Origin: a virus | Lineage: Duplodnaviria > Heunggongvirae > Uroviricota > Caudoviricetes | Virus record (IMG/VR): IMGVR_UViG_2645728048_000034 | Span: 1-62,864 of that record | Length of the DNA: 62,864 bases | Direction: 5' to 3' (one strand) | In this document: positions 1 through 62,864 of the stretch, in pieces | How the letters are laid out: each line of letters begins with the position of its first letter | How positions within the stretch are numbered: the stretch's first letter is position 1 | The notes under the pieces: generated by a model | The model's database searches: none | What the model saw: only the letters and a program-made list of their open reading frames with translations | What the model was told of the DNA's origin: nothing | Position numbers and translations under genes: made by a program

Positions 1-342
1 ATGATGAAAAAAAGTATTCTGGCGTTTCTGTTACTCACCAGTTCTGCAGCGGCGCTGGCTGCACCGCAGGTGATTACCGTCAGCCGTTTTGAAGTGGGTA
101 AAGACAAATGGGCGTTTAATCGCGAAGAGGTGATGCTGACTTGCCGACCGGGTAATGCTTTGTATGTCATCAACCCAAGTACCCTCGTGCAGTATCCTTT
201 AAACGATATCGCACAAAAGGAAGTTGCCAGTGGGAAGACTAAAGCCCAACCCATTTCGGTGATTCAGATTGATGATCCTAACAATCCCGGCGAAAAAATG
301 AGTCTGGCACCGTTTATAGAACGAGCTGAAAAACTCTGTTAA
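1..342 (+). CDS. yebY: YebY (DUF2511) periplasmic protein, chromosomal
   Basis: 113-aa ORF with N-terminal signal peptide; matches E. coli YebY from memory; precedes prophage integrase. Confidence 0.8.
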
Positions 343-371
343 TTACCTAAAATAGCCTTTTGATTTCCAAT

Positions 372-414
372 AAAAAAACCGCCTCAGTTCTTTCACCAGA
401 ACGGGCGGTTTTTA
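372..414 (+). terminator. Rho-independent terminator after yebY
   Basis: A-run, GC stem (ccgcc...ggcgg), T-run; looks bidirectional. Confidence 0.55.
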
Positions 415-500
415 ACATTTCAGCTGATGACCACCACGCTTTTTATTGACCATTTTGCACGCAAACTGGAAAACCTGGCGTCGTCATCTATTCTTAAAGG

Positions 501-603
501 GCAAGGCAACTAAGCCTGCATTAATGCCAACTTTTAGCGCACGGCTCTCTCCCAAGAGCCATTTCCCTGGACCGAATACAGGAATCGTATTCGGTCTTTT
601 TTT
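501..603 (+). ncRNA. sdsR: SdsR/RyeB-like small RNA with intrinsic terminator
   Basis: gcaaggcaactaagcctgcattaatgccaacttttagcgcacggctctc... ending in hairpin accgaatacagga/atcgtattcggtc plus T-run; recalled similarity to enterobacterial SdsR; lies beside yebY as expected. Confidence 0.5.
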
Positions 604-734
604 AATTGTATTTAAAATCAATTAGTTGCAAACGTCTTCCCGAAATTCCCCGAAATTTACTCGAATTTCTGTATTCCGGTCTTTTTTGGTTATATCACAA
701 CCAAAATACATTTAACAATCCATTTACGTTAAAA
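604..734. other. Probable attL region with short direct repeats (cccgaaatt x2, ctcgaattt)
   Basis: Lies between sRNA terminator and integrase 3' end; repeats resemble arm-type Int sites; core not defined. Confidence 0.3.
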
Positions 735-1811
735 TCAGAGTAGTAAGTACGTTTTTTCTCTCTCATCAAGATACATTTTTGTTGTCTTCTCCGATGTGTG
801 GCCAAGTAGACGCTGAGCAAATTCTTCTCCACATGTTTCTTTGTACAATCGTCCAGCCAGACTTCTGATCTCGTGAAAAGTTGGTGGGTTTTCACTGAAC
901 TGGATACCTGTTAATTTTCTGGCTGCGACAAATTTTTTTGTCAGGCCATCCGGGTGAATGCTGCCGTCAGGGCTGTTTTTTCTAATCCCGGCACTGATTA
1001 GATAATCTCCCCGGCTTACCAGGCGGCACTGTTCAACTACTGTACCAAGCCGTAGACCAGCGACAGGAAGGCTGAGTGACAGGGGGATAGCAATCATCAT
1101 TCCTGTCTTAATTTGCCTGATGTGGAGACGATCATCATAAATATCACTAAAGCGCATATTCGTTATGTCTTCGCGACGTTGTCCTGTTACAAGGGCTAAA
1201 TCCATAGCTAATGGGAACCATGCCGGAAGTTGATCTGCTGCCTCCCTGATGCAGTTGTATGTCTTTAGTTTCAGTCGTTCTCTTGTAACTACTATTTTCG
1301 GTGCTCTTGTTGGCGTTACTGGATTTTGAGATATACGTCCATCAACAATGGCCTCACGAAACATATCAGACAACACAGAACGCATTGATCCTGCCATTGT
1401 GTTTTTCCCTCCTTCAATCCACAAATCAAGAAACTCGGCAATATGGCGAGTGGTTATTTCTGTCAGTAAAATTTCCCCCAATTTTTCTTTTATTGTCTCC
1501 AGTTGATTTACCCGAATTTTATAAGTATTTCTGGACACTTTTCTCCTTATAAGAATCGTTTTGTAACGTTCAATCCAGTCTGCCATAGTAAATGAGTCGA
1601 ACCCTTTAAGCTTTTCAATTAAGGCAGCAGGAGAGTAGTTTTTGTATATATAATGATTTGCTTCAATTGCCTGCGCTACTGCATCTCTTCTTGAAATTTT
1701 ACCTAGTGTAAATTCTTCTTTCGTCAGAGGGTTGCGCCAGTAATATGCTTTGTCCCTCCTTCGATATGTTAAGTTTTTAGGCAAATTGGGATCGTATTTT
1801 TTCCGCTGCAT
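735..1811 (-). CDS. int: Tyrosine recombinase (lambda-family integrase)
   Basis: 358 aa; R...HxxR...Y catalytic signature ([22 protein letters not shown]); first prophage gene next to chromosome. Confidence 0.85.
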
Positions 1812-2064
1812 GTTTTAACTTCTCCAGTAACGGACTGTCTCTCCCTTGTCGCCCATTAGGCTGATGGTGTGTTATATCGGTATCAACCTTATTTGGGTTG
1901 ATATAGAAAGCCTCCGGAACCACCCTGTAACTCCTCCCGTGTAGTTCAGGTGCAGGATAAATGTTTCCATTCCTTGCCCATCGTCTCAGCGTTGATATTG
2001 ATGGTGGGTTATCCGGATATCTGAGTTTTCCCCACGTTTTGAGTGTCACAAGATTCATTGCCAT
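1777..2064 (-). CDS. Excisionase-like protein (XisR/YdaQ-like)
   Basis: 95-aa ORF overlapping int start; typical int-xis arrangement; recalled similarity to Rac YdaQ. Confidence 0.55.
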   Translation of the reverse strand: MAMNLVTLKTWGKLRYPDNPPSISTLRRWARNGNIYPAPELHGRSYRVVPEAFYINPNKVDTDITHHQPNGRQGRDSPLLEKLKHAAEKIRSQFA

Positions 2065-2164
2065 ACCTCTTACGATATGACCGCCAGTAAATATACAGAA
2101 TACTGGCGGATGTGGTTGATTTTTAATAATCAGCTATGAAGTTCTAATTTGTATATAATGCAAC

Positions 2165-2365
2165 TCACGAGGACAGAAGTTTCTCGCAATTAAAATTTAT
2201 CAGCTTTACTTTCTGCTCTCTGGAAACGCCTGCTTCTTTTTTCCCTGAGAGCATTTTTTCGCATTCTGATTTCGTTAATTTAGATTTTGAATATCTTGTC
2301 CAGTTAGTAGGAGTGCCACCTTCCTTTTCAATAGTGGCAGTAATTTTATACATGAACACCTCCAT
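2165..2365 (-). CDS. YdaC-like small protein (DUF1187)
   Basis: Internal Met start chosen (MEVFMYKITAT...); Rac-like position upstream of lar; start uncertain. Confidence 0.4.
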   Translation of the reverse strand: MEVFMYKITATIEKEGGTPTNWTRYSKSKLTKSECEKMLSGKKEAGVSREQKVKLINFNCEKLLSS

Positions 2366-2540
2366 TATTATTTCCAGTAGTTCGTTTATTCCATCTTTCG
2401 AGTGCTTCTTTTTCACTTCCACCATAGCCAGTTCGGGATTCGCATCCGTTGCATTTTGCCCGGTAATATCCTGAAATTGCTTTCACCGTAACAGATGGAC
2501 AACCACAAAACGGACATGGTTTAACATCGTCATATCTCAT
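2346..2540 (-). CDS. lar: Restriction alleviation protein Lar
   Basis: MRYDDVKPCPFCGC...CNGCESRTG zinc-ribbon; 64 aa from internal Met; Rac gene order lar-recT-recE. Confidence 0.7.
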   Translation of the reverse strand: MRYDDVKPCPFCGCPSVTVKAISGYYRAKCNGCESRTGYGGSEKEALERWNKRTTGNNNGGVHV

Positions 2541-2596
2541 AATTTTTGTCATAAAAACTGTCTCACGTTGGCGGTGCATTACACCGCCAGGCTGAA

Positions 2597-3406
2597 TTAT
2601 TCTTCTGAATTATCGATTACACTGTATTCCCCGGTTAATACAGAGGAGTCTGCCGGATCGATTGTCAGTGGTTCCTTTTCATCCATTGATACTGCACGCT
2701 GGATTTCAATTGAGACAGGCAGGTATTTAAACAGGCGACGAATAGCCGTTTTTTTTGCCATTTCTTCCCAGTGAGTTACCCATGGCCCGTTATTACCAGC
2801 CTTACTCTGGCTGCGCACCAGTTCAATCTGTTTGCGCGTCATAACTTCAAACTGAGTCCCTCCGTCTTTCAGTCTTGCGACAGCATAGACGTGGGTCACT
2901 GGTGCATCTTCGTTTTCTCCCGGGCGGTGTATTAACTTTTCATCAAGGCCAAATTCAAAACTAAACTCGTCACCTTCACGGACAACACGGGCTGACAGGC
3001 TGGCGATTTGACCAGAACGGCGAGCCAGATCAATCATGCCGCGATAACCAATGATTAGCTGAACGTTCTTTTTACCGCTCTTTTCGTTTTTATTACCAAA
3101 AGGCAGTAAATATGCGTGGCCGAGGGCGCTACCTGGCTCAAGGCCGAGCTGTGAACACTGAACGATCGCACTGACAAAACTCATGGTGTCACAGTTTCCT
3201 AGCGCCGGAACCTTACGAATTTCTGTGGTGGCGATACGTATCATTCGTTCAGCCGTCATATGGCGTGGGAGAGCTGCTGCCAGTTGCTCTTTCATTGATG
3301 GCTGATTAATAAAGCTGATCACGTCGTTATTTTTTACTGCTGCTGGTGCACGGTTTCCCTGGGTTTTTTGCAGATCGGCTTTTGCGATAGGTGGTTGCTT
3401 AGTCAT
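2597..3406 (-). CDS. recT: Recombinase RecT (single-strand annealing protein)
   Basis: 269 aa from [17 protein letters not shown]...; recalled near-identity to E. coli RecT. Confidence 0.9.
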
Positions 3407-6074
3407 TTGCATACTCCTTAGCCCAGCGGGGCAGTGATAACGTTTTAATAGCTGGCCATTCATCGGTATTCAGGCAGTCAGCCAGGGTCCTCAGATTGCG
3501 GTGATATTCCTGCTGGCCTGCCAGTTTTGCTTCTTCGCCCATCATGAAAATCTCAACCGGGTAACGTCCGCATTCAACAGTTGTGCTGGCAACCAGAAAA
3601 ACGAAAGTTGGCAGCACACCAAACTGTGCTTCATAACCGTCACTGTAGAATGCATCCTGAACGTGATAGCGGTAGTCGTAATAAGCCGTTTTGAATCGTT
3701 GAATATCCGCTGTGGTTTTCACGTCCATGATCCAGTGAAATTCAGGGATAATTTTGTCCGGACGGCACCGACACAAAATTCCTGTTTCAGGATCTTCCCA
3801 GTAAATTGATGATTCAGCGTGTCCGGCGCTTTCAACAAGCCATTGACCCAGCGGCAAAGCCATAACGCTCTGATACATGAGTTCAATTTTCCGGCCTTCT
3901 TCGGCAGTGATAACCGTTTTTCCTGTGCTTGCGCATTCCATCAGAAACGCTTTCTCCTCTTCTTTTCCGGCGGTTGTACGGCGGTTAAATTCAGGTGCCA
4001 CGATAAAGCGGTTACTGAATTCTTCCGGTTCAAGTACACGGCAGTGGAAAGCGGTTCCTAAATCGAGCGTTTTTGTCTTTGTGGTGTCCGCTGGGGCATT
4101 TTTACGCCACAAATACAGAGCCGGAGTATCAGCAATGTCGTCGAGCTGAGACTTACTGACACCGGGACCCGCGTGGTAATTCTCATTCGAAATTCCGTAA
4201 TAAATACCAGGCTCTATGTCTCCTGCGATTACGGGATCTGCGACTTCGCCAGTTTCATCACTGCAATCGCGATGCGGATCGCTGCCAGCATTCTCATTGT
4301 GCGGATGTTCAGGGCCTTCCATTTCCTCCGGATCTTTTTCCTGAGATTCATCCAGATTTTCTTCATTAAAGGTTTCCTGATATGTGGTGTCGCCCATCAC
4401 CGCGCCACAATCAGGGCAGTTGCCGCCACCGCTCTGACCGCGGGCGGCACAGACTTTTTCCGGTTCCTGTTGCGCTACTGGTTCAGATTGTTTCGTTTCT
4501 GGCTCATTTTTCTGTGCATTTTGGCTGTTTTGTTCCGCTTTCTGGTTGTTTTGTTCCGATTTGGGCTGGTTCTGGTTCACAGAATCTCGGGTTTCAATTC
4601 CCTTAACCCATTTCGGATCATTCGGGTCGCTAATCCCTTCAACAAATTCTCCGCGAGAGGCAGCCAGTAATTTGTCTGCATCGACAGGATTTTTGGGCGG
4701 AATGTTTTTCCGGGCTTCATAGAGTTCTGCCCGCAGTTTCTGATATTTCGCATCAACAGAATTTACCTGTGACTGAGCATCCAGCGGCTGCGTGTCCTGA
4801 TGATGTTCAGTTGCATCCGGTTCCACTGTTTCAGCCGTTGCCTGTTCATCTGCCATTGCGCAAGATGGTTGCAGTTTTTCTTCATCATCCTGTTTTTCTT
4901 CTTCTGTTACACGCTGCGGCATCGGGGCAGAGGAACGACCGCAGGCAATATCCACGATTTCTGGATCAGGGTTGGCATGATCAGTTTCAGTCAGTACTTT
5001 GTTAAGATATTCAGTGACGTGTGCGGGGATAACCTCGATCCCAATTGGTGCTTCTTTTACGGACGCAACCACGATGGCGCGGGAATAATCCAGCCCGCCA
5101 GGCATGGTGATGAATTTGTCGCGGAAAACAGAAAAGGGCGGTTTATTTTCAGCGATAATTTCCTCGACACGTTTAGCGTGTGCCGGATGAAGGTTATAAA
5201 TGTCCACGTCCATTGAACGAGCCAGTACGCCAGTGGCTACGTCGCGCGCCAGTGACGTCAGATCGTGAATGAAACCTTCGCCGCGATCGGTGAGGTTCCC
5301 GCCGCCAGCATTAGCGCCGGAAGCCGTGCGCGTGATGCGTGAAACACGGTTTCCTTTCATCCACTCTTTTGTCAGCAGACCGCGATCGGTGTAGTCTGCG
5401 TCCAGGTATGCTTCGAAAAAAGCAGTCATCAGCCCCAGGCTTGAATTGCCTGGATTAGGGAAAACTCTGTCAGTATCACGCACCAGTTTGTGGAGATCGC
5501 GAATTTCCAGCGGGTCGAGCAGGCTGGTTTTGTGGGAAACAGCCAGGGCAGTAACAGCTGGTAGTTCTTCAGCTCGTGCAATGTGTAATGCCTGTAGTTC
5601 GTTGCGTGAAACGTGCGTTACCGGTTTTTCGCTGCCGTGTTGAGCAAGCCAGCGAATGGGCAGCTCCTGACCGGAAATCGGGAGTAGCATATTCTCCTCA
5701 ATCTCCGTCATGTCTTCGCCATTAACATTGGTATTGTCAGTGCTGGCTGGCTTGTCCTGCGCAGAGGATGAGGGCGCGATAAATACCATTGTGATGCCAT
5801 CTTCCCCGCCTTTTTCGTAACGGTTGCAGAATTCCGTATCAAATACGCCTTCTGGTGGAAGGTCATCAACAACGGGCAAATTGACGCGAACAGGTTTTTT
5901 AAAGTCATCTTCATCGTAGCCAGCATCGTCAATCGCAACAGCACCACGGGAGATGGCAATGGATAATTTTTTCGCTTCAGCCCAGTAGAAACCGCCTTTA
6001 ATACCGAGACGTTTTCTTACTTTGTCATTTTTTGCTTCGTAATACAGTGGGTAAACTTGTTTATCGGTGCTCAT
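3399..6074 (-). CDS. recE: Exodeoxyribonuclease VIII RecE
   Basis: 891 aa; C-terminal exonuclease domain ([14 protein letters not shown]...[17 protein letters not shown]); overlaps recT start. Confidence 0.9.
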
Positions 6075-6173
6075 TGCTTTTTAACCTCAACTCAGATTAA
6101 AATTAATGCGAGTGATGAATAAATGTCCCAGGTTCTTCACTCAGGCCTGCACAGTGTGCAGGCTTTCTTTTTT

Positions 6174-6449
6174 TCAGATTTCACCTTTTAATTTCATTGC
6201 AATCAGAGTTGCCAGAAATTCGGCTTTTTTTTCTGCGGGCAGATTCTTTCCTATGTGCACCAGACACATTTTTTTAACACCATCGTTAAGTGTTTTAACG
6301 TTGCCTGATGGACCGTCGATATCAACCACAGTGAATGGGGTTTCTTTATTTTCTGTCTTAATCACGTAGCCAATACGCTTTCCTTCCAGGGTAACTTCGT
6401 GAACAATGTCATCAGTAGTAACAACAGTGGCTTCATAACTGGTAATCAT
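6174..6449 (-). CDS. racC: RacC protein
   Basis: 91 aa from MITSYEATVVTTDDIVHE...; Rac position after recE. Confidence 0.7.
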   Translation of the reverse strand: MITSYEATVVTTDDIVHEVTLEGKRIGYVIKTENKETPFTVVDIDGPSGNVKTLNDGVKKMCLVHIGKNLPAEKKAEFLATLIAMKLKGEI

Positions 6450-6523
6450 GTTTTTCTCCTTAATTAAGGTTGAGCGAATCCCTGCCATTGCTGGCATAAA
6501 TTCAGTTTCGGATAGTCAGTTAA

Positions 6524-6694
6524 TTAAAGTTCGTGTGCCATCTGGTCTTTTTCGGCACAGATTTCACTACAATATTTTTTCATTTCCGTCGTTGGTATAA
6601 CTCCACGCATGAAATGAAGTGGTCTTGTAATGATTTTGCTTTCTTCAATTTCTTTATTGCAAAGGTGATAAGCACATTTTATTTTCTTAGTCAT
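6524..6694 (-). CDS. ydaE: YdaE-like zinc-binding protein (56 aa)
   Basis: Sub-threshold ORF read by hand: [18 protein letters not shown]...KYCSEICAEKDQMAHEL; start overlaps kilR stop. Confidence 0.5.
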   Translation of the reverse strand: MTKKIKCAYHLCNKEIEESKIITRPLHFMRGVIPTTEMKKYCSEICAEKDQMAHEL

Positions 6695-6915
6695 TACCAT
6701 GACTCCGCCTTTACAGGTAAACCATCACGACCGAGGAAGACTTTAATCATGCAGTCAGAAATGCATGTTTTTGTAGTCAGGCTACGAATATAAAGTTTTC
6801 GCTTTTTAATATTGTTTGCCGAGGCGATATATGTCCGACCTTCATGAAGAACATAATCGCCAGGGGTCACACACTGACGTGGTATTTCATCAGTTCCGAA
6901 GTGATGAGCAATCAT
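6694..6915 (-). CDS. kilR: KilR-like cell division inhibitor
   Basis: 73 aa from [15 protein letters not shown]...; Rac gene order racC-ydaE-kilR. Confidence 0.65.
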
Positions 6916-7323
6916 AATTATCTCCATTTTTACAAATGAATTTTGTCGATGCGGTGCCTGGTGCCTCCAGGTGACGTTAACCAGTTAACAATTAACGCCG
7001 GATAATCCACCCATAACACTGATGCTTTTAACTGTGCCGCGTGCGCTTAGCCGCATTCACCGCATCACAAAATTCACTTTAAAAAGGGGCGGCAGGGCAG
7101 CCACGGAGTAGAACTGATGCCGCCAAAGACTACACATAGCAATGTCGTTATTTACAACCGGAGGCGCACTCCCACCATTTAAATTTAACAGACAAGACCG
7201 ACTCTTTATGGATATCGGAAATGCGCCTTCGTGTTGTGCCCGGTTTTATTTCACCACCTCCGGGCTTTGGTGGTTTCTGCTATACCCCTACAGCGAGAAT
7301 ATTGAATTAATCCAAATAATGGA

Positions 7324-7476
7324 TTAGCAAGTATTTCTGGCAAGCCAGCGACGTGCGCCAGCTTCGGTTTTAAACGTTTTGCTTTTGGTATACGTCATGG
7401 CGGTGAATGTGCCGTCCTGATTGGGAAACACGCCACATACCAGAGATTCGTTGTTGCCAAGATCGATAGTATCCAT
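7324..7476 (-). CDS. YdaF-like protein (DUF1391)
   Basis: 50 aa from MDTIDLGNNESLVCGVFPNQDG...; internal start of 71-aa ORF. Confidence 0.45.
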   Translation of the reverse strand: MDTIDLGNNESLVCGVFPNQDGTFTAMTYTKSKTFKTEAGARRWLARNTC

Positions 7477-7725
7477 GTTGACCTCATTTCCCCTTAACGC
7501 CGGGTGGCGGAACGTTTTATCTACTGCGCTTTGTATCAATCAACAACTGCCGTCATGTTCGTATGCCTCAGGCTGGCTACTTAGCCCTGTTCAGTGGCTG
7601 GATAACTCGAGGTATTGTCCTGCCGTTCTCTGGTGGGGCGTTGTTTGGATATGCTTATTAAACACAATACGTTTTCTTGTGTCAACACGGAATGTGTTTT
7701 GTGGTGGGTGTCATATGATGATGGT

Positions 7726-7750
7726 ACAAAAAAGCCCGCTGATAGCGGGC
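7726..7750 (-). terminator. Rho-independent terminator downstream of repressor gene
   Basis: Minus strand reads gcccgctatcagcgggc followed by T-run. Confidence 0.55.
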
Positions 7751-7781
7751 TGATTGGCATATTACTGTGATAGCAAGATCA

Positions 7782-8201
7782 TTACTCCGGTGGGGGATTA
7801 TCTTTAAGCCTGCCTCTCAAATATTTTTCTACATACTCATCGATTTCTTTTAGCCGGACTTCAAATAGCTCAATCATTCGTTGTTGTTCTGAGCCCGGTA
7901 GCTGGTTAAACAACTCAAGAAGTTTTCGTTGGGATTCATTTAACCACAATTCAGAAGATTCCTGTTCTCCAAAGAGGAGCTCAGGAGGAGATATGCCAAG
8001 TGCCTTTCCCAATATGACAGCGTCATGCACTCCAACATTTCTGCTGCCCGCCTCATAGTTACCTATACGCGATTGCGTCCATCCGCAGATTTCAGCAAGT
8101 TTTCCTTGAGATAAACCAAGCTTCTGCCTGCGCTCTTTAAGACGCATTGCAATTTTGTCATTGAGCCTACTAGCGGCAATTTTTTCGTTTTCTTTTTCCA
8201 T
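7782..8201 (-). CDS. Prophage repressor, XRE-family HTH (CI/RacR-like)
   Basis: 139 aa; HTH LGLSQGKLAEICGWTQSRIGNYEAG; divergent from cro-like gene. Confidence 0.7.
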   Translation of the reverse strand: MEKENEKIAASRLNDKIAMRLKERRQKLGLSQGKLAEICGWTQSRIGNYEAGSRNVGVHDAVILGKALGISPPELLFGEQESSELWLNESQRKLLELFNQLPGSEQQRMIELFEVRLKEIDEYVEKYLRGRLKDNPPPE

Positions 8202-8212
8202 TGCATCCTTGT

Positions 8213-8227
8213 ATCACGAATCGTGAT
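8213..8227. promoter_or_regulatory. Candidate operator: perfect 15-bp palindrome atcacgaatcgtgat in divergent promoter region
   Basis: Seen directly between repressor and cro-like genes; -35-like ttgacc about 20 bp downstream. Confidence 0.4.
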
Positions 8228-8297
8228 TTACATAAAACACAAAATAGCTTGACCATATAACACAAGGTGTGTTTAAAATTGTCATCGGAGGTTTTCA

Positions 8298-8540
8298 ATG
8301 AACAAAATTTCAACATATCGAAAACAGCTTGGGCTGTCTCAAAGACAACTTGCTGTTCAGTTAGGGTGGATACAAAGCCGACTGGCAAATTACGAAGCAA
8401 ATTTTCGTACCCCTGGACTAGAGGAGTGCAGAAAAATTGTTTCTACCCTTAATCGGCTTGGCGCTCATTGTGGACTTGACGATGTATTCCCCCCAGACGG
8501 TAAGCATAGCGAAAACAGCATAGGAGCGGTTGATTCATGA
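8298..8540 (+). CDS. Cro/YdaS-like HTH regulator
   Basis: 80 aa; HTH LGLSQRQLAVQLGWIQSRLANYEA; divergent from repressor. Confidence 0.65.
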   Translation: MNKISTYRKQLGLSQRQLAVQLGWIQSRLANYEANFRTPGLEECRKIVSTLNRLGAHCGLDDVFPPDGKHSENSIGAVDS

Positions 8541-8962
8541 AAATCAGGCATAAGCACATCGAATCAGTGTTGTTAGCCCTGGCAGCCGAAAAAGGGCAGG
8601 CGTGGGTCGCTAACGCAATTACTGAAGAATATCTGCGCCAGGGGGGGGGCGGCGAATTGCCCCTTGTACCAGGCAAGGACTGGAACAATCAGCAGAATAT
8701 CTATCACCGTTGGTTGAAAGGTGAAACGAAAGCGCAAAGGGAAAAAATTCAGAAACTGATCCCTGCGGTTCTGGCAATTCTTCCGCGCGAGCTGCGTCAC
8801 CGACTCTGCATCTTCGATACCCTGGAACGCCGTGCATTACTGGCGGCGCAGGAAGCGTTGAGTACGGCAATTGATGCGCATGATGATGCAGTCCAGGCCG
8901 TTTACCGGAAAGCACATTTCAGCGGTGGTGGGTCGCCCGGCGATTCTGTCGTAGTGCATTGA
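8537..8962 (+). CDS. YdaT-like protein (CII-like regulator)
   Basis: 141 aa; recalled similarity to Rac YdaT; contains a G9 homopolymer in frame. Confidence 0.55.
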   Translation: MKIRHKHIESVLLALAAEKGQAWVANAITEEYLRQGGGGELPLVPGKDWNNQQNIYHRWLKGETKAQREKIQKLIPAVLAILPRELRHRLCIFDTLERRALLAAQEALSTAIDAHDDAVQAVYRKAHFSGGGSPGDSVVVH

Positions 8963-9039
8963 TTGAAATTAATCGTGCCGGATTGTTTTGTTCGGTATCA
9001 GTTAAATGTAACGACGCGAGCGTTACAAGGTGAAAACAA

Positions 9040-9828
9040 ATGGCTTCAAACTGGATAAAGCTCGAGGTTATTACGCCGGATAAGCCGGAAATATTCAGGC
9101 TTGCTGAGATTCTGAATATTGATCCAGATGCCGCATTAGGGAAGGTTATTCGCTTCTGGGCATGGGCGGATCAACAAATGATAGACGGTAATGCAGATTG
9201 TAACGCTCGCGGCGTTACAAAAAGTGCAATAGATCGCATCACTTTTATGGCTGGTTTTGCTGATGCGTTAATTCAGGTTGGATGGCTGGTCGAAAATGAC
9301 GTTGGGCTTTCTCTACCTAACTTTGAACGTCATAACGGAAAAAGCTCAAAAAAACGGGCGGTTACAAACGAGCGAGTTACAAAAATACGCGAACTGAAAC
9401 GAAAAGGTAACGCTGCCAGCGTTACACAAACGGATCAAAAAGCGTTACCAGAGGAAGAGGAAGAGGAAGATCTAAATACTGATCTCCCCCTAAATCCCCC
9501 TCGCCAAAAACGAGCGTCTAAAAAATTCGAGCCGGAGGCTATTGAGCTGCCCGATTGGTTGCCGGAAACACTCTGGCATGAGTGGGTCCGGTTCAGACAG
9601 GCATTGCGAAAACCGATTCGAACGGAGCAGGGCGCTAACGGGGCGATACGGGAACTGGAAAAATTCCGTCAGCAGGGTTTTACACCTGAGCAGGTGATTC
9701 GACACAGCATCGCCAATGAATACCAGGGCCTGTTCGCGCCGAAAGGTGTTCGGCCTGAGACGTTGCTCCGACAGGTTAACACCGTCTCGTTGCCGGACAG
9801 TGCGATCCCGCCAGGCTTCAGGGGGTAA
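9040..9828 (+). CDS. YdaU-like replication initiation protein (DUF1376)
   Basis: 262 aa; position before DnaC-like loader; acidic linker EEEEEED. Confidence 0.55.
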   Translation: MASNWIKLEVITPDKPEIFRLAEILNIDPDAALGKVIRFWAWADQQMIDGNADCNARGVTKSAIDRITFMAGFADALIQVGWLVENDVGLSLPNFERHNGKSSKKRAVTNERVTKIRELKRKGNAASVTQTDQKALPEEEEEEDLNTDLPLNPPRQKRASKKFEPEAIELPDWLPETLWHEWVRFRQALRKPIRTEQGANGAIRELEKFRQQGFTPEQVIRHSIANEYQGLFAPKGVRPETLLRQVNTVSLPDSAIPPGFRG

Positions 9829-9834
9829 CAGACC

Positions 9835-10581
9835 ATGAAAAATATTGCGACAGGAGGCGTTCTGGAGCGTATCCGCAGACTGACCCCACCACATGTAACC
9901 GCCCCATTCAGAACGGTTGCGGAGTGGCGTGAGTGGCAACTTGCTGAAGGCCAGAAACGTTGCGAGGAGATCAACCGCCTGAATCGTCAGTTGCGGGTGG
10001 AAAAAATTCTGAATCGCTCTGGCATCCAGCCGTTGCACCGTAAATGCTCGTTTGCGAATTACCAGGTGCTGAACGACGGCCAGCGATACGCGTTAAGCCA
10101 GGCGAAATCCATCGCCGATGAACTGATGACCGGGTGTACAAATTTTGCGTTCAGCGGAAAACCTGGTACCGGGAAGAATCACTTAGCGGCAGCTATAGGG
10201 AATCGCCTGCTGAAAGACGGTCAGACAGTGATTGTGGTTACCGTGGCTGATGTTATGAGCGCCCTGCACGCCAGCTATGACGACGGGCAGTCAGGCGAAA
10301 AATTTTTGCGGGAGCTGTGCGAAGTGGATCTGCTGGTTCTTGATGAAATTGGCATTCAGCGCGAGACGAAAAACGAGCAGGTGGTGCTGCACCAGATTGT
10401 TGATCGCCGGACAGCGTCGATGCGCAGCGTGGGGATGCTGACAAACCTGAACTATGAGGCCATGAAAACATTGCTCGGCGAGCGGATTATGGATCGCATG
10501 ACCATGAACGGAGGGCGATGGGTGAATTTTAACTGGGAGAGCTGGCGTCCGAATGTTGGTCAGCCAGGAATTGAGAAGTAA
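9835..10581 (+). CDS. DnaC/IstB-like AAA+ helicase loader (YdaV-like)
   Basis: Walker [10 protein letters not shown], Walker B LLVLDEIG. Confidence 0.8.
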
Positions 10582-10603
10582 TTTTTACCGGGAGGAAGTT
10601 TTA

Positions 10604-11365
10604 ATGGAGACTGTTTTTGACGCACTGAAAGCAATGGGAAAAGCCACATCCATAGAACTTGCTGCGCGACTTGATATCAGTCGTGAAGAAGTGCTGAACG
10701 AACTATGGGAACTGAAAAAGGCTGGTTTTGTTGATAAAAGCGCGTACACCTGGCGTGTGGCTGATAACAACGTTCAGCAGGAACAGCCAGCGCAGGCAGA
10801 ACTGCCGGAAGAAACCACCACAGCAACAGTAGCGAAAATCTCAGAGTGCGATTTAACCGCAACGATTGAACAACGCGGACCACAAACGGCTGATGAGCTG
10901 GCTACATTGTTTGGTACCACATCACGCCAAGTGGCTTCAACGCTGGCAATGGCAATCAGCAAAGGTCGTCTGATTCGCGTAAATCAGGGCGGTAAATTTC
11001 GTTACTGCATACCGGGCGATAATTTACCAGCAGAGCCGAAAGCAGCATCGGTAGCGGAAACTGATGGTAAACCCCTTCCTCAGCCAGCAGGTGTTGCGTT
11101 ACCAGTACAGGAAGCTGCTACACAGGAAGATATTAAAACAGAAACTGTAGCGGACATTGTGAAGTCGTTGCCATCGTTCACTGAAACGCAAGCGGATAAT
11201 CTGTTTTTACCATCGCTGCATATGGCAAATCGCGAACTGCGTCGGGCGAAAAATCATGTCCAGAAGTGGGAGCGTGTCTGCGCCGCGCTGCGGGAGCTGA
11301 ACAAACACCGGGATATTGTCCGACAGATTGTCGATTCATCCGGTCGTATTGTGTCGGAAAAGTGA
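10604..11365 (+). CDS. Hypothetical phage protein (DUF1627-like)
   Basis: Start at METVFDAL with ggagg RBS. Confidence 0.5.
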
Positions 11366-11380
11366 TTGTCGGAGGCGCTT

Positions 11381-11803
11381 ATGGCAAAAGTATTTACACA
11401 AGAAGAGCGGGAAAAAATTAAGGGGCAGGTTGTTGAACTCGTGCGCCAGAGCGGACGCGAGACGTTACGGCAACTGGAAGCCAAGACAGGTGCGACAAGA
11501 TATCTGATGAGTGCTCTTGCCAGAGAGCTGGTTGCCAGTGGCGATGTATACAACTCTGGTTACGGGTTATTCCCGTCTGAACAGGCGCGTAAGGACTGGC
11601 AAAACGCCCGCAAAAAACTCTCAAGGGCAAATCTGAAGAAACCATCTGTGGTTGATCCTGACCTTATCTGGCCATTACCAGACGGAGAAATACGCCGCTA
11701 CGACAGGCGTCAAAACATAATCTGTAGCGAGTGCCGGAAGAGCGAAGCTATGCAGCGTGTACTGGCTTTCTATCAGGGTAATTTTCAGAAGGTGCTGTTG
11801 TGA
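11381..11803 (+). CDS. Hypothetical phage protein
   Basis: ORF with ggagg RBS before MAKVFTQEE. Confidence 0.45.
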   Translation: MAKVFTQEEREKIKGQVVELVRQSGRETLRQLEAKTGATRYLMSALARELVASGDVYNSGYGLFPSEQARKDWQNARKKLSRANLKKPSVVDPDLIWPLPDGEIRRYDRRQNIICSECRKSEAMQRVLAFYQGNFQKVLL

Positions 11804-11850
11804 GCCAAATTAACAATCGGAACTTCGTGAAGAGAAAGCATAATCCAAAT

Positions 11851-11908
11851 CTGAATAATTAAGTTCAGCACTGTAAATAAAATTTAATCCTTAACTGGAG
11901 GTATATCT
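11851..11908 (+). repeat. Direct repeat copy 1 (ctgaataattaa...aatttaatccttaacYggagg), about 58 bp
   Basis: About 85% identical to copy at 13118-13172; followed 220 bp later by hairpin gccgcccgaaagggcgg. Confidence 0.6.
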
Positions 11909-12121
11909 ATGTCAAATACACAGAAAATTATTAACACTGAAAAATATAACGAGTGGGTGAAAAAATTCTCTGAGCAGATTTTTAAAATTACTGGCGACGA
12001 GAATGTGGCAAAAAATGAATTGGAACCGTGGACACCTGAAGGAAACGCACCAAATTATTGCTGGTGGGAGGTTGATCCGGTTGATGCTGCAAATGAAGCC
12101 ATGAGTTACCACAACGATTAA
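11909..12121 (+). CDS. Hypothetical small protein
   Basis: 70-aa ORF right after repeat copy 1 with ggagg RBS; followed by hairpin. Confidence 0.45.
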   Translation: MSNTQKIINTEKYNEWVKKFSEQIFKITGDENVAKNELEPWTPEGNAPNYCWWEVDPVDAANEAMSYHND

Positions 12122-12153
12122 TGTCGGGAGGCCGCCCGAAAGGGCGGTAAGAA

Positions 12154-12372
12154 ATGACTACATTATTCAGAAAAGAATATCCGCAAAAAAGTAGGGCGAC
12201 AGAATTTTTGTTTCTCATTCTGTTTATCGTATTGATGATACCGATATCCCCTCTAATTTTTGTCTGGGCAATCGGGAAAATAATTGAGCCAGTTACTGAA
12301 TTGTATAACGACGTGGTATGGGCGTCATTCAACACACTGCACAATAAAATTAATCCGTATAAGGAAAACTGA
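12154..12372 (+). CDS. Small membrane protein (1 TM)
   Basis: 72 aa; hydrophobic segment FLFLILFIVLMIPISPLIFVWAIG. Confidence 0.4.
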   Translation: MTTLFRKEYPQKSRATEFLFLILFIVLMIPISPLIFVWAIGKIIEPVTELYNDVVWASFNTLHNKINPYKEN

Positions 12373-12373
12373 T

Positions 12374-12637
12374 ATGGCAACTTTGACAAAAAAAGAACGG
12401 GCATGGTTGAACGAATTACAGGAAGTTCTTGATCGCTGTCCATCACCGAAAAAAATTGGCTTTTACACCATTGGCGATAAAAGCATTTACCTGTATGACC
12501 TACGCCGCATGGATGAAATCATGGAGGCTCTTGATAATCGTTCGTCGATGGATTGGTGTGTTGCTGTTCATGATATGAATGCAGGGTTTGATGAAAAGAT
12601 TTTGTTCCCCTCATCAGTTGAAAGCACTGCGGGTTAA
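12374..12637 (+). CDS. Hypothetical protein
   Basis: Internal start MATLTKKERAWLNEL one nt after previous stop. Confidence 0.45.
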   Translation: MATLTKKERAWLNELQEVLDRCPSPKKIGFYTIGDKSIYLYDLRRMDEIMEALDNRSSMDWCVAVHDMNAGFDEKILFPSSVESTAG

Positions 12638-12768
12638 GGAGTAACACATGACCACTATTACCAAAGAACGTATTGAATTGTTCATTAAATTTTCAGGAGG
12701 CGGTACTGTGAGTGAAATTAGCTATCAGGCTTCAATTACCGCTGGCATTCGCATCAAAGGAGAGGAGC

Positions 12769-13125
12769 ATGGAAATAAAACCAGAGGATGAGTTAAGCAA
12801 TATCGTTTTATTTCCGGTAAAAGAGGATGACCCTCGTAATCAGGTTAATTTTCTTTATGAGCCATCGGAAAGACCATATTGTCATCACGCCTCTGTCCGG
12901 GTTGACGAAAAAGAGCGTCAGGTCCGCTGTAAAATCTGCGGTGCAGTTGTGGAACCATTTGACTGGATGCTCTCTGTGGCGAAAAGAGAAACCAGACTGG
13001 CAGATGATGTAAGGCTCTTGCGTCAGGAGGAGCGGGAAAGGCGAAAAAATATAGAAAAGCTAATTCAGATTGAGCGTAACGCGAAAGCGCGGATACGCAG
13101 GGCGACAAAATCCAGAACTGAATAA
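12769..13125 (+). CDS. Hypothetical zinc-ribbon protein
   Basis: Start MEIKPEDEL after aggagaggag RBS; CHH...CKICG motif; basic C-terminus. Confidence 0.45.
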   Translation: MEIKPEDELSNIVLFPVKEDDPRNQVNFLYEPSERPYCHHASVRVDEKERQVRCKICGAVVEPFDWMLSVAKRETRLADDVRLLRQEERERRKNIEKLIQIERNAKARIRRATKSRTE

Positions 13126-13172
13126 TTAAATTTAGCTCTGTTAAAAATTTAATCCTTAACCGGAGGGATTTC
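13118..13172 (+). repeat. Direct repeat copy 2; associated ORF absent
   Basis: Matches 11851-11908; followed at about 13193 by hairpin gccgcccgaaagggcggc. Confidence 0.6.
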
Positions 13173-13521
13173 TGCACCCTTAGAACATCAGGAAGCCGCC
13201 CGAAAGGGCGGCGGTTCCATTGTTTAACTATCTAATATTGTGCTAAATCTTTTTATAACCATCAAGAATGTTACTACGGTAAAAAAGAAGGATGAGTATG
13301 CTAAATAACTGATTATGTAAGCAGGGGTTGCGAAATACCATTTTTTTAATTCACTTGGGGGTTCTGGGAGAAAATATATTGCAACCGAAAAAATAACTAA
13401 CGCTACAGATGTTAATATGGCATAAGAAACATTGTGACATAATTGCTCATATACGGTTTTATTATTATTTAAAATTATTAGATTTGAACGTGGTTTGTTG
13501 TTTTCCTCAATGTCTGAAATT

Positions 13522-13779
13522 TTAAATACAGTTTTTTTGTTTTTGATCGTAGATCATAATAACCGCGCTCATTAATAGTGCGGTAGTAATTGCTCCAAAG
13601 TTAACAAAAACAGATGCGATAGAGGTTTTCATTATCCCATAGGTAAAACATATGATTAATGATAATGTAAGAGGAATGATGAAGTGTATTGCGATGTCTT
13701 CGAGTAAAATATTTCCGCGTTGATCCGACATTGTTGTGTAATGTTTTTTTATTACACTCATTACGTTAATCTTGTTCAT
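13522..13779 (-). CDS. Small 2-TM membrane protein, second gene of AT-rich cassette
   Basis: 85 aa; two hydrophobic helices; start overlaps upstream gene stop by 4 nt; AT-rich. Confidence 0.55.
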   Translation of the reverse strand: MNKINVMSVIKKHYTTMSDQRGNILLEDIAIHFIIPLTLSLIICFTYGIMKTSIASVFVNFGAITTALLMSAVIMIYDQKQKNCI

Positions 13780-14708
13780 ATTTTTACTCCCCCATTACCA
13801 CTATGTAACTCACTTAGTATATCATTCGCAATGATTTTAACAGTGTCATGAAGTGCTTTAAGATCGGGGATTCCTGTAGATGCGTTTATGTTTAAGTCGT
13901 TATCATCTAATTCGGCAGAAATTCCTTTTCTTAAGATGGTGTCGTAATTAAAAATGACTGTTCTATTGCCTAATTGTAAACTAACTTTTATTGCGTCACA
14001 CTTATCTTCAATTATTTCTATTATATTTCCTAGTTTTTTGTCTTTTAAGTCTTTAAAACTACCAAATACGCCTTGATTTGCTTTTATTACCAAATCAGTT
14101 TTGATGTTTGTTTTGTTATTTCCGAATGAATCCGTGATGTCCTTTGGTGCTTTGTAACCTTGGGCTTTTATTTGTTTTAATTCTGAATCAAGGATGTGTT
14201 GGGGAATTTTTTTGTGGCAAAGGGGATTGATTCTCGCTTCAAGTTTATATTTTGTTTTCAAGTGGTCTAGTAATGCATCAGAGAGTGTGCTGCGAGCAGA
14301 AATATTGTCATTAGCGTGAAATGCTATAATCCCTTCTTCTAAATTGTCTGGCAAAAATATTAAAATGTAACGCTGTTTGAGAGTTACATCGTTGATAGTT
14401 GTTGTATAACGTATTTTAGTAAGTTTATCGTCTTTTATTTCACTGCTCTCACCATATTTCCCAACCTTTACATATCCATATATTACTTGGTTTTGAGCAT
14501 CAAAGGTGAGTGATGTGTGTTGTTCAAGAGAAACCTTTGTTTTCGAGAGACCAAATTCAATAGGTGTGTTTTTATAGCTATTAAAATACTCAACAAATAA
14601 TTCATATGCTGTTTTTTTATCGCTTAAACCTAGGTTGTTTAGTCTTTTGCTGGTTCGGCTGCCCTTGTGGGTTAACACACGGAATGAATAGAAGTTAACG
14701 CTGTGCAT
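13776..14708 (-). CDS. Hypothetical 310-aa protein, first gene of AT-rich cassette
   Basis: Long ORF in AT-rich island, opposite strand to flanking phage genes; no family recognised. Confidence 0.6.
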   Translation of the reverse strand: MHSVNFYSFRVLTHKGSRTSKRLNNLGLSDKKTAYELFVEYFNSYKNTPIEFGLSKTKVSLEQHTSLTFDAQNQVIYGYVKVGKYGESSEIKDDKLTKIRYTTTINDVTLKQRYILIFLPDNLEEGIIAFHANDNISARSTLSDALLDHLKTKYKLEARINPLCHKKIPQHILDSELKQIKAQGYKAPKDITDSFGNNKTNIKTDLVIKANQGVFGSFKDLKDKKLGNIIEIIEDKCDAIKVSLQLGNRTVIFNYDTILRKGISAELDDNDLNINASTGIPDLKALHDTVKIIANDILSELHSGNGGVKI

Positions 14709-15055
14709 GAAAAGTCCTTTTGAACATATAGGAATATATTAGAGCATGTATGTGTGCAATGCATAAAAGGAAAAGCTACCGCAAGGCGACTCCACCCACA
14801 GATAGCTCTTAACTGATTGTTTGTAAAAAATAATACATTAATTATCTTCTGTGTAAAGAGGGAAACAGCCTTAGGGTAAGGGACACGAGTTGGAGGAGGA
14901 TTGGTGAAATTTGCGTTGAGGATAAAACGATTTGCGGGAAAAGGATAGTTAAGTAGAATAGCTGCGGGTGCTTGAGGCTGTCTGCCTCGGGCATGAACAC
15001 CAACGGCAGATAGATAAAAGCCCCACCCGACTATAAATCGAAGTGAGGCCCCTAT

Positions 15056-15268
15056 ATGCTCGTCACATATAGATTGCCTCTTACGGACCGAAAGGTCAAG
15101 GAGAAGCAGGCTATGAAGCAGCAAAAGGCGATGTTAGTCGCCCTGATCGTCATCTGTTTAACCGTCATAGTGACGGCACTGGTAACGAGGAAAGACCTCT
15201 GCGAGGTACGAATCCGAACCGGCCAGACGGAGGTCGCTGTCTTCACAGCTTACGAACCTGAGGAGTAA
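15056..15268 (+). CDS. mok-like overlapping reading frame of hok locus
   Basis: 70-aa frame starting 57 nt upstream of and in frame with hok. Confidence 0.3.
   Translation: MLVTYRLPLTDRKVKEKQAMKQQKAMLVALIVICLTVIVTALVTRKDLCEVRIRTGQTEVAVFTAYEPEE
15113..15268 (+). CDS. hokD: Hok/Gef-family type I toxin (HokD/RelF-like)
   Basis: MKQQKAMLVALIVICLTVIVTALVTRKDLCEVRIRTGQTEVAVFTAYEPEE; RBS aggaga. Confidence 0.85.
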   Translation: MKQQKAMLVALIVICLTVIVTALVTRKDLCEVRIRTGQTEVAVFTAYEPEE

Positions 15269-15334
15269 GAGACCTGGCGGGGGAGAAATCTCCCGCCACC
15301 TCTGATGTGTCAGGCATCCTCAACGCACCCGCAC

Positions 15335-15392
15335 TTAACCCGCTTCAGCGCTGATTTATGGGGATCCCTCAGCGTTTCGGCGGGTTTTTTGT
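15335..15392 (+). terminator. Structured 3' region and terminator of hok mRNA
   Basis: Extended dyad ccgcttcagcgctga...tcagcgtttcggcgg followed by T-run. Confidence 0.45.
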
Positions 15393-15575
15393 TGCGCGCT
15401 GAATGCGCAGGGTGAAAAATAACCATATATTTGATTATATACACAACATAAAATAAAAGTCATTGCACCTGCACATTAAATAATCAAATATACGGCGTGA
15501 AATAAATATTTTTCAGATTAATATTTTTGTCTCTATGTAGATATAACCGTTTGTACTTATAAACCTGGAGGCATC

Positions 15576-15788
15576 GTGGAAAAAATAAAGAAACTATTTA
15601 GTAGCAAATACGCAGTCATACGTCGTGATGACCTGTCAGTTATAGTCGAAATGGATTACTTCCCTGAAACCCCAAAATCAATGATGTATCGTAATGGTCG
15701 AAAGGCAATTTTTTTACCGATGAGGGTAAGTGACATTATGGGAAATGATAAACTGCTGGATGAATTGCGAGTCAGAGCATCCTGTTAG
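15576..15788 (+). CDS. Hypothetical protein
   Basis: 70-aa ORF with ctggagg RBS after AT-rich leader. Confidence 0.4.
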   Translation: MEKIKKLFSSKYAVIRRDDLSVIVEMDYFPETPKSMMYRNGRKAIFLPMRVSDIMGNDKLLDELRVRASC

Positions 15789-15859
15789 TATTGGCATTAA
15801 TTCTGGTATACTACATAACGGGCTGAACACCCATTCTACTGCGCCAGCGGAGAACTACG

Positions 15860-16459
15860 ATGGCGCATATACAACTGGTCAAACAAACCTCTTCTGGATT
15901 ACTTCTCCCGGCGACGCCGGAGAGTTGCGATTTTTTGCATCAAATCAAAATAGGTGAGTGGATACACGCGGACTTTAAGCGAGTGCGTAACTACGCGTTC
16001 CACAAGCGTTTTTTCAAACTCCTGCAACTGGGATTCGATTACTGGACTCCGAACGGTGGGGCGATCACGCCTCGCGAACGAGAACTGGTGTCCGGTTTCG
16101 TTGATTTCCTGTGCGAATCAGTAGGTCGGGAACATACGCCAGCCCTGAGTGATGCCGCAGAGCAATACCTTAACACCGTTGCGACTTGCAGAACCCGGGA
16201 TACGGCCTTACTCAAGTCATTTGACGCTTTTCGCGAATGGGTAACCATTCAGGCCGGATTTTACACCGAGCATATTTATCCTGATGGTAGTCGTGGGCGC
16301 AGGGCAAAATCTATCGCATTTGCGAACATGGACGAAACCGAGTTTCAGCAGGTTTATAAATCTGTACTGAATGTGCTGTGGAACTGGATCCTGTTCCGTA
16401 AATTTTCCTCTCCGGAGGAAGTCGAAAATGTGGCCGCGCAGTTACTGGAGTTTGCGTAA
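15860..16459 (+). CDS. Lambdoid nin-region protein (DUF1367-like)
   Basis: 199 aa; position before YbcO-like and Q genes. Confidence 0.5.
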   Translation: MAHIQLVKQTSSGLLLPATPESCDFLHQIKIGEWIHADFKRVRNYAFHKRFFKLLQLGFDYWTPNGGAITPRERELVSGFVDFLCESVGREHTPALSDAAEQYLNTVATCRTRDTALLKSFDAFREWVTIQAGFYTEHIYPDGSRGRRAKSIAFANMDETEFQQVYKSVLNVLWNWILFRKFSSPEEVENVAAQLLEFA

Positions 16460-16749
16460 TGGTGGATTTACGTAAAGCGGCGCGGGGGCAGATGTGCACC
16501 GTCAGAATTCCTGGCTACTGCAATCACAATCCCGAAACTTCTGTGCTGGCGCATTACAGGCTGGCGGGGACGTGCGGAACAGCGACAAAACCACACGATA
16601 TGCAGGCAGCGATTGCCTGTAGCTCATGCCACGATTTAATCGACGGGCGGGTAAAAAACAGCGATTACACCAAAGAAGAATTACGCCTGATGCATGCAGA
16701 AGGTGTTTTTCGCACACAAGAAATCTGGAGAAAGGAAGGTTATTTATGA
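16459..16749 (+). CDS. YbcO-like putative nuclease (DUF1364), Cys-rich
   Basis: 96 aa with CxxxxC...C...CSSC; start overlaps previous stop. Confidence 0.5.
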   Translation: MVDLRKAARGQMCTVRIPGYCNHNPETSVLAHYRLAGTCGTATKPHDMQAAIACSSCHDLIDGRVKNSDYTKEELRLMHAEGVFRTQEIWRKEGYL

Positions 16750-17300
16750 TTTACCCAACAAATACAGGCAAAAGCGGGGAACACCTTCGTCTCACCACGC
16801 TGGAAAGTGTCTGGATTCAGGGAAAACTGCGCATGTGGGGGCGCTGGTCGTATATTGGCGGCGGTAAGACGGGAAATATGTTTAACCAGTTGCTGGCATC
16901 CAAAAAATTGACGAAAACAGCCGTCAATGAAGCCCTGCGCAGGATGAAAAAAGCGGGAATAGAGAAACCTGAGCTGGAAGCGTTTTTGCGAGAGATGATC
17001 AATGGCAAGCAAAAGACCTGGCTGGCGCATTGTACTGATGCAGAGGCGTTATGTATTGATAGAGTCATAAGTGAGGTGCTAGCAGAGCATCCTGGATTGA
17101 TTAGTGTCCTCCGGCAACGGTATGAAGGACGGGGGATGACTAAGCGCAAAATGGCTGAATTGCTAAATGATGCACACCCTGAGTGGTGTTTTCGGACGTG
17201 CTGCAGTCGGGTAGATGTATGGCTAAATCTTGCTGAATATATGCTCTATCTGCCGATGCGTGATGCATTCTCTTCCGGGTATTTAAAAACTGTCTGTTGA
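16746..17300 (+). CDS. Late-gene antiterminator Q-like protein
   Basis: 184 aa from internal Met; lies just upstream of late promoter/terminator and lysis genes. Confidence 0.5.
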   Translation: MIYPTNTGKSGEHLRLTTLESVWIQGKLRMWGRWSYIGGGKTGNMFNQLLASKKLTKTAVNEALRRMKKAGIEKPELEAFLREMINGKQKTWLAHCTDAEALCIDRVISEVLAEHPGLISVLRQRYEGRGMTKRKMAELLNDAHPEWCFRTCCSRVDVWLNLAEYMLYLPMRDAFSSGYLKTVC

Positions 17301-17325
17301 CTCAATCTGTTATCCGGGGCTATAT
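17297..17325 (+). promoter_or_regulatory. Candidate late promoter (PR'-like)
   Basis: TTGACT, 17-nt spacer, CTATAT just after Q stop. Confidence 0.35.
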
Positions 17326-17387
17326 TCCTCACGCGCCAGCAAAATCTGGCGTCGGGATTAGGAACCCCGGATAGAGACCGCGACAGA

Positions 17388-17412
17388 CACACGCCGCGAG
17401 CGTGTTTTTTAT
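17388..17412 (+). terminator. tR'-like intrinsic terminator downstream of late promoter
   Basis: cacacgc-cgcga-gcgtgt stem-loop plus tttttatt. Confidence 0.5.
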
Positions 17413-17573
17413 TGTCGTATGCACGCGCACATCTGAATTATGGTGGGGCGTATGGGGGAGCTGAAAAGCTCGCCGGTTGGTTTCCCGGTAGTTCCTAACC
17501 CTGTACGTCTCACCACCCGATGATTAGGAACCTGACGGTGGTGATGGTTTAGAAACCACCAGAGGGCGTCATT

Positions 17574-18155
17574 ATGACAACTCAAATTTCTGTTGAAACT
17601 CTCTCCCCGATCACCCATAACCAGATTCCTGTTATTACCACCGAACTTTTGGCGCAGTTGTACGGTGCTGAAGTTAAGAACATTCAAAATAACTACGCCA
17701 GAAATGCTGAGCGCTTTATTGAAGGAAAGCATTTTTTCAAAGTGGCTGGTGATGCCCTGAAAAATTTGCGGGTAGCTTTAAACTACTCACAAAATTTGCA
17801 ACCATCTTTAAGAGGGTTACAAATTTCCCCGAAAGCCCGCTCCCTCATCCTCTGGACAGAACGCGGAGCAGCCCGTCATGCCAAAATGCTCGAAACCGAT
17901 CAGGCGTGGGATGTGTTCGAAAAGCTGGAAGACTGCTATTTCAGACAAAAGGATCCGTCAGCGCCAGTTTCATGCCAGAAAAGTTACGACACGCGAGTTC
18001 TCTGTTATCAGCGAGGCGGTGTCACTGTTTCCACAATTCAGTTGCGGGATGATGATATTGTTATTTCCCTTGAGTCATGGCTGGAACTGGCGAGAGCCAA
18101 TGGTTGGTTTGTTGTTCGCAGAGATAAACTGGTGGAAAGGTTGATGCAGCTTTAA
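17574..18155 (+). CDS. ORF6N-domain protein (antirepressor-like)
   Basis: N-terminal YGAEVKNIQNNYARNAERFIEGKHFF resembles ORF6N/Bro-N signature; gggcgtcattATG RBS. Confidence 0.55.
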   Translation: MTTQISVETLSPITHNQIPVITTELLAQLYGAEVKNIQNNYARNAERFIEGKHFFKVAGDALKNLRVALNYSQNLQPSLRGLQISPKARSLILWTERGAARHAKMLETDQAWDVFEKLEDCYFRQKDPSAPVSCQKSYDTRVLCYQRGGVTVSTIQLRDDDIVISLESWLELARANGWFVVRRDKLVERLMQL

Positions 18156-18251
18156 AAAAGTTCTTGCATTTTTGCACATAAACTGCTTCAATTCCGGTAC
18201 GCTTCGCAAAGCTGTATCGCGAGGCGAATCAAGCGCATGAACTTTACCAGA

Positions 18252-18279
18252 ACCCGCCATTGAGCGGGTTTTGTTGTTT
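18252..18279 (+). terminator. Rho-independent terminator
   Basis: aacccgc-cattga-gcgggtt plus ttgttgttt. Confidence 0.6.
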
Positions 18280-18651
18280 CTGACGGATAGAAAAATGAAA
18301 TAGCTAAATAAAAAGAATGCATTGGATGCCATATATTGGCAACGTGACGACAGCGTTAATCTGGTCGGGCTCCCATGGCGACGTAGTGAGGGAGAGGAAG
18401 CGTAAAGCATCACTGAGTTACGGTTGGCACCCGGTTTAACGCGTAAGTAGCCTGATAAAGAGATAGTGCACCGCAGCACTAACAGCGGCAACGATTAACT
18501 GACCTCGGCATTTGCCGGGGTTTTTTTATTTAAGGCCGCAGACAGGCCCATTTAGTGCAACGCTTTTCCCCGTTTCCGCTCCTGGAATATTCGGGGATTT
18601 TTTATTCCCTCAATTTGCACCCGCGATATGTGCGAGGTGAGAGATGATGAA

Positions 18652-18987
18652 ATGCCTCATAACCCAAATACCTGGCCGGACTGGCTGGAGTTGTTTCAGA
18701 GCTGGTGGCGTGGAGACACACCGCTGGGTGCAGTGATTATGTCGATCGTTATGGCTGGTTTGCGCATCGCCTATTTTGGCGGTGGTGGGGGCTGGAAACG
18801 AAAAACGCTTGAGATTTTGCTCTGTGGTGCCCTGACGCTGACCTTTGCATCCGCGCTTGAGTATGTCGGATGGCCTAAATCACTTTCTGTTGCCATTGGT
18901 GGTGGGGTGGGGCTGATTGGTGTCGATGCTATTCGTGGTGCGGCAATGAGGGTCATCGGTAACAAGTTCGGTGTCCATAAGGAGTAA
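18652..18987 (+). CDS. Holin
   Basis: About 111 aa with TM segments; directly precedes endolysin. Confidence 0.6.
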   Translation: MPHNPNTWPDWLELFQSWWRGDTPLGAVIMSIVMAGLRIAYFGGGGGWKRKTLEILLCGALTLTFASALEYVGWPKSLSVAIGGGVGLIGVDAIRGAAMRVIGNKFGVHKE

Positions 18988-18990
18988 TTA

Positions 18991-19467
18991 ATGCAGACAC
19001 TTAATTCCCAGCGTAAAGCTTTCCTTGATATGGTGGCATGGTCAGAAGGAACAGATAACGGACGGCAGAAAACCAGAAATCACGGTTATGATGTTATTGT
19101 CGGTGGCGAACTGTTCACTGATTACTCCGATCACCCCCGCAAACTTGTCACGCTAAATCCGAAACTCAAATCAACAGCCGCCGGACGTTACCAGCTTCTT
19201 TCTCGCTGGTGGGATGCCTACCGCAAGCAACTTGGCCTGAAAGATTATTCCCCAGAAAGTCAGGATGCTGTAGCGCTGCAGCAGATTAAAGAGCGTGGCG
19301 CTTTACCGATGATTGACCGTGGCGATATTCGTCAGGCAATCGACCGTTGCAGCAATATCTGGGCGTCGTTACCTGGTGCAGGTTACGGTCAGTATGAACA
19401 TAGAATCGGTGACCTGATTTCCCGATTTAAAGAAGCTGGTGGGGTGGTAAATGAAGCTGAGATATAA
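18991..19467 (+). CDS. Endolysin, lambda R-type lysozyme
   Basis: 158 aa; WSEGTD...GYDVIVGG...AAGRYQ motifs of lambda lysozyme family. Confidence 0.85.
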   Translation: MQTLNSQRKAFLDMVAWSEGTDNGRQKTRNHGYDVIVGGELFTDYSDHPRKLVTLNPKLKSTAAGRYQLLSRWWDAYRKQLGLKDYSPESQDAVALQQIKERGALPMIDRGDIRQAIDRCSNIWASLPGAGYGQYEHRIGDLISRFKEAGGVVNEAEI

Positions 19468-19843
19468 GCTGGTTATTGTTGCCTTCTTTGTTACCGTCAT
19501 CGGTTCTTTTATCTGGTATGCCGGGCATTACTACAGCAAATATCAGTACGAAAAGGAGCGTGCTGATGAGGCTGTACGAAATGCTGAATCTGCAACAGCC
19601 ATTACCAGTAACGTCCTGCAATCACTGCAAATCATCAATACAGTTATAGAGGCTAACCAGCATGCAAAACAGCAGATCGCACTGGAGTCACAGAGAACCC
19701 AGGAAGATATCAAAGTGGCTGTTGCGGATGATGATTGCGCTGTTCGTATCGTTCCTTCTGGCGCAGTTAAGCGGTTGCACGAATACGCGAACGGTATACG
19801 TGTCGGTGCCGGTCGTTCCGTTACCAGCCAGTCTGACGGATGA
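19451..19843 (+). CDS. i-spanin (Rz-like)
   Basis: N-terminal TM helix then coiled-coil-like region; overlaps endolysin stop. Confidence 0.6.
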   Translation: MKLRYKLVIVAFFVTVIGSFIWYAGHYYSKYQYEKERADEAVRNAESATAITSNVLQSLQIINTVIEANQHAKQQIALESQRTQEDIKVAVADDDCAVRIVPSGAVKRLHEYANGIRVGAGRSVTSQSDG

Positions 19844-20006
19844 AACACCCCAGCCAGATTTACCCGACCCGTTTACGTGGGGAGCCAGCCTTAACCTGAA
19901 TGTTGCGTTGCTGTCAGCGTTAGCACAGTGCAACAGGGATAAGGCCGATATCAGGACTTTTGAGAAAAACAGGGCAGCACAAACCAATGGCACGATTAAA
20001 CGTTGA
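19728..20006 (+). CDS. o-spanin (Rz1-like lipoprotein), overlapped
   Basis: MMIALFVSFLLAQLSGC lipobox then proline-rich segment; +1 frame overlapping Rz 3' end. Confidence 0.5.
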   Translation: MMIALFVSFLLAQLSGCTNTRTVYVSVPVVPLPASLTDETPQPDLPDPFTWGASLNLNVALLSALAQCNRDKADIRTFEKNRAAQTNGTIKR

Positions 20007-20172
20007 AGTTATCCCACCAGACAGCGAAACGATGAACGGAATTTTTGCAGAGATTGAACGTAAATATGCGCATCAGCCGATGACGCAAAAAGTTATCGAT
20101 GAAATGCAACGCGAAGCGGCGCGCCTTGTAAGGCGAGCGACAAACACGAAGGTTACGTTTGTTCGGGACTGA
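19987..20172 (+). CDS. Hypothetical small protein
   Basis: ORF between spanins and terminase small subunit. Confidence 0.35.
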   Translation: MARLNVEVIPPDSETMNGIFAEIERKYAHQPMTQKVIDEMQREAARLVRRATNTKVTFVRD

Positions 20173-20229
20173 CATTACAGAAGCTCCTTTGATAAGGGGC
20201 TTCGATAATGTCACTAAGAGGAAAAATTC

Positions 20230-20979
20230 ATGGCAAAACCGGACTGGGAGGCCATCGAATCGGCATACCGGGCCGGAGTCCTTAGCCTCCGTGATATAGG
20301 CGAGAAATACGGCGTTACAGAAGGGGCTATCAGGAAGAGGGCCAAAAAGCTTGGTTGGGTACGCAGTGGCGGTACGCAGGTTTGCAAAAATGGTACGCAA
20401 AAAAGAAAAGTGCGTACCAGCAGAAAGCCTGCCATTACTGGCCTTACACAAAAAGGTACGCAACTAAAAACAGAACCTACACTGGATACGAAACCGATAC
20501 GCGGAATGCGTACCGATCCCCCGACTAACCCATTCCAACCCGGTAACCAGCAGGCATTAAAACACGGTGGTTATGCCCGTCGCCTTCTGCTCAAAGATGA
20601 GGTGATAGAGGACGCTAAAGCGTTGACGCTCGAGGACGAATTATTTCGCCTTCGTGCTAACAACCTTGTCGCTGCAGAGAATATTGGTCGGTGGCTGGTG
20701 TCGCTGGAAGATGCTAGTGGGGACCAGGAAAGGAAGATGCTGATGGAAAATATCAGCGCCGCCGAGAAAGCAATGATGCGCAATACAGTTCGTATTGAGT
20801 CCATCGTTGGCACGCTTGCGACGGTAGGAAAGATATTTGCTGATACAGCCTACCGCAAGGCCGCCACTGATAAGGTGTCTCTGGAGGCTGATCGTCTTCG
20901 CCGTGATGCAGGTATTGATGATGGCAATGGAGAGCGTGACCTCAATGACTTCTACTCTGACATCCAAACCGACGCTTAA
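20230..20979 (+). CDS. Terminase small subunit
   Basis: N-terminal HTH (LSLRDIGEKYGVTEGAIRKRAKKLGW); precedes TerL. Confidence 0.7.
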   Translation: MAKPDWEAIESAYRAGVLSLRDIGEKYGVTEGAIRKRAKKLGWVRSGGTQVCKNGTQKRKVRTSRKPAITGLTQKGTQLKTEPTLDTKPIRGMRTDPPTNPFQPGNQQALKHGGYARRLLLKDEVIEDAKALTLEDELFRLRANNLVAAENIGRWLVSLEDASGDQERKMLMENISAAEKAMMRNTVRIESIVGTLATVGKIFADTAYRKAATDKVSLEADRLRRDAGIDDGNGERDLNDFYSDIQTDA

Positions 20980-22348
20980 TCCGGCTTTACGTAGTTTCTG
21001 GACTACGCGGGCACGTAACAAAGTGCTTTATGGTGGCCGGTCATCGTCAAAATCATGGGATGCCGCTGGCATTGCCATATTTCTGTCGAATAAATACACC
21101 CTGCGTTTTTGTTGTGCCCGCCAGATCCAGAATAAAATCGAAGAGTCGGTGTATACCCTGCTCAAAATTCAGATAGACAGGTTTGGCCTGCGGCACCGTT
21201 TCCGTATTCTGAACAACAAAATCATTAACCGGGTTACAGGCTCGGAATTTGTTTTTTATGGATTATGGCGCAACATCGAAGAAATTAAGTCACTGGAGGG
21301 GATCGATGTGTTGTGGCTGGAAGAAGCCCACGCACTGACGGAATACCAGTGGAAAATTCTGGAGCCAACGATCCGTAAAGAGGGGTCGGAATGCTGGTTC
21401 ATATTCAACCCCGGACTTGTTACTGATTTCGTCTGGCGCAACTTCGTTGTTGATCCGCCCGAAGGCACTCTCATCCGCAAAATTAACTATGACGAAAATC
21501 CGTTTCTGTCTGACACCATGCTTAAGGTTATCGACGCGGCGCGACGCCGTGATCCGGATGGTTTTAAACATGTGTATGAGGGCGTTCCGGAGTCTGATGA
21601 TGATGCGGCAATCATCAAACTGTCCTGGATAGAAGCCGCAGTGGATGCGCACAAAACGTTAAATTTCGAACCCAGTGGAAGAAAGCGTATTGGCTTTGAC
21701 GTGGCTGACAGTGGTACAGATAAGTGCGCTAACGTTTACCGTCACGGATCCGTTGTTTTCTGGGCCGACGAATGGAAGGCCAAAGAAGATGAATTACTGA
21801 AGAGCTGCCAGCGTACTTATCAGGCGGCGCTGGAGCGTGAAGCAGATATTGTTTACGACTCTATCGGTGTTGGTGCGTCTGCCGGTGCTAAATTCTCTGA
21901 AATTAACGCTGACCGGAAGAGCGAGAATGCATACGCGAGACGTGTGAATTACCAGAGGTTTAACGCCAGTGCTGGTGTGCATGAGCCAGATGACGAATAC
22001 AACGGCATCCCCAACAAAGACTTTTTCGCAAATCTTAAGGCTCAGGCATGGTGGCTGGTGGCTGACCGTTTCAGAAATACGTTTAACGCCATTAACAACG
22101 GAGAACAGTATCCTGTGGATGAGCTGATCAGCATAGATTCTCGTTGTCCGTTGCTTGAAAAGCTGAAACTGGAACTGACAACACCTCATCGCGATTTTGA
22201 CCGTAACGGACGTGTGATGGTCGAAAGTAAAAAAGACCTCGCAAAACGCGAGATACCGTCACCAAACGTTGCTGACGCATTCATTATGGCCTTCGCGCCA
22301 ATTGATACATCGCTGGATATCTGGGAACAGCTGGGGAGACAGGCCTGA
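20945..22348 (+). CDS. Terminase large subunit
   Basis: ATPase/nuclease-like motifs (VLWLEEAH, DVADSGTD); start assigned to internal Met, uncertain. Confidence 0.75.
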   Translation: MTSTLTSKPTLNPALRSFWTTRARNKVLYGGRSSSKSWDAAGIAIFLSNKYTLRFCCARQIQNKIEESVYTLLKIQIDRFGLRHRFRILNNKIINRVTGSEFVFYGLWRNIEEIKSLEGIDVLWLEEAHALTEYQWKILEPTIRKEGSECWFIFNPGLVTDFVWRNFVVDPPEGTLIRKINYDENPFLSDTMLKVIDAARRRDPDGFKHVYEGVPESDDDAAIIKLSWIEAAVDAHKTLNFEPSGRKRIGFDVADSGTDKCANVYRHGSVVFWADEWKAKEDELLKSCQRTYQAALEREADIVYDSIGVGASAGAKFSEINADRKSENAYARRVNYQRFNASAGVHEPDDEYNGIPNKDFFANLKAQAWWLVADRFRNTFNAINNGEQYPVDELISIDSRCPLLEKLKLELTTPHRDFDRNGRVMVESKKDLAKREIPSPNVADAFIMAFAPIDTSLDIWEQLGRQA

Positions 22349-23814
22349 TGGCACGAAACAAACAAGCCCTGCGGCGAACTGCGCAGGCCACAGCTGATGG
22401 TTATGAGAATTTTATTGCCCGCGTAGGGATGCAGACATCTAACCAGCACTCAGCATCCACCTACCGGGCTAATTTCACCAGTCGTAACCGCATGCTGGTG
22501 GAATGGTCCTATCGTTCGTCCTGGATCATCGGCGAAGCGGTCGATGCTATCCCGGATGATATGACCCGCAAAGGCATTCGCATCACGTCGGAAATTGATG
22601 CAAAAGATCGTGGCATTCTCGAATCACAACTGGATGAGTTGCAAATCTGGGATGCGCTGAATGACGTGCTGAAATGGTCGCGCCTCTACGGCGGCGCGGT
22701 GGGTTTCATCATGATTGAGGGGCAGGCACCAATGACCCCGCTGCGACCCGAAACCATCGGTAAGGGCAAGTTTAAGGGGATTCTCCCGCTTGACCGCTGG
22801 ATGATCGACCCGGTACTGACCCGCCGCATTAAAGATATGGGGCCGGACCTGGGTAAACCTGAGTTTTACGATGTGGTGACCACAGCAACGGGAATTCCTG
22901 CCTGGCGCATTCATCACAGTCGCCTGATTCGCTTTGATGGCGTCACGCTGCCATTTCAGCAGAAGATGACCGAGAACGAATGGGGAATGTCGGTTGTAGA
23001 GCGTATCTGGGATCGTCTTACCGCGTTCGACAGCGCTACTGTCGGCGCGGCGCAGCTGGTCTACAAAGCGCATTTGCGTACCTACAGCGTGGAGAAACTA
23101 CGCGAGCTTATCGCACTTGGTGGTCCTGCGTATGAAGCGTTGCTGAAGAATATTGACCTGATTCGACAGTTCCAGAGCAATGAAGGCATGACTCTCATGG
23201 ACTCGCGGGATAAGTTTGAAACCCATCAGTACAGCTTCAGTGGTCTGGATGACATCCTTTCACAGTTTGCAGAACAGATTAGTGGCGCTGTTGGTATCCC
23301 ACTGGTGCGGTTGTTCGGACAGTCACCGAAGGGATTTTCTACCGGCGATGCAGACCTTGCCAACTATTACGACCGGGTAAGCTCGTTGCAGGAGAGGCGT
23401 TTACGTCTTCCGGTGCGGCGGATACTGGACATCATGCATCGTTCGGAACTTGGCAAGCCGCTCCCGGATGATTTCACGTTTGAGTTTAACCCGCTCTGGC
23501 AAATGTCTGATGTCGATCGTTCAACGGTGGCGTTAAATACCACCAACGCAATCAGTACAGCGCTGGGTGATGGTCTGATGACACTGAAAGCCGCTATGAC
23601 TGATTTGCGCGAAAATTCTGACGTAACCGGCATCGGGGCATCCATTACCGACGAGGACATAGAGAATGCCGAAGACGAAGCGCCGCCCGGCATCGGCGAA
23701 CCTGATGACGAACCGCAGGAACCGTCAGGCGGAAATCCGGTATCGAACCAGTCTACGCAGGATAGCGCGGGCGGTCGGGGACATCGTAAATGGTCGCTAC
23801 GATGGTTCAAATGA
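22348..23814 (+). CDS. Portal protein
   Basis: 488 aa following TerL; acidic C-terminus. Confidence 0.7.
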   Translation: MARNKQALRRTAQATADGYENFIARVGMQTSNQHSASTYRANFTSRNRMLVEWSYRSSWIIGEAVDAIPDDMTRKGIRITSEIDAKDRGILESQLDELQIWDALNDVLKWSRLYGGAVGFIMIEGQAPMTPLRPETIGKGKFKGILPLDRWMIDPVLTRRIKDMGPDLGKPEFYDVVTTATGIPAWRIHHSRLIRFDGVTLPFQQKMTENEWGMSVVERIWDRLTAFDSATVGAAQLVYKAHLRTYSVEKLRELIALGGPAYEALLKNIDLIRQFQSNEGMTLMDSRDKFETHQYSFSGLDDILSQFAEQISGAVGIPLVRLFGQSPKGFSTGDADLANYYDRVSSLQERRLRLPVRRILDIMHRSELGKPLPDDFTFEFNPLWQMSDVDRSTVALNTTNAISTALGDGLMTLKAAMTDLRENSDVTGIGASITDEDIENAEDEAPPGIGEPDDEPQEPSGGNPVSNQSTQDSAGGRGHRKWSLRWFK

Positions 23815-24439
23815 CAGTATCACGGAAATTATTGAGGCGCTGGAACGCTACAGTGAAATCATCACCCCCTGGGCGACAAAGGTCGCGGAAAACTTTACCG
23901 CCGACATTGTGCGCAAGAATGATGAGCAGTGGCGTAAACACAGCAAAACCATCAGCCGTGAGCTACGCAATCTGGTAAACAGTGCCCCTCCAGGGCAGGT
24001 GATGAAATCCATCGTTGCTGAACAGGTTAAGTACATCAAATCGCTACCCCTCGAGGCGGCTGACAGGGTGTACGACATCCAGAATCGGGCGATAGAAGCT
24101 GTTGTTACCGGTGGGAGAGCGGAACATTTTGCTAAAGAAATAGCCGCATCGGGTGATATAGCAAAGTCCAGAGCTGACCTGATTGCCCGTACTGAACTTG
24201 GACGTGCAACCGGAGCGCTGGATCAGGCGCGTGCGCTGTCAATTGGTTCGAATGGTTATATCTGGCGTACAGCCGAAGATGGTGACGTCAGGCATTCTCA
24301 TCAGGAAATGGAAGGTAAATTTGTCGAATGGGGTAAACCTCCAACGCTTGACGGCATGACAGGTCATGCTGGCGAGCTCCCGAATTGTCGCTGTTATAAA
24401 GAAATCGTTTTTCCCACCTCCCAATCTTATCCCGCCTGA
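23666..24439 (+). CDS. Head morphogenesis protein (Mu F/SPP1 gp7-like)
   Basis: C-terminal RTELGRA...GYIWRTAEDGDVRHSHQEMEGKF...PNCRCY signature; start uncertain, overlaps portal 3' end. Confidence 0.65.
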   Translation: MPKTKRRPASANLMTNRRNRQAEIRYRTSLRRIARAVGDIVNGRYDGSNDSITEIIEALERYSEIITPWATKVAENFTADIVRKNDEQWRKHSKTISRELRNLVNSAPPGQVMKSIVAEQVKYIKSLPLEAADRVYDIQNRAIEAVVTGGRAEHFAKEIAASGDIAKSRADLIARTELGRATGALDQARALSIGSNGYIWRTAEDGDVRHSHQEMEGKFVEWGKPPTLDGMTGHAGELPNCRCYKEIVFPTSQSYPA

Positions 24440-24453
24440 ATCGCAGGTAACCC

Positions 24454-25674
24454 ATGAAATATTTTTTCAATACCCGGCTGGGAGAAACCCGCTACCAGCT
24501 GGCTGACGGCTCGTTGCTGTGCAAAGACGTGCCGATAGGACGAACAGGTAAGCAGCTCTATGGTGCTGATGACCTGCCAAAACTGAAACCCGATAAGTTC
24601 GGTGAAATAGTCGTCACACGTTCTCCTGAGCAGGTATTCCATCCGGCCACGCTTGCCTCATTCGAAGGGATGAGCATCACGATCCTGCATCCTGAAGATG
24701 AAAACGGGAATGTGCGGCTGGTAAATCCCGAGAACTGGAAAGAGCTTGCTGTCGGGCACCTCCAGAATGTCCGGCGCGGGACGGGTGAGCAGTCTGATTT
24801 GATGCTGGCTGACCTTATCGTCAAAGACGAAAACGCCATTCAGCTTATCGAAGATGGCCTGCGTGAAGTGTCGTGCGGCTATGACGCGGAGTACGAGCAG
24901 ACCGAGCCAGGTAAAGCCGAGCAGGTCGATATTACCGGAAACCATGTGGCTCTTGTCCCCAAAGGCAGAGCCGGAAATCGTTGTGCAATTGGAGACAGAG
25001 ACACAATGGCAAATCAAAAGAAAAACTGGTGGAACCGCATGCGCGCAGCCATCAAGACAGGAGATGCCGACACCATGAACGAACTGGTGGAGTCGGCTCC
25101 CGCATCGGTTACAGGAGATGAGGGGGATTTGCCGCAGGGCGTTAATCTCAACATCAACCTGTCCCCGCAGCAACCACTACCGGACAAAGCACCAGAGATG
25201 GGTGGAGGTCCAACCGGCGACAGTGATGATGACCTCAAAACATTACTGAAAGCCCTGCTGGCTAAGCTGGAAGGAAATGCCACGGGCGATAACGATAATA
25301 AGCCTGACGATAATCCGACCGGTGACGGCGAGGACGATGAAGAGGAAACCACGATTACTGGTGACTCAGCCTGGCGTGCCGAAGTTATCGTTCCGGGTAT
25401 CGATCTGAGCCGTAAGATGAAACCGACCGAGTTCAAACGCGAGGTTCTGGCTTCCGCAGATAAAACGCTGGTTCGCCAGATCGTCGGTGATGCGGATATC
25501 CGCAAATTGCCGAAACAATCGGTCGACATGGCGTTTAATGCCGTGTCTGAGATTGCCAAAGGGCGAAACACCCGCGCCACCACCGGCGATGCACAGCGCC
25601 TAAACATGGGCATGACCAGTATCGCTTCCCTGAACAAACAAAACGCTGAATTCTGGGCAAACCGTAAAGGGTAA
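24454..25674 (+). CDS. Putative scaffold/prohead protein (DUF2213-like)
   Basis: 406 aa with acidic low-complexity region; position between portal/F and capsid. Confidence 0.45.
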   Translation: MKYFFNTRLGETRYQLADGSLLCKDVPIGRTGKQLYGADDLPKLKPDKFGEIVVTRSPEQVFHPATLASFEGMSITILHPEDENGNVRLVNPENWKELAVGHLQNVRRGTGEQSDLMLADLIVKDENAIQLIEDGLREVSCGYDAEYEQTEPGKAEQVDITGNHVALVPKGRAGNRCAIGDRDTMANQKKNWWNRMRAAIKTGDADTMNELVESAPASVTGDEGDLPQGVNLNINLSPQQPLPDKAPEMGGGPTGDSDDDLKTLLKALLAKLEGNATGDNDNKPDDNPTGDGEDDEEETTITGDSAWRAEVIVPGIDLSRKMKPTEFKREVLASADKTLVRQIVGDADIRKLPKQSVDMAFNAVSEIAKGRNTRATTGDAQRLNMGMTSIASLNKQNAEFWANRKG

Positions 25675-25677
25675 AAA

Positions 25678-26184
25678 ATGAATAATGTATTTCTGTACCG
25701 GATGCCTGTTGGCATTGCCGGGGCTGTCTCTCGCCCGCAGGACTTAACCGTCGAACCGGTGGTCCTTAAATCCGATAACGCCTTCGCTGCCTATGGCCTG
25801 GCTGGTAAATACGATGATGACGGTTTTTTCGTGCCGCTGGCAGATGGTGATACCGCAGACAAGGTGAAGGGGATCTACGTGCGCCCTTATCCGACCACGT
25901 CGCAGCCGGACATGGTTCGCCAGGTGGGAACAGGCAAGAACTTCCCGGGCGACGCCATGAAGCGTGGCTACGTGACCGTTAATCTCGGTTCTGATTTTGA
26001 TGCCAGCACCATCAAAAAAGGCGACCCGGTATACGTTGTCGTCTCCACTGATGCATCCATCAAAGTGCCGCTGGGTGGATTCATGGCCACGTCAGTCAGT
26101 GGCAAAAACGTGGTGCTGACCAACGCTGAATTCACAGGTGCCGGTGATGCTAACGGCAATGCAGAAATTTCCTGGAAGATTTAA
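25678..26184 (+). CDS. Head structural protein (decoration-like)
   Basis: 168-aa ORF before major capsid gene. Confidence 0.4.
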   Translation: MNNVFLYRMPVGIAGAVSRPQDLTVEPVVLKSDNAFAAYGLAGKYDDDGFFVPLADGDTADKVKGIYVRPYPTTSQPDMVRQVGTGKNFPGDAMKRGYVTVNLGSDFDASTIKKGDPVYVVVSTDASIKVPLGGFMATSVSGKNVVLTNAEFTGAGDANGNAEISWKI

Positions 26185-26195
26185 GGAACAGACGA

Positions 26196-27137
26196 ATGAT
26201 TACTTTTGATCAGGCAACCGTTGACAGCTCTGGTGCCTTTCTCATCGGGGAGCTGGAACGACTCGACCAGACGCTGAACCTGCCACTGGTGGGGTACACC
26301 TGGACCCGCGATATCCAACTGCGTGAAGATGTCTCCATCGCAGATGACATTTCCAGCTGGACGAATACCAGCTTCGCCGCTGCGGGTACTGGCGCAAATC
26401 CGAATGGCAAAAACTGGGTAGGCAAAGACTCAACCGCTATTGCTGGCGTGAACGTGGATATCGGCAAATCCGGTAACCCGCTGAACCTGTGGGGGATGGA
26501 ACTTGGCTGGACGGTCATAGAATTGCAGGCTGCTCAGCAGGTCGGACGCCCGATTGATACGCAGAAGTATGACGGGATGCAACTGAAATGGCAGATGGAT
26601 AACGATGAACAGGTATATGTTGGCGATTCAGCATTAAACCTGAAAGGCCTTGTTACCCTGGACGGCGTGCCTGTCAACAACGCTGCCAAAACGTGGGCAA
26701 CCTCAACACCGGACGAAATCCGCGCAAGCATTAACCAGGTGCTGTCTGATGCGTGGGCCGCTTCCGGTTACTCTGTGGTTCCGAGTGATTTGCTGATCCC
26801 ACCTGAGCAGTTTGCTCTGTTGTCCAGCATCATCGTTTCATCTGCGGGTAACCAGTCCCTGTTGACGTACCTTCAGACCAACACCATCAGCTATCACCAG
26901 AACGGTGTTCCGCTGAATATCCGCGCGGTTAAATGGCTGAAAGGCCGTGGTGTGGGGAAAAAGGATCGCATGGTTGCGTATACCAACGATAAAAAATACG
27001 TCCGCTACCCGCTGGTTCCGCTTCAGAGCGTGCCGGTGCAGTATCGCAGTCTGTATCAGATCGTCACTTACTACGGCAAGCTGGGTGCGGTTGAGCCAGT
27101 GTACAAAGAAACCATTTCGTACGTTGATGGCATTTAA
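26196..27137 (+). CDS. Major capsid protein (DUF2184-like)
   Basis: 313 aa, position and size typical. Confidence 0.6.
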   Translation: MITFDQATVDSSGAFLIGELERLDQTLNLPLVGYTWTRDIQLREDVSIADDISSWTNTSFAAAGTGANPNGKNWVGKDSTAIAGVNVDIGKSGNPLNLWGMELGWTVIELQAAQQVGRPIDTQKYDGMQLKWQMDNDEQVYVGDSALNLKGLVTLDGVPVNNAAKTWATSTPDEIRASINQVLSDAWAASGYSVVPSDLLIPPEQFALLSSIIVSSAGNQSLLTYLQTNTISYHQNGVPLNIRAVKWLKGRGVGKKDRMVAYTNDKKYVRYPLVPLQSVPVQYRSLYQIVTYYGKLGAVEPVYKETISYVDGI

Positions 27138-27179
27138 CAGCCACATGGCCCCCTGGCGGGGGCCATTAAGGATGACCCG

Positions 27180-27401
27180 ATGGCAAAAAATAATGCAGTA
27201 ATACACGTACATACCCCGTTTGTGCTCACGCTTCCCGACGGTTCACGGCGCGAGTTTGTTAAAGGCCGTCATGCTGTGGAGGAAGAAGTTGCCACGCACT
27301 GGTTCACTCGTGCGCACGCGGAGGTATCCGTTGGCAAAGCCACAGACGCGCGTAACGAGGTAAAAAATGCCAAAGAATCAAAGTCTGCCAGCGGTAAGTG
27401 A
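27180..27401 (+). CDS. Hypothetical head-tail joining protein
   Basis: 73-aa ORF in structural operon. Confidence 0.35.
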
Positions 27402-27774
27402 TTTTCGCCGCGACTTCCCGCAGTTTGCTGACCCTGCCAAATATCCCGAAGCGCAAATCCAGTTTCGTCTGAATCTGGCCGATGAACTGCTGAGCGAAAA
27501 CGTCACCGGAAAAAAGTTGTTTCCGTACTTTGCCGGGTTGTTCGTTGCGCACTACATGACGCTCTGGGCGGCAGACAGCCGGGCGATGCTGGCTGGTGGT
27601 CCGGGCGGTTCAACCAATGGTGTTCAGTCCTCAAAGTCCGTGGATAAGGTAAGCGTCAGTTATGACACCAGCGCGACGCTGAATCCTGATGCAGGTTTCT
27701 GGAATAACACCCGATATGGCGCTGAATTTTATCAGTTGATCACGATGTTCGGTGCAGGCGGTCGCCAGCTATGA
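27367..27774 (+). CDS. Head-tail connector protein (DUF4054-like)
   Basis: 135-aa ORF, structural operon. Confidence 0.4.
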
Positions 27775-28325
27775 GTTTCAAAAGCGGTGTAACAACGAGG
27801 GTGGATAACGCTCAGGCCATTCTGGATGCGCTCAGGTCGTTAACCAAAAAAGATGTGCTGGTCGGCATCCCTTCGGAAGACAGCGAGCGGGATGATGTTC
27901 CGTTTGGTAATGCGGGCATCGGTTACCTCAACGAATACGGCTCACCGGCGCAAAACATCCCGCCACGACCTCACCTGGTCCCCGGCGTTAAATCGGTAGA
28001 AGAACAGACAGTGCCGCAGCTCAAAGCAGCGGCGCAGGCTGCGCTTGATGGTAATGCGGCGGGTGCGGAAAGAGCGCTCAACCGTGCCGGAACGCTGGCC
28101 GCTAATGGCGTCAGGCGTTACATGACCATTACCGGCTTTACGCCGCTTGCTGACAGTACTGTTGAAGCCCGGGCTCGTCGGGGGCGCAAGGGGGCAACAC
28201 TGGAACTTACCCGGCGTGCTGCTGGCGAATCCCCGGGAACCGAACTGGCGAAACCATTAATTGACACCGGGCAATATCGCAGAGCGATTACCCATGTAGT
28301 GAGGGATAAAGATGCCGACTCTTGA
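27771..28325 (+). CDS. Hypothetical structural protein
   Basis: Start overlaps previous stop. Confidence 0.4.
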
Positions 28326-28701
28326 TGTAACAGATGTGCTTTTTGACCCCGATTTTTGCGACTTCAATTTGTGGGTAACACGCCGAGTGCAAACGGTTGA
28401 TGAGGACGGGATCGGCAGCGACAGTGAAGTTAAAAAGCAGTTTGCCGGAGTCGTAACTGTTGATCGCTCTCTGGAAAACCGCCGTATGCAGGCAGGGCAG
28501 GTAATCAGCGGTGCAATTCTGATTGTGACGACTGAGCGACTGACACAGGGACAGACTGGCCGTGATGCCGATATCGTGACGTATCAGGGTCGTGATTATC
28601 GTGTGACCTTCGTCGACCCGTATACAGCTTATGGGGCCGGATTCGTTCAGGCGCATTGTGAGTTGATGCCGTTTGATGGGGGAACTCCGGTTGAGCAATA
28701 A
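28312..28701 (+). CDS. Hypothetical structural protein
   Basis: 129-aa ORF, overlapping start. Confidence 0.4.
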   Translation: MPTLDVTDVLFDPDFCDFNLWVTRRVQTVDEDGIGSDSEVKKQFAGVVTVDRSLENRRMQAGQVISGAILIVTTERLTQGQTGRDADIVTYQGRDYRVTFVDPYTAYGAGFVQAHCELMPFDGGTPVEQ

Positions 28702-29239
28702 CACCAGTACAGAGCGCGGATGGTTAATACCAACCAGTGGCGATCCGGATTATGACGAAGCGCTCGACAGGCTGTTAAGCCAGTGGATGCGTAACGTTTC
28801 CGGCCTGTCTGCCGGGATGGTTCGCCCGCGCTGGCAGAAAGAGCAGCCGCCACTGCTACCGGTTGAAACGAACTGGTGTGCGTTTGGGGTTATCGGATGG
28901 TCAGGTGATGACAGTCCGGCATTCACCAGACAGACCGATAATGGCTCTCAGCTCTGGCGGCATGAAACGATTGAGTGTATGGCTTCGTTTTATGGACCGG
29001 CGGGGATGGTGTATGCGTCCCGGTTTCGTGACGGTATATCTGTGCCGCAGAACAATGCAGCACTGAATGCGCTGGGGCTGTCTCTTGGCGATTACACAGG
29101 TTTGACTCCCTTCCCTGAACTTATTAATCAGCAATGGGTCCGCCGCTACGATATGACGGTGCGCCTGCGCCGGAAGGTTGTGCGCGAGTACGGTATTAAA
29201 TCGCTGGTGGAAGCACCAGTCATCTTTTTCGGAGATTAA
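28673..29239 (+). CDS. Hypothetical tail completion protein
   Basis: 188-aa ORF before sheath gene. Confidence 0.4.
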   Translation: MMGELRLSNNTSTERGWLIPTSGDPDYDEALDRLLSQWMRNVSGLSAGMVRPRWQKEQPPLLPVETNWCAFGVIGWSGDDSPAFTRQTDNGSQLWRHETIECMASFYGPAGMVYASRFRDGISVPQNNAALNALGLSLGDYTGLTPFPELINQQWVRRYDMTVRLRRKVVREYGIKSLVEAPVIFFGD

Positions 29240-29242
29240 GCT

Positions 29243-30388
29243 ATGGCACAGGGCTTGCCTGTATCAAACGTTGTTAATGTTGATGTGATCATGTCGCCGC
29301 GTGCAGCATCAGGGCGAAATTTTGGTGCATTACTCATTCTCGGCCCATCCACAATCATTCCGGTAAGTGAGCGCATTCGCCGTTATTCTGCCGCGGAAGA
29401 TATTGGAAAAGATTTTGGCGTGGAATCACCAGAATATAAGGCTGCGCAGGTGTTTTTCTCACAATCACCGAAACCTCAGGAGGTTTTTGTTGGTCGTTGG
29501 GTGAAAACGAAGGGAGACAGCGAACAGGCCACGCCTGAGACGCTGGAGCAGGCTGTGAATGCCATGCTTGATTATACTTCATGGTATGGGCTGGGGATTG
29601 CAGACGATGCAGATATTCCGGATGCAGACTGGCTGCAAGTGGCTGCGGCGATCGAATCCTCTTCTGTAAGCCGTATTCTGGCGATTACGACAAGCGATGA
29701 GAAATGCCTGCAGACTGCATCCAGAGATGATTTGGCATCAAAACTGAAAACCGCCGGATATTCACGCAGTTTTATTCAGTATTCATCGGGTAATAAATAC
29801 GCTGCGTTATCTGCATTTGGCCGGGCATTCACGGTTAATTTCAATGGCAGTAATACCGCGATTACGCTCAAGTTTAAGCAGGAGCCGGGTGTCGGGTATG
29901 AAACACTGACAGTCAGCCAGGCATCGGCACTTGATGCAAAAAACTGCAATGTGTTCGTGTACTACCAGAATGATACGGCTATCCTCCAGCAGGGAGTGAT
30001 GGCTAACGGCGATTTCTTTGATGAACGCCACGGCCTGGACTGGTTACAGAATTATGTGCAGACCAGCCTCTATAACCTGCTTTATACCAGCACCACGAAA
30101 GTTCCCCAGACTGAAGCCGGTATTACCCGACTGTTATCAAATGTTGAAAAATCACTGGATCAGGCCGTTCAGAATGGACTGATTGCTCCGGGCGTATGGA
30201 ACGGGGGCGACCTTGGCCAGTTGTCATCAGGTGACACGCTGCCCAAAGGTTATTACGTATACGCCCAGCCGCTGGATGAACAGGCACAATCAGAACGTGA
30301 AGCCCGTAAGGCTCCGGTGATTCAGGCTGCAATAAAACTTGCAGGCGCGGTTCATTACGCTGACGTACAGATTAACGTTGTTCGCTAA
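29243..30388 (+). CDS. Tail sheath protein (DUF3383-like)
   Basis: 381 aa, followed by tube, chaperone and tape-measure genes. Confidence 0.6.
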
Positions 30389-30398
30389 GGGGAAGTGA

Positions 30399-30839
30399 AT
30401 GTCTACCTATTCTTTTATGGATGTCACTGCGACGCTGACCGGGCCGACCGGTTCGATTGACCTCGGGTACGGTTCGGCAAGTTCTGAAGAGGGGATTGTG
30501 GTTGCGATGGGTGGTCCTAAAAACACCATGACCATCGGTGCTGATGGTGAAGTGATGCACAGCCTCCATGCAGATAAAAGCGGGACGATTACCGTTAACC
30601 TTCTGAAGACATCACCGACAAATAAAAAATTGTCGCTGGCGTATAACGCACAGAGCCAGTCTTCTGCCACATGGGGGAATAACGTTATCGTGATCCGCAA
30701 CAAGGTCAGCGGCGACATCATCACGGCACGCAGTGTTGCGTTCCAGAAACAACCGGATAACGCCAACGCTAAAACCGGTAATACGATGCCGTGGGTGTTT
30801 GACTGCGGCAAGATTGACCAGGTTCTCGGGGAGTTTTAA
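30399..30839 (+). CDS. Tail tube protein
   Basis: 146 aa, position after sheath. Confidence 0.55.
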   Translation: MSTYSFMDVTATLTGPTGSIDLGYGSASSEEGIVVAMGGPKNTMTIGADGEVMHSLHADKSGTITVNLLKTSPTNKKLSLAYNAQSQSSATWGNNVIVIRNKVSGDIITARSVAFQKQPDNANAKTGNTMPWVFDCGKIDQVLGEF

Positions 30840-30842
30840 TAC

Positions 30843-31295
30843 ATGGAATTCGAAATTAAAGGCGTGAAATATCGCACGGCAAAACTCAGCGTTTTTGACC
30901 AGCTGAAAGTGACCCGCAAACTTCTGCCGGTGCTGGCAGGAATGATGTCAGATTTCGGGAGTATTCGCTCCCGTTTGCCTGCTGACGGCAAAATCGACAC
31001 CGTGAAATTCGAACAGTTAAAACCGGTGTTTGAAACCATGCTCCCGCGTATCGCTGAGGAACTGTCTTCCCTGACCGAAGATGACACCGATGCGATTATT
31101 CATCCCTGTCTTGCGGTGGTATCGCGGCGTCATATGGACGGATGGGTGCCGGTATTTACCCAGGGTGAACTGATGTTTGATGATATTGACCTGCTGGTCA
31201 TGCTGCAACTGGTGGCGCGGGTGGTCGCCGATTCGCTGGGAAATTTTTTGCCTACACCCCTTACCAGCACGACGCAGAGCCTGCAACAGGGCTGA
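30843..31295 (+). CDS. Tail assembly chaperone (short form)
   Basis: 150 aa just upstream of tape measure; TTTTTTG slippery site near 3' end. Confidence 0.55.
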   Translation: MEFEIKGVKYRTAKLSVFDQLKVTRKLLPVLAGMMSDFGSIRSRLPADGKIDTVKFEQLKPVFETMLPRIAEELSSLTEDDTDAIIHPCLAVVSRRHMDGWVPVFTQGELMFDDIDLLVMLQLVARVVADSLGNFLPTPLTSTTQSLQQG

Positions 31296-31483
31296 CGTTT
31301 AACAGCCTGCCGGACGGGCTGTCCTACCTTCTCAATCCGGTTGACGCCGGGTTAATTCCTTATACAGCACTTAAAGATGGCTCTGTCGATTTGTATGACA
31401 TTGCTCTCTTGAATGACCATCTGGCGGTAAAAGCGGATAACCAGCGACGCATTGAGAAATGGAGAGAGGATAATGAACGCTGA
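31244..31483 (+). other. -1 frame extension for frameshifted tail assembly chaperone (long form)
   Basis: Frame -1 open from slippery T TTT TTG (31244-31250) to TGA at 31481-31483, read by hand. Confidence 0.4.
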
Positions 31484-33461
31484 AACTATTAAAGATTTCC
31501 TCGTCTCGCTTGGCTTCAGTGTGGATGATGCAGGAGCGAAAAAGTTCGGTTCTGTCCTCGCCGGTACAACTGCAAATGTCATCAAAATGGGGCTGGCTGT
31601 TGAAGGAGCTGCGCTGTCCGTGGTGGCCTTCACGGCTAAGATCGCCTCCGGCCTGGATAATCTTTACTGGGCGTCACAGCGCACCGGCGCGACAGTCCAG
31701 GGAATTCAGTCTATTGGCTATGCGGTTTCGCAGGTTGGCGGCAGCGTGGACGCTGCGCGATCTTCTCTGGAAAGCCTCTCCCGGTTTATTCGTAACAATC
31801 CCGGTGCAGAAGGCTTTCTGAATCGCCTGGGCGTACAGACCCGTGATGCCAGCGGTAACATGCGTGACATGGCCGCTATTTTTACGGGCGTTGGACAGAA
31901 ACTCAGCAGCATGCCGTATTACCGGGCTAACCAGTATGCGCAGATGCTGGGCATTGACGAAAATACCCTTATGGCGATGCGCCGGGGTGTGGGTGGCTTC
32001 TCCGGGCAGTACAGCGCAATGGCGAAAGCTATCGGCTTCAATGCTGACGAGGCGGCCAGAAGCTCCAACAAATTTATGACCTCCCTGCGTGAGTTTGGCG
32101 CGATGGCAGGCATGGCCCGTGACAAAATCGGCTCTAATCTTGCGGGGGGGCTTGCGGGTTCGCTGGACACCCTGCGCCGCCATATCCTGGACAACTTCCC
32201 TCGTATCGAGCAGACCCTGACGAAAGCCATAAAAGGCATTCTGGCGCTCGGGGATATTATTGGGCGGCTGTTCTTCAGACTGATTGAGGGGACATCAGGC
32301 CTTATCACCTGGTGGCAATCGCTGGATAAGCAAACGCGGGAGTTGATCTCGCTGTTTGGCGCACTGACGATTGCGCTGCGCATTCTGAACAGTACGTTCT
32401 GGATGTCGCCGATTGGCCTCATTACCGCGCTGGCGGCGGGTATTGCCCTCCTGTGGGAGGACTATCAGACCTGGAAGGAAGGCGGCGACAGCCTGATTGA
32501 CTGGGGCAAGTGGAAACCGGAGGTCGATGCCGCGCTGAAGATGGTTCGTGACCTTAAAACGACCGTTAACGACCTGGTGAAAGCGCTGGCGAAACTGCTC
32601 AATATTGACCCCAAATCATGGTCCCTGAAGTGGGATTTCAGCAACTTCATCGACCAGATGGGCGAATTCAGCAAAATGCTGAACATGATCGCTGACCTGC
32701 TCAACGCTATCAAAGATGGCCGCTGGGCTGATGCCGTCAGCATCGGCAAACAGATACTTAATCAGGGCAGCGAAAATCCGTCAGCGATGCCGATGGTTAC
32801 AGACAGCGCTAACAGTACTGCCGACTGGATTAAAGAGCACTGGGGATTCGATCCCCGCAGTGTGGGCCGGACGGTACGCGGCTGGTTTGGTGATGATGAG
32901 CCGGAACAACATGCACAGGCTACGAAACGAGGAGAACGGAATAACAATCCGGGAAACCTTAATTTTGCTGGTCAGGCAGGGGCTTCTCTTGAACGCCCGG
33001 GCGGGCGATTTGCCAGATTTGAAACTGCCTTTGATGGATTACGGGCTCTTGCTCGTCAGTTAATGCTGTACGCTGGACGGGGAATAAACAGTGTGGAGAA
33101 AATTATCTCTACCTGGGCTCCTGCGTCTGATAATAACAACACAACTGCGTATATCAGGGCTGTATCGCAACGACTGGGAGTGGATTCCCGGGCTGCCCTG
33201 AATATGAGCGATCCGCAAACCATGTCAGCATTGATGAGCAGCATTATCCAGCATGAGAATGGAAGAAATATCTATTCTCGGGAGCTGATTAATAAGGCTG
33301 CCGTGGCGGGAATTAGTGGCAAAGTGACAGAGGTTAACCAGCAAAATACCTACCACATTTACGGTGGCGGAGATCCGCACGCTGTCGGTAATGAGGTTGC
33401 ACGTCGGCAACAGTCTGCAAATGCTCAGGTCATGCGAAGTAATCAGGTGAGGGTGGGTTAG
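31473..33461 (+). CDS. Tail tape measure protein
   Basis: About 660 aa, repetitive Ala/Gly-rich; start at MNAETIKDF with ggagagagg RBS. Confidence 0.8.
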   Translation: MNAETIKDFLVSLGFSVDDAGAKKFGSVLAGTTANVIKMGLAVEGAALSVVAFTAKIASGLDNLYWASQRTGATVQGIQSIGYAVSQVGGSVDAARSSLESLSRFIRNNPGAEGFLNRLGVQTRDASGNMRDMAAIFTGVGQKLSSMPYYRANQYAQMLGIDENTLMAMRRGVGGFSGQYSAMAKAIGFNADEAARSSNKFMTSLREFGAMAGMARDKIGSNLAGGLAGSLDTLRRHILDNFPRIEQTLTKAIKGILALGDIIGRLFFRLIEGTSGLITWWQSLDKQTRELISLFGALTIALRILNSTFWMSPIGLITALAAGIALLWEDYQTWKEGGDSLIDWGKWKPEVDAALKMVRDLKTTVNDLVKALAKLLNIDPKSWSLKWDFSNFIDQMGEFSKMLNMIADLLNAIKDGRWADAVSIGKQILNQGSENPSAMPMVTDSANSTADWIKEHWGFDPRSVGRTVRGWFGDDEPEQHAQATKRGERNNNPGNLNFAGQAGASLERPGGRFARFETAFDGLRALARQLMLYAGRGINSVEKIISTWAPASDNNNTTAYIRAVSQRLGVDSRAALNMSDPQTMSALMSSIIQHENGRNIYSRELINKAAVAGISGKVTEVNQQNTYHIYGGGDPHAVGNEVARRQQSANAQVMRSNQVRVG

Positions 33462-34048
33462 TGGATATTCTCTCTACACTTTTTCATCAGCAGAGCAGAA
33501 AAATAGGAATGATTGTTCCCAGTGTTGTTATTTCAGAGAAGCATACAGATATGCTTGAAATAACCGAGCATCCGGTAGAGGTCGGGGCCGCTGTCGCTGA
33601 TCATGCCTATAAAAAACCGTCAGAAGTGGTGATGGAGGTTGGTTTCGCCGGTGGCGGCGCATTGCTGGATTTTGCCAGTAACCTGACGGCTACCAGCCTG
33701 CTCGGCCTGAGTCCTCAGCAGACGTATCAGGAGCTACTGGATCTGCAGGAAAGCCGTATCCCCTTCGATGTGGTAACCGGTAAACGGCTGTACAGCAACA
33801 TGTTGATCCGGGCGCTGGAAGTGACGACGGACAAGACAAGCGAAAACGTCCTGTCCGCCGTCCTCACCCTGAGGGAGGTCATTATCTCCCGGACACAGCA
33901 GATTACCGTCGCGGATAAAACCAACATGAAGGAAGGGGCCAGCACGTCGGCGGTACAGAACAGCGGCAACAAAACCACAAAACCTCCAGATACTTCACTG
34001 CTGAAAAGCATCACGGGTAACGTGGCGTCATTACTGGGGGGCGGCTAA
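33461..34048 (+). CDS. Tail/baseplate protein
   Basis: 195-aa ORF, translationally coupled to tape measure. Confidence 0.4.
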   Translation: MDILSTLFHQQSRKIGMIVPSVVISEKHTDMLEITEHPVEVGAAVADHAYKKPSEVVMEVGFAGGGALLDFASNLTATSLLGLSPQQTYQELLDLQESRIPFDVVTGKRLYSNMLIRALEVTTDKTSENVLSAVLTLREVIISRTQQITVADKTNMKEGASTSAVQNSGNKTTKPPDTSLLKSITGNVASLLGGG

Positions 34049-34350
34049 TGACAATTCAGGAAATTCCGCTGACAGCGGACAACCAGCAGTTCAGCATCGT
34101 CCTGGGTGGTGTCACCTGGCGGATTAGCATCATATGGCGCGATCTGTACTGGATTATGGACCTGCAGAACGACAGAGGGGAGCCGGTAATCTCCGGTATT
34201 CCTCTCGTCACTGGTGCTGACCTGCTGGCGCAGTACGCCTGTATGGGGCTTGGTTTTAAGCTGGTGGTGGTCTGTGATGACAACACACAGGATTACCCCA
34301 CAAAAACTGACCTGGGCTGTCGCAGCCATTTACTGGTATCAACGGAGTAA
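34048..34350 (+). CDS. Hypothetical baseplate protein
   Basis: 100-aa ORF. Confidence 0.35.
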   Translation: MTIQEIPLTADNQQFSIVLGGVTWRISIIWRDLYWIMDLQNDRGEPVISGIPLVTGADLLAQYACMGLGFKLVVVCDDNTQDYPTKTDLGCRSHLLVSTE

Positions 34351-34352
34351 GC

Positions 34353-35417
34353 ATGTCACAGAACTGGATGAGACATTTCGAGCTGCAGCTTGTGGACGGG
34401 AACGGTCAGGGAATTGAGCTAAGTGATTTTAAAGTCACCTTTACGATCGACTGGTTCAACATCAGCAGCGCGTCCCGGGTAGGGACTATCAAAATTTATA
34501 ACCTCTCGGCAGATACTGTGAACCGAATCACCGGGCAGGAGTTTTCGAAAGTGCGTCTGATTGCCGGTTACGACGGTATCGCGCCGGAGGTGTCGGCAAG
34601 CGACGTCGGGACCGTGCGGGAAGTTGACGCGGCGGACGTGGGTCAGAGTGATGGCCGCAACTACGGACTGATTTTCAGCGGTGAAATTCGCTACTCGGTC
34701 ACAGGAAAAGACAGTCCGGTTGATTCCTACGTCCTGATTCAGGCAGCAGATACTGATCTGGCTTTTGCCACCAGTATAACCTCACAGACGCTGGCTGCCG
34801 GTTACACGGTCGCTGATGTAAACCGTGCGCTGATGAAAGACTTCGAAGCCAAAGGTGCGACCGAAGGCCTGACGCCTGAAATGCCTGCTACTGTATTCCC
34901 CCGGGGGCGGGTACTCTTTGGCATGACGCGGCATCTAATGGATAACGTAGCCGGGCAATGTGGCGCAACATGGCAATTCGTGGACGGTCAGCGCCAGATG
35001 GTGGCGAATAACGAATATGTTCATGAAGCGATTGTGCTCAACAGCGCTACCGGGCTTATTGGCATGCCGCAGCAGACTATCGGTAACGGCGTAAACGTCC
35101 GCGCGCTTATTAATCCGAACATCCGGGTTAACGGACTCATTCAGCTGGATCAGGCTTCCGTGTATCGTACCGCCTTGTCGAACAACGATATTGCGATGGC
35201 TGGTGGTCAGATCACCGACCAGAACACGGATGGAAATATCACGCTAAGCGGCACCACATCGCAGCCTGCCAGCATCGCAACGGATGGCGTTTATATTGTG
35301 CGCGGTATTATGTACACTGGCGACACAAGGGGCCAGGCGTGGTACATGGATATGATGTGCTTTGCTCGAGGTGCTAGTGATATTCCTAGCCAGTCAGCGA
35401 TGAATCGAGGTGCATAA
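34353..35417 (+). CDS. Baseplate hub-like protein
   Basis: 354-aa ORF between tape measure and spike genes. Confidence 0.45.
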   Translation: MSQNWMRHFELQLVDGNGQGIELSDFKVTFTIDWFNISSASRVGTIKIYNLSADTVNRITGQEFSKVRLIAGYDGIAPEVSASDVGTVREVDAADVGQSDGRNYGLIFSGEIRYSVTGKDSPVDSYVLIQAADTDLAFATSITSQTLAAGYTVADVNRALMKDFEAKGATEGLTPEMPATVFPRGRVLFGMTRHLMDNVAGQCGATWQFVDGQRQMVANNEYVHEAIVLNSATGLIGMPQQTIGNGVNVRALINPNIRVNGLIQLDQASVYRTALSNNDIAMAGGQITDQNTDGNITLSGTTSQPASIATDGVYIVRGIMYTGDTRGQAWYMDMMCFARGASDIPSQSAMNRGA

Positions 35418-35419
35418 TA

Positions 35420-36145
35420 GTGAGCAGGCTTGCGATAACCACAATCGTATTTTCTCTTTTTTTAACTTCATGTAGTTGGGATCCTAATGGTGCTAAAGCG
35501 CAGGAAAAATGGCTATCCCAAAAAAATGAAGAAAAACAAGCGTACGATAAGCAAGTTGAGGAGAGCCAGAAAAGCAGGCTTCAAATACAGCGCGAAGAAA
35601 AGTCTCAATTTGAAGTTTCACATCCAGAGGTTATCGTTGCTGGTGTTGGGAACGAGCTTAAAAGTAAGGGTGCAGAATCTTTGCGAGATGCGTACAACAG
35701 CATTCCATTCGTAACTCGTTATCCGGGAACCACGGACCCTAACAAAGTTTATACCTATGTCGGTGACTACAAATTAAATTTGCAACTGGTTAACACATCT
35801 GTGCTTTCTCAGATCTCAGATTGCAAACGCATTTCAGCGTATGCCGATGTTGATATTAATCGTACTTGCTTCAATCAAATTGGAAATGATTTGAGTTTGT
35901 TTGCATCTGTAATTAAAGACAAAAATATTACTGGAATTGCCAAAAAAGCAGCTCTACGAGATTCAACTTACGGAACCAAAATTGATTTTGGTCATGCTGC
36001 GCGTTTAGCAAAAATGCATGCCACTTTATGCCAAAAGCAGGGCGGTAAAGGATTTGTCAAAATGTCGACTGTAGCTGTGCCTTGCGGCTCTTCAGGCGAT
36101 GTAATTAACTATCGAAGCGCCGGTAAGATGGGGCTTATAAACTGA
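35420..36145 (+). CDS. Lipoprotein (moron) within tail module
   Basis: Signal peptide plus lipobox LFLTSC; AT-rich codons; own terminator downstream. Confidence 0.6.
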   Translation: MSRLAITTIVFSLFLTSCSWDPNGAKAQEKWLSQKNEEKQAYDKQVEESQKSRLQIQREEKSQFEVSHPEVIVAGVGNELKSKGAESLRDAYNSIPFVTRYPGTTDPNKVYTYVGDYKLNLQLVNTSVLSQISDCKRISAYADVDINRTCFNQIGNDLSLFASVIKDKNITGIAKKAALRDSTYGTKIDFGHAARLAKMHATLCQKQGGKGFVKMSTVAVPCGSSGDVINYRSAGKMGLIN

Positions 36146-36166
36146 AAAGATCAAATTAGTCACATA

Positions 36167-36193
36167 AAACCCGCCGGATGGCGGGTTTTTTGC
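36167..36193 (+). terminator. Rho-independent terminator after lipoprotein gene
   Basis: acccgcc-ggat-ggcgggt followed by tttttt. Confidence 0.65.
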
Positions 36194-36210
36194 TTTCTGG
36201 AGCCTACTAA

Positions 36211-36963
36211 ATGGCAGTATCTGACCAGACCCGCTGCGGCGACCTTGCCGAAACATTCAAATCTGAACGGGAAACAACAAAGAACCAGATCCGTGTCGCC
36301 TTGCCTGGCATTATTCAGTCATTCGATCCTGATGCGGTTACGGCAGTTGTGCAGCCTGCTATACGTTCGGTTGAAAAGGATAATGACGGCAACCGCATTA
36401 CCCAAAATTACCCATTGCTGGTGGATGTGCCAGTGGTATTCCCGCGCGGAGGAGGCTGTACGTTGACTTTTCCGGTAAAAGCCAGGGATGAGTGTCTTGT
36501 CGTTTTTGCCGATCGTTGTATTGATTTCTGGTGGCAGAACGGCGGGATACAGGAGCCTGTTGATGACAGAATGCATGATTTATCGGATGCGTTTTGTATT
36601 GTCGGTCCCCAGTCGCAGGCGAGGAAGATTAGCGGTATTAATACCAGTGCCACACAGTTGCGTAGTGACGACGGCAGCACCTATTTTGAGCTTAATCCTG
36701 ACACCAGGAAAATTAAAATTGTCGCTCCGGGTGGTCTTGATGTGGTTGCCCCTCTGGCTGATTTTTCTGAGAAAGTAACCATTCATGGCCTGTTAACCTG
36801 GATGGGTGGCATGGTGGGGTCTGTTGTTTCTGGTGTGGCTTCAAAAATCACTGGTGCTGTTGAGTTCTTGGGGAGCGTTAAGGCTAACGGCAAGTCAATC
36901 GATGATACGCACACTCATGGCGGTGTTCAGCGCGGTGGAAGCAATACCGATGGGGTAAACTGA
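36211..36963 (+). CDS. Baseplate spike/assembly protein V-like
   Basis: 250 aa; position before W-like and J-like genes. Confidence 0.5.
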   Translation: MAVSDQTRCGDLAETFKSERETTKNQIRVALPGIIQSFDPDAVTAVVQPAIRSVEKDNDGNRITQNYPLLVDVPVVFPRGGGCTLTFPVKARDECLVVFADRCIDFWWQNGGIQEPVDDRMHDLSDAFCIVGPQSQARKISGINTSATQLRSDDGSTYFELNPDTRKIKIVAPGGLDVVAPLADFSEKVTIHGLLTWMGGMVGSVVSGVASKITGAVEFLGSVKANGKSIDDTHTHGGVQRGGSNTDGVN

Positions 36964-37316
36964 TGCGATACAGACGTGAAGACGCCGATGGCGATTACAC
37001 CTTTGGCAGCGGTGATGACACCTGGCTGATTAACTCACCGGAGGCCGTGGCGCAGGCGGTAAAAACGCGATTCGAATTGTGGTATGGGCAATGGTTTCTC
37101 GACACCACCGAAGGGACTCCGTGGATCCAGTCCGTGCTCGGAAAGCAGAAGCCGGAAACCTACAACCTGGCGATCCGTAAGCGCATCCTCGAAACGCGGG
37201 GCGTTAAATCAATCCTCTCTTTCAATACGACAGTGGATACCACGACCCGACGTGTCATGTTTTCCGCTGAAATCGACACTCTTTATGGAATAACGACTGT
37301 TACATCGGAGGCGTAA
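36963..37316 (+). CDS. Baseplate protein W/gp25-like
   Basis: 117 aa; ATGA overlap with previous gene. Confidence 0.55.
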   Translation: MRYRREDADGDYTFGSGDDTWLINSPEAVAQAVKTRFELWYGQWFLDTTEGTPWIQSVLGKQKPETYNLAIRKRILETRGVKSILSFNTTVDTTTRRVMFSAEIDTLYGITTVTSEA

Positions 37317-38515
37317 TGGCTCTGAACCTTGATTCTCTCGGTTTATCTGCAAAGGTAACCGCGGAGGGGATCAGTGCGCCTGATTATCAGACGATACTCA
37401 GCACCCTGATTAGCTATTTTCAGCAGATTTATGGCAGTGATGCCTACCTCGAACCGGACAGCAAAGACGGCCAGATGGTGGCTCTGATGGCGCTGGCGAT
37501 TCATGATGCCAATAATATGGCGATAACTGTCTACAACTGTTTTTCACCGGCAACCGGCTATGGGGCTGCACTGACCAGTAACGTGAAAATAAATGGTATT
37601 TCACGTAAAGGCGCGACGAACTCTACGGTTGATTTGCTTCTTGCAGGAACTGCCGGAACAACCATCATTAATGGCAGCGTGAAAGACAGTAATAATGTGA
37701 TATGGCGTTTGCCTGCTTCAGTAGTGGTCGGCGTGGATGGTACAGTGATGGCGACCGCAACATGTTCCGTCAGTGGTGCAGTGGCGGCGCTGGCTGGAAC
37801 TATCACTGAAATTAATACGCCAACCCGTGGCTGGGTTTCGGTAACTAATCCTGCTGCGGCTACTGTGGGCACTCCGGCAGAAACTGACGCGGAGTTACGT
37901 ATCCGTCAGTCGCAAAGTGTTGCGTTGCCATCAATAACCCCATTTGAAGCACTGGATGGTGCTGTTTCTAATGTTACCGGTGTAACCCGCCACAAACTCT
38001 ATGAAAACGATACTGGTTCGGAGGACGGTAACGGGTTACCGCCACACTCTGTTGCTGTAATTGTGGATGGCGGTGATGTGACGGATATTGCTCAGGCTAT
38101 CAGAGGGAATAAAGGCCAGGGGACAGCCACTCACGGTACAACATCCGTTACGGTTCCGGATAAATACGGCAATCCCCATGTAATCAAATTCTCGCGTTCC
38201 AGTGATGTGCCTGTTTATGCCCGGATTAAATTAAAAGTTTTTACGGGTTATACCTCACAGATAGGGCAGCAGATCCAGCAGGCTATTTCCGACTATATCA
38301 ATAGTCTGATGATTGGTGATTCGGTCCTTTTAAGTCGCATTTACTCACCGGCGAATCTTGGCGTGGTGAGTGGCGGGAATGCACGCTATTACGATATTCA
38401 GGAACTGACGATTGGGAAATCCCCGGGGGCTTTGTCGTCATCAAACATTGATATCAGATACAACGAATCTGCGTCCTGTACCCCGGAAAATATCGTTATA
38501 ACGGTGGAGTCATGA
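37316..38515 (+). CDS. Baseplate J-like protein
   Basis: 399 aa; position and size. Confidence 0.65.
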   Translation: MALNLDSLGLSAKVTAEGISAPDYQTILSTLISYFQQIYGSDAYLEPDSKDGQMVALMALAIHDANNMAITVYNCFSPATGYGAALTSNVKINGISRKGATNSTVDLLLAGTAGTTIINGSVKDSNNVIWRLPASVVVGVDGTVMATATCSVSGAVAALAGTITEINTPTRGWVSVTNPAAATVGTPAETDAELRIRQSQSVALPSITPFEALDGAVSNVTGVTRHKLYENDTGSEDGNGLPPHSVAVIVDGGDVTDIAQAIRGNKGQGTATHGTTSVTVPDKYGNPHVIKFSRSSDVPVYARIKLKVFTGYTSQIGQQIQQAISDYINSLMIGDSVLLSRIYSPANLGVVSGGNARYYDIQELTIGKSPGALSSSNIDIRYNESASCTPENIVITVES

Positions 38516-39192
38516 GCAAATACACCGAACTAATCACGAACTACCACGCCACTAAACCTAAATTTCTTGCGCATGTTGATCTGATGACCCGGCCGCTTAT
38601 TGATGTTGCGGCTGCCACCAGAGGGCTGATTACTGCATTTGATATTGACTCTGCGGTTGGTGTGCAACTTGACATTCTGGGATTGTGGATCGGACGTAGC
38701 CGTGTTGTCAGCCAGCCTATCTCAGGTGTCTATTTCAGCTGGGATACCGACGGGCTTGGATATGATCAGGGGGTATGGCAGGGACCATACGATCCTGATT
38801 CCGGATACATGTACCTCAGCGATGAAACTTATCGTGTCATTCTTAAAGCGAAGATTGCGATTAATAACTGGGATGGACGGAATGATTCTCTTCCGGCAAT
38901 TCTTGACGCTGCAACAGCAGGATCCGGGCTGCGAATGCAGATAGTCGATAACCAGGACATGACGATATCGGTCTGGGTCTTTCCTGATACTGATATTTCA
39001 GATGTATCGCGTGAGTTAATTGCGGCAATTAAACAGGGGTATCTCACAGTAAAAGCCGCCGGGGTATGGGCGGGTGGCATTGAAACACCTTCGGTGGAAA
39101 CCCCATCGGAAGGCTCAAAATTTTTTGGTTTTGATATGGATAACGAATTCATCAGTGGTTTTGATGTAGGAGCATGGGGAGTATTACTCTGA
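38512..39192 (+). CDS. Tail protein I-like (baseplate wedge)
   Basis: 226 aa following J-like. Confidence 0.5.
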
Positions 39193-40067
39193 TGGCGAAA
39201 AATGACTTTAAAGCGTTTGCAACGGATCGAAATGCCAATGTTATGTCGCAGGAGGAATGGGAAGCGTTGCCTGCGCTTTTATCCGGATTTACAGCAGGGA
39301 AAGCATCCAGTGCGCAGGTGAACAAAGCCATTCGACAGGCCAGCTTTATTGCTGCAGCTCTGGCCCAGTTTGTAAGTGACAAAACGCAACGGGATGTGCT
39401 TGATAATGGTGATCTGCCCGGTTTTGTTGAATTGCTTGGATCGGGGTTTGCTGTTGAATACCTGAGCCGCAAAAATCCGTTTGGCGATATCAAATCGGAC
39501 GGCACAGTGAAAACGGCTCTCGAAAACCTTGGTTTGGGAGAAGGCTCTGCATTACCGGTTGGGGTGCCTGTTCCGTGGCCTTCAGCCACTCCGCCAACAG
39601 GCTGGCTGAAATGCAATGGTGCGGCTTTTTCTGCTGAAGAATACCCGGAACTGGCAAAGGCTTACCCGACCAATAAATTGCCTGATTTACGCGGTGAATT
39701 TATTCGTGGCTGGGATGATGGACGTGGAGTGGATGCGGGGCGAGCCTTGCTAAGTCTTCAGGATGACTCTTTTGAAGCTCACAGGCATGAGTCCTTTTTT
39801 TACGCGGGTATTTCACGCAATGAAATACCATTAAAAAATCTTCCAAGTTCAGACGAGATGCTGACTTTAAGTTCTACAACTAATGCCTTGTCCCCGGACG
39901 GTATTGATGCCACTAATTCGTTAATTGGTAATGATGATTACAACTGTCTGATTGAAGGAAATAAAAATAACAAACGAACAGCGACGGGGTTGAGTACCAG
40001 TATTGTCGGTGCAGCAGAGACACGCCCACGTAATATTTCATTTAATTACATTGTGAGGGCTGCATGA
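39174..40067 (+). CDS. Tail fibre protein (tail-collar domain)
   Basis: 297 aa; collar-type motif [34 protein letters not shown]. Confidence 0.65.
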
Positions 40068-40669
40068 TGTATAATGCCATCTTGAATAGTAAATTTATTG
40101 CCACAAAGGCAGGAGAGATTACCGTTTATAACTATGACAGTGAGACACGGGAGTATATTTCTGCATCAACTGAATATCTTGCTGTGGGTGTCGGTATCCC
40201 TGCATATTCCTGTTTAGATGCTCCTGGCACACATAAGGCGGGTTATGCAATCTGCCGTTCGGCAGATTTAAACTCATGGGAATATGTGTCAGACCATCGC
40301 GGTGAAATCATCTATAGCACCGAAACAGGAGAATCGAAAGAAATCACAGCTCCGGGTGATTATCCTGAAAATACAACCACTATCGCCCCGTTAACGCCAT
40401 ACGATGAATGGGATGGTGAGAAATGGGTAACAGATACTGTGGCACAGCATAGCGCCGCAGTAGGCGCGGCAGAAGCACAGCGTCAGTCACTGATTGATAC
40501 TGCAATGGCTTCCATTAGTCTGATTCAGCTGAAATTGCAGGCCGGACGGAATCTGACGCAGGCAGAAACCGCCCGACTTAACGCTGCGCTGGATTACATT
40601 GACGCGGTGACGGCAACAGATACGAGCACCGCGCCGGATGTCATCTGGCCTGAACTGCCGGAGGCGTAG
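40064..40669 (+). CDS. Tail fibre assembly protein (Tfa)
   Basis: 201 aa; conserved Tfa C-terminus [24 protein letters not shown]. Confidence 0.65.
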
Positions 40670-41075
40670 GCCATTCAATATCTGGAGCACTGGAGGTATC
40701 AACCAGTTCCAGTGCGTCCAGATAATCCAGCCACAAATTATATTGCGCCAGTTCCTCACCTTTCAGACGACCAATAGCCGCTTTACCAGGCCATTGCTTG
40801 GTATTCATATATTCGTTGGACTGATTAATCAATTGCTGTTTTTTCAATTCGGCTGCGGCAATCTGTTCCTCATGCGTTGGTGGTGGAATTTCAGACCATG
40901 CAGGAAAACCATTTTCCCCAGCGATACGGATTTTTCCTTTCGGCGGTAATCCGGAAAACTCAATATACACCTGCTCATCAACTTCAACAGCATCATCTGG
41001 CCATGAATTTACATTGATGTAGTCATCCTTAAGCGCAGGATTCACAAAAATATTTAAAGATGGACTAAAAAACAC
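40641..41075 (-). CDS. G: P2 G-like tail fibre assembly protein
   Basis: Tfa C-terminus [21 protein letters not shown]; follows H; 3' end overlaps the + strand tfa by 29 nt. Confidence 0.7.
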   Translation of the reverse strand: MFFSPSLNIFVNPALKDDYINVNSWPDDAVEVDEQVYIEFSGLPPKGKIRIAGENGFPAWSEIPPPTHEEQIAAAELKKQQLINQSNEYMNTKQWPGKAAIGRLKGEELAQYNLWLDYLDALELVDTSSAPDIEWPTPPAVQAR

Positions 41076-41076
41076 A

Positions 41077-42252
41077 TCACCCTCCTATAGCAACATAACA
41101 GCCCGATACAGGATTTGCGGCAGTCACTACGCTGGAAAAACCACGAAAGCCGCTTTTTGTGATTGCGGAAGCAGATAGTATTCCGGCACCCGAAGGTGTA
41201 TGCCCCACGTGGCTGGCAACCATCACGTAGCACGCCGACGGAAAAGCGAAAGGGAAATTGTTTAAATATCCCGCATCATCCCCCAGACTTCCCCCAAACT
41301 GCCCCACTCCCCACTGGATAATAAGTGGTCTCCGAACGCCAGAAATAATTAATGGAATTGCTACATACCCATTCACCAACATAGCGCCGGTTGTTGCGCC
41401 AGCCAGAGCCAATTCCCCCAAACCAAGGTATGCGAGAAGACCGGCAACATCCTTTCCACTCAAATGAGTCAGCGTCTCATCCAGTGGCTGCTTACCTGAC
41501 AGCGCATTGTTAATGGTGGTGCTGAATTTCGGGTCATTGTTAATGGCCGCGGCAATTTCTTTCAGTGTGTCCAGTGTGGCTGGCGCACCGTTAATCAGAG
41601 CGGTAATAGCGGCCTGAACAAACGCAGTGGTCGCAATCCGCGTGGTGTTATTTCCTGCGGCAGGCGTCGGCGCTTTTGGTTCTCCGGTAAATGTCGGATT
41701 ATGTTTCTGCGCATACTGGGTATGAGGATCCTGTGCGGCAATGTGGTTCCTCATCTGGTCATCCACATACAGCTTTAATTCCAGGACTTCATCATCCACG
41801 TATTTACGGGTCGCCAGTACCACCGACGGGTCGATTTTCAGCGTGATGGCTTCGGTATTCGTGACAACCAGAATCATGCGGATAGTCTGGGTACGACCAC
41901 TGCCTTCCTGCAACTGCGGTTTGTACGTTTCCGGGCAGTTCGCCACCGCAATGAGTACGCCTTCATCATCATAAAGCCCAATCTCACGGATCCAGAATCC
42001 GCCCTCGTTCTCAGGGATGATTTGCTCCGCAATAATCTGGCTCTGGTTGTTCGGGTCAACACTCAGAAGATTCAGCGGCGCGATGCGTTTCTGGTTAATC
42101 AGTTTTGTCTGTGCCGGGTCTGGGGTCGGCAAGACACCATTCGCATCACCAACGGCCATTTGCGTCAGATTCAGCTTACTGCCGAGCATCGTCGCGTTAG
42201 CCAGCCGTGCTGCGCCCTGATTAGTCAGAATGGCGTAGTATTTCACTGTCAT
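41077..42252 (-). CDS. H: P2 H-like tail fibre protein
   Basis: Conserved N-terminus MTVKYYAILTNQGAARLANA...MAVGDANG; shorter than P2 H. Confidence 0.7.
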   Translation of the reverse strand: MTVKYYAILTNQGAARLANATMLGSKLNLTQMAVGDANGVLPTPDPAQTKLINQKRIAPLNLLSVDPNNQSQIIAEQIIPENEGGFWIREIGLYDDEGVLIAVANCPETYKPQLQEGSGRTQTIRMILVVTNTEAITLKIDPSVVLATRKYVDDEVLELKLYVDDQMRNHIAAQDPHTQYAQKHNPTFTGEPKAPTPAAGNNTTRIATTAFVQAAITALINGAPATLDTLKEIAAAINNDPKFSTTINNALSGKQPLDETLTHLSGKDVAGLLAYLGLGELALAGATTGAMLVNGYVAIPLIISGVRRPLIIQWGVGQFGGSLGDDAGYLNNFPFAFPSACYVMVASHVGHTPSGAGILSASAITKSGFRGFSSVVTAANPVSGCYVAIGG

Positions 42253-42860
42253 GCGTTTACTCTCAGGTTATCAATTAAATGAATGGCCGAGGCCGGGAAA
42301 TAATCCCCTCCGACAATAATGGCCTCCGGGGTGTAGGGATAAACCGTCATGGCGTCGCCGTGATAGCATCCCGCACCGGCAAAAATGTTGCCGGTTGTAC
42401 TTAAGCTGATAGCCAGTCCCGTCAGATGGCGGCTTGCCGGTTTTGCATCAGCAACGAGGCGCTCCAGCTCCTGATACATTTCCTCGGTAATACCCTGCTC
42501 AAGCACGCCAACAACGATGCGGAACGTCCCCGGCTCCTCGTTGAGCTGCCACCACTCCCTCACCTCAATCAGATAGCCGAGCGGCTCCACCACACGCCGG
42601 ATTGCGCCTATAGTGCCCTTATGGCAGTGAATGAAATACGCATCGCGGATAACAGCGCGTTTTGTCGCTTCCGGCCACTTATCATCCCAGCGGTCAACCG
42701 AAAATGACCACGCCAGCCACGGCAGCAGATTTGCCGGGCAGGTGTCCGGGTTCCACAGCTCACGAATACTGACCGGCGTTTTTTCAATTTCCGCACAGGC
42801 TTTTGCGGCAGCGACTTCAAGCGGTGATGAGCCGGTCGGCAGCAGTCGCGAATCACTCAT
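42249..42860 (-). CDS. I: P2 I-like baseplate protein
   Basis: N-terminus MSDSRLLPTGSSPLEVAAAKA; P2 gene order. Confidence 0.75.
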   Translation of the reverse strand: MSDSRLLPTGSSPLEVAAAKACAEIEKTPVSIRELWNPDTCPANLLPWLAWSFSVDRWDDKWPEATKRAVIRDAYFIHCHKGTIGAIRRVVEPLGYLIEVREWWQLNEEPGTFRIVVGVLEQGITEEMYQELERLVADAKPASRHLTGLAISLSTTGNIFAGAGCYHGDAMTVYPYTPEAIIVGGDYFPASAIHLIDNLRVNA

Positions 42861-43761
42861 CCGAGCCTCCGGTCACGACGCTGTATTCGGTACAGAAAGA
42901 CGCCTGAGTATTGTTGAGCACGATGTCGGCCAGCGGTGCAGCCAGTTCGACACGCTGCACGCCTTCCACATGCAAAGCGGCATAAATGGCAGACAGTCGG
43001 ATGTCGCGCCCCAGCCGGTGCTGTGCCGTGATATACGCTTCCAGTTTTTTCACGGCGGCAGCGCGAATGGGTTCGCTTTCGGGGCCAGGATAAAGGTAAA
43101 GCGTGGCATTTATCTGGTATTCAACGATGACGGCAGACTGCACGGTCACACGGTCGGCCACCGGTCTGACGTCCTCACCATTAAGGGCGTTGCGCACCAC
43201 CGCCAGCAGGTCTTCGGATGCCACACCGTTATTTTCACGTGACAGCACAGAGATGGTGACGCAGGCCGGAGACGGACTGGTGACAGAAATATCCGCGACA
43301 CGCCCGTCGGCACTGCGACCATGATACTGATAGGCTCCCACCGACCCGGCGACGCTTAAGCCCTCAAACGCCTGCTGAATACGCAGACGATAATCGGTGT
43401 CAGACTCCATCACTGCCGGTGTCGGCGGGATGGTCGAATCATCTGCCGGGGTGATAATCAGGCGCGTGGTGTTGTAATTGGCACCAATCACATCAAGGTC
43501 ATTACCGGCGGCACAGGCCAGCATTACCGCCCGTGCGGCCTCATTCACACGCTGACGCCAGATAAGCTCACGATAAGCATTTTCCTCCAGCAGTTTGACG
43601 AGAGGCTCGGATTCCAGCGTCAGGGTACGGGCAACCGCCTCCTGCTGGTCTTCCGGGTAAAGGGAAATCAGTGTCGCCTTGCGTTCGGCAAGAATGGTTT
43701 CAAAGTCCAGCTCCTCGACCACATCCGGTGCGGGTAGCTGGTTCAGGTCGATAATCGGCAT
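42853..43761 (-). CDS. J: P2 J-like baseplate protein
   Basis: 302 aa, same as P2 J. Confidence 0.8.
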   Translation of the reverse strand: MPIIDLNQLPAPDVVEELDFETILAERKATLISLYPEDQQEAVARTLTLESEPLVKLLEENAYRELIWRQRVNEAARAVMLACAAGNDLDVIGANYNTTRLIITPADDSTIPPTPAVMESDTDYRLRIQQAFEGLSVAGSVGAYQYHGRSADGRVADISVTSPSPACVTISVLSRENNGVASEDLLAVVRNALNGEDVRPVADRVTVQSAVIVEYQINATLYLYPGPESEPIRAAAVKKLEAYITAQHRLGRDIRLSAIYAALHVEGVQRVELAAPLADIVLNNTQASFCTEYSVVTGGSDE

Positions 43762-43765
43762 GGTT

Positions 43766-44113
43766 TCAACTCACAGGGATGGTTAACGAAAGTGGCTGGC
43801 CGGTGTCGTTGTGCTGGCCGGTTAACGTGACCGTCATTCGCCCGTCAAAACTGCGCTCAGTGGTGACGGATGACAGGGTGACGCGGGGTTCCCATTTCAG
43901 CACCGCCATGTAACAGGCGACCTTAATCTGCAACTCAAGCGCCGGGGTCTGCGGCTGGTCAATCATTGACGCCAGCAATGAGCCGTAATCACGACGCATC
44001 ACCCGTGAGCCGACCGGCGTGCGCAGGATATCGCCGATACTCTGGCTGATATGCTCAAGGTCAGTGACAGTCAGGCCATCACTGCGATTCATTCCAAGAT
44101 AACGCACTGTCAT
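43766..44113 (-). CDS. W: P2 W-like baseplate protein (gp25-like)
   Basis: 115 aa, same as P2 W. Confidence 0.8.
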   Translation of the reverse strand: MTVRYLGMNRSDGLTVTDLEHISQSIGDILRTPVGSRVMRRDYGSLLASMIDQPQTPALELQIKVACYMAVLKWEPRVTLSSVTTERSFDGRMTVTLTGQHNDTGQPLSLTIPVS

Positions 44114-44745
44114 AGAGGACTCCCGGTTGTGCCGCCGCTGTCGCCGGGGTGTTTATGGGTATGCAGTACCTTACCGTTTGATGAGAGTTCACCGCCGGTA
44201 TGTTTAATGTTGCCGCGCATCGTCCCGCCCTTCTGCACTTCCAGCGTGCCGGTAATCAGTCTGTTGGTGCAGACCACCTCCGGGGTGTCCAGGGTGATGC
44301 GGGTTGACGCTTTCACCATGACCACCGGCACCGTGGCAGTAACAGAATCAGAAGCCGTCACGCTGGCCGTTTTAATTCCGCTTACCGTGAGTGCACTGGT
44401 TTCGGGTTCATACTCAATCACCGCCCCGTCAGGGAAACGGATATGCAGGGCATCCGCCGACGTAGACGGCGCGGGGTTATCGCCGGAATAAATCCCCGGC
44501 AGAACGAACGCCGTGTCGAGTTCACCGCCCACGGCCAGAATCAGCACCTGTTCCCCCACGGAAGGTGCCCACCATGTGCGCGAACGTCCGGCGCGATGGG
44601 TCAGCCACTGAAGCCAGTCGGTGCACATGCCGCCGGTCTGCACACGGCAGCGACCGGCGTTAAGGTCGGTTTCGACGATAATGCCGGTGCGGATCATGTT
44701 GCGCAGTGCGCGCGCGAGTTCCTGAATATTTGCGAGAGTGTTCAT
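44110..44745 (-). CDS. V: P2 V-like baseplate spike
   Basis: 211 aa, same as P2 V. Confidence 0.8.
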   Translation of the reverse strand: MNTLANIQELARALRNMIRTGIIVETDLNAGRCRVQTGGMCTDWLQWLTHRAGRSRTWWAPSVGEQVLILAVGGELDTAFVLPGIYSGDNPAPSTSADALHIRFPDGAVIEYEPETSALTVSGIKTASVTASDSVTATVPVVMVKASTRITLDTPEVVCTNRLITGTLEVQKGGTMRGNIKHTGGELSSNGKVLHTHKHPGDSGGTTGSPL

Positions 44746-44811
44746 AACGGGAAGGATGCCGCCGGGTCATACCGGCGGCAATGTGCCGATGAGGTGTCGG
44801 GAATGGCACAA

Positions 44812-45264
44812 CTAACGGTCGAGGTGAGCCAGGATAATCTCTTCAATCATCTGCACATCCTCACCGGTAAAGCCGAGCAGAGGACGCGCCGGATAATCAA
44901 TTTTCTTACCGTCTTTCCGGTTTTCTTCCGACAGACCGAACTGATGCACACTGGCGATTTTCGGCGACTTCCCGCCGTAAAACTCCATTGATGCCTGCTC
45001 CGGGCTGGCGCGGATATGCAAAAAACGACTGGTGATAAGTTTCGCAAACATTTTTCGCTTAACGCGACCGGTCTTTTTTCTGGCGCTCTGCTGCTGGCGT
45101 GGTGCGTAGGGTGTGCCGTCCGGGGCTTTCTGTGCCATCACCCGGCGCTGCTGACTCTGACGCAGACGTTTCGCCAGTTCGGCGCTCAGTCGCCGACGCC
45201 CTGACGGTGACAGCGACTCAATCAGTCCGGTCAGCCGGTCTTCAAAACGCTTAAACTCATTCAT
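44812..45264 (-). CDS. S: P2 S-like tail completion protein
   Basis: 150 aa, same as P2 S. Confidence 0.75.
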   Translation of the reverse strand: MNEFKRFEDRLTGLIESLSPSGRRRLSAELAKRLRQSQQRRVMAQKAPDGTPYAPRQQQSARKKTGRVKRKMFAKLITSRFLHIRASPEQASMEFYGGKSPKIASVHQFGLSEENRKDGKKIDYPARPLLGFTGEDVQMIEEIILAHLDR

Positions 45265-45724
45265 CCCACTTGCTCACCAGTTCACCATTGATATAAAGCT
45301 CCATCGGGCGGGTGACCGGCTCCGGCGGCGGGGGTTCCGGGATATTCTTCACATGCAGCGCGCCATCCACCTCACTGACCAGCGTGCGCTCGGTCAGCAT
45401 CAGGCTGATGCTGATATCAAAGCTGCTGTCATTGTTGATGTCCGCATAAAACGTGAAGCCCTTTTTCTGGCCTTCGTCGGTGGTCATGATGTCGGGCTGA
45501 TTTTCCCGCAGCCACGCCAGCACCGGCACGATGAGCAGGTCAAAATCACCGGTAAAGTCGGTCACAATCACATTGAGCGTGTAACGCTTTTCGAATGACA
45601 GCGACGTCGCCAGCGTGGAGGCAATACTCCCGTTATCCACGAATATCCGCAACATATCGGGGTTAGTTTTCAGCACCGTGACGGCATCAGTCAGCGCCCT
45701 GCGCAGGCTGTCGGGTTTGAGCAT
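45257..45724 (-). CDS. R: P2 R-like tail completion protein
   Basis: 155 aa, same as P2 R. Confidence 0.75.
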   Translation of the reverse strand: MLKPDSLRRALTDAVTVLKTNPDMLRIFVDNGSIASTLATSLSFEKRYTLNVIVTDFTGDFDLLIVPVLAWLRENQPDIMTTDEGQKKGFTFYADINNDSSFDISISLMLTERTLVSEVDGALHVKNIPEPPPPEPVTRPMELYINGELVSKWDE

Positions 45725-45977
45725 CGTTTTCGTCCTGACAGTGTTTAATCATTTTTACCTGGCTGGCACAGCGTGCCAGCGCGTTCTCAAGCTGCCGGAT
45801 ATCGGCACTTAAATCGCCGTTCGTCTGCGGGTCACTGCCCGGCATCGGGCAAAGGCTCACTTTCGGGCAGGCGTTGGCGACAATCACTGGCGTCAGTGCA
45901 GGCGGGGCGCTGGTGCAACCGGCGCACAGCATCAGGCAGGCCAGCGCCGTACCAGCGGCGAAAATCTTCGTTTTCAT
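45687..45977 (-). CDS. lysC: P2 LysC-like o-spanin lipoprotein
   Basis: 96 aa from internal Met; lipobox LCAGCTS; overlaps lysB in +1 frame. Confidence 0.55.
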   Translation of the reverse strand: MKTKIFAAGTALACLMLCAGCTSAPPALTPVIVANACPKVSLCPMPGSDPQTNGDLSADIRQLENALARCASQVKMIKHCQDENDAQTRQPAQGAD

Positions 45978-46257
45978 TAAGTAACCTCGTGATGGTTTTC
46001 TCGCGCTGTGCTTCACGCTTCGCGGCGTTCTCCAGTTCCTGACGCAGTGCCACCTGCGCCAGCTCGTTTTTGTCTGCCCTGGTGATGGCAACATGAAGCT
46101 GATTTTGCAGCATGGTGATGGTCGTCTGCTGCCCGCTGGCGACGTTGTTCGCCCTGTCCAGCGAGGCGCGCAGGCTGGCGTTTTCATGCTTCACCAGAAA
46201 CAGCCCCGCCACCGCCAGCGATAACAGCACAACCATCACAATCATCAGCTTTGACAT
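45832..46257 (-). CDS. lysB: P2 LysB-like i-spanin
   Basis: 141 aa with N-terminal TM helix. Confidence 0.65.
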   Translation of the reverse strand: MSKLMIVMVVLLSLAVAGLFLVKHENASLRASLDRANNVASGQQTTITMLQNQLHVAITRADKNELAQVALRQELENAAKREAQREKTITRLLNENEDFRRWYGAGLPDAVRRLHQRPACTDASDCRQRLPESEPLPDAGQ

Positions 46258-46670
46258 GGTTCCCGCCCCTCAAAACGCTGACGGCAGGCCGTACGTATCA
46301 GCCGGAAGAACACCGACGCCACGAGATAAATCAGCGCGGTAAAAATCCACCCGGCAGCGACCAGCGAGATAAACGTCGCCACCATCACCACCAGAGCCAC
46401 CGCCCGTCTGCGCCACGGCACCGGCTGCAAAAACAGCGACGTGACAATCTTCACGGCCAGCGATTCCGGCGGAAGCTCCCGCCCGTAGCGTTCCAGCACA
46501 TACTCAGTGGCATACACGCCGACACCACCGGCAACCACACAGATAACCGTCGCCAGAATCGCCCAGGCGGCGACAAAACTGACGGCCACGCTCTGCGGGT
46601 AAATCAGGGACAGTGCCAGCATCAGCGCCAGCGACACGTTCAGCATCAGTGAAAGGGATAATTTCTTCAT
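46245..46670 (-). CDS. lysA: P2 LysA-like membrane protein
   Basis: 141 aa, multi-TM. Confidence 0.6.
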   Translation of the reverse strand: MKKLSLSLMLNVSLALMLALSLIYPQSVAVSFVAAWAILATVICVVAGGVGVYATEYVLERYGRELPPESLAVKIVTSLFLQPVPWRRRAVALVVMVATFISLVAAGWIFTALIYLVASVFFRLIRTACRQRFEGREPCQS

Positions 46671-46684
46671 GGTGTTTACTCCGT

Positions 46685-47182
46685 TTAAGCCGGTACGCCG
46701 CCAGCGGTACGCCAGACGGTGACCAGTTTTTCCAGTGAATGCTCACGCTGACCGTAACCGGCACCCGGCAGGGACGCCCAGATATTGCGACAGCGTGAAA
46801 TGGCTCGCTCAATGCGTCCCGCCCGGATGTCATCCAGTGCACCGCGTTCGCGGATCAACTGAATGGCAAGTCTGTCCTGTGACAACGGACTGAAATCCGG
46901 CAGGGCAAGCTGTTTGCGGTAATGCGGCCAGAACAGGTAAAGCTGCTGATAGCGACCGGAGGCCGTGGATTTTTCACCGCGACGGTTAAACACCTTCGCC
47001 GGTCGGCCATGTGCGAACGGGTGGTCACTGTAGTCGGTGAAAATTTCCGGCTTCCCGTCCAGTCCGGTGACTATCACGTCATAGCCCCGGTTTTTCGTCA
47101 GCGGATGATTTGCCGTCCCTTCGGACACGGCCAGCATGTCGAGAAAGGCGGCGATATTCTGATGCGTGTTAATTACCGGCAT
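46685..47182 (-). CDS. K: P2 K-like endolysin (lambda R-type lysozyme)
   Basis: 165 aa; GYDVIV...TDYSDHP...SGRYQ motifs. Confidence 0.85.
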   Translation of the reverse strand: MPVINTHQNIAAFLDMLAVSEGTANHPLTKNRGYDVIVTGLDGKPEIFTDYSDHPFAHGRPAKVFNRRGEKSTASGRYQQLYLFWPHYRKQLALPDFSPLSQDRLAIQLIRERGALDDIRAGRIERAISRCRNIWASLPGAGYGQREHSLEKLVTVWRTAGGVPA

Positions 47183-47463
47183 TACTGTTTCCCCCTGCCC
47201 TTAAAGCGGCGCTGAATGGCAATCTCAATCACCTGATAACCGGCGATACCCAGCATGGAGCCAATGCCGCACACCGCAGGCAGTGACAGGTCAGGAAACT
47301 GCACCAGAACAACACCGGCAACCATCGAGACAAAACCACCGAGCAACATGCGCCCGATAAACAGACGTGGGGTGATGGGTTCACCACCGGCAAGCACCTT
47401 GCCGACAACAATCAGCACCCCAATCATGAAAAGCGACAGGACGCTTTTTTCTTCTGCTGTCAT
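47182..47463 (-). CDS. Y: P2 Y-like holin
   Basis: 93 aa, TM helices. Confidence 0.7.
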   Translation of the reverse strand: MTAEEKSVLSLFMIGVLIVVGKVLAGGEPITPRLFIGRMLLGGFVSMVAGVVLVQFPDLSLPAVCGIGSMLGIAGYQVIEIAIQRRFKGRGKQ

Positions 47464-47466
47464 GCG

Positions 47467-47670
47467 TTACTCCCACAGATTGACAGTTTCAGCCACGGGC
47501 GCGGTCTGAACGTCGGGCAGTTCGACGGCGGTGCCGTGTGGCAGCACCGCACCCAGTTCAGCCAGTCCCGGATTTGCGGCGAGCACGGTCTCAACCACGC
47601 CCTCAGTGCGCCCGTAATACCGGACACAAATGGCGTCGAGCGTGTCGCCCTGTAGCGCAAAGGTCTTCAT
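47467..47670 (-). CDS. X: P2 X-like tail protein
   Basis: 67 aa from internal Met MKTFALQGDTLDAI. Confidence 0.6.
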   Translation of the reverse strand: MKTFALQGDTLDAICVRYYGRTEGVVETVLAANPGLAELGAVLPHGTAVELPDVQTAPVAETVNLWE

Positions 47671-48179
47671 CAGATTTGACTCACGATGCAGCGCGGCTTG
47701 TCCTGGATACGCGCCACCGCCCAGCGCATATCCCGCCACAGCTCATCAATGGTGCTGTCAATGCTGTCGGCCTTCTTGTCGCCTTTCGCACTGGCATCCA
47801 CGCCGCGGTAACGCTCATAAAGCGACGCGGTCGCCATCGCACACACGGCGCGCTCGTAGTAAAAAACTTTGATGCTTTCACCGTCGATGTCGTCCGCCGG
47901 AACGTCCGCCAGACGCGTAAAACCGGCGGCAATTTTCTGTTCGCGGTACTCGTACAGCTCCGCATTCGTCTCCGCCATGCCTGACTTGATGGCCTCACGC
48001 AGACGGGCGGGGGCGACGGTCTGCTCAAGGCGCATACGTTCCCGGACGCGCTTCGGGTCGATATCGGGAAAAAAGAACGTGTTTTTAATCACCGGCTCGT
48101 CGCCTGCCGGTTGCGGGATGACCACCGTACCCTCACCGGACACGGGAGCCTCCTTTCGCGGAATAATCAGCGTCATCAT
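47670..48179 (-). CDS. L: P2 L-like head completion protein
   Basis: 169 aa from internal Met, same as P2 L. Confidence 0.7.
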   Translation of the reverse strand: MMTLIIPRKEAPVSGEGTVVIPQPAGDEPVIKNTFFFPDIDPKRVRERMRLEQTVAPARLREAIKSGMAETNAELYEYREQKIAAGFTRLADVPADDIDGESIKVFYYERAVCAMATASLYERYRGVDASAKGDKKADSIDSTIDELWRDMRWAVARIQDKPRCIVSQI

Positions 48180-48278
48180 GACTACCTCTGAAAAGTCGGG
48201 CGGTGGACGCCGGTACAGCGTCAGGTGATTCACCCTCCCTGACCGGCGTGCCGCCCTGGCGCGGGGCGCATTCGGTTG

Positions 48279-49022
48279 TTAACTGGCTTTCTTTTTCGGG
48301 CGTCCACGTTTTGCCGGTGTCACGCTCCGGGTCTTACGCGGGGTACGGGTGGCCGCTTTGGGCTGCGGCTCCGGCTTCGGTTTCAGCTCCCGCTCCAGTC
48401 GTTCAATCTCTTTTTTGACACCTGCCTGACAGTCGAGCTGTGTCGCACGTTGCAGGTGAGCCAGCGCACCGGCGGCATCACCACCATCACGCAGAAACAG
48501 ACCGGTGATTTTGTGCAGCTTTGCGCGCACTTCATCAGGCATGTCAGCCGTGGCGGTCAGTTCAAGGGTCTCCGTCAGCAGGCGGGTATCCACAGACTCA
48601 CCGGCAGCGTGAGCACGCATGGCCGCGAGCGCCACCTCCTCGGTGAACATGTACGGCGGGGTGCGGCGGTGTTTACCCGGCATGGTCAGACCGTACTTCA
48701 GGGCATAACGGGCAATCTCCAGCGCACCGGCAATATCGCCGGTATCCAGACGCCACAGCATGACCGTCATCAGAATGTCATCCTGTGCACCTTTGCCCTG
48801 CTCCAGCACGCCGTTCACCCACGGCAACCAGAACGGCAGCAGTTCGCGTTTTTTCGCGGCCTTCAGCTCTTTTGAATAAATCGCTTTCAGTGTGCGCTGG
48901 TCTGCGGCGAGCTTAACCAGCATCTGCTCATAGACAGTTGCATGTCGCAGCGGGGCGGCTTCCCGCTGCGCGGTCATCGCTGCCGAGACCCGCATCATGT
49001 GGCGCTGTGCGGGACTCGTCAT
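48279..49022 (-). CDS. M: P2 M-like terminase small (endonuclease) subunit
   Basis: 247 aa, same as P2 M. Confidence 0.8.
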   Translation of the reverse strand: MTSPAQRHMMRVSAAMTAQREAAPLRHATVYEQMLVKLAADQRTLKAIYSKELKAAKKRELLPFWLPWVNGVLEQGKGAQDDILMTVMLWRLDTGDIAGALEIARYALKYGLTMPGKHRRTPPYMFTEEVALAAMRAHAAGESVDTRLLTETLELTATADMPDEVRAKLHKITGLFLRDGGDAAGALAHLQRATQLDCQAGVKKEIERLERELKPKPEPQPKAATRTPRKTRSVTPAKRGRPKKKAS

Positions 49023-49025
49023 CGG

Positions 49026-50099
49026 TTACGCTCCCGGCTCTGCGGTCGCTTTAGCCAGTGTGGAGAAATCACCGACCTTAATTTTTTCCACCAGACAACC
49101 GGCGGCGTAGTCTTCCACCACGTAATCAATGTTCATTGACTCGTAGTTCTCCACGCGGTCGAGTTTCGGGTTTTCCTCAATCACGCGGCGATGGCTGTCA
49201 TCCATGTAGTAGATGGACAGGTTTTCCAGCTTTGTGATGAGCATCGCATCCGCCGGGAAGTACGGGACGCGTACCGCCGGCAGGTTACCGATGCGTTTCT
49301 GGCTGATGATGACGTCAGCGGCCAGCATTTCGCTGTTGTCCTGCTCCTTGTTGACGATGGGAAAATACTTGTCCGCCAGTAGCTGACGTCCCACAATCAC
49401 CACAAGGTCAGGGTCTTCCTGATACCACGGCTCAATCAGGTTGTTGGTCGCATCCATCACCAGTGCGTCAAGGCTGGCATAATCACCGCCCTTACCCACG
49501 CGGATAACCTCAGAGGTGGTGTGCCCTTCCTCGTCAGTGACCTTGCTCATCACGCGCGCCGGGGCTTCATTGCGGTATTTCTGCAGCCAGCCGACCGCCA
49601 CATCCTGCAGCATCGGATTGCTGCTGCGGTCAGAGGTTTCGGCACGCCTCACGCCGTTAAAACCGGCCATGATTAAATCAAGGGACTGGCGTTTGATAAT
49701 GGCGTTACGGACACGGAGCTGGAAATCCTGATAACGCGCCCACAGGTCCAGCGTTTTGTAGCGGATATAAAAATCGAAGTTAATCTGGTCGCATTCGTAC
49801 TTGTTTGACGCCAGCTTCGAGAAGTCCTTCGGCTGACGCTCGGTGCCACCGGCGGTGTCGCTGGTGCTGGCGATGGAGCCGGTGACACCAATACCAATTT
49901 TTTCCCCTTTCATTTCGCTGACCGGCACAATGTTGATGCGGGTCAGAAAGTCAGAGGACTCCTGCATGGTGTTCATCAGGGTCTGGGTGACCGACGGTTC
50001 AACGGTAAATTTTTTCGACACATCACCGGCGTCGATGCCGTTCAGTTCGGCAACACGGGACAGGTAGGCATTAAATTTAAAGCGGGTTTCCTGGCGCAT
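49026..50099 (-). CDS. N: P2 N-like major capsid protein
   Basis: 357 aa, same as P2 N. Confidence 0.85.
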   Translation of the reverse strand: MRQETRFKFNAYLSRVAELNGIDAGDVSKKFTVEPSVTQTLMNTMQESSDFLTRINIVPVSEMKGEKIGIGVTGSIASTSDTAGGTERQPKDFSKLASNKYECDQINFDFYIRYKTLDLWARYQDFQLRVRNAIIKRQSLDLIMAGFNGVRRAETSDRSSNPMLQDVAVGWLQKYRNEAPARVMSKVTDEEGHTTSEVIRVGKGGDYASLDALVMDATNNLIEPWYQEDPDLVVIVGRQLLADKYFPIVNKEQDNSEMLAADVIISQKRIGNLPAVRVPYFPADAMLITKLENLSIYYMDDSHRRVIEENPKLDRVENYESMNIDYVVEDYAAGCLVEKIKVGDFSTLAKATAEPGA

Positions 50100-50157
50100 A
50101 GTTTTTCCTGAAATTAAGGGTTAATCGTGAAGGTTTTCCCGGACTGACTGACACCGG

Positions 50158-51012
50158 TCAGCAGTTCGTCATCAGGGCGTCACCGCCACCGCCGGTGGCT
50201 TTACTGCGGCGCTGCTGGGTCAGACTTTCGGTGTGGTCGAGACTGTTTTTCAGGCGGGTGAATGCCTGACTGGTTTCATCCGCCCTGTCAGTCACATCCT
50301 GCTTAAGTGCGGAAAAGGCGGTTTCCATCTCAGCAAGGCGCTGCTCAGTGGCGCTCAGTTTTTCCTGCACATGCTCAGCGACAGCGGTCACCGCTTCATG
50401 CACGTCATTCAGACGGGCGTCATCGCTGGCCTGTTTGCGGCCAAAAATGGATTTCACCTTTTCGGTCAGGGCTGTGAACACGGTTTCAGGCAGGTCTTCA
50501 AATTCCAGCTCAACAGGCGTTGCCACTGAAATCAGGTTTTCAGGGCTTAATTTGAAGCGGTTCAGGGGGTTGTGTTTTGCCGTGCGGCAGAATTCCAGGT
50601 ATTCCGTGCCGAGGCTTGCCGGGTCATCGGTGACGGCCAGACCCACCAGATAACATTTGCCGGTATTGGCAAAGTTCGGCTGAATTTCCATTGAGGTATA
50701 GACCTTCTGCGCGGCCTTGTTCATCGCGATAAGGTCATCGGTCGGGGTGATTTTCGCAAACAGCGCCCATTTGCCTTTCAGCGCCGAATCATCGTCAATC
50801 TTTTCGGCCTTCAGTTCGGCCACATCGCCATAACGCTTAAAAATACCGTCAGGCAGGATGCCGCGCAGATGTTCCAGGTTAATGCGGCAACCATAGACTC
50901 GCGGGTCAAAGGTTTCGGCCATTTCCTGAATATCCTGCGCACTGATGACACGCCCGTCACAGGTGTCACCCTCAACGCCGATACGAAAGAATTTTGAGAC
51001 TTTTTTTGCCAT
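50158..51012 (-). CDS. O: P2 O-like capsid scaffold protein
   Basis: 284 aa from internal Met MAKKVSKFFRIGVEGD. Confidence 0.8.
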   Translation of the reverse strand: MAKKVSKFFRIGVEGDTCDGRVISAQDIQEMAETFDPRVYGCRINLEHLRGILPDGIFKRYGDVAELKAEKIDDDSALKGKWALFAKITPTDDLIAMNKAAQKVYTSMEIQPNFANTGKCYLVGLAVTDDPASLGTEYLEFCRTAKHNPLNRFKLSPENLISVATPVELEFEDLPETVFTALTEKVKSIFGRKQASDDARLNDVHEAVTAVAEHVQEKLSATEQRLAEMETAFSALKQDVTDRADETSQAFTRLKNSLDHTESLTQQRRSKATGGGGDALMTNC

Positions 51013-51185
51013 TGTCAGGAGTCCTGAATAGTGATTAGAGGAGTCACATGTCGGCATCAGTTTCCCGACGATGCGCATCCTCCGCCATCAGTCCCGGATG
51101 GCTTATCACTGACACAACAGCACCTTAGCGAATCGCGGGGTGCGACTCAGTAGCCTTGCCGTGTATTCATCACGGCGAGGTATTC

Positions 51186-52958
51186 ATGACCATCACCACA
51201 GACACCACTCTTTTACACGACCCGCGTCGTCAGGCGGCGCTGCTGTACTGGCAGGGATTTTCCGTGCCGCAGATTGCCGCCATGTTGCAGATGAAACGCC
51301 CGACGGTGCAGAGCTGGAAACAGCGCGACGGCTGGGACAGCGTTGCCCCCATCAGCCGTGTCGAAATGAGTCTGGAAGCGCGGCTGACCCAGCTCATCAT
51401 CAAACCGCAGAAAACCGGCGGTGATTTCAAGGAAATTGACCTGCTGGGACGCCAGATTGAACGACTGGCACGGGTCAACCGCTACAGCCAGACCGGCAAC
51501 GAGGCAGACCTTAATCCGAACGTCGCTAACCGCAACAAAGGCGGGCGCCGCAAACCGAAAAAGAATTTTTTCAGTGACGAGGCCATCGAAAAGCTGGAGC
51601 AGATTTTCTTTGAGCAGTCTTTCGACTATCAGTTGCACTGGTATCGCGCCGGGCTTGAGCACCGCATCCGCGATATCCTGAAATCCCGCCAGATTGGCGC
51701 GACATTTTATTTTTCCCGCGAGGCGCTGCTGCGCGCCCTGAAAACCGGCCATAACCAGATTTTTCTGTCGGCCAGTAAAACGCAGGCGTATGTGTTCCGC
51801 GAATACATCATCGCCTTTGCCCGTCTGGTTGACGTTGACCTGACCGGTGACCCGATTGTCCTGGGCAATAACGGCGCAAAACTGATTTTTCTCGGCACCA
51901 ACTCCAACACCGCGCAGAGCCATAACGGCGACCTGTACGTCGACGAGATTTTCTGGATCCCGAATTTTCAGGTACTGCGTAAGGTGGCATCAGGTATGGC
52001 CTCACAGAGTCACCTGCGCTCGACCTATTTCTCCACCCCATCCACGCTGGCGCACGACGCCTACCCGTTCTGGTCGGGTGAACTGTTCAACCGGGGACGC
52101 GCCAGCGCCGCCGAACGCGTGGAAATCGACGTCAGTCATAACGCCCTTGCCGGTGGTCTTCTCTGTGCGGACGGCCAGTGGCGGCAGATTGTCACCATTG
52201 AGGACGCACTGAAAGGCGGCTGCACGCTGTTCGACATTGAGCAGCTCAAACGCGAAAACAGCGCCGACGATTTTAAAAACCTGTTCATGTGTGAATTTGT
52301 TGACGACAAGGCGTCGGTATTCCCGTTCGAGGAGCTGCAACGCTGCATGGTCGACACGCTGGAAGAATGGGAAGACTATGCGCCGTTTGCCGCCAATCCG
52401 TTCGGCTCCCGCCCGGTATGGATTGGTTACGACCCGTCACACCGTGGCGACAGCGCCGGATGCGTGGTGCTGGCACCGCCGGTGGTGGCCGGTGGCAAAT
52501 TCAGAATACTTGAGCGTCACCAGTGGAAAGGCATGGACTTTGCCACCCAGGCGGAATCCATCCGCAAACTCACCGAAAAATATAACGTCGAATACATCGG
52601 TATTGATGCCACCGGCCTCGGTGTCGGCGTGTTCCAGCTCGTGCGCTCGTTCTATCCCGCCGCGCGCGATATCCGCTACACGCCGGAAATGAAAACCGCA
52701 ATGGTGCTCAAGGCAAAAGACGTTATTCGCCGTGGCTGTCTGGAATATGACGTCAGCGCCACCGACATCACCAGCTCGTTTATGGCTATCCGCAAGACCA
52801 TGACCAGCAGCGGACGCAGCGCCACCTATGAGGCCAGCCGCAGCGAGGAAGCCAGCCACGCCGACCTCGCCTGGGCGACCATGCACGCCCTGTTAAATGA
52901 GCCACTCACCGCGGGTATCAGCACTCCGCTGACATCCACCATTCTGGAGTTTTACTGA
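51186..52958 (+). CDS. P: P2 P-like terminase large subunit
   Basis: 590 aa from MTITTDTTLL; divergent from O. Confidence 0.85.
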   Translation: MTITTDTTLLHDPRRQAALLYWQGFSVPQIAAMLQMKRPTVQSWKQRDGWDSVAPISRVEMSLEARLTQLIIKPQKTGGDFKEIDLLGRQIERLARVNRYSQTGNEADLNPNVANRNKGGRRKPKKNFFSDEAIEKLEQIFFEQSFDYQLHWYRAGLEHRIRDILKSRQIGATFYFSREALLRALKTGHNQIFLSASKTQAYVFREYIIAFARLVDVDLTGDPIVLGNNGAKLIFLGTNSNTAQSHNGDLYVDEIFWIPNFQVLRKVASGMASQSHLRSTYFSTPSTLAHDAYPFWSGELFNRGRASAAERVEIDVSHNALAGGLLCADGQWRQIVTIEDALKGGCTLFDIEQLKRENSADDFKNLFMCEFVDDKASVFPFEELQRCMVDTLEEWEDYAPFAANPFGSRPVWIGYDPSHRGDSAGCVVLAPPVVAGGKFRILERHQWKGMDFATQAESIRKLTEKYNVEYIGIDATGLGVGVFQLVRSFYPAARDIRYTPEMKTAMVLKAKDVIRRGCLEYDVSATDITSSFMAIRKTMTSSGRSATYEASRSEEASHADLAWATMHALLNEPLTAGISTPLTSTILEFY

Positions 52959-53992
52959 TGAGCAAGAAAAAAGGGAAAACACCGCAACCTGCGGCAAAAA
53001 AAATGACCGCCAGCACCCCGAAAATGGAGGCATTCACCTTTGGCGAGCCGGTGCCGGTACTCGACCGCCGTGACATTCTGGATTACGTCGAATGCATCAG
53101 TAACGGCAGATGGTATGAGCCACCGGTCAGCTTTACCGGTCTGGCAAAAAGCCTGCGTGCTGCCGTGCATCACAGCTCACCGATTTACGTCAAACGCAAT
53201 ATTCTGGCGTCGACATTTATCCCGCATCCGTGGCTTTCCCAGCAGGATTTCAGCCGCTTTGTGCTGGATTTTCTGGTGTTCGGTAATGCGTTTCTGGAAA
53301 AGCGTTACAGCACCACCGGTAAAGTTATCAGGCTGGAAACCTCACCGGCAAAATATACCCGCCGTGGTGTGGAAGAGGATGTTTACTGGTGGGTGCCGTC
53401 CTTCAACGAGCCGACAGCCTTCGCGCCCGGCTCCGTGTTTCACCTGCTGGAGCCGGATATTAATCAGGAGCTGTACGGCCTGCCGGAATATCTCAGCGCC
53501 CTTAACTCTGCCTGGCTGAATGAGTCGGCCACGCTGTTCCGCCGCAAGTATTACGAAAATGGCGCACATGCCGGATACATCATGTACGTCACTGATGCCG
53601 TGCAGGATCGCAACGATATCGAAATGCTTCGCGAAAACATGGTCAAGTCGAAAGGCCGCAACAACTTTAAAAATCTGTTTCTCTATGCCCCGCAGGGGAA
53701 AGCCGACGGCATTAAAATTATCCCGCTCAGTGAAGTGGCAACGAAGGACGATTTTTTTAATATCAAAAAAGCCAGCGCCGCTGACCTGCTGGACGCGCAC
53801 CGCATCCCCTTTCAGTTGATGGGCGGCAAGCCGGAGAACGTCGGGTCGCTGGGTGATATTGAGAAAGTGGCAAAGGTCTTTGTCCGCAATGAACTTATCC
53901 CGTTACAGGACAGGATTCGGGAAATAAACGGCTGGCTCGGCCAGGAGGTCATCCGCTTTAAAAACTACTCACTGGACACTGACAACGGCTGA
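52958..53992 (+). CDS. Q: P2 Q-like portal protein
   Basis: 344 aa, same as P2 Q; ATGA overlap with P. Confidence 0.85.
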   Translation: MSKKKGKTPQPAAKKMTASTPKMEAFTFGEPVPVLDRRDILDYVECISNGRWYEPPVSFTGLAKSLRAAVHHSSPIYVKRNILASTFIPHPWLSQQDFSRFVLDFLVFGNAFLEKRYSTTGKVIRLETSPAKYTRRGVEEDVYWWVPSFNEPTAFAPGSVFHLLEPDINQELYGLPEYLSALNSAWLNESATLFRRKYYENGAHAGYIMYVTDAVQDRNDIEMLRENMVKSKGRNNFKNLFLYAPQGKADGIKIIPLSEVATKDDFFNIKKASAADLLDAHRIPFQLMGGKPENVGSLGDIEKVAKVFVRNELIPLQDRIREINGWLGQEVIRFKNYSLDTDNG

Positions 53993-53996
53993 ACAT

Positions 53997-54020
53997 CGCC
54001 GCCTGCGGGCGGCTTTTTTA
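53997..54020 (+). terminator. Rho-independent terminator after Q
   Basis: gccgcc-tgc-gggcggc followed by tttttt. Confidence 0.6.
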
Positions 54021-54161
54021 CACCCCGTCATCACGCCCTCACACGCTCACCACCGCACAAAACACCCCGCAGACACACCAACGCCCCGGCGCACAATCTA
54101 AACGCCATCAAGACGCGCTCAGACGCTGAAAAAATAAAATCAGCACCACCGCCAGCGCGCA

Positions 54162-54180
54162 GTGCTTTCCCCGCCTCGCC
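54162..54180 (-). other. P2-type cos cohesive-end sequence
   Basis: + strand gtgctttccccgcctcgcc is the reverse complement of the P2 19-nt cos sequence as recalled. Confidence 0.6.
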
Positions 54181-54363
54181 CGCCCGCTTCATGGGGCGGT
54201 TTTAATGCAACCTCGTATTAAAGGGGACACCATAGCCCATCAAACCTCAGACTTCGCCCCTAGCTAACGTTTATGAATGCAATGTAATGCAACTTAATGC
54301 AAGTTATGGTAATGATAATTCTGCGTTAACAATTAAACTAATGTACCTGTAAGAGGATAAAAA

Positions 54364-56847
54364 ATGTCTGGTTTTTTCCTTGATTTAACCAAGCTTTCGC
54401 CCAGTGTAAATAGCGACACAGCGATTCCACCGCGAGATATATTTACAGCTCTACCGAGCAAAGACACCAAATTTCAATACCCTCGAGATGTGCAATCAGA
54501 GGTCTGGGAAAAATGGTATGAAGCAAGGAGAAGCCCAACCAATGTAATAAAAATGAATACCGGAAGCGGTAAAACTTCAGTTGGGTTAATCATTCTTAAA
54601 AGCTGTATAAATGAAGGAGAAGGTCCCGCTGTATATGTTGTTCCTGACAACTATCTAGTTGAGCAAGTGGTTTTGGAGGCTAATCAACTTGGTATACCTG
54701 TAACTCAGGATGAGAGGTCCCCCAAATTTATTGCAGGTAAAGAAATTTTAGTTACAAATATATTCAAAGTGGTTAATGGACGTTCTGCATTTGGCGTTGG
54801 AGATGATGGACAAAAAATACCAATAGGCTCTATAATAATTGACGATGCTCACGCTTGCCTTTCTTCAATTGAAGAACAATTCTCCATTAGCATTCAAAAA
54901 AATAACCCTGCCTATGATAAATTATTCAGAATTTTTGAAAATTCACTAATGACACAAGCTGGTGCAAAAACACTAGAGATAAAATCCGGCGATAGAAATG
55001 CTTATGTGAGAGTTCCATTTTGGAAATGGCAAGAAAGCATAAATGATATAATGACAATCTTGTTAGAAAATAAAGACCATGATGACTTGAGTTTCAAATG
55101 GCCATTAATAAAAGACAATCTAATATTATCGAAATGCGTTGTAAGTGCTTCCAAAATAGAGATATCACCTCATTGCATACCAATCCAAATGATCCCAAGC
55201 CTATCAAACGCAAGAAGAAAAATATTCATGACAGCTACTCTTGTCGATGAATCCATTCTAGCGAGCCACTTCGGAATAACGGATGAATCACTCTCTAATC
55301 CGATAACACCAAAAACAATTGGTGATATTGGTGATAGAATGATACTAATGCCTCAGGTTATAAACCCTAGTCTTTCTGATGTAGATATCAAAGCTATGTG
55401 CAAGGAGATATCCTCCAAACATAATGTTGTTGTAATTGTACCATCCGATTACAGAACTAGATTTTGGCAAGATGTTGCAGACAGAATATTAGATAAAAAT
55501 ACAATTTATCAAGGTGTACAAGAATTAAGGACACAACATGTTGGCTTAGTAGTCCTAGTTAATAGATATGATGGTATTGATTTACCAAATACCGCATGTC
55601 GTCTATTAGTAATAGATGGACTTCCTGACGTTCGTAGACTAATAGATAAAGTCTCACAAAGCTTATTGCTTGGAAGCGAAAAAACCAAAGATGAAATTAT
55701 CCAGAAAATTGAACAAGGAATGGGGCGAGGAGTGAGATCAAGCGACGACTTCTGCGGAGTGATCTTACTTGGCAAAGCATTAAATGGCGCTGTTTTCCTT
55801 GGCTCCTCCTTAGAAAGGTTTTCTCCAGCAACGAAAGCACAAATTCAACTTTCACAGCAATTGGTATCGATACTGCCGGATACAACTATTGATTCAATCA
55901 AAGGTGCTCTTGATTATTGTCTGTTACGCAATTCTGACTGGGTCTCAAAAAGCAAAGGTATATTGACTGGCTTAACATTGGAAAATAAGCAGATTGACCA
56001 GCATACTATAAACAAAAGATTGGCATATGACTTAGCATCACGAAATATGTTTCAACAAGCCGCTTTAACTCTAAAAAATGATAGTAGCACAGCTGACAAA
56101 GTTTATAAGGGTTATCTAAAAGAACATGCTGCGGAATATGTAAACTTATATGACAAATCTGAAGCTCAGATATTGCTTCAGTCTGCATCAAACGATAACT
56201 ATCGGGTATTAAAACCACTAATCGGCGTAACATATAATAGACTTAATGGTGCGGCACTTGAACAGGCTAGGGAATGTAGCTCCTATCTCAGAAGTAATTT
56301 TGAATCGGCGAATCAAGTCGTTGTGCATACTAATTCAATAATAGAAAACCTTATTTTCTCCGAGGGCACATCGAATCCCTTCGAAGATGCTATCGAAAAA
56401 GTTGCATATTTGGTCGGTTTTCGTAGCCAACGGCCAGAAAATGATACAGGTAAAGGACCTGACAATTTATGGGCAATGGGAGAAAACAATTATCTAGTAA
56501 TTGAATGCAAAAATGGAGCAACCGCAGAAAGAATAAGTAAGCATGACTGCAATCAGTTAAATGGGTCGGGTGCATGGTTCAGAAACATGTATGATCAAAC
56601 TGCTACCGCCACACCTATAATGATACATCACTCTAACATGCCTGAATATGCCGCAACACTAAACGAAGGGTCTCGAATAATGACCATAAATGATCTTGAA
56701 CGTTTTAAAGCATCTATCCTCAGTTTTATCACGGCCATTTGTACAAGTGATAAACGACACGATGAGATATTTATAAGAGAACAATTGATTACATGTAAAT
56801 TACGTGCATCAGACATAGTTGAAACCTATACGCGAAATCCTCGTTAA
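54364..56847 (+). CDS. SF2 (DExH-like) helicase fused to C-terminal PD-(D/E)xK-like nuclease domain; candidate anti-phage gene
   Basis: 827 aa; Walker A GSGKT (aa 67-71), motif II DDAH (160-163), FMTATL, QGMGRGVR; C-terminal GPD(699-700)...VIECK(714-716); AT-rich; between A and cos. Confidence 0.7.
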   Translation: MSGFFLDLTKLSPSVNSDTAIPPRDIFTALPSKDTKFQYPRDVQSEVWEKWYEARRSPTNVIKMNTGSGKTSVGLIILKSCINEGEGPAVYVVPDNYLVEQVVLEANQLGIPVTQDERSPKFIAGKEILVTNIFKVVNGRSAFGVGDDGQKIPIGSIIIDDAHACLSSIEEQFSISIQKNNPAYDKLFRIFENSLMTQAGAKTLEIKSGDRNAYVRVPFWKWQESINDIMTILLENKDHDDLSFKWPLIKDNLILSKCVVSASKIEISPHCIPIQMIPSLSNARRKIFMTATLVDESILASHFGITDESLSNPITPKTIGDIGDRMILMPQVINPSLSDVDIKAMCKEISSKHNVVVIVPSDYRTRFWQDVADRILDKNTIYQGVQELRTQHVGLVVLVNRYDGIDLPNTACRLLVIDGLPDVRRLIDKVSQSLLLGSEKTKDEIIQKIEQGMGRGVRSSDDFCGVILLGKALNGAVFLGSSLERFSPATKAQIQLSQQLVSILPDTTIDSIKGALDYCLLRNSDWVSKSKGILTGLTLENKQIDQHTINKRLAYDLASRNMFQQAALTLKNDSSTADKVYKGYLKEHAAEYVNLYDKSEAQILLQSASNDNYRVLKPLIGVTYNRLNGAALEQARECSSYLRSNFESANQVVVHTNSIIENLIFSEGTSNPFEDAIEKVAYLVGFRSQRPENDTGKGPDNLWAMGENNYLVIECKNGATAERISKHDCNQLNGSGAWFRNMYDQTATATPIMIHHSNMPEYAATLNEGSRIMTINDLERFKASILSFITAICTSDKRHDEIFIREQLITCKLRASDIVETYTRNPR

Positions 56848-56856
56848 ACAGTAAAA

Positions 56857-56885
56857 GACCACCTCCTAAGGAGGTGGTCCTTGTA
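56857..56885 (+). terminator. Stem-loop terminator after helicase-nuclease gene
   Basis: Perfect 10-bp stem gaccacctcc-taa-ggaggtggtc. Confidence 0.5.
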
Positions 56886-57087
56886 TGATAAAAAGAACCA
56901 GTTTTTATTGTTAATAATACAATTCTCGAATTTCAACATAGACTTATTGTACCACCAGTAAAATCATCAATATTAATATATAGAAAAAAAAGAAATGTCG
57001 ATTATTTGTACGTAGCGTAATCATATTAACATATACAGATAAACAGCAACCTTACCATTATGCAACCAATCTAAAACATTATATTTA

Positions 57088-59367
57088 TTACTCTGAATAA
57101 CCAGAAAACCCACTCCACTCATCTACACCAGGATATGAAAATTGCTTTTCATTGTAATTGACGATCGCACCGCGTACTAACGCCTCAAGCTCCCATCGCT
57201 GCGGCCTGATACCGTTTTGAGCAAGGTCAACGCGGATACGGGTGATTTGCATTCGTTCCGACCTGGTCAGTCTGGCCGATGGTGCAATTTCATGTGGTTT
57301 TAACGGGCTTCCGTTTCTTTGCTGACGACTTGGCGTTCTCCGACCGTGTTTTAATGCACCCCTGAGCGCCCTCACCACCTCCGGGTCATTCCATTCGATA
57401 ACACCGTCATCAACCAGATTAAGCACTGCTGCGGCATGCTCAGAAGGTGTGGGAGCCGGTAACGAAGTATCACCACCGGTGAGCTTTCCACAGTTATTGA
57501 CAGGACTCCGAGGCGCGGCGATGCCGCTTTTTAAAGTCAAAGGCTCAACGACCGGAACTTTCGGCACAATGCGCCAGTCCGTCGTTCTGGTGATATGAAT
57601 ATGACGCGCGCCGAGATGCGGCGCGTAAATGCCGACCACCCTCTCGACCTCTTCCTCGTACTCGTTAACGTCATCCGACGGGCTACGGGCGACCCTGACA
57701 GTCTGACAATCGCGCGGGACATTTGCCCCACCCTGCGCGCTGATATACAACGCAAAATCACCACTGTCTGCGGCGGCGCGTGCAGCCTCGACGCGCTCGT
57801 CAAACTCATCAGCAATGCTGACGCCGCGCGGCAATTTGCGTAGTTCACGGTAAGCCCCCATTGTCGGCAGACCAACCGTTTTAAATTGCGGGATGCGCCA
57901 CGTTGACGCCCATGCGGTAACAGCCGCAGCAGTGTCTTTCAGCGGCCTGCCGGTATCGTTATCGAGCTGACCATCCAGTGCATAGCCGTCGATGTTTTTT
58001 GAGATGTATTTCGCGATATACCCCGCAGCACCGCCCCGGTTAAGGTGTTTTGCCTGAAAACGGTTTCGCGCGGCTCCTCTTTCGTCGCCATCCTCTTTGA
58101 GCGCATAGCGACGCATGATTTCGATAATCTGGTTACGCTGGCGCGGATTACAAAAAAGCATCATATGCCAGTGCGGCGTTCCGTCGTGGTGTGGCTCGAC
58201 GACACGCAAACCGTAGACCTGTAAATCATTATCCTTGAATGCCGTGCGCATCAGGCTCCAGATACGGCAGAGATAACGCTGCGCATCCTTTGGATTAAAT
58301 GCCTCATCGTTCCAGCCGTGATTTAGCTGGACGGTTTTACTTTCGCCTTTTCTGACCTGACGTGTCGGGTGATACTTTGACGGCGCGGTCAGCGTGATAA
58401 ACATCCCCACATCACCCTCTGCTGCGGCGTAACGCTCAATACCGGCAATGGTGTTCATCAGCTCCATCCGGCGAATTTCAGGATTAGAAATACTGCCCAT
58501 CACCTTACTGATAAGGTCGATGCGCTCGCCGGTTTCCCTGTTTTCGAGATCACACGATTTAAGAAATTCCAGATTTGCCTGGCGGCGTGCACGCACATCA
58601 CGAATGGCATGTTTACTGGCATAAGGAGAACGGTCTTTATTGACCTCCCCGACAGCAATCAGTAACGCCTCATGCCAGCGCATACGCTGGCCTTTAAGCT
58701 GATGGGTCCACCACTCATCGTTAAACAGACGGGCAACGGCAGAATATGCCTGCCTCGTGGTCATCTGCCCTTTACGGTATTTTTTCCAGTAGAGAGGGGA
58801 AATATTGAAAGCACGTGCAGCACCAGCAACATGACCATAGAGGTGAGCCTGCGCCTCATCCGTAAACAGCGATTCTTTTTCGCCATGCGCATCCACCCAG
58901 GCATCGCAGAGTTCCTCATACATCATGAAAAGCTGCGATGAGATACGGGCGGCAAACTTTTTCAGCTCCTTGTCATTCATCCCCGGCAGACGCGCATAAT
59001 GGTCACGCTCTGCCAGAAACAGCAACGACGCGTCGGTGTTCATTTCATGGCGCTGATTCACACGCTCAATGCGCGGCCATAAACGACGCTGAAAAGTGGA
59101 TGTGAGAAAATAAAACCCGTGCACCGGGCTTTTATTGCGCCGGATGTAGTCATAGCGTGAAGTAAACAGCGAGCGCAAAAAGTAAGGCAGGCGGTTAATC
59201 GTGGATAAAACACCTTGCACCTGACGCATCTCGTCACGTGTAAGGGGTCTTTCGCGCCCGACAGCCTCGCGTGGCGCGTTCCATGCATAAGCACCGGTAA
59301 ACGCCTTACCGGTGCCTGCGGCAAATGCTGACGGAGGGACAAAACGCCCGGAGGCTTTAACGGCCAT
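57088..59367 (-). CDS. A: P2 A-like replication initiation endonuclease (rolling-circle Rep)
   Basis: HUH motif EPHHDGTPHWHMMLF; about 760 aa from MAVKASGRF. Confidence 0.85.
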   Translation of the reverse strand: MAVKASGRFVPPSAFAAGTGKAFTGAYAWNAPREAVGRERPLTRDEMRQVQGVLSTINRLPYFLRSLFTSRYDYIRRNKSPVHGFYFLTSTFQRRLWPRIERVNQRHEMNTDASLLFLAERDHYARLPGMNDKELKKFAARISSQLFMMYEELCDAWVDAHGEKESLFTDEAQAHLYGHVAGAARAFNISPLYWKKYRKGQMTTRQAYSAVARLFNDEWWTHQLKGQRMRWHEALLIAVGEVNKDRSPYASKHAIRDVRARRQANLEFLKSCDLENRETGERIDLISKVMGSISNPEIRRMELMNTIAGIERYAAAEGDVGMFITLTAPSKYHPTRQVRKGESKTVQLNHGWNDEAFNPKDAQRYLCRIWSLMRTAFKDNDLQVYGLRVVEPHHDGTPHWHMMLFCNPRQRNQIIEIMRRYALKEDGDERGAARNRFQAKHLNRGGAAGYIAKYISKNIDGYALDGQLDNDTGRPLKDTAAAVTAWASTWRIPQFKTVGLPTMGAYRELRKLPRGVSIADEFDERVEAARAAADSGDFALYISAQGGANVPRDCQTVRVARSPSDDVNEYEEEVERVVGIYAPHLGARHIHITRTTDWRIVPKVPVVEPLTLKSGIAAPRSPVNNCGKLTGGDTSLPAPTPSEHAAAVLNLVDDGVIEWNDPEVVRALRGALKHGRRTPSRQQRNGSPLKPHEIAPSARLTRSERMQITRIRVDLAQNGIRPQRWELEALVRGAIVNYNEKQFSYPGVDEWSGFSGYSE

Positions 59368-59632
59368 ATGAGCCAAAAGCCTCTGAACAACGCTTGCTGA
59401 GTTGCTCAACCTGCACGTTTAAATCAGCAAAAGACTTTGCGCTTCCGGTCAGAATATCGTGATGCATCAGGCCGGAAACGAGCTGGCTTAATTTCGGGTA
59501 ATAACCAACCACCGACAGCCATTCCTGACCGGCGTTTTTACCGCTTTCCGCTCTCTTTTTCTCGTGGAGAATAAACTGAAAGCTGTCACTGGTAACGACA
59601 TAACGTTCGCCAATTTCAATACGAATACTCAT
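59357..59632 (-). CDS. Hypothetical P2 early-region protein
   Basis: 91-aa ORF upstream of A. Confidence 0.45.
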   Translation of the reverse strand: MSIRIEIGERYVVTSDSFQFILHEKKRAESGKNAGQEWLSVVGYYPKLSQLVSGLMHHDILTGSAKSFADLNVQVEQLSKRCSEAFGSYGR

Positions 59633-59853
59633 GCCGTTCTCCGGTAATGTTTGTTTTTTGCTTCAAAGACTGACTGACAGGAAACACAACGCGTGGCTGA
59701 CGGATAAGCCGCACGACGGGCAGCAGGTATTGGCGCGTCACACTCTTCGCAAACCAGCGCAGAAGCACCGCAATGTTTTACCCTTGCCGCGTTAATCTGG
59801 CGCTCCAGTAATTCAGTCTGTTGTTCCTGAATAAAATCTACGTTGTCCGGCAT
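59629..59853 (-). CDS. DksA/TraR-family C4 zinc-finger protein
   Basis: CEECDAPIP...CVSCQ four-Cys motif. Confidence 0.6.
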   Translation of the reverse strand: MPDNVDFIQEQQTELLERQINAARVKHCGASALVCEECDAPIPAARRAAYPSATRCVSCQSVFEAKNKHYRRTA

Positions 59854-59855
59854 TA

Positions 59856-60158
59856 TCAGCTCCTTTTATCGTTAAGTTTCCTGGATACATCAGCGCAATA
59901 ACTGGCAAGTTCTGTCGTTAATTTTGTCAGTTCATCCACGGAGGAAATTTGCTTGTGGAATACAGCGCGTTTAACAAGTAAATTGACCACATCAGACAGG
60001 AGGTTTAATTCATTCTGATAAATCGCGATAACAGATTCAGTTATGTCGCGTTTTTCTTTATCAAGACAAAGTTGAATAAGAGACAAATCACCATTTTCCA
60101 TAACGGCGATTTTTAAGGCGTTATTCAGTAATACAACTGAATGAGAACAGGACATCAA
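59856..60158 (-). CDS. Hypothetical P2 early-region protein
   Basis: 100-aa ORF in operon with B and A. Confidence 0.45.
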
Positions 60159-60379
60159 AGCACCTCCCCGCGAGACAATCCGATATTGTGAAATTTTTCC
60201 GACTCCTGACTGAGCAGCTCGACTATCTCCACGCGGGATAACTCCGCCTTTGTTATGTGGCGAATCATGGCGTCAAGATGAGAAGAAAAGCGCGTCGCAG
60301 CGTCGGCCTGTGCTTCGGTTCTGGCCTGTTGCAGCAGTAATGCGTATTTACCGCACTGATTTTCAGAAACTGTATGCAT
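60155..60379 (-). CDS. Hypothetical P2 early-region protein
   Basis: 74-aa ORF. Confidence 0.45.
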
Positions 60380-60442
60380 GACTTTCTCCAGGCAAAAAGA
60401 AGCCCCGCACGATTAAGTGCGTTAAAAACTCTGGTTAATTAC

Positions 60443-60949
60443 TTAATGCAGATATTGCTCTGGTTTTACCGACGTCAGAATTGTCGGTGCATACTCAAAC
60501 AGACTGAATAATTCACGTAATGCACGGAATAAAGCATCACGCCAGTAACATGACTCTTCATTAATTCGCCAGTATGGCTGGTTGAATTCTTTTTCAGTCA
60601 ATCCGGCATGCATAAATAAAGTACGACGCTGACTGACTGTTAAAAAACTAATATATGCATACTCACTTGCGCCAACCTGACGGCGTTTTGAGAATGCCCC
60701 ACGCAATTCATCAATTGCACAAACCAGCCGTTCACGTTCGACGTCGTTCATTTCTTCAAAACGCATCGTTGCGTGACGTTGTTTTAACTGCGCATGAAAG
60801 CAAACTGTTAGCCGTTCGCGCTCCATCATCTGATTATAATAATCACATGTATCCTGCCAGCGAGGGACGGCCAGATGCTTACCAATTATCCGGCGCATAG
60901 CTGCTGGCTGTTTTTCAACGAGATTGAGCGTCATCACTGTCATTTCCAT
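60443..60949 (-). CDS. B: P2 B-like replication protein
   Basis: 168 aa (P2 B 166 aa), position between cox and A. Confidence 0.6.
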   Translation of the reverse strand: MEMTVMTLNLVEKQPAAMRRIIGKHLAVPRWQDTCDYYNQMMERERLTVCFHAQLKQRHATMRFEEMNDVERERLVCAIDELRGAFSKRRQVGASEYAYISFLTVSQRRTLFMHAGLTEKEFNQPYWRINEESCYWRDALFRALRELFSLFEYAPTILTSVKPEQYLH

Positions 60950-61137
60950 ACCCTCCGGCTTTTCAGAAAGGTCAGAGCCTTTTTTAACGGACTCTGTTTT
61001 TTGGTGCGGATAATGATTCCCTTGCGTCCCTTCCCGTGGGTGATGGTGAAGTCAATCGCCCTGGGGCTTTCGTTACGCAGTAACTGAGCAATACAACGCG
61101 GTTCATTCATAATCACAACCCCATCCACAAAAGCCAT
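60940..61137 (-). CDS. Hypothetical protein (P2 orf78 position)
   Basis: 65-aa ORF between cox and B. Confidence 0.35.
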   Translation of the reverse strand: MAFVDGVVIMNEPRCIAQLLRNESPRAIDFTITHGKGRKGIIIRTKKQSPLKKALTFLKSRRVWK

Positions 61138-61385
61138 GCATCACGCTGTTCAACCGGTCGGTTATAAAACGCCTCACGTACAGCGCGATTAAACTCTGGA
61201 ATGAAAACCCATTTCTCACCGGCGCGGGCCTTCGGCTTATTTGGATCTCGAAGCTCGATAACCGGTAGCTTGTTAGCCTTTATCATTTCTGTAACTGCGG
61301 TTTTTGGTTTACCCAATAAATCTGCAAACTTTTCCGCATGTACCGCATCAAGCGGGTACTTAATCACATAATCATTAACTTCCAT
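61113..61385 (-). CDS. cox: P2 Cox-like excisionase/regulator
   Basis: 90 aa; divergent from C repressor. Confidence 0.65.
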   Translation of the reverse strand: MEVNDYVIKYPLDAVHAEKFADLLGKPKTAVTEMIKANKLPVIELRDPNKPKARAGEKWVFIPEFNRAVREAFYNRPVEQRDAWLLWMGL

Positions 61386-61520
61386 CTATGTTACCCTCAT
61401 AGGATCCAGCCCCTTAAAAACCGCTTGGAACCGTTTAAGCGGCGCTGGACTCACGCCCGAAAAGGTTCTGGATTAATGACCTTTTCGGGGAATATAGTCA
61501 TTAAGTCAGGACTATGTCAA

Positions 61521-61814
61521 ATGAATATCGCACAGAAATTAAGAGCAATAAGACAATCGGAAGGGCTAACTCAAGCAAAATTCAGTGAAATCAGCGGCAT
61601 AGCGTTAGGAACGCTAAAGAATTACGAAGGAGGCCATCAAGACCCTGGCATCCAAGTTGTGTTGCAGGTCACCAATGCACCTCAGTTCCAAAAATACACA
61701 CTATGGCTCATGACAGATAAAACAGCGCCGGAAGCGGGACAAATCGCACCGGCTCTCGCGCACAGTGGGCCAGAGTCAACAGAATCCAACCACTCCGCGA
61801 AAAGGATTGGCTAA
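61521..61814 (+). CDS. C: P2 C-like immunity repressor
   Basis: 97 aa from MNIAQKLRAIRQSEGLTQ...; C-terminal ...QFQKYTLWLMTDKTAPEAGQIAPALAH matches P2 C as recalled. Confidence 0.7.
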   Translation: MNIAQKLRAIRQSEGLTQAKFSEISGIALGTLKNYEGGHQDPGIQVVLQVTNAPQFQKYTLWLMTDKTAPEAGQIAPALAHSGPESTESNHSAKRIG

Positions 61815-61883
61815 CTCTATATAAAAATTACATTTTCACCATTTGCCACCAAGATGGTGAATACAGCGCCGGAGGGCTTTCTT

Positions 61884-62864
61884 ATGGCAATTAAGAAGCT
61901 CGATGATGGTCGCTATGAAGTGGACATTAGACCTCGCGGTCGCGACGGAAAACGCATCCGCAGGAAATTTGAAAGAAAAGCTGAAGCACTAGCATTTGAG
62001 CGATACACAATCGCCAATGCCAGTCAGAAAGAATGGGGAGGCCAGCGAGCAGACCGCCGAACTTTGACAGAATTACTCGACATCTGGTGGAAATACCACG
62101 GGCAAAACCACGAGCATGGGACAAAAGAGTTTAATCATCTGCTCAAAACCATCAGCGGCATAGGTGATATACCAGTGAGTCGGATGAACAAAAGGGCTTT
62201 GATGGATTATCGCTCCATGCGACTACGTGATGGCATCAGTGCTGCAACGATAAACCGCGACATGTACCGATTATCCGGCATGTTCACAAAATTAATTCAA
62301 TTGGATGAATTTTCCGGGCAACACCCAATTCACGGACTGCCGCCACTGACGGAGGCTAACCCTGAAATGACGTTCCTGGAAAAAGCAGAAATCGAAAAAC
62401 TGCTAAATGTTTTGACTGGTGATGACTTACTTGTCGCGCTTTTATGTCTGAGCACTGGAGGAAGGTGGACGGAAGTTGCCACGCTAAAACCAGCACAGAT
62501 TACAAGTTGCAGGGTTACCTTCCTGAAAACCAAAAACGGTAAAAAGCGAACAGTGCCGATTTCTGAGGAACTGGAGAAAAAAGTTAAAGAGGAGGCCAGC
62601 GCCAAATTGTTCAAGGTAGATTATGAGAAGTTTTGCGGGATTTTACGCAGAGTGAAACCTGATATACCTCCCAATCAGGCAACCCACATTCTGCGGCATA
62701 CATTCGCAAGCCATTTCATGATGAATGGGGGCAACATAATTGCACTGCAACAGATTCTGGGGCATGCGAGCATTCAGCAGACAATGACCTATGCGCACCT
62801 TGCGCCTGACTACCTGCAGAACGCCGTCGCTCTGAATCCACTAAAAGGCGGAGTGACGTTATAA
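61884..62864 (+). CDS. int: P2-type tyrosine integrase
   Basis: Starts MAIKKLDDGRYEVDIRP; ...HILRHTFASHFMMNGG...LGHASIQQTMTYAH catalytic region; stop at window end. Confidence 0.85.
   Translation: MAIKKLDDGRYEVDIRPRGRDGKRIRRKFERKAEALAFERYTIANASQKEWGGQRADRRTLTELLDIWWKYHGQNHEHGTKEFNHLLKTISGIGDIPVSRMNKRALMDYRSMRLRDGISAATINRDMYRLSGMFTKLIQLDEFSGQHPIHGLPPLTEANPEMTFLEKAEIEKLLNVLTGDDLLVALLCLSTGGRWTEVATLKPAQITSCRVTFLKTKNGKKRTVPISEELEKKVKEEASAKLFKVDYEKFCGILRRVKPDIPPNQATHILRHTFASHFMMNGGNIIALQQILGHASIQQTMTYAHLAPDYLQNAVALNPLKGGVTL

What the first reader, a model, noticed from the sequence alone, without database searches (positions are those of the whole stretch)
54364..56847. Solitary helicase-nuclease fusion gene in the P2 old/tin hotspot
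An 827-aa AT-rich ORF lies between the P2-like A gene and the cos site, the position where P2 carries old and tin and where P2-like phages swap anti-phage cargo. It has SF2 helicase motifs (GSGKT at nt 54562-54576, DDAH at 54841-54852, FMTATL, QGMGRGVR) and a C-terminal PD-(D/E)xK-like pattern (PD at aa 699-700, ECK at 714-716). That architecture resembles a Type III restriction Res subunit, but no Mod methyltransferase is nearby, so how self would be spared is unclear. Upstream there are four to five copies of AATGCAA (about 54205-54305); downstream a perfect 10-bp hairpin. I cannot match it to a named system from sequence alone.
Basis: partly seen in the sequence, partly recalled or inferred. 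Interest (0 to 1): 0.85.

Follow-up and report, generated by a model that had tools for sequence, protein, structure and literature searches.

The report
Hna anti-phage gene in P2 prophage
The solitary helicase-nuclease gene is real, but it is a member of Hna, an already characterised single-protein anti-phage system that kills the infected cell, carried here as swappable cargo in a P2-like prophage.

Summary
The claim that it matches no named system is wrong. It is an Hna-family protein (helicase-nuclease abortive infection; PADLOC candidate PDC-S28).

Evidence:
- It matches the cryo-EM structures of S. meliloti Hna at E = 5.8e-121 (32% identity, full length).
- An AlphaFold model superposes on the Hna monomer at TM 0.87.
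- The founder Hna and this protein hit the same PADLOC model at ~1020-1055 bits.
- All tested Hna catalytic residues are invariant (R36/Q39 = R41/Q44; P712/D713/E727/K729 = P699/D700/E714/K716).

It is not a Type III Res orphan. The helicase core is XPD/DinG-like without an Fe-S cluster, and self-sparing needs no methylase. Published Hna is an ATP-locked, autoinhibited dimer whose 3'-5' ssDNA exonuclease is released by a phage SSB.

The exact protein (WP_021570163) is already listed as 'ResIII/DEAD' cargo in Rousset 2022's P2-hotspot table. It occurs in 70 of 5,426 complete E. coli genomes.

Residual open points are a clade-specific regulatory loop and a conserved, phased AATGCAA x3 array upstream. 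Novelty and interest are low.

The parts
54364..56847 (+). hna-like gene: 827-aa single-protein defence system (Hna family / PADLOC PDC-S28; RefSeq WP_021570163.1, annotated only as 'DEAD/DEAH box helicase family protein')
54460..54483 (+). N-terminal loop KDTKFQYP (aa 33-40). It is the equivalent of the Hna HEL1 dimerisation/autoinhibition loop (T30/D31/P34), but its sequence is clade-specific. Residues 31-37 have pLDDT below 50 in the model.
54484..54495 (+). Q-motif-like R41..Q44, equivalent to the Hna ATP-coordinating R36/Q39; invariant in alignment A1
54481..55803 (+). XPD/DinG-like SF2 ATPase core (HEL1+HEL2, aa ~40-480). Contains Walker A GSGKT (54562-54576), DDAH (54841-54852) and motif VI QGMGRGVR (55714-55737). 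Only one Cys lies between Walker A and DDAH, so there is no Fe-S cluster.
56422..56625 (+). PD-(D/E)xK nuclease core (aa 687-754), with P699/D700 (56458-56463) and E714-C-K716 (56503-56511). These equal the tested Hna residues P712/D713/E727/K729.
54267..54316 (+). Conserved non-coding island holding three AATGCAA copies at 10-bp phasing (54276-54302), 62-88 nt upstream of the ATG. Candidate promoter/operator of hna in P2-like phages; the binding factor is unknown.
54351..54357 (+). Shine-Dalgarno-like AAGAGGA, 6 nt before the ATG
   Evidence: read directly from the sequence
56854..56882 (.). 13-14 bp hairpin 7 nt after the stop codon; terminator/insulator between hna and the convergent gene A. 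The structure is conserved, with different stem sequences, in the 90% and 82% homologs.
54210..57025 (.). Extent of the cargo module. Homology to other peduovirus backbones stops at 54209 and resumes at 57026-57155.
54162..54180 (.). P2-type cos cohesive-end sequence (context). It is flanked by terminator-like hairpins at 53998-54013 and 54180-54199 that insulate hna from the late P-Q operon.
   Evidence: the cos sequence itself is from my own knowledge of P2
57088..59409 (-). P2-type replication endonuclease gene A (context; right border of the hotspot)
52958..53992 (+). P2-type portal gene Q (context; left border of the hotspot)

Best explanation
The ORF encodes an Hna-family protein (helicase-nuclease abortive infection). 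Hna is a one-gene anti-phage system, and here a P2-like prophage carries it in its cos-proximal cargo hotspot, probably expressing it from its own upstream region during lysogeny.

By homology with S. meliloti Hna, the protein most likely sits in uninfected cells as an ATP-bound, autoinhibited homodimer. Its XPD/DinG-like SF2 core binds and hydrolyses ATP but does not unwind DNA. [quoted passage not shown] That frees the C-terminal PD-(D/E)xK domain to act as a Mg-dependent 3'-5' ssDNA exonuclease. Uncontrolled ssDNA degradation then stops replication and kills or arrests the infected cell before progeny are released. Self is not 'spared'; it is protected by autoinhibition until a trigger appears.

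Shown here: family membership, fold, conservation of all catalytic residues, solitary gene organisation, and hotspot location.

Inferred by homology: exonuclease polarity, ATP-dimer autoinhibition, the SSB trigger and the abortive-infection outcome.
For: - phmmer against PDB: 10UJ/9YKJ/9YHN, E = 5.8e-121, aligned 60-792 to 62-806. These entries are the Hna monomer and dimer.
- BLASTP: 32% identity over 751 columns, E = 7e-131.
- AF2 model (pLDDT 82.5, pTM 0.83) against 9YHN 'Hna Monomer': TM 0.87/0.88, E = 1.4e-58. The next hits, XPD, CasDinG and DinG, reach only TM 0.3-0.5.
- PADLOC PDC-S28 model PDLC04986: 1055 bits for this protein and 1020 bits for founder Hna P0121.
- In alignment A1 these are invariant: R41, Q44, G67/G69/K70/T71, D160-H163, Q451-R455, R458, P699, D700, E714, C715, K716. 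They map onto the mutated Hna residues R36/Q39 and P712/D713/E727/K729.
- The Pfam signature ResIII + Helicase_C_2 at ~840 aa matches the published Hna description.
- The gene is solitary here and on unrelated islands in Pectobacterium, Pseudomonas and Providencia, which fits the reported extensive horizontal transfer.
- The hotspot carries other defence cargo in related phages: DUF4209, Fic, retron Ec48.
- A cited statement says phage SSB activates the Hna proteins of both S. meliloti and E. coli.
- Mechanism.
Against: - Identity to the biochemically studied Hna is only 32%.
- The dimer-interface residues T30/D31/P34 are not conserved. The loop reads KFQYP-RDVQ here against DKGPL-RPAQ in the founder clade, with a 1-aa indel, and this holds across the commonest loop variants listed for both clades. 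Autoinhibition and trigger recognition may therefore differ.
- No phenotype data for this allele were available to me. I could not retrieve Sather 2023 to see whether the E. coli homolog it tested is this protein.
- No sigma-70 promoter was called upstream of the ORF, so expression in the lysogen is inferred.
Confidence: 0.75

Rival explanations
1. It is an orphan Type III restriction Res-like enzyme: an ATP-dependent translocase/endonuclease that cuts foreign dsDNA and works without a cognate Mod methyltransferase.
For: The Pfam ResIII hit at the N-terminus (E = 8.9e-10). A C-terminal PD-(D/E)xK motif, as in Res subunits. Type III restriction enzymes do occur in this hotspot.
Against: - No Mod gene or any partner ORF is present.
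- The ResIII match covers only the generic Walker A/B lobe. The second lobe is Helicase_C_2, the XPD/DinG type.
- No Res subunit is among the 50 matches listed by Foldseek, whereas Hna scores TM 0.87.
- NCBIfam gave no hit above a curated cut-off, and none to a restriction Res model.
- The homologous Hna shows no dsDNA cleavage and no unwinding.
Confidence: 0.03
2. It is an Hna-fold protein that is regulated or triggered differently from the founder. The clade-specific N-terminal loop would recognise a different phage factor, or would not mediate an ATP-locked dimer. The conserved upstream AATGCAA array would tie expression to a phage or host regulator.
For: - The loop is strongly conserved within each clade but differs between them: K[FY][QE]YPRDVQ against DKGPLRP[AS]Q.
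- That loop is both the dimer interface and the predicted SSB-competition site in Hna.
- The island 54267-54316 is 80-85% invariant while its flanks are 15-50% invariant among P2-borne homologs of 82-100% protein identity.
- An Hna system in E. coli NILS08 is reported as temperature-regulated.
Against: - R/Q, Walker A/B, motif VI and the nuclease triad are all invariant, and the overall fold is the same.
- A cited statement says phage SSB activates the E. coli Hna too.
- Even inside the founder clade T30 is variable (H is commonest), so exact loop identity may not matter.
Confidence: 0.2
3. It is a DinG/XPD-type helicase-nuclease that serves the prophage's own DNA replication, repair or packaging, and is not a defence gene.
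For: Fold similarity to XPD, DinG and CasDinG. It sits next to the replication gene A and cos.
Against: - The gene is absent from most P2-like phages, which carry unrelated cargo at the same site. It is absent from all 50,697 phage records at the DNA level.
- It also occurs on unrelated non-phage islands.
- Low GC marks it as foreign to the backbone.
- The founder is experimentally a defence protein.
Confidence: 0.02

Closest known systems
Hna (helicase-nuclease abortive infection) of Sinorhizobium meliloti pSymA; Sather et al. 2023; structures PDB 10UJ, 9YKJ, 9YHN (Hooper et al. 2026)
   Same: - A single ~830-845-aa protein with an N-terminal XPD/DinG-like SF2 ATPase lacking Fe-S and a C-terminal PD-(D/E)xK nuclease.
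- Full-length homology (E = 5.8e-121) and TM 0.87.
- All mutated catalytic residues are conserved.
- The gene is solitary and horizontally mobile.
   Different: - 32% identity, in a separate clade of 827-834 aa against 839-845 aa.
- The N-terminal dimer/SSB-interface loop has a different, clade-specific sequence and a 1-aa indel.
- It is carried in a P2-like prophage hotspot rather than on a symbiotic megaplasmid.
- Its upstream region has a phased AATGCAA array, and there is no indication of NolR-type control.
PADLOC phage-defence candidate PDC-S28 (models PDLC04986/PDLC04987)
   Same: A full-length hit at E = 0 (1055 bits, profile positions 2-826 of 831). The founder Hna hits the same model at 1020 bits, so PDC-S28 and Hna are one family.
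   Different: PDC-S28 is only a computational candidate name with no description attached. The one paper I found that mentions PDC-S28 I did not read.
'ResIII/DEAD' single-gene arrangement in the P2 gpQ-gpA hotspot (Rousset et al. 2022, Table S5A)
   Same: The same protein accession, WP_021570163, at the same locus.
   Different: Rousset et al. only catalogued it. It was not among the eight P2-hotspot systems they cloned, and it received no name.
DinG / XPD / CasDinG (type IV CRISPR) and ExoDinG helicases
   Same: The same SF2 subfamily fold for HEL1/HEL2 (Foldseek E ~1e-9; PADLOC typeIV_DinG 2.6e-12). The Hna structure paper itself likens Hna to ExoDinG 3'-5' exonucleases.
   Different: TM is only 0.3-0.5. 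There is no Fe-S cluster (one Cys between Walker A and DDAH), and the nuclease is a C-terminal PD-(D/E)xK domain.
P2 Old and Tin (the cargo of reference phage P2 at this locus)
   Same: The same genomic slot and the same biological role: a prophage-encoded exclusion or abortive-infection gene carried in this cargo slot.
   Different: No sequence or fold relationship appeared in any search.
Type III restriction Res subunit
   Same: A generic SF2 Walker A/B lobe (Pfam ResIII) followed somewhere by a PD-(D/E)xK nuclease.
   Different: No Mod partner, a different helicase subfamily, and no structural match among the 50 matches listed.

Membership tests
Hna (helicase-nuclease abortive infection) | Significant full-length sequence homology to the founder S. 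meliloti Hna | tested here: met
   phmmer E = 5.8e-121, aligned 60-792 to 62-806; BLASTP 32% identity, E = 7e-131
Hna (helicase-nuclease abortive infection) | Same three-domain fold (HEL1, HEL2, NUC) as the solved Hna structure | tested here: met
   AF2 model (pLDDT 82.5) against 9YHN: TM 0.87/0.88 over 833 columns, E = 1.4e-58
Hna (helicase-nuclease abortive infection) | SF2 ATP-binding residues: Walker A Lys, DExH box, motif VI, and R36/Q39 | tested here: met
   K70, D160-H163, Q451-R455/R458, R41 and Q44 are invariant in 22 sequences from both clades
Hna (helicase-nuclease abortive infection) | C-terminal PD-(D/E)xK catalytic residues P712/D713/E727/K729 | tested here: met
   P699/D700/E714/K716 are invariant. 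The GPDxLW..ECK motif is present in 114/118 and 120/120 homologs. The model has strand-helix-strand-strand-helix-strand elements at aa 687-754.
Hna (helicase-nuclease abortive infection) | XPD/DinG-like core without the Fe-S cluster | tested here: met
   Only Cys81 lies between Walker A and DDAH. XPD/DinG are the next-best folds.
Hna (helicase-nuclease abortive infection) | Single-gene system with no obligatory partner | tested here: met
   No other credible ORF in 54210-57025. The neighbours differ in Pectobacterium, Pseudomonas and Providencia.
Hna (helicase-nuclease abortive infection) | Conserved HEL1 dimerisation loop residues T30/D31/P34 | tested here: not met
   They align to D34/T35/Q38. 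The loop is KFQYP-RDVQ here against DKGPL-RPAQ in the founder clade. This is a regulatory feature of the founder rather than a family-defining one, but it limits transfer of the mechanism.
Hna (helicase-nuclease abortive infection) | Anti-phage, abortive-infection phenotype triggered by a phage SSB | not testable with these tools
   Only second-hand: a cited statement that SSB activates the S. meliloti and E. coli Hna proteins. The primary paper was not retrievable.
Hna (helicase-nuclease abortive infection) | ATP-inhibited 3'-5' ssDNA exonuclease activity | not testable with these tools
   Shown biochemically for the founder only
PADLOC PDC-S28 | Full-length match to the family HMM | tested here: met
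   PDLC04986: E = 0, 1055.5 bits, protein residues 6-825 against profile 2-826 of 831
Type III restriction-modification (Res subunit) | Adjacent Mod methyltransferase forming the Res-Mod complex | tested here: not met
   No methyltransferase ORF between portal Q and gene A. RefSeq annotates only this gene there.
Type III restriction-modification (Res subunit) | Res-type helicase fold or sequence family | tested here: not met
   Only the generic N-terminal ResIII lobe matches. No NCBIfam model passes its cut-off. No Res structure is among the 50 matches listed by Foldseek.
P2-like phage cos-proximal defence hotspot cargo (Rousset 2022) | Variable insert between gpQ/cos and gpA, with conserved flanks and alternative cargo in related phages | tested here: met
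   Breakpoints at 54209 and 57026-57155. DUF4209, Fic/VbhT, DUF3850 and retron Ec48 sit at the same site in other peduoviruses.

The most novel reading that the evidence does not exclude
The E. coli/P2-borne clade of Hna, with its different but equally conserved N-terminal regulatory loop, is switched on by a different phage cue, or held off by a different mechanism, than the ATP-dimer/T7-like-SSB switch described for S. meliloti Hna. In addition, the conserved phased AATGCAA x3 array is an operator that couples hna expression to a still-unknown phage or host DNA-binding protein.
Probability: 0.25. Interest if true: 0.4.

Novelty: already known. Interest (0 to 1): 0.15.

Why it matters
It matters mainly as a correction. 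A gene that RefSeq calls only 'DEAD/DEAH box helicase family protein', and that looks like an orphan restriction subunit, is a known one-protein abortive-infection system. That removes the apparent self-toxicity paradox.

The analysis also makes three modest links:
- PADLOC's unnamed candidate PDC-S28 is the Hna family.
- Rousset's uncharacterised 'ResIII/DEAD' P2-hotspot cargo is the same protein.
- About 1.3% of complete E. coli genomes carry one near-clonal Hna allele. In every copy whose context I examined (the window, strain CH4804 and four database loci), it sits in the P2-like prophage hotspot.

The clade-specific sensor loop and the conserved upstream repeat array give two concrete handles for asking how trigger range and expression of Hna vary between clades.

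Tried and rejected
1. Type III Res orphan. Rejected: there is no Mod, the helicase subfamily is wrong, and no Res fold matches.
2. AATGCAA repeats as Cox or C boxes of this prophage. The motif is absent from the C/cox switch region 61380-61620 and does not cluster elsewhere, so there is no support.
3. A canonical sigma-70 promoter upstream of the ORF. None was called on the + strand between cos and the ATG, and promoter-like hits in the whole region are at chance level (11 against 10.8 expected).
4. A small partner, antitoxin or immunity ORF in the module. Only spurious 20-45-aa ORFs are present.
5. Do the AATGCAA array and hairpin travel with the gene outside P2? They are not present next to the Pectobacterium (80%) or P. 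aeruginosa (54%) homologs.
6. Which E. coli homolog did Sather 2023 test? The paper is not held, and secondary papers give no accession. Indirectly, only this allele is detectable in 5,426 complete E. coli genomes, and a founder-clade gene from Providencia finds nothing there. That blastn search would miss copies below ~65% DNA identity.
7. The gene in sequenced phage isolates. There is no DNA match in 50,697 records. tblastn found only a 30% hit, in a Salmonella contig deposited in that collection.
8. A literature link between the name Hna and the P2 hotspot. I found none.
Full report
**1.
The ORF listing gives an ATG-initiated ORF at 54364..56847 on the + strand, 827 aa. Its GC content is 37.4%, against 49.7% for the window and about 55% on both sides.
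- GSGKT, aa 67-71
- DDAH, aa 160-163
- FMTATL, aa 288-293
- QGMGRGVR, aa 451-458
- PD, aa 699-700
- ECK, aa 714-716

AATGCAA occurs four times upstream: 54204, 54276, 54286 and 54296. The last three are at exact 10-bp phasing, and none of 100 shuffles produced such an array. The hairpin after the stop codon is a perfect 10-bp stem that extends to 13-14 bp (56854-56882). It folds far better than shuffled sequence, with z about -5.

**2. The genomic setting is as described.**
The ORF lies in a P2-like prophage.
- Terminase P and portal Q lie at 51156-53992 on the + strand.
- The sequence I know as the P2 cohesive end lies at 54162-54180.
- Replication endonuclease A lies at 57088-59409 on the minus strand.
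- B, cox, C and int follow.

Rousset et al. 2022 describe this gpQ-cos-gpA interval as the old/tin locus and a hotspot with 1,650 gene arrangements.

Comparison with other peduoviruses puts the cargo breakpoints at 54209 and at 57026-57155. The same slot holds a DUF4209 protein, a Fic/VbhT protein, a DUF3850 protein or retron Ec48 in other phages.

Two terminator-like hairpins (53998-54013 and 54180-54199) separate the late P-Q operon from the ORF. The gene therefore needs its own promoter.

**3. What it is.**
- Pfam sees only generic domains: ResIII, DEAD and Helicase_C_2.
- No NCBIfam model passes its cut-off.
- PADLOC gives a full-length hit to the candidate family PDC-S28: model PDLC04986, E = 0, 1055 bits.
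- PHROGs gives phrog_16128, function unknown.

The decisive result is the PDB sequence search. Entries 10UJ, 9YKJ and 9YHN (845 aa) match at E = 5.8e-121, aligned 60-792 to 62-806. 10UJ and 9YKJ are the deposited monomer and dimer cryo-EM structures of S. meliloti Hna from Hooper et al., Nat Commun 2026, and the fold library titles 9YHN 'Hna Monomer'. BLASTP identity is 32% over 751 columns.

An AlphaFold2 model built on a 22-sequence alignment (pLDDT 82.5, pTM 0.83) superposes on the Hna monomer at TM 0.87/0.88 over the full length. The next-best folds, XPD, CasDinG and DinG, reach only TM 0.3-0.5.

The founder Hna, recovered from the database as P0121, hits the same PADLOC model at 1020 bits. 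PDC-S28 is therefore the Hna family under an earlier candidate name.

**4. Residue-level check.**
In a 22-sequence alignment spanning both clades, the invariant columns include:
- Walker A: G67, G69, K70, T71
- D160-D161-A162-H163
- Q451-G-M-G-R455 and R458
- R41 and Q44
- P699, D700, E714, C715 and K716

These map one-to-one onto residues mutated in S. meliloti Hna:
- R36/Q39 coordinate ATP, and mutating them gives a hyperactive nuclease.
- P712/D713/E727 coordinate the metal.
- K729 is the residue whose K729A change makes the enzyme nuclease-dead.

Only one cysteine lies between Walker A and DDAH. This fits the published statement that Hna lacks the Fe-S cluster of XPD/DinG.

**5. How it most likely works.**
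These steps are inferred from the founder.
- S. meliloti Hna is a Mg/Mn-dependent 3'-5' ssDNA exonuclease. It does not cut dsDNA or RNA and does not unwind DNA.
- ATP binding drives an autoinhibited homodimer through an unstructured HEL1 loop (T30/D31/P34).
- Disrupting ATP binding or the dimer raises nuclease activity 10-15-fold and is toxic.
[quoted passage not shown] SSB escape mutants fail to do so.
- In vivo, Hna is an abortive-infection system: infected cells die without releasing progeny.

A secondary source states that phage SSB activates the Hna proteins of both S. meliloti and E. coli.

No methylase is needed, because the enzyme is locked until a phage factor appears, and activation then sacrifices the cell.

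No SSB gene is annotated in the early region of the near-identical CH4804 prophage. From general knowledge, P2 replication uses the host SSB. This would explain why the prophage tolerates its own cargo, but that is an inference.

**6. Where it differs from the founder.**
The window protein belongs to a separate clade of 827-834 aa, with members in Enterobacterales, Pseudomonas, cyanobacteria and Legionella. It is about 30% identical to the founder clade of 839-845 aa.

The regulatory loop is the clearest difference. The 12 commonest loop variants listed for the window clade cover 74 of its 118 full-length homologs, and all read K[FY][QE]YPRDVQ. The 10 variants listed for the founder clade cover 117 of its 120 homologs, and all read DKGPLRP[AS]Q, with a 1-aa indel between the clades.

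T30/D31/P34 correspond to D34/T35/Q38 here. The segment is predicted to be disordered (pLDDT below 50 at residues 31-37), in line with the 'unstructured loop' of Hna. The catalytic machinery therefore transfers with confidence. The exact autoinhibition interface and trigger specificity transfer with less.

**7. Non-coding elements of the module.**
I compared the window with P2-hotspot homologs whose proteins are 98%, 90% and 82% identical (L012, L009, L010). All three sit right after a P2-type portal gene.
- The island 54267-54316, which holds the three phased AATGCAA copies, is 80-85% invariant. The flanking non-coding DNA is 15-50% invariant.
- The array is absent upstream of the Pectobacterium and Pseudomonas homologs on non-P2 islands.
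- It is also absent from the prophage's C/cox switch region.
- No canonical sigma-70 promoter was called there.

It looks like a selected regulatory site with an unknown binding factor.

The fourth copy (54202-54210) sits on the backbone/cargo breakpoint, in the tail of a backbone hairpin.

The post-stop hairpin is conserved as a structure with entirely different stem sequences in the 90% and 82% homologs. It scores as terminator-like for transcripts arriving from gene A. It is therefore an insulator between the two convergent genes.

**8. Prior knowledge and novelty.**
- The gene is present in 70 of 5,426 complete E. coli genomes. It is always chromosomal and always at least 99% identical, and it is annotated only as 'DEAD/DEAH box helicase family protein'.
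- The protein on the 100%-identical copy is WP_021570163.1.
- That accession appears as a single-gene 'ResIII/DEAD' arrangement in Rousset 2022's table of P2-hotspot contents. It was not among the systems they cloned.
- No founder-clade hna was detectable by blastn in E. coli genomes.
- No sequenced phage isolate carries the gene.
- I could not obtain Sather 2023. Whether the E. coli homolog tested there is this allele remains open. It is plausible, given that this is the only allele I could find in E. coli.
- I found no paper that names Hna as P2-hotspot cargo.

Overall this is a known system in a known hotspot, and standard defence-annotation tools would label it. I rate it 'already known', with low interest. 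The clade-specific loop and the conserved upstream array are the only open threads.

**9. Rivals.**
- An orphan Type III Res enzyme is rejected. There is no Mod, the helicase subfamily is wrong, and no Res fold matches.
- A housekeeping helicase for the phage is rejected, because the gene is variably present, has foreign composition and also occurs on non-phage islands.
- The only live alternative is a refinement: the same fold and chemistry, but a different trigger or regulation in this clade (probability about 0.2-0.25).

Noticed in passing
window 39524-39535 (junction); context 37316-42252: The window joins two different prophages. Collinearity with the intact P2-like prophage of E. coli CH4804 runs from 62864 back to 39524. 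It breaks inside TCTCGAAAACCTTGGTTTGGGAGAA, the only AAACCNNGGTTT site in the window, which looks like a Gin/Cin/Pin-type invertase crossover site. In CH4804 the next genes are an invertase, then sheath, tube, tape measure, D and ogr, and all of these are missing here. The tail-fibre ORF 39174-40067 spans the junction in frame. This suggests an invertase-mediated or homologous exchange between the tail-fibre segments of two prophages. That would mean a large chromosomal inversion and a split P2-like prophage that is probably no longer inducible but still carries hna.
   Followed up: partly
window 1-39523: The left-hand prophage is integrated beside the ryeA/ryeB (SraC/SdsR) sRNA locus (463-607). 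It carries an integrase at 735-1811, a RecE-like exonuclease VIII at 3399-6074, RalA antitoxin RNA (2169-2347), DicF (7087-7138), sok (14966-15115), isrK and C4 antisense RNA (17320-17520), a PBSX-type terminase (20837-22348) and Baseplate_J (37316-38515). Similar late regions occur in many E. coli genomes.
   Followed up: partly
window 54202-54210: A fourth copy of the repeat, TTAATGCAA, is identical to the copy at 54294-54302. It lies exactly on the backbone/cargo breakpoint (backbone homology ends at 54209), in the T-tail of the hairpin 54180-54199. It may be coincidence or a microhomology used when the cargo was acquired.
   Followed up: partly
L009:6548-7631 (homolog locus, 90% protein identity): In this P2-like element the hna homolog shares the hotspot with two more small genes on the opposite strand, one with a SocA_Panacea domain and one with a faint DUF2975 hit. 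The hotspot can therefore stack hna with a second cargo module.
   Followed up: no
L010:734-8556 (homolog locus, 82% protein identity): Here a P2-type portal gene and hna are followed directly by PhoH-like, Dyp-peroxidase and cupredoxin/peptidase_M75 genes instead of gene A. This looks like a decayed P2 remnant that has kept hna.
   Followed up: no
window 59629-59853 against L001:13266-14826: The TraR/DksA-type zinc-finger gene of the prophage is intact in the window. In strain CH4804, which has the 100%-identical hna, it is split by an IS3-family element. The window therefore comes from a different strain.
   Followed up: no
L015:6313-8529 (Providencia founder-clade hna locus); L008:1-511 (P. 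aeruginosa locus): Hna homologs outside P2 sit on integrase-bearing islands next to other defence-type genes: a type I HsdR-like gene in Providencia and a group II intron RT/HNH protein in P. aeruginosa. This is typical defence-island or mobile-element context.
   Followed up: no
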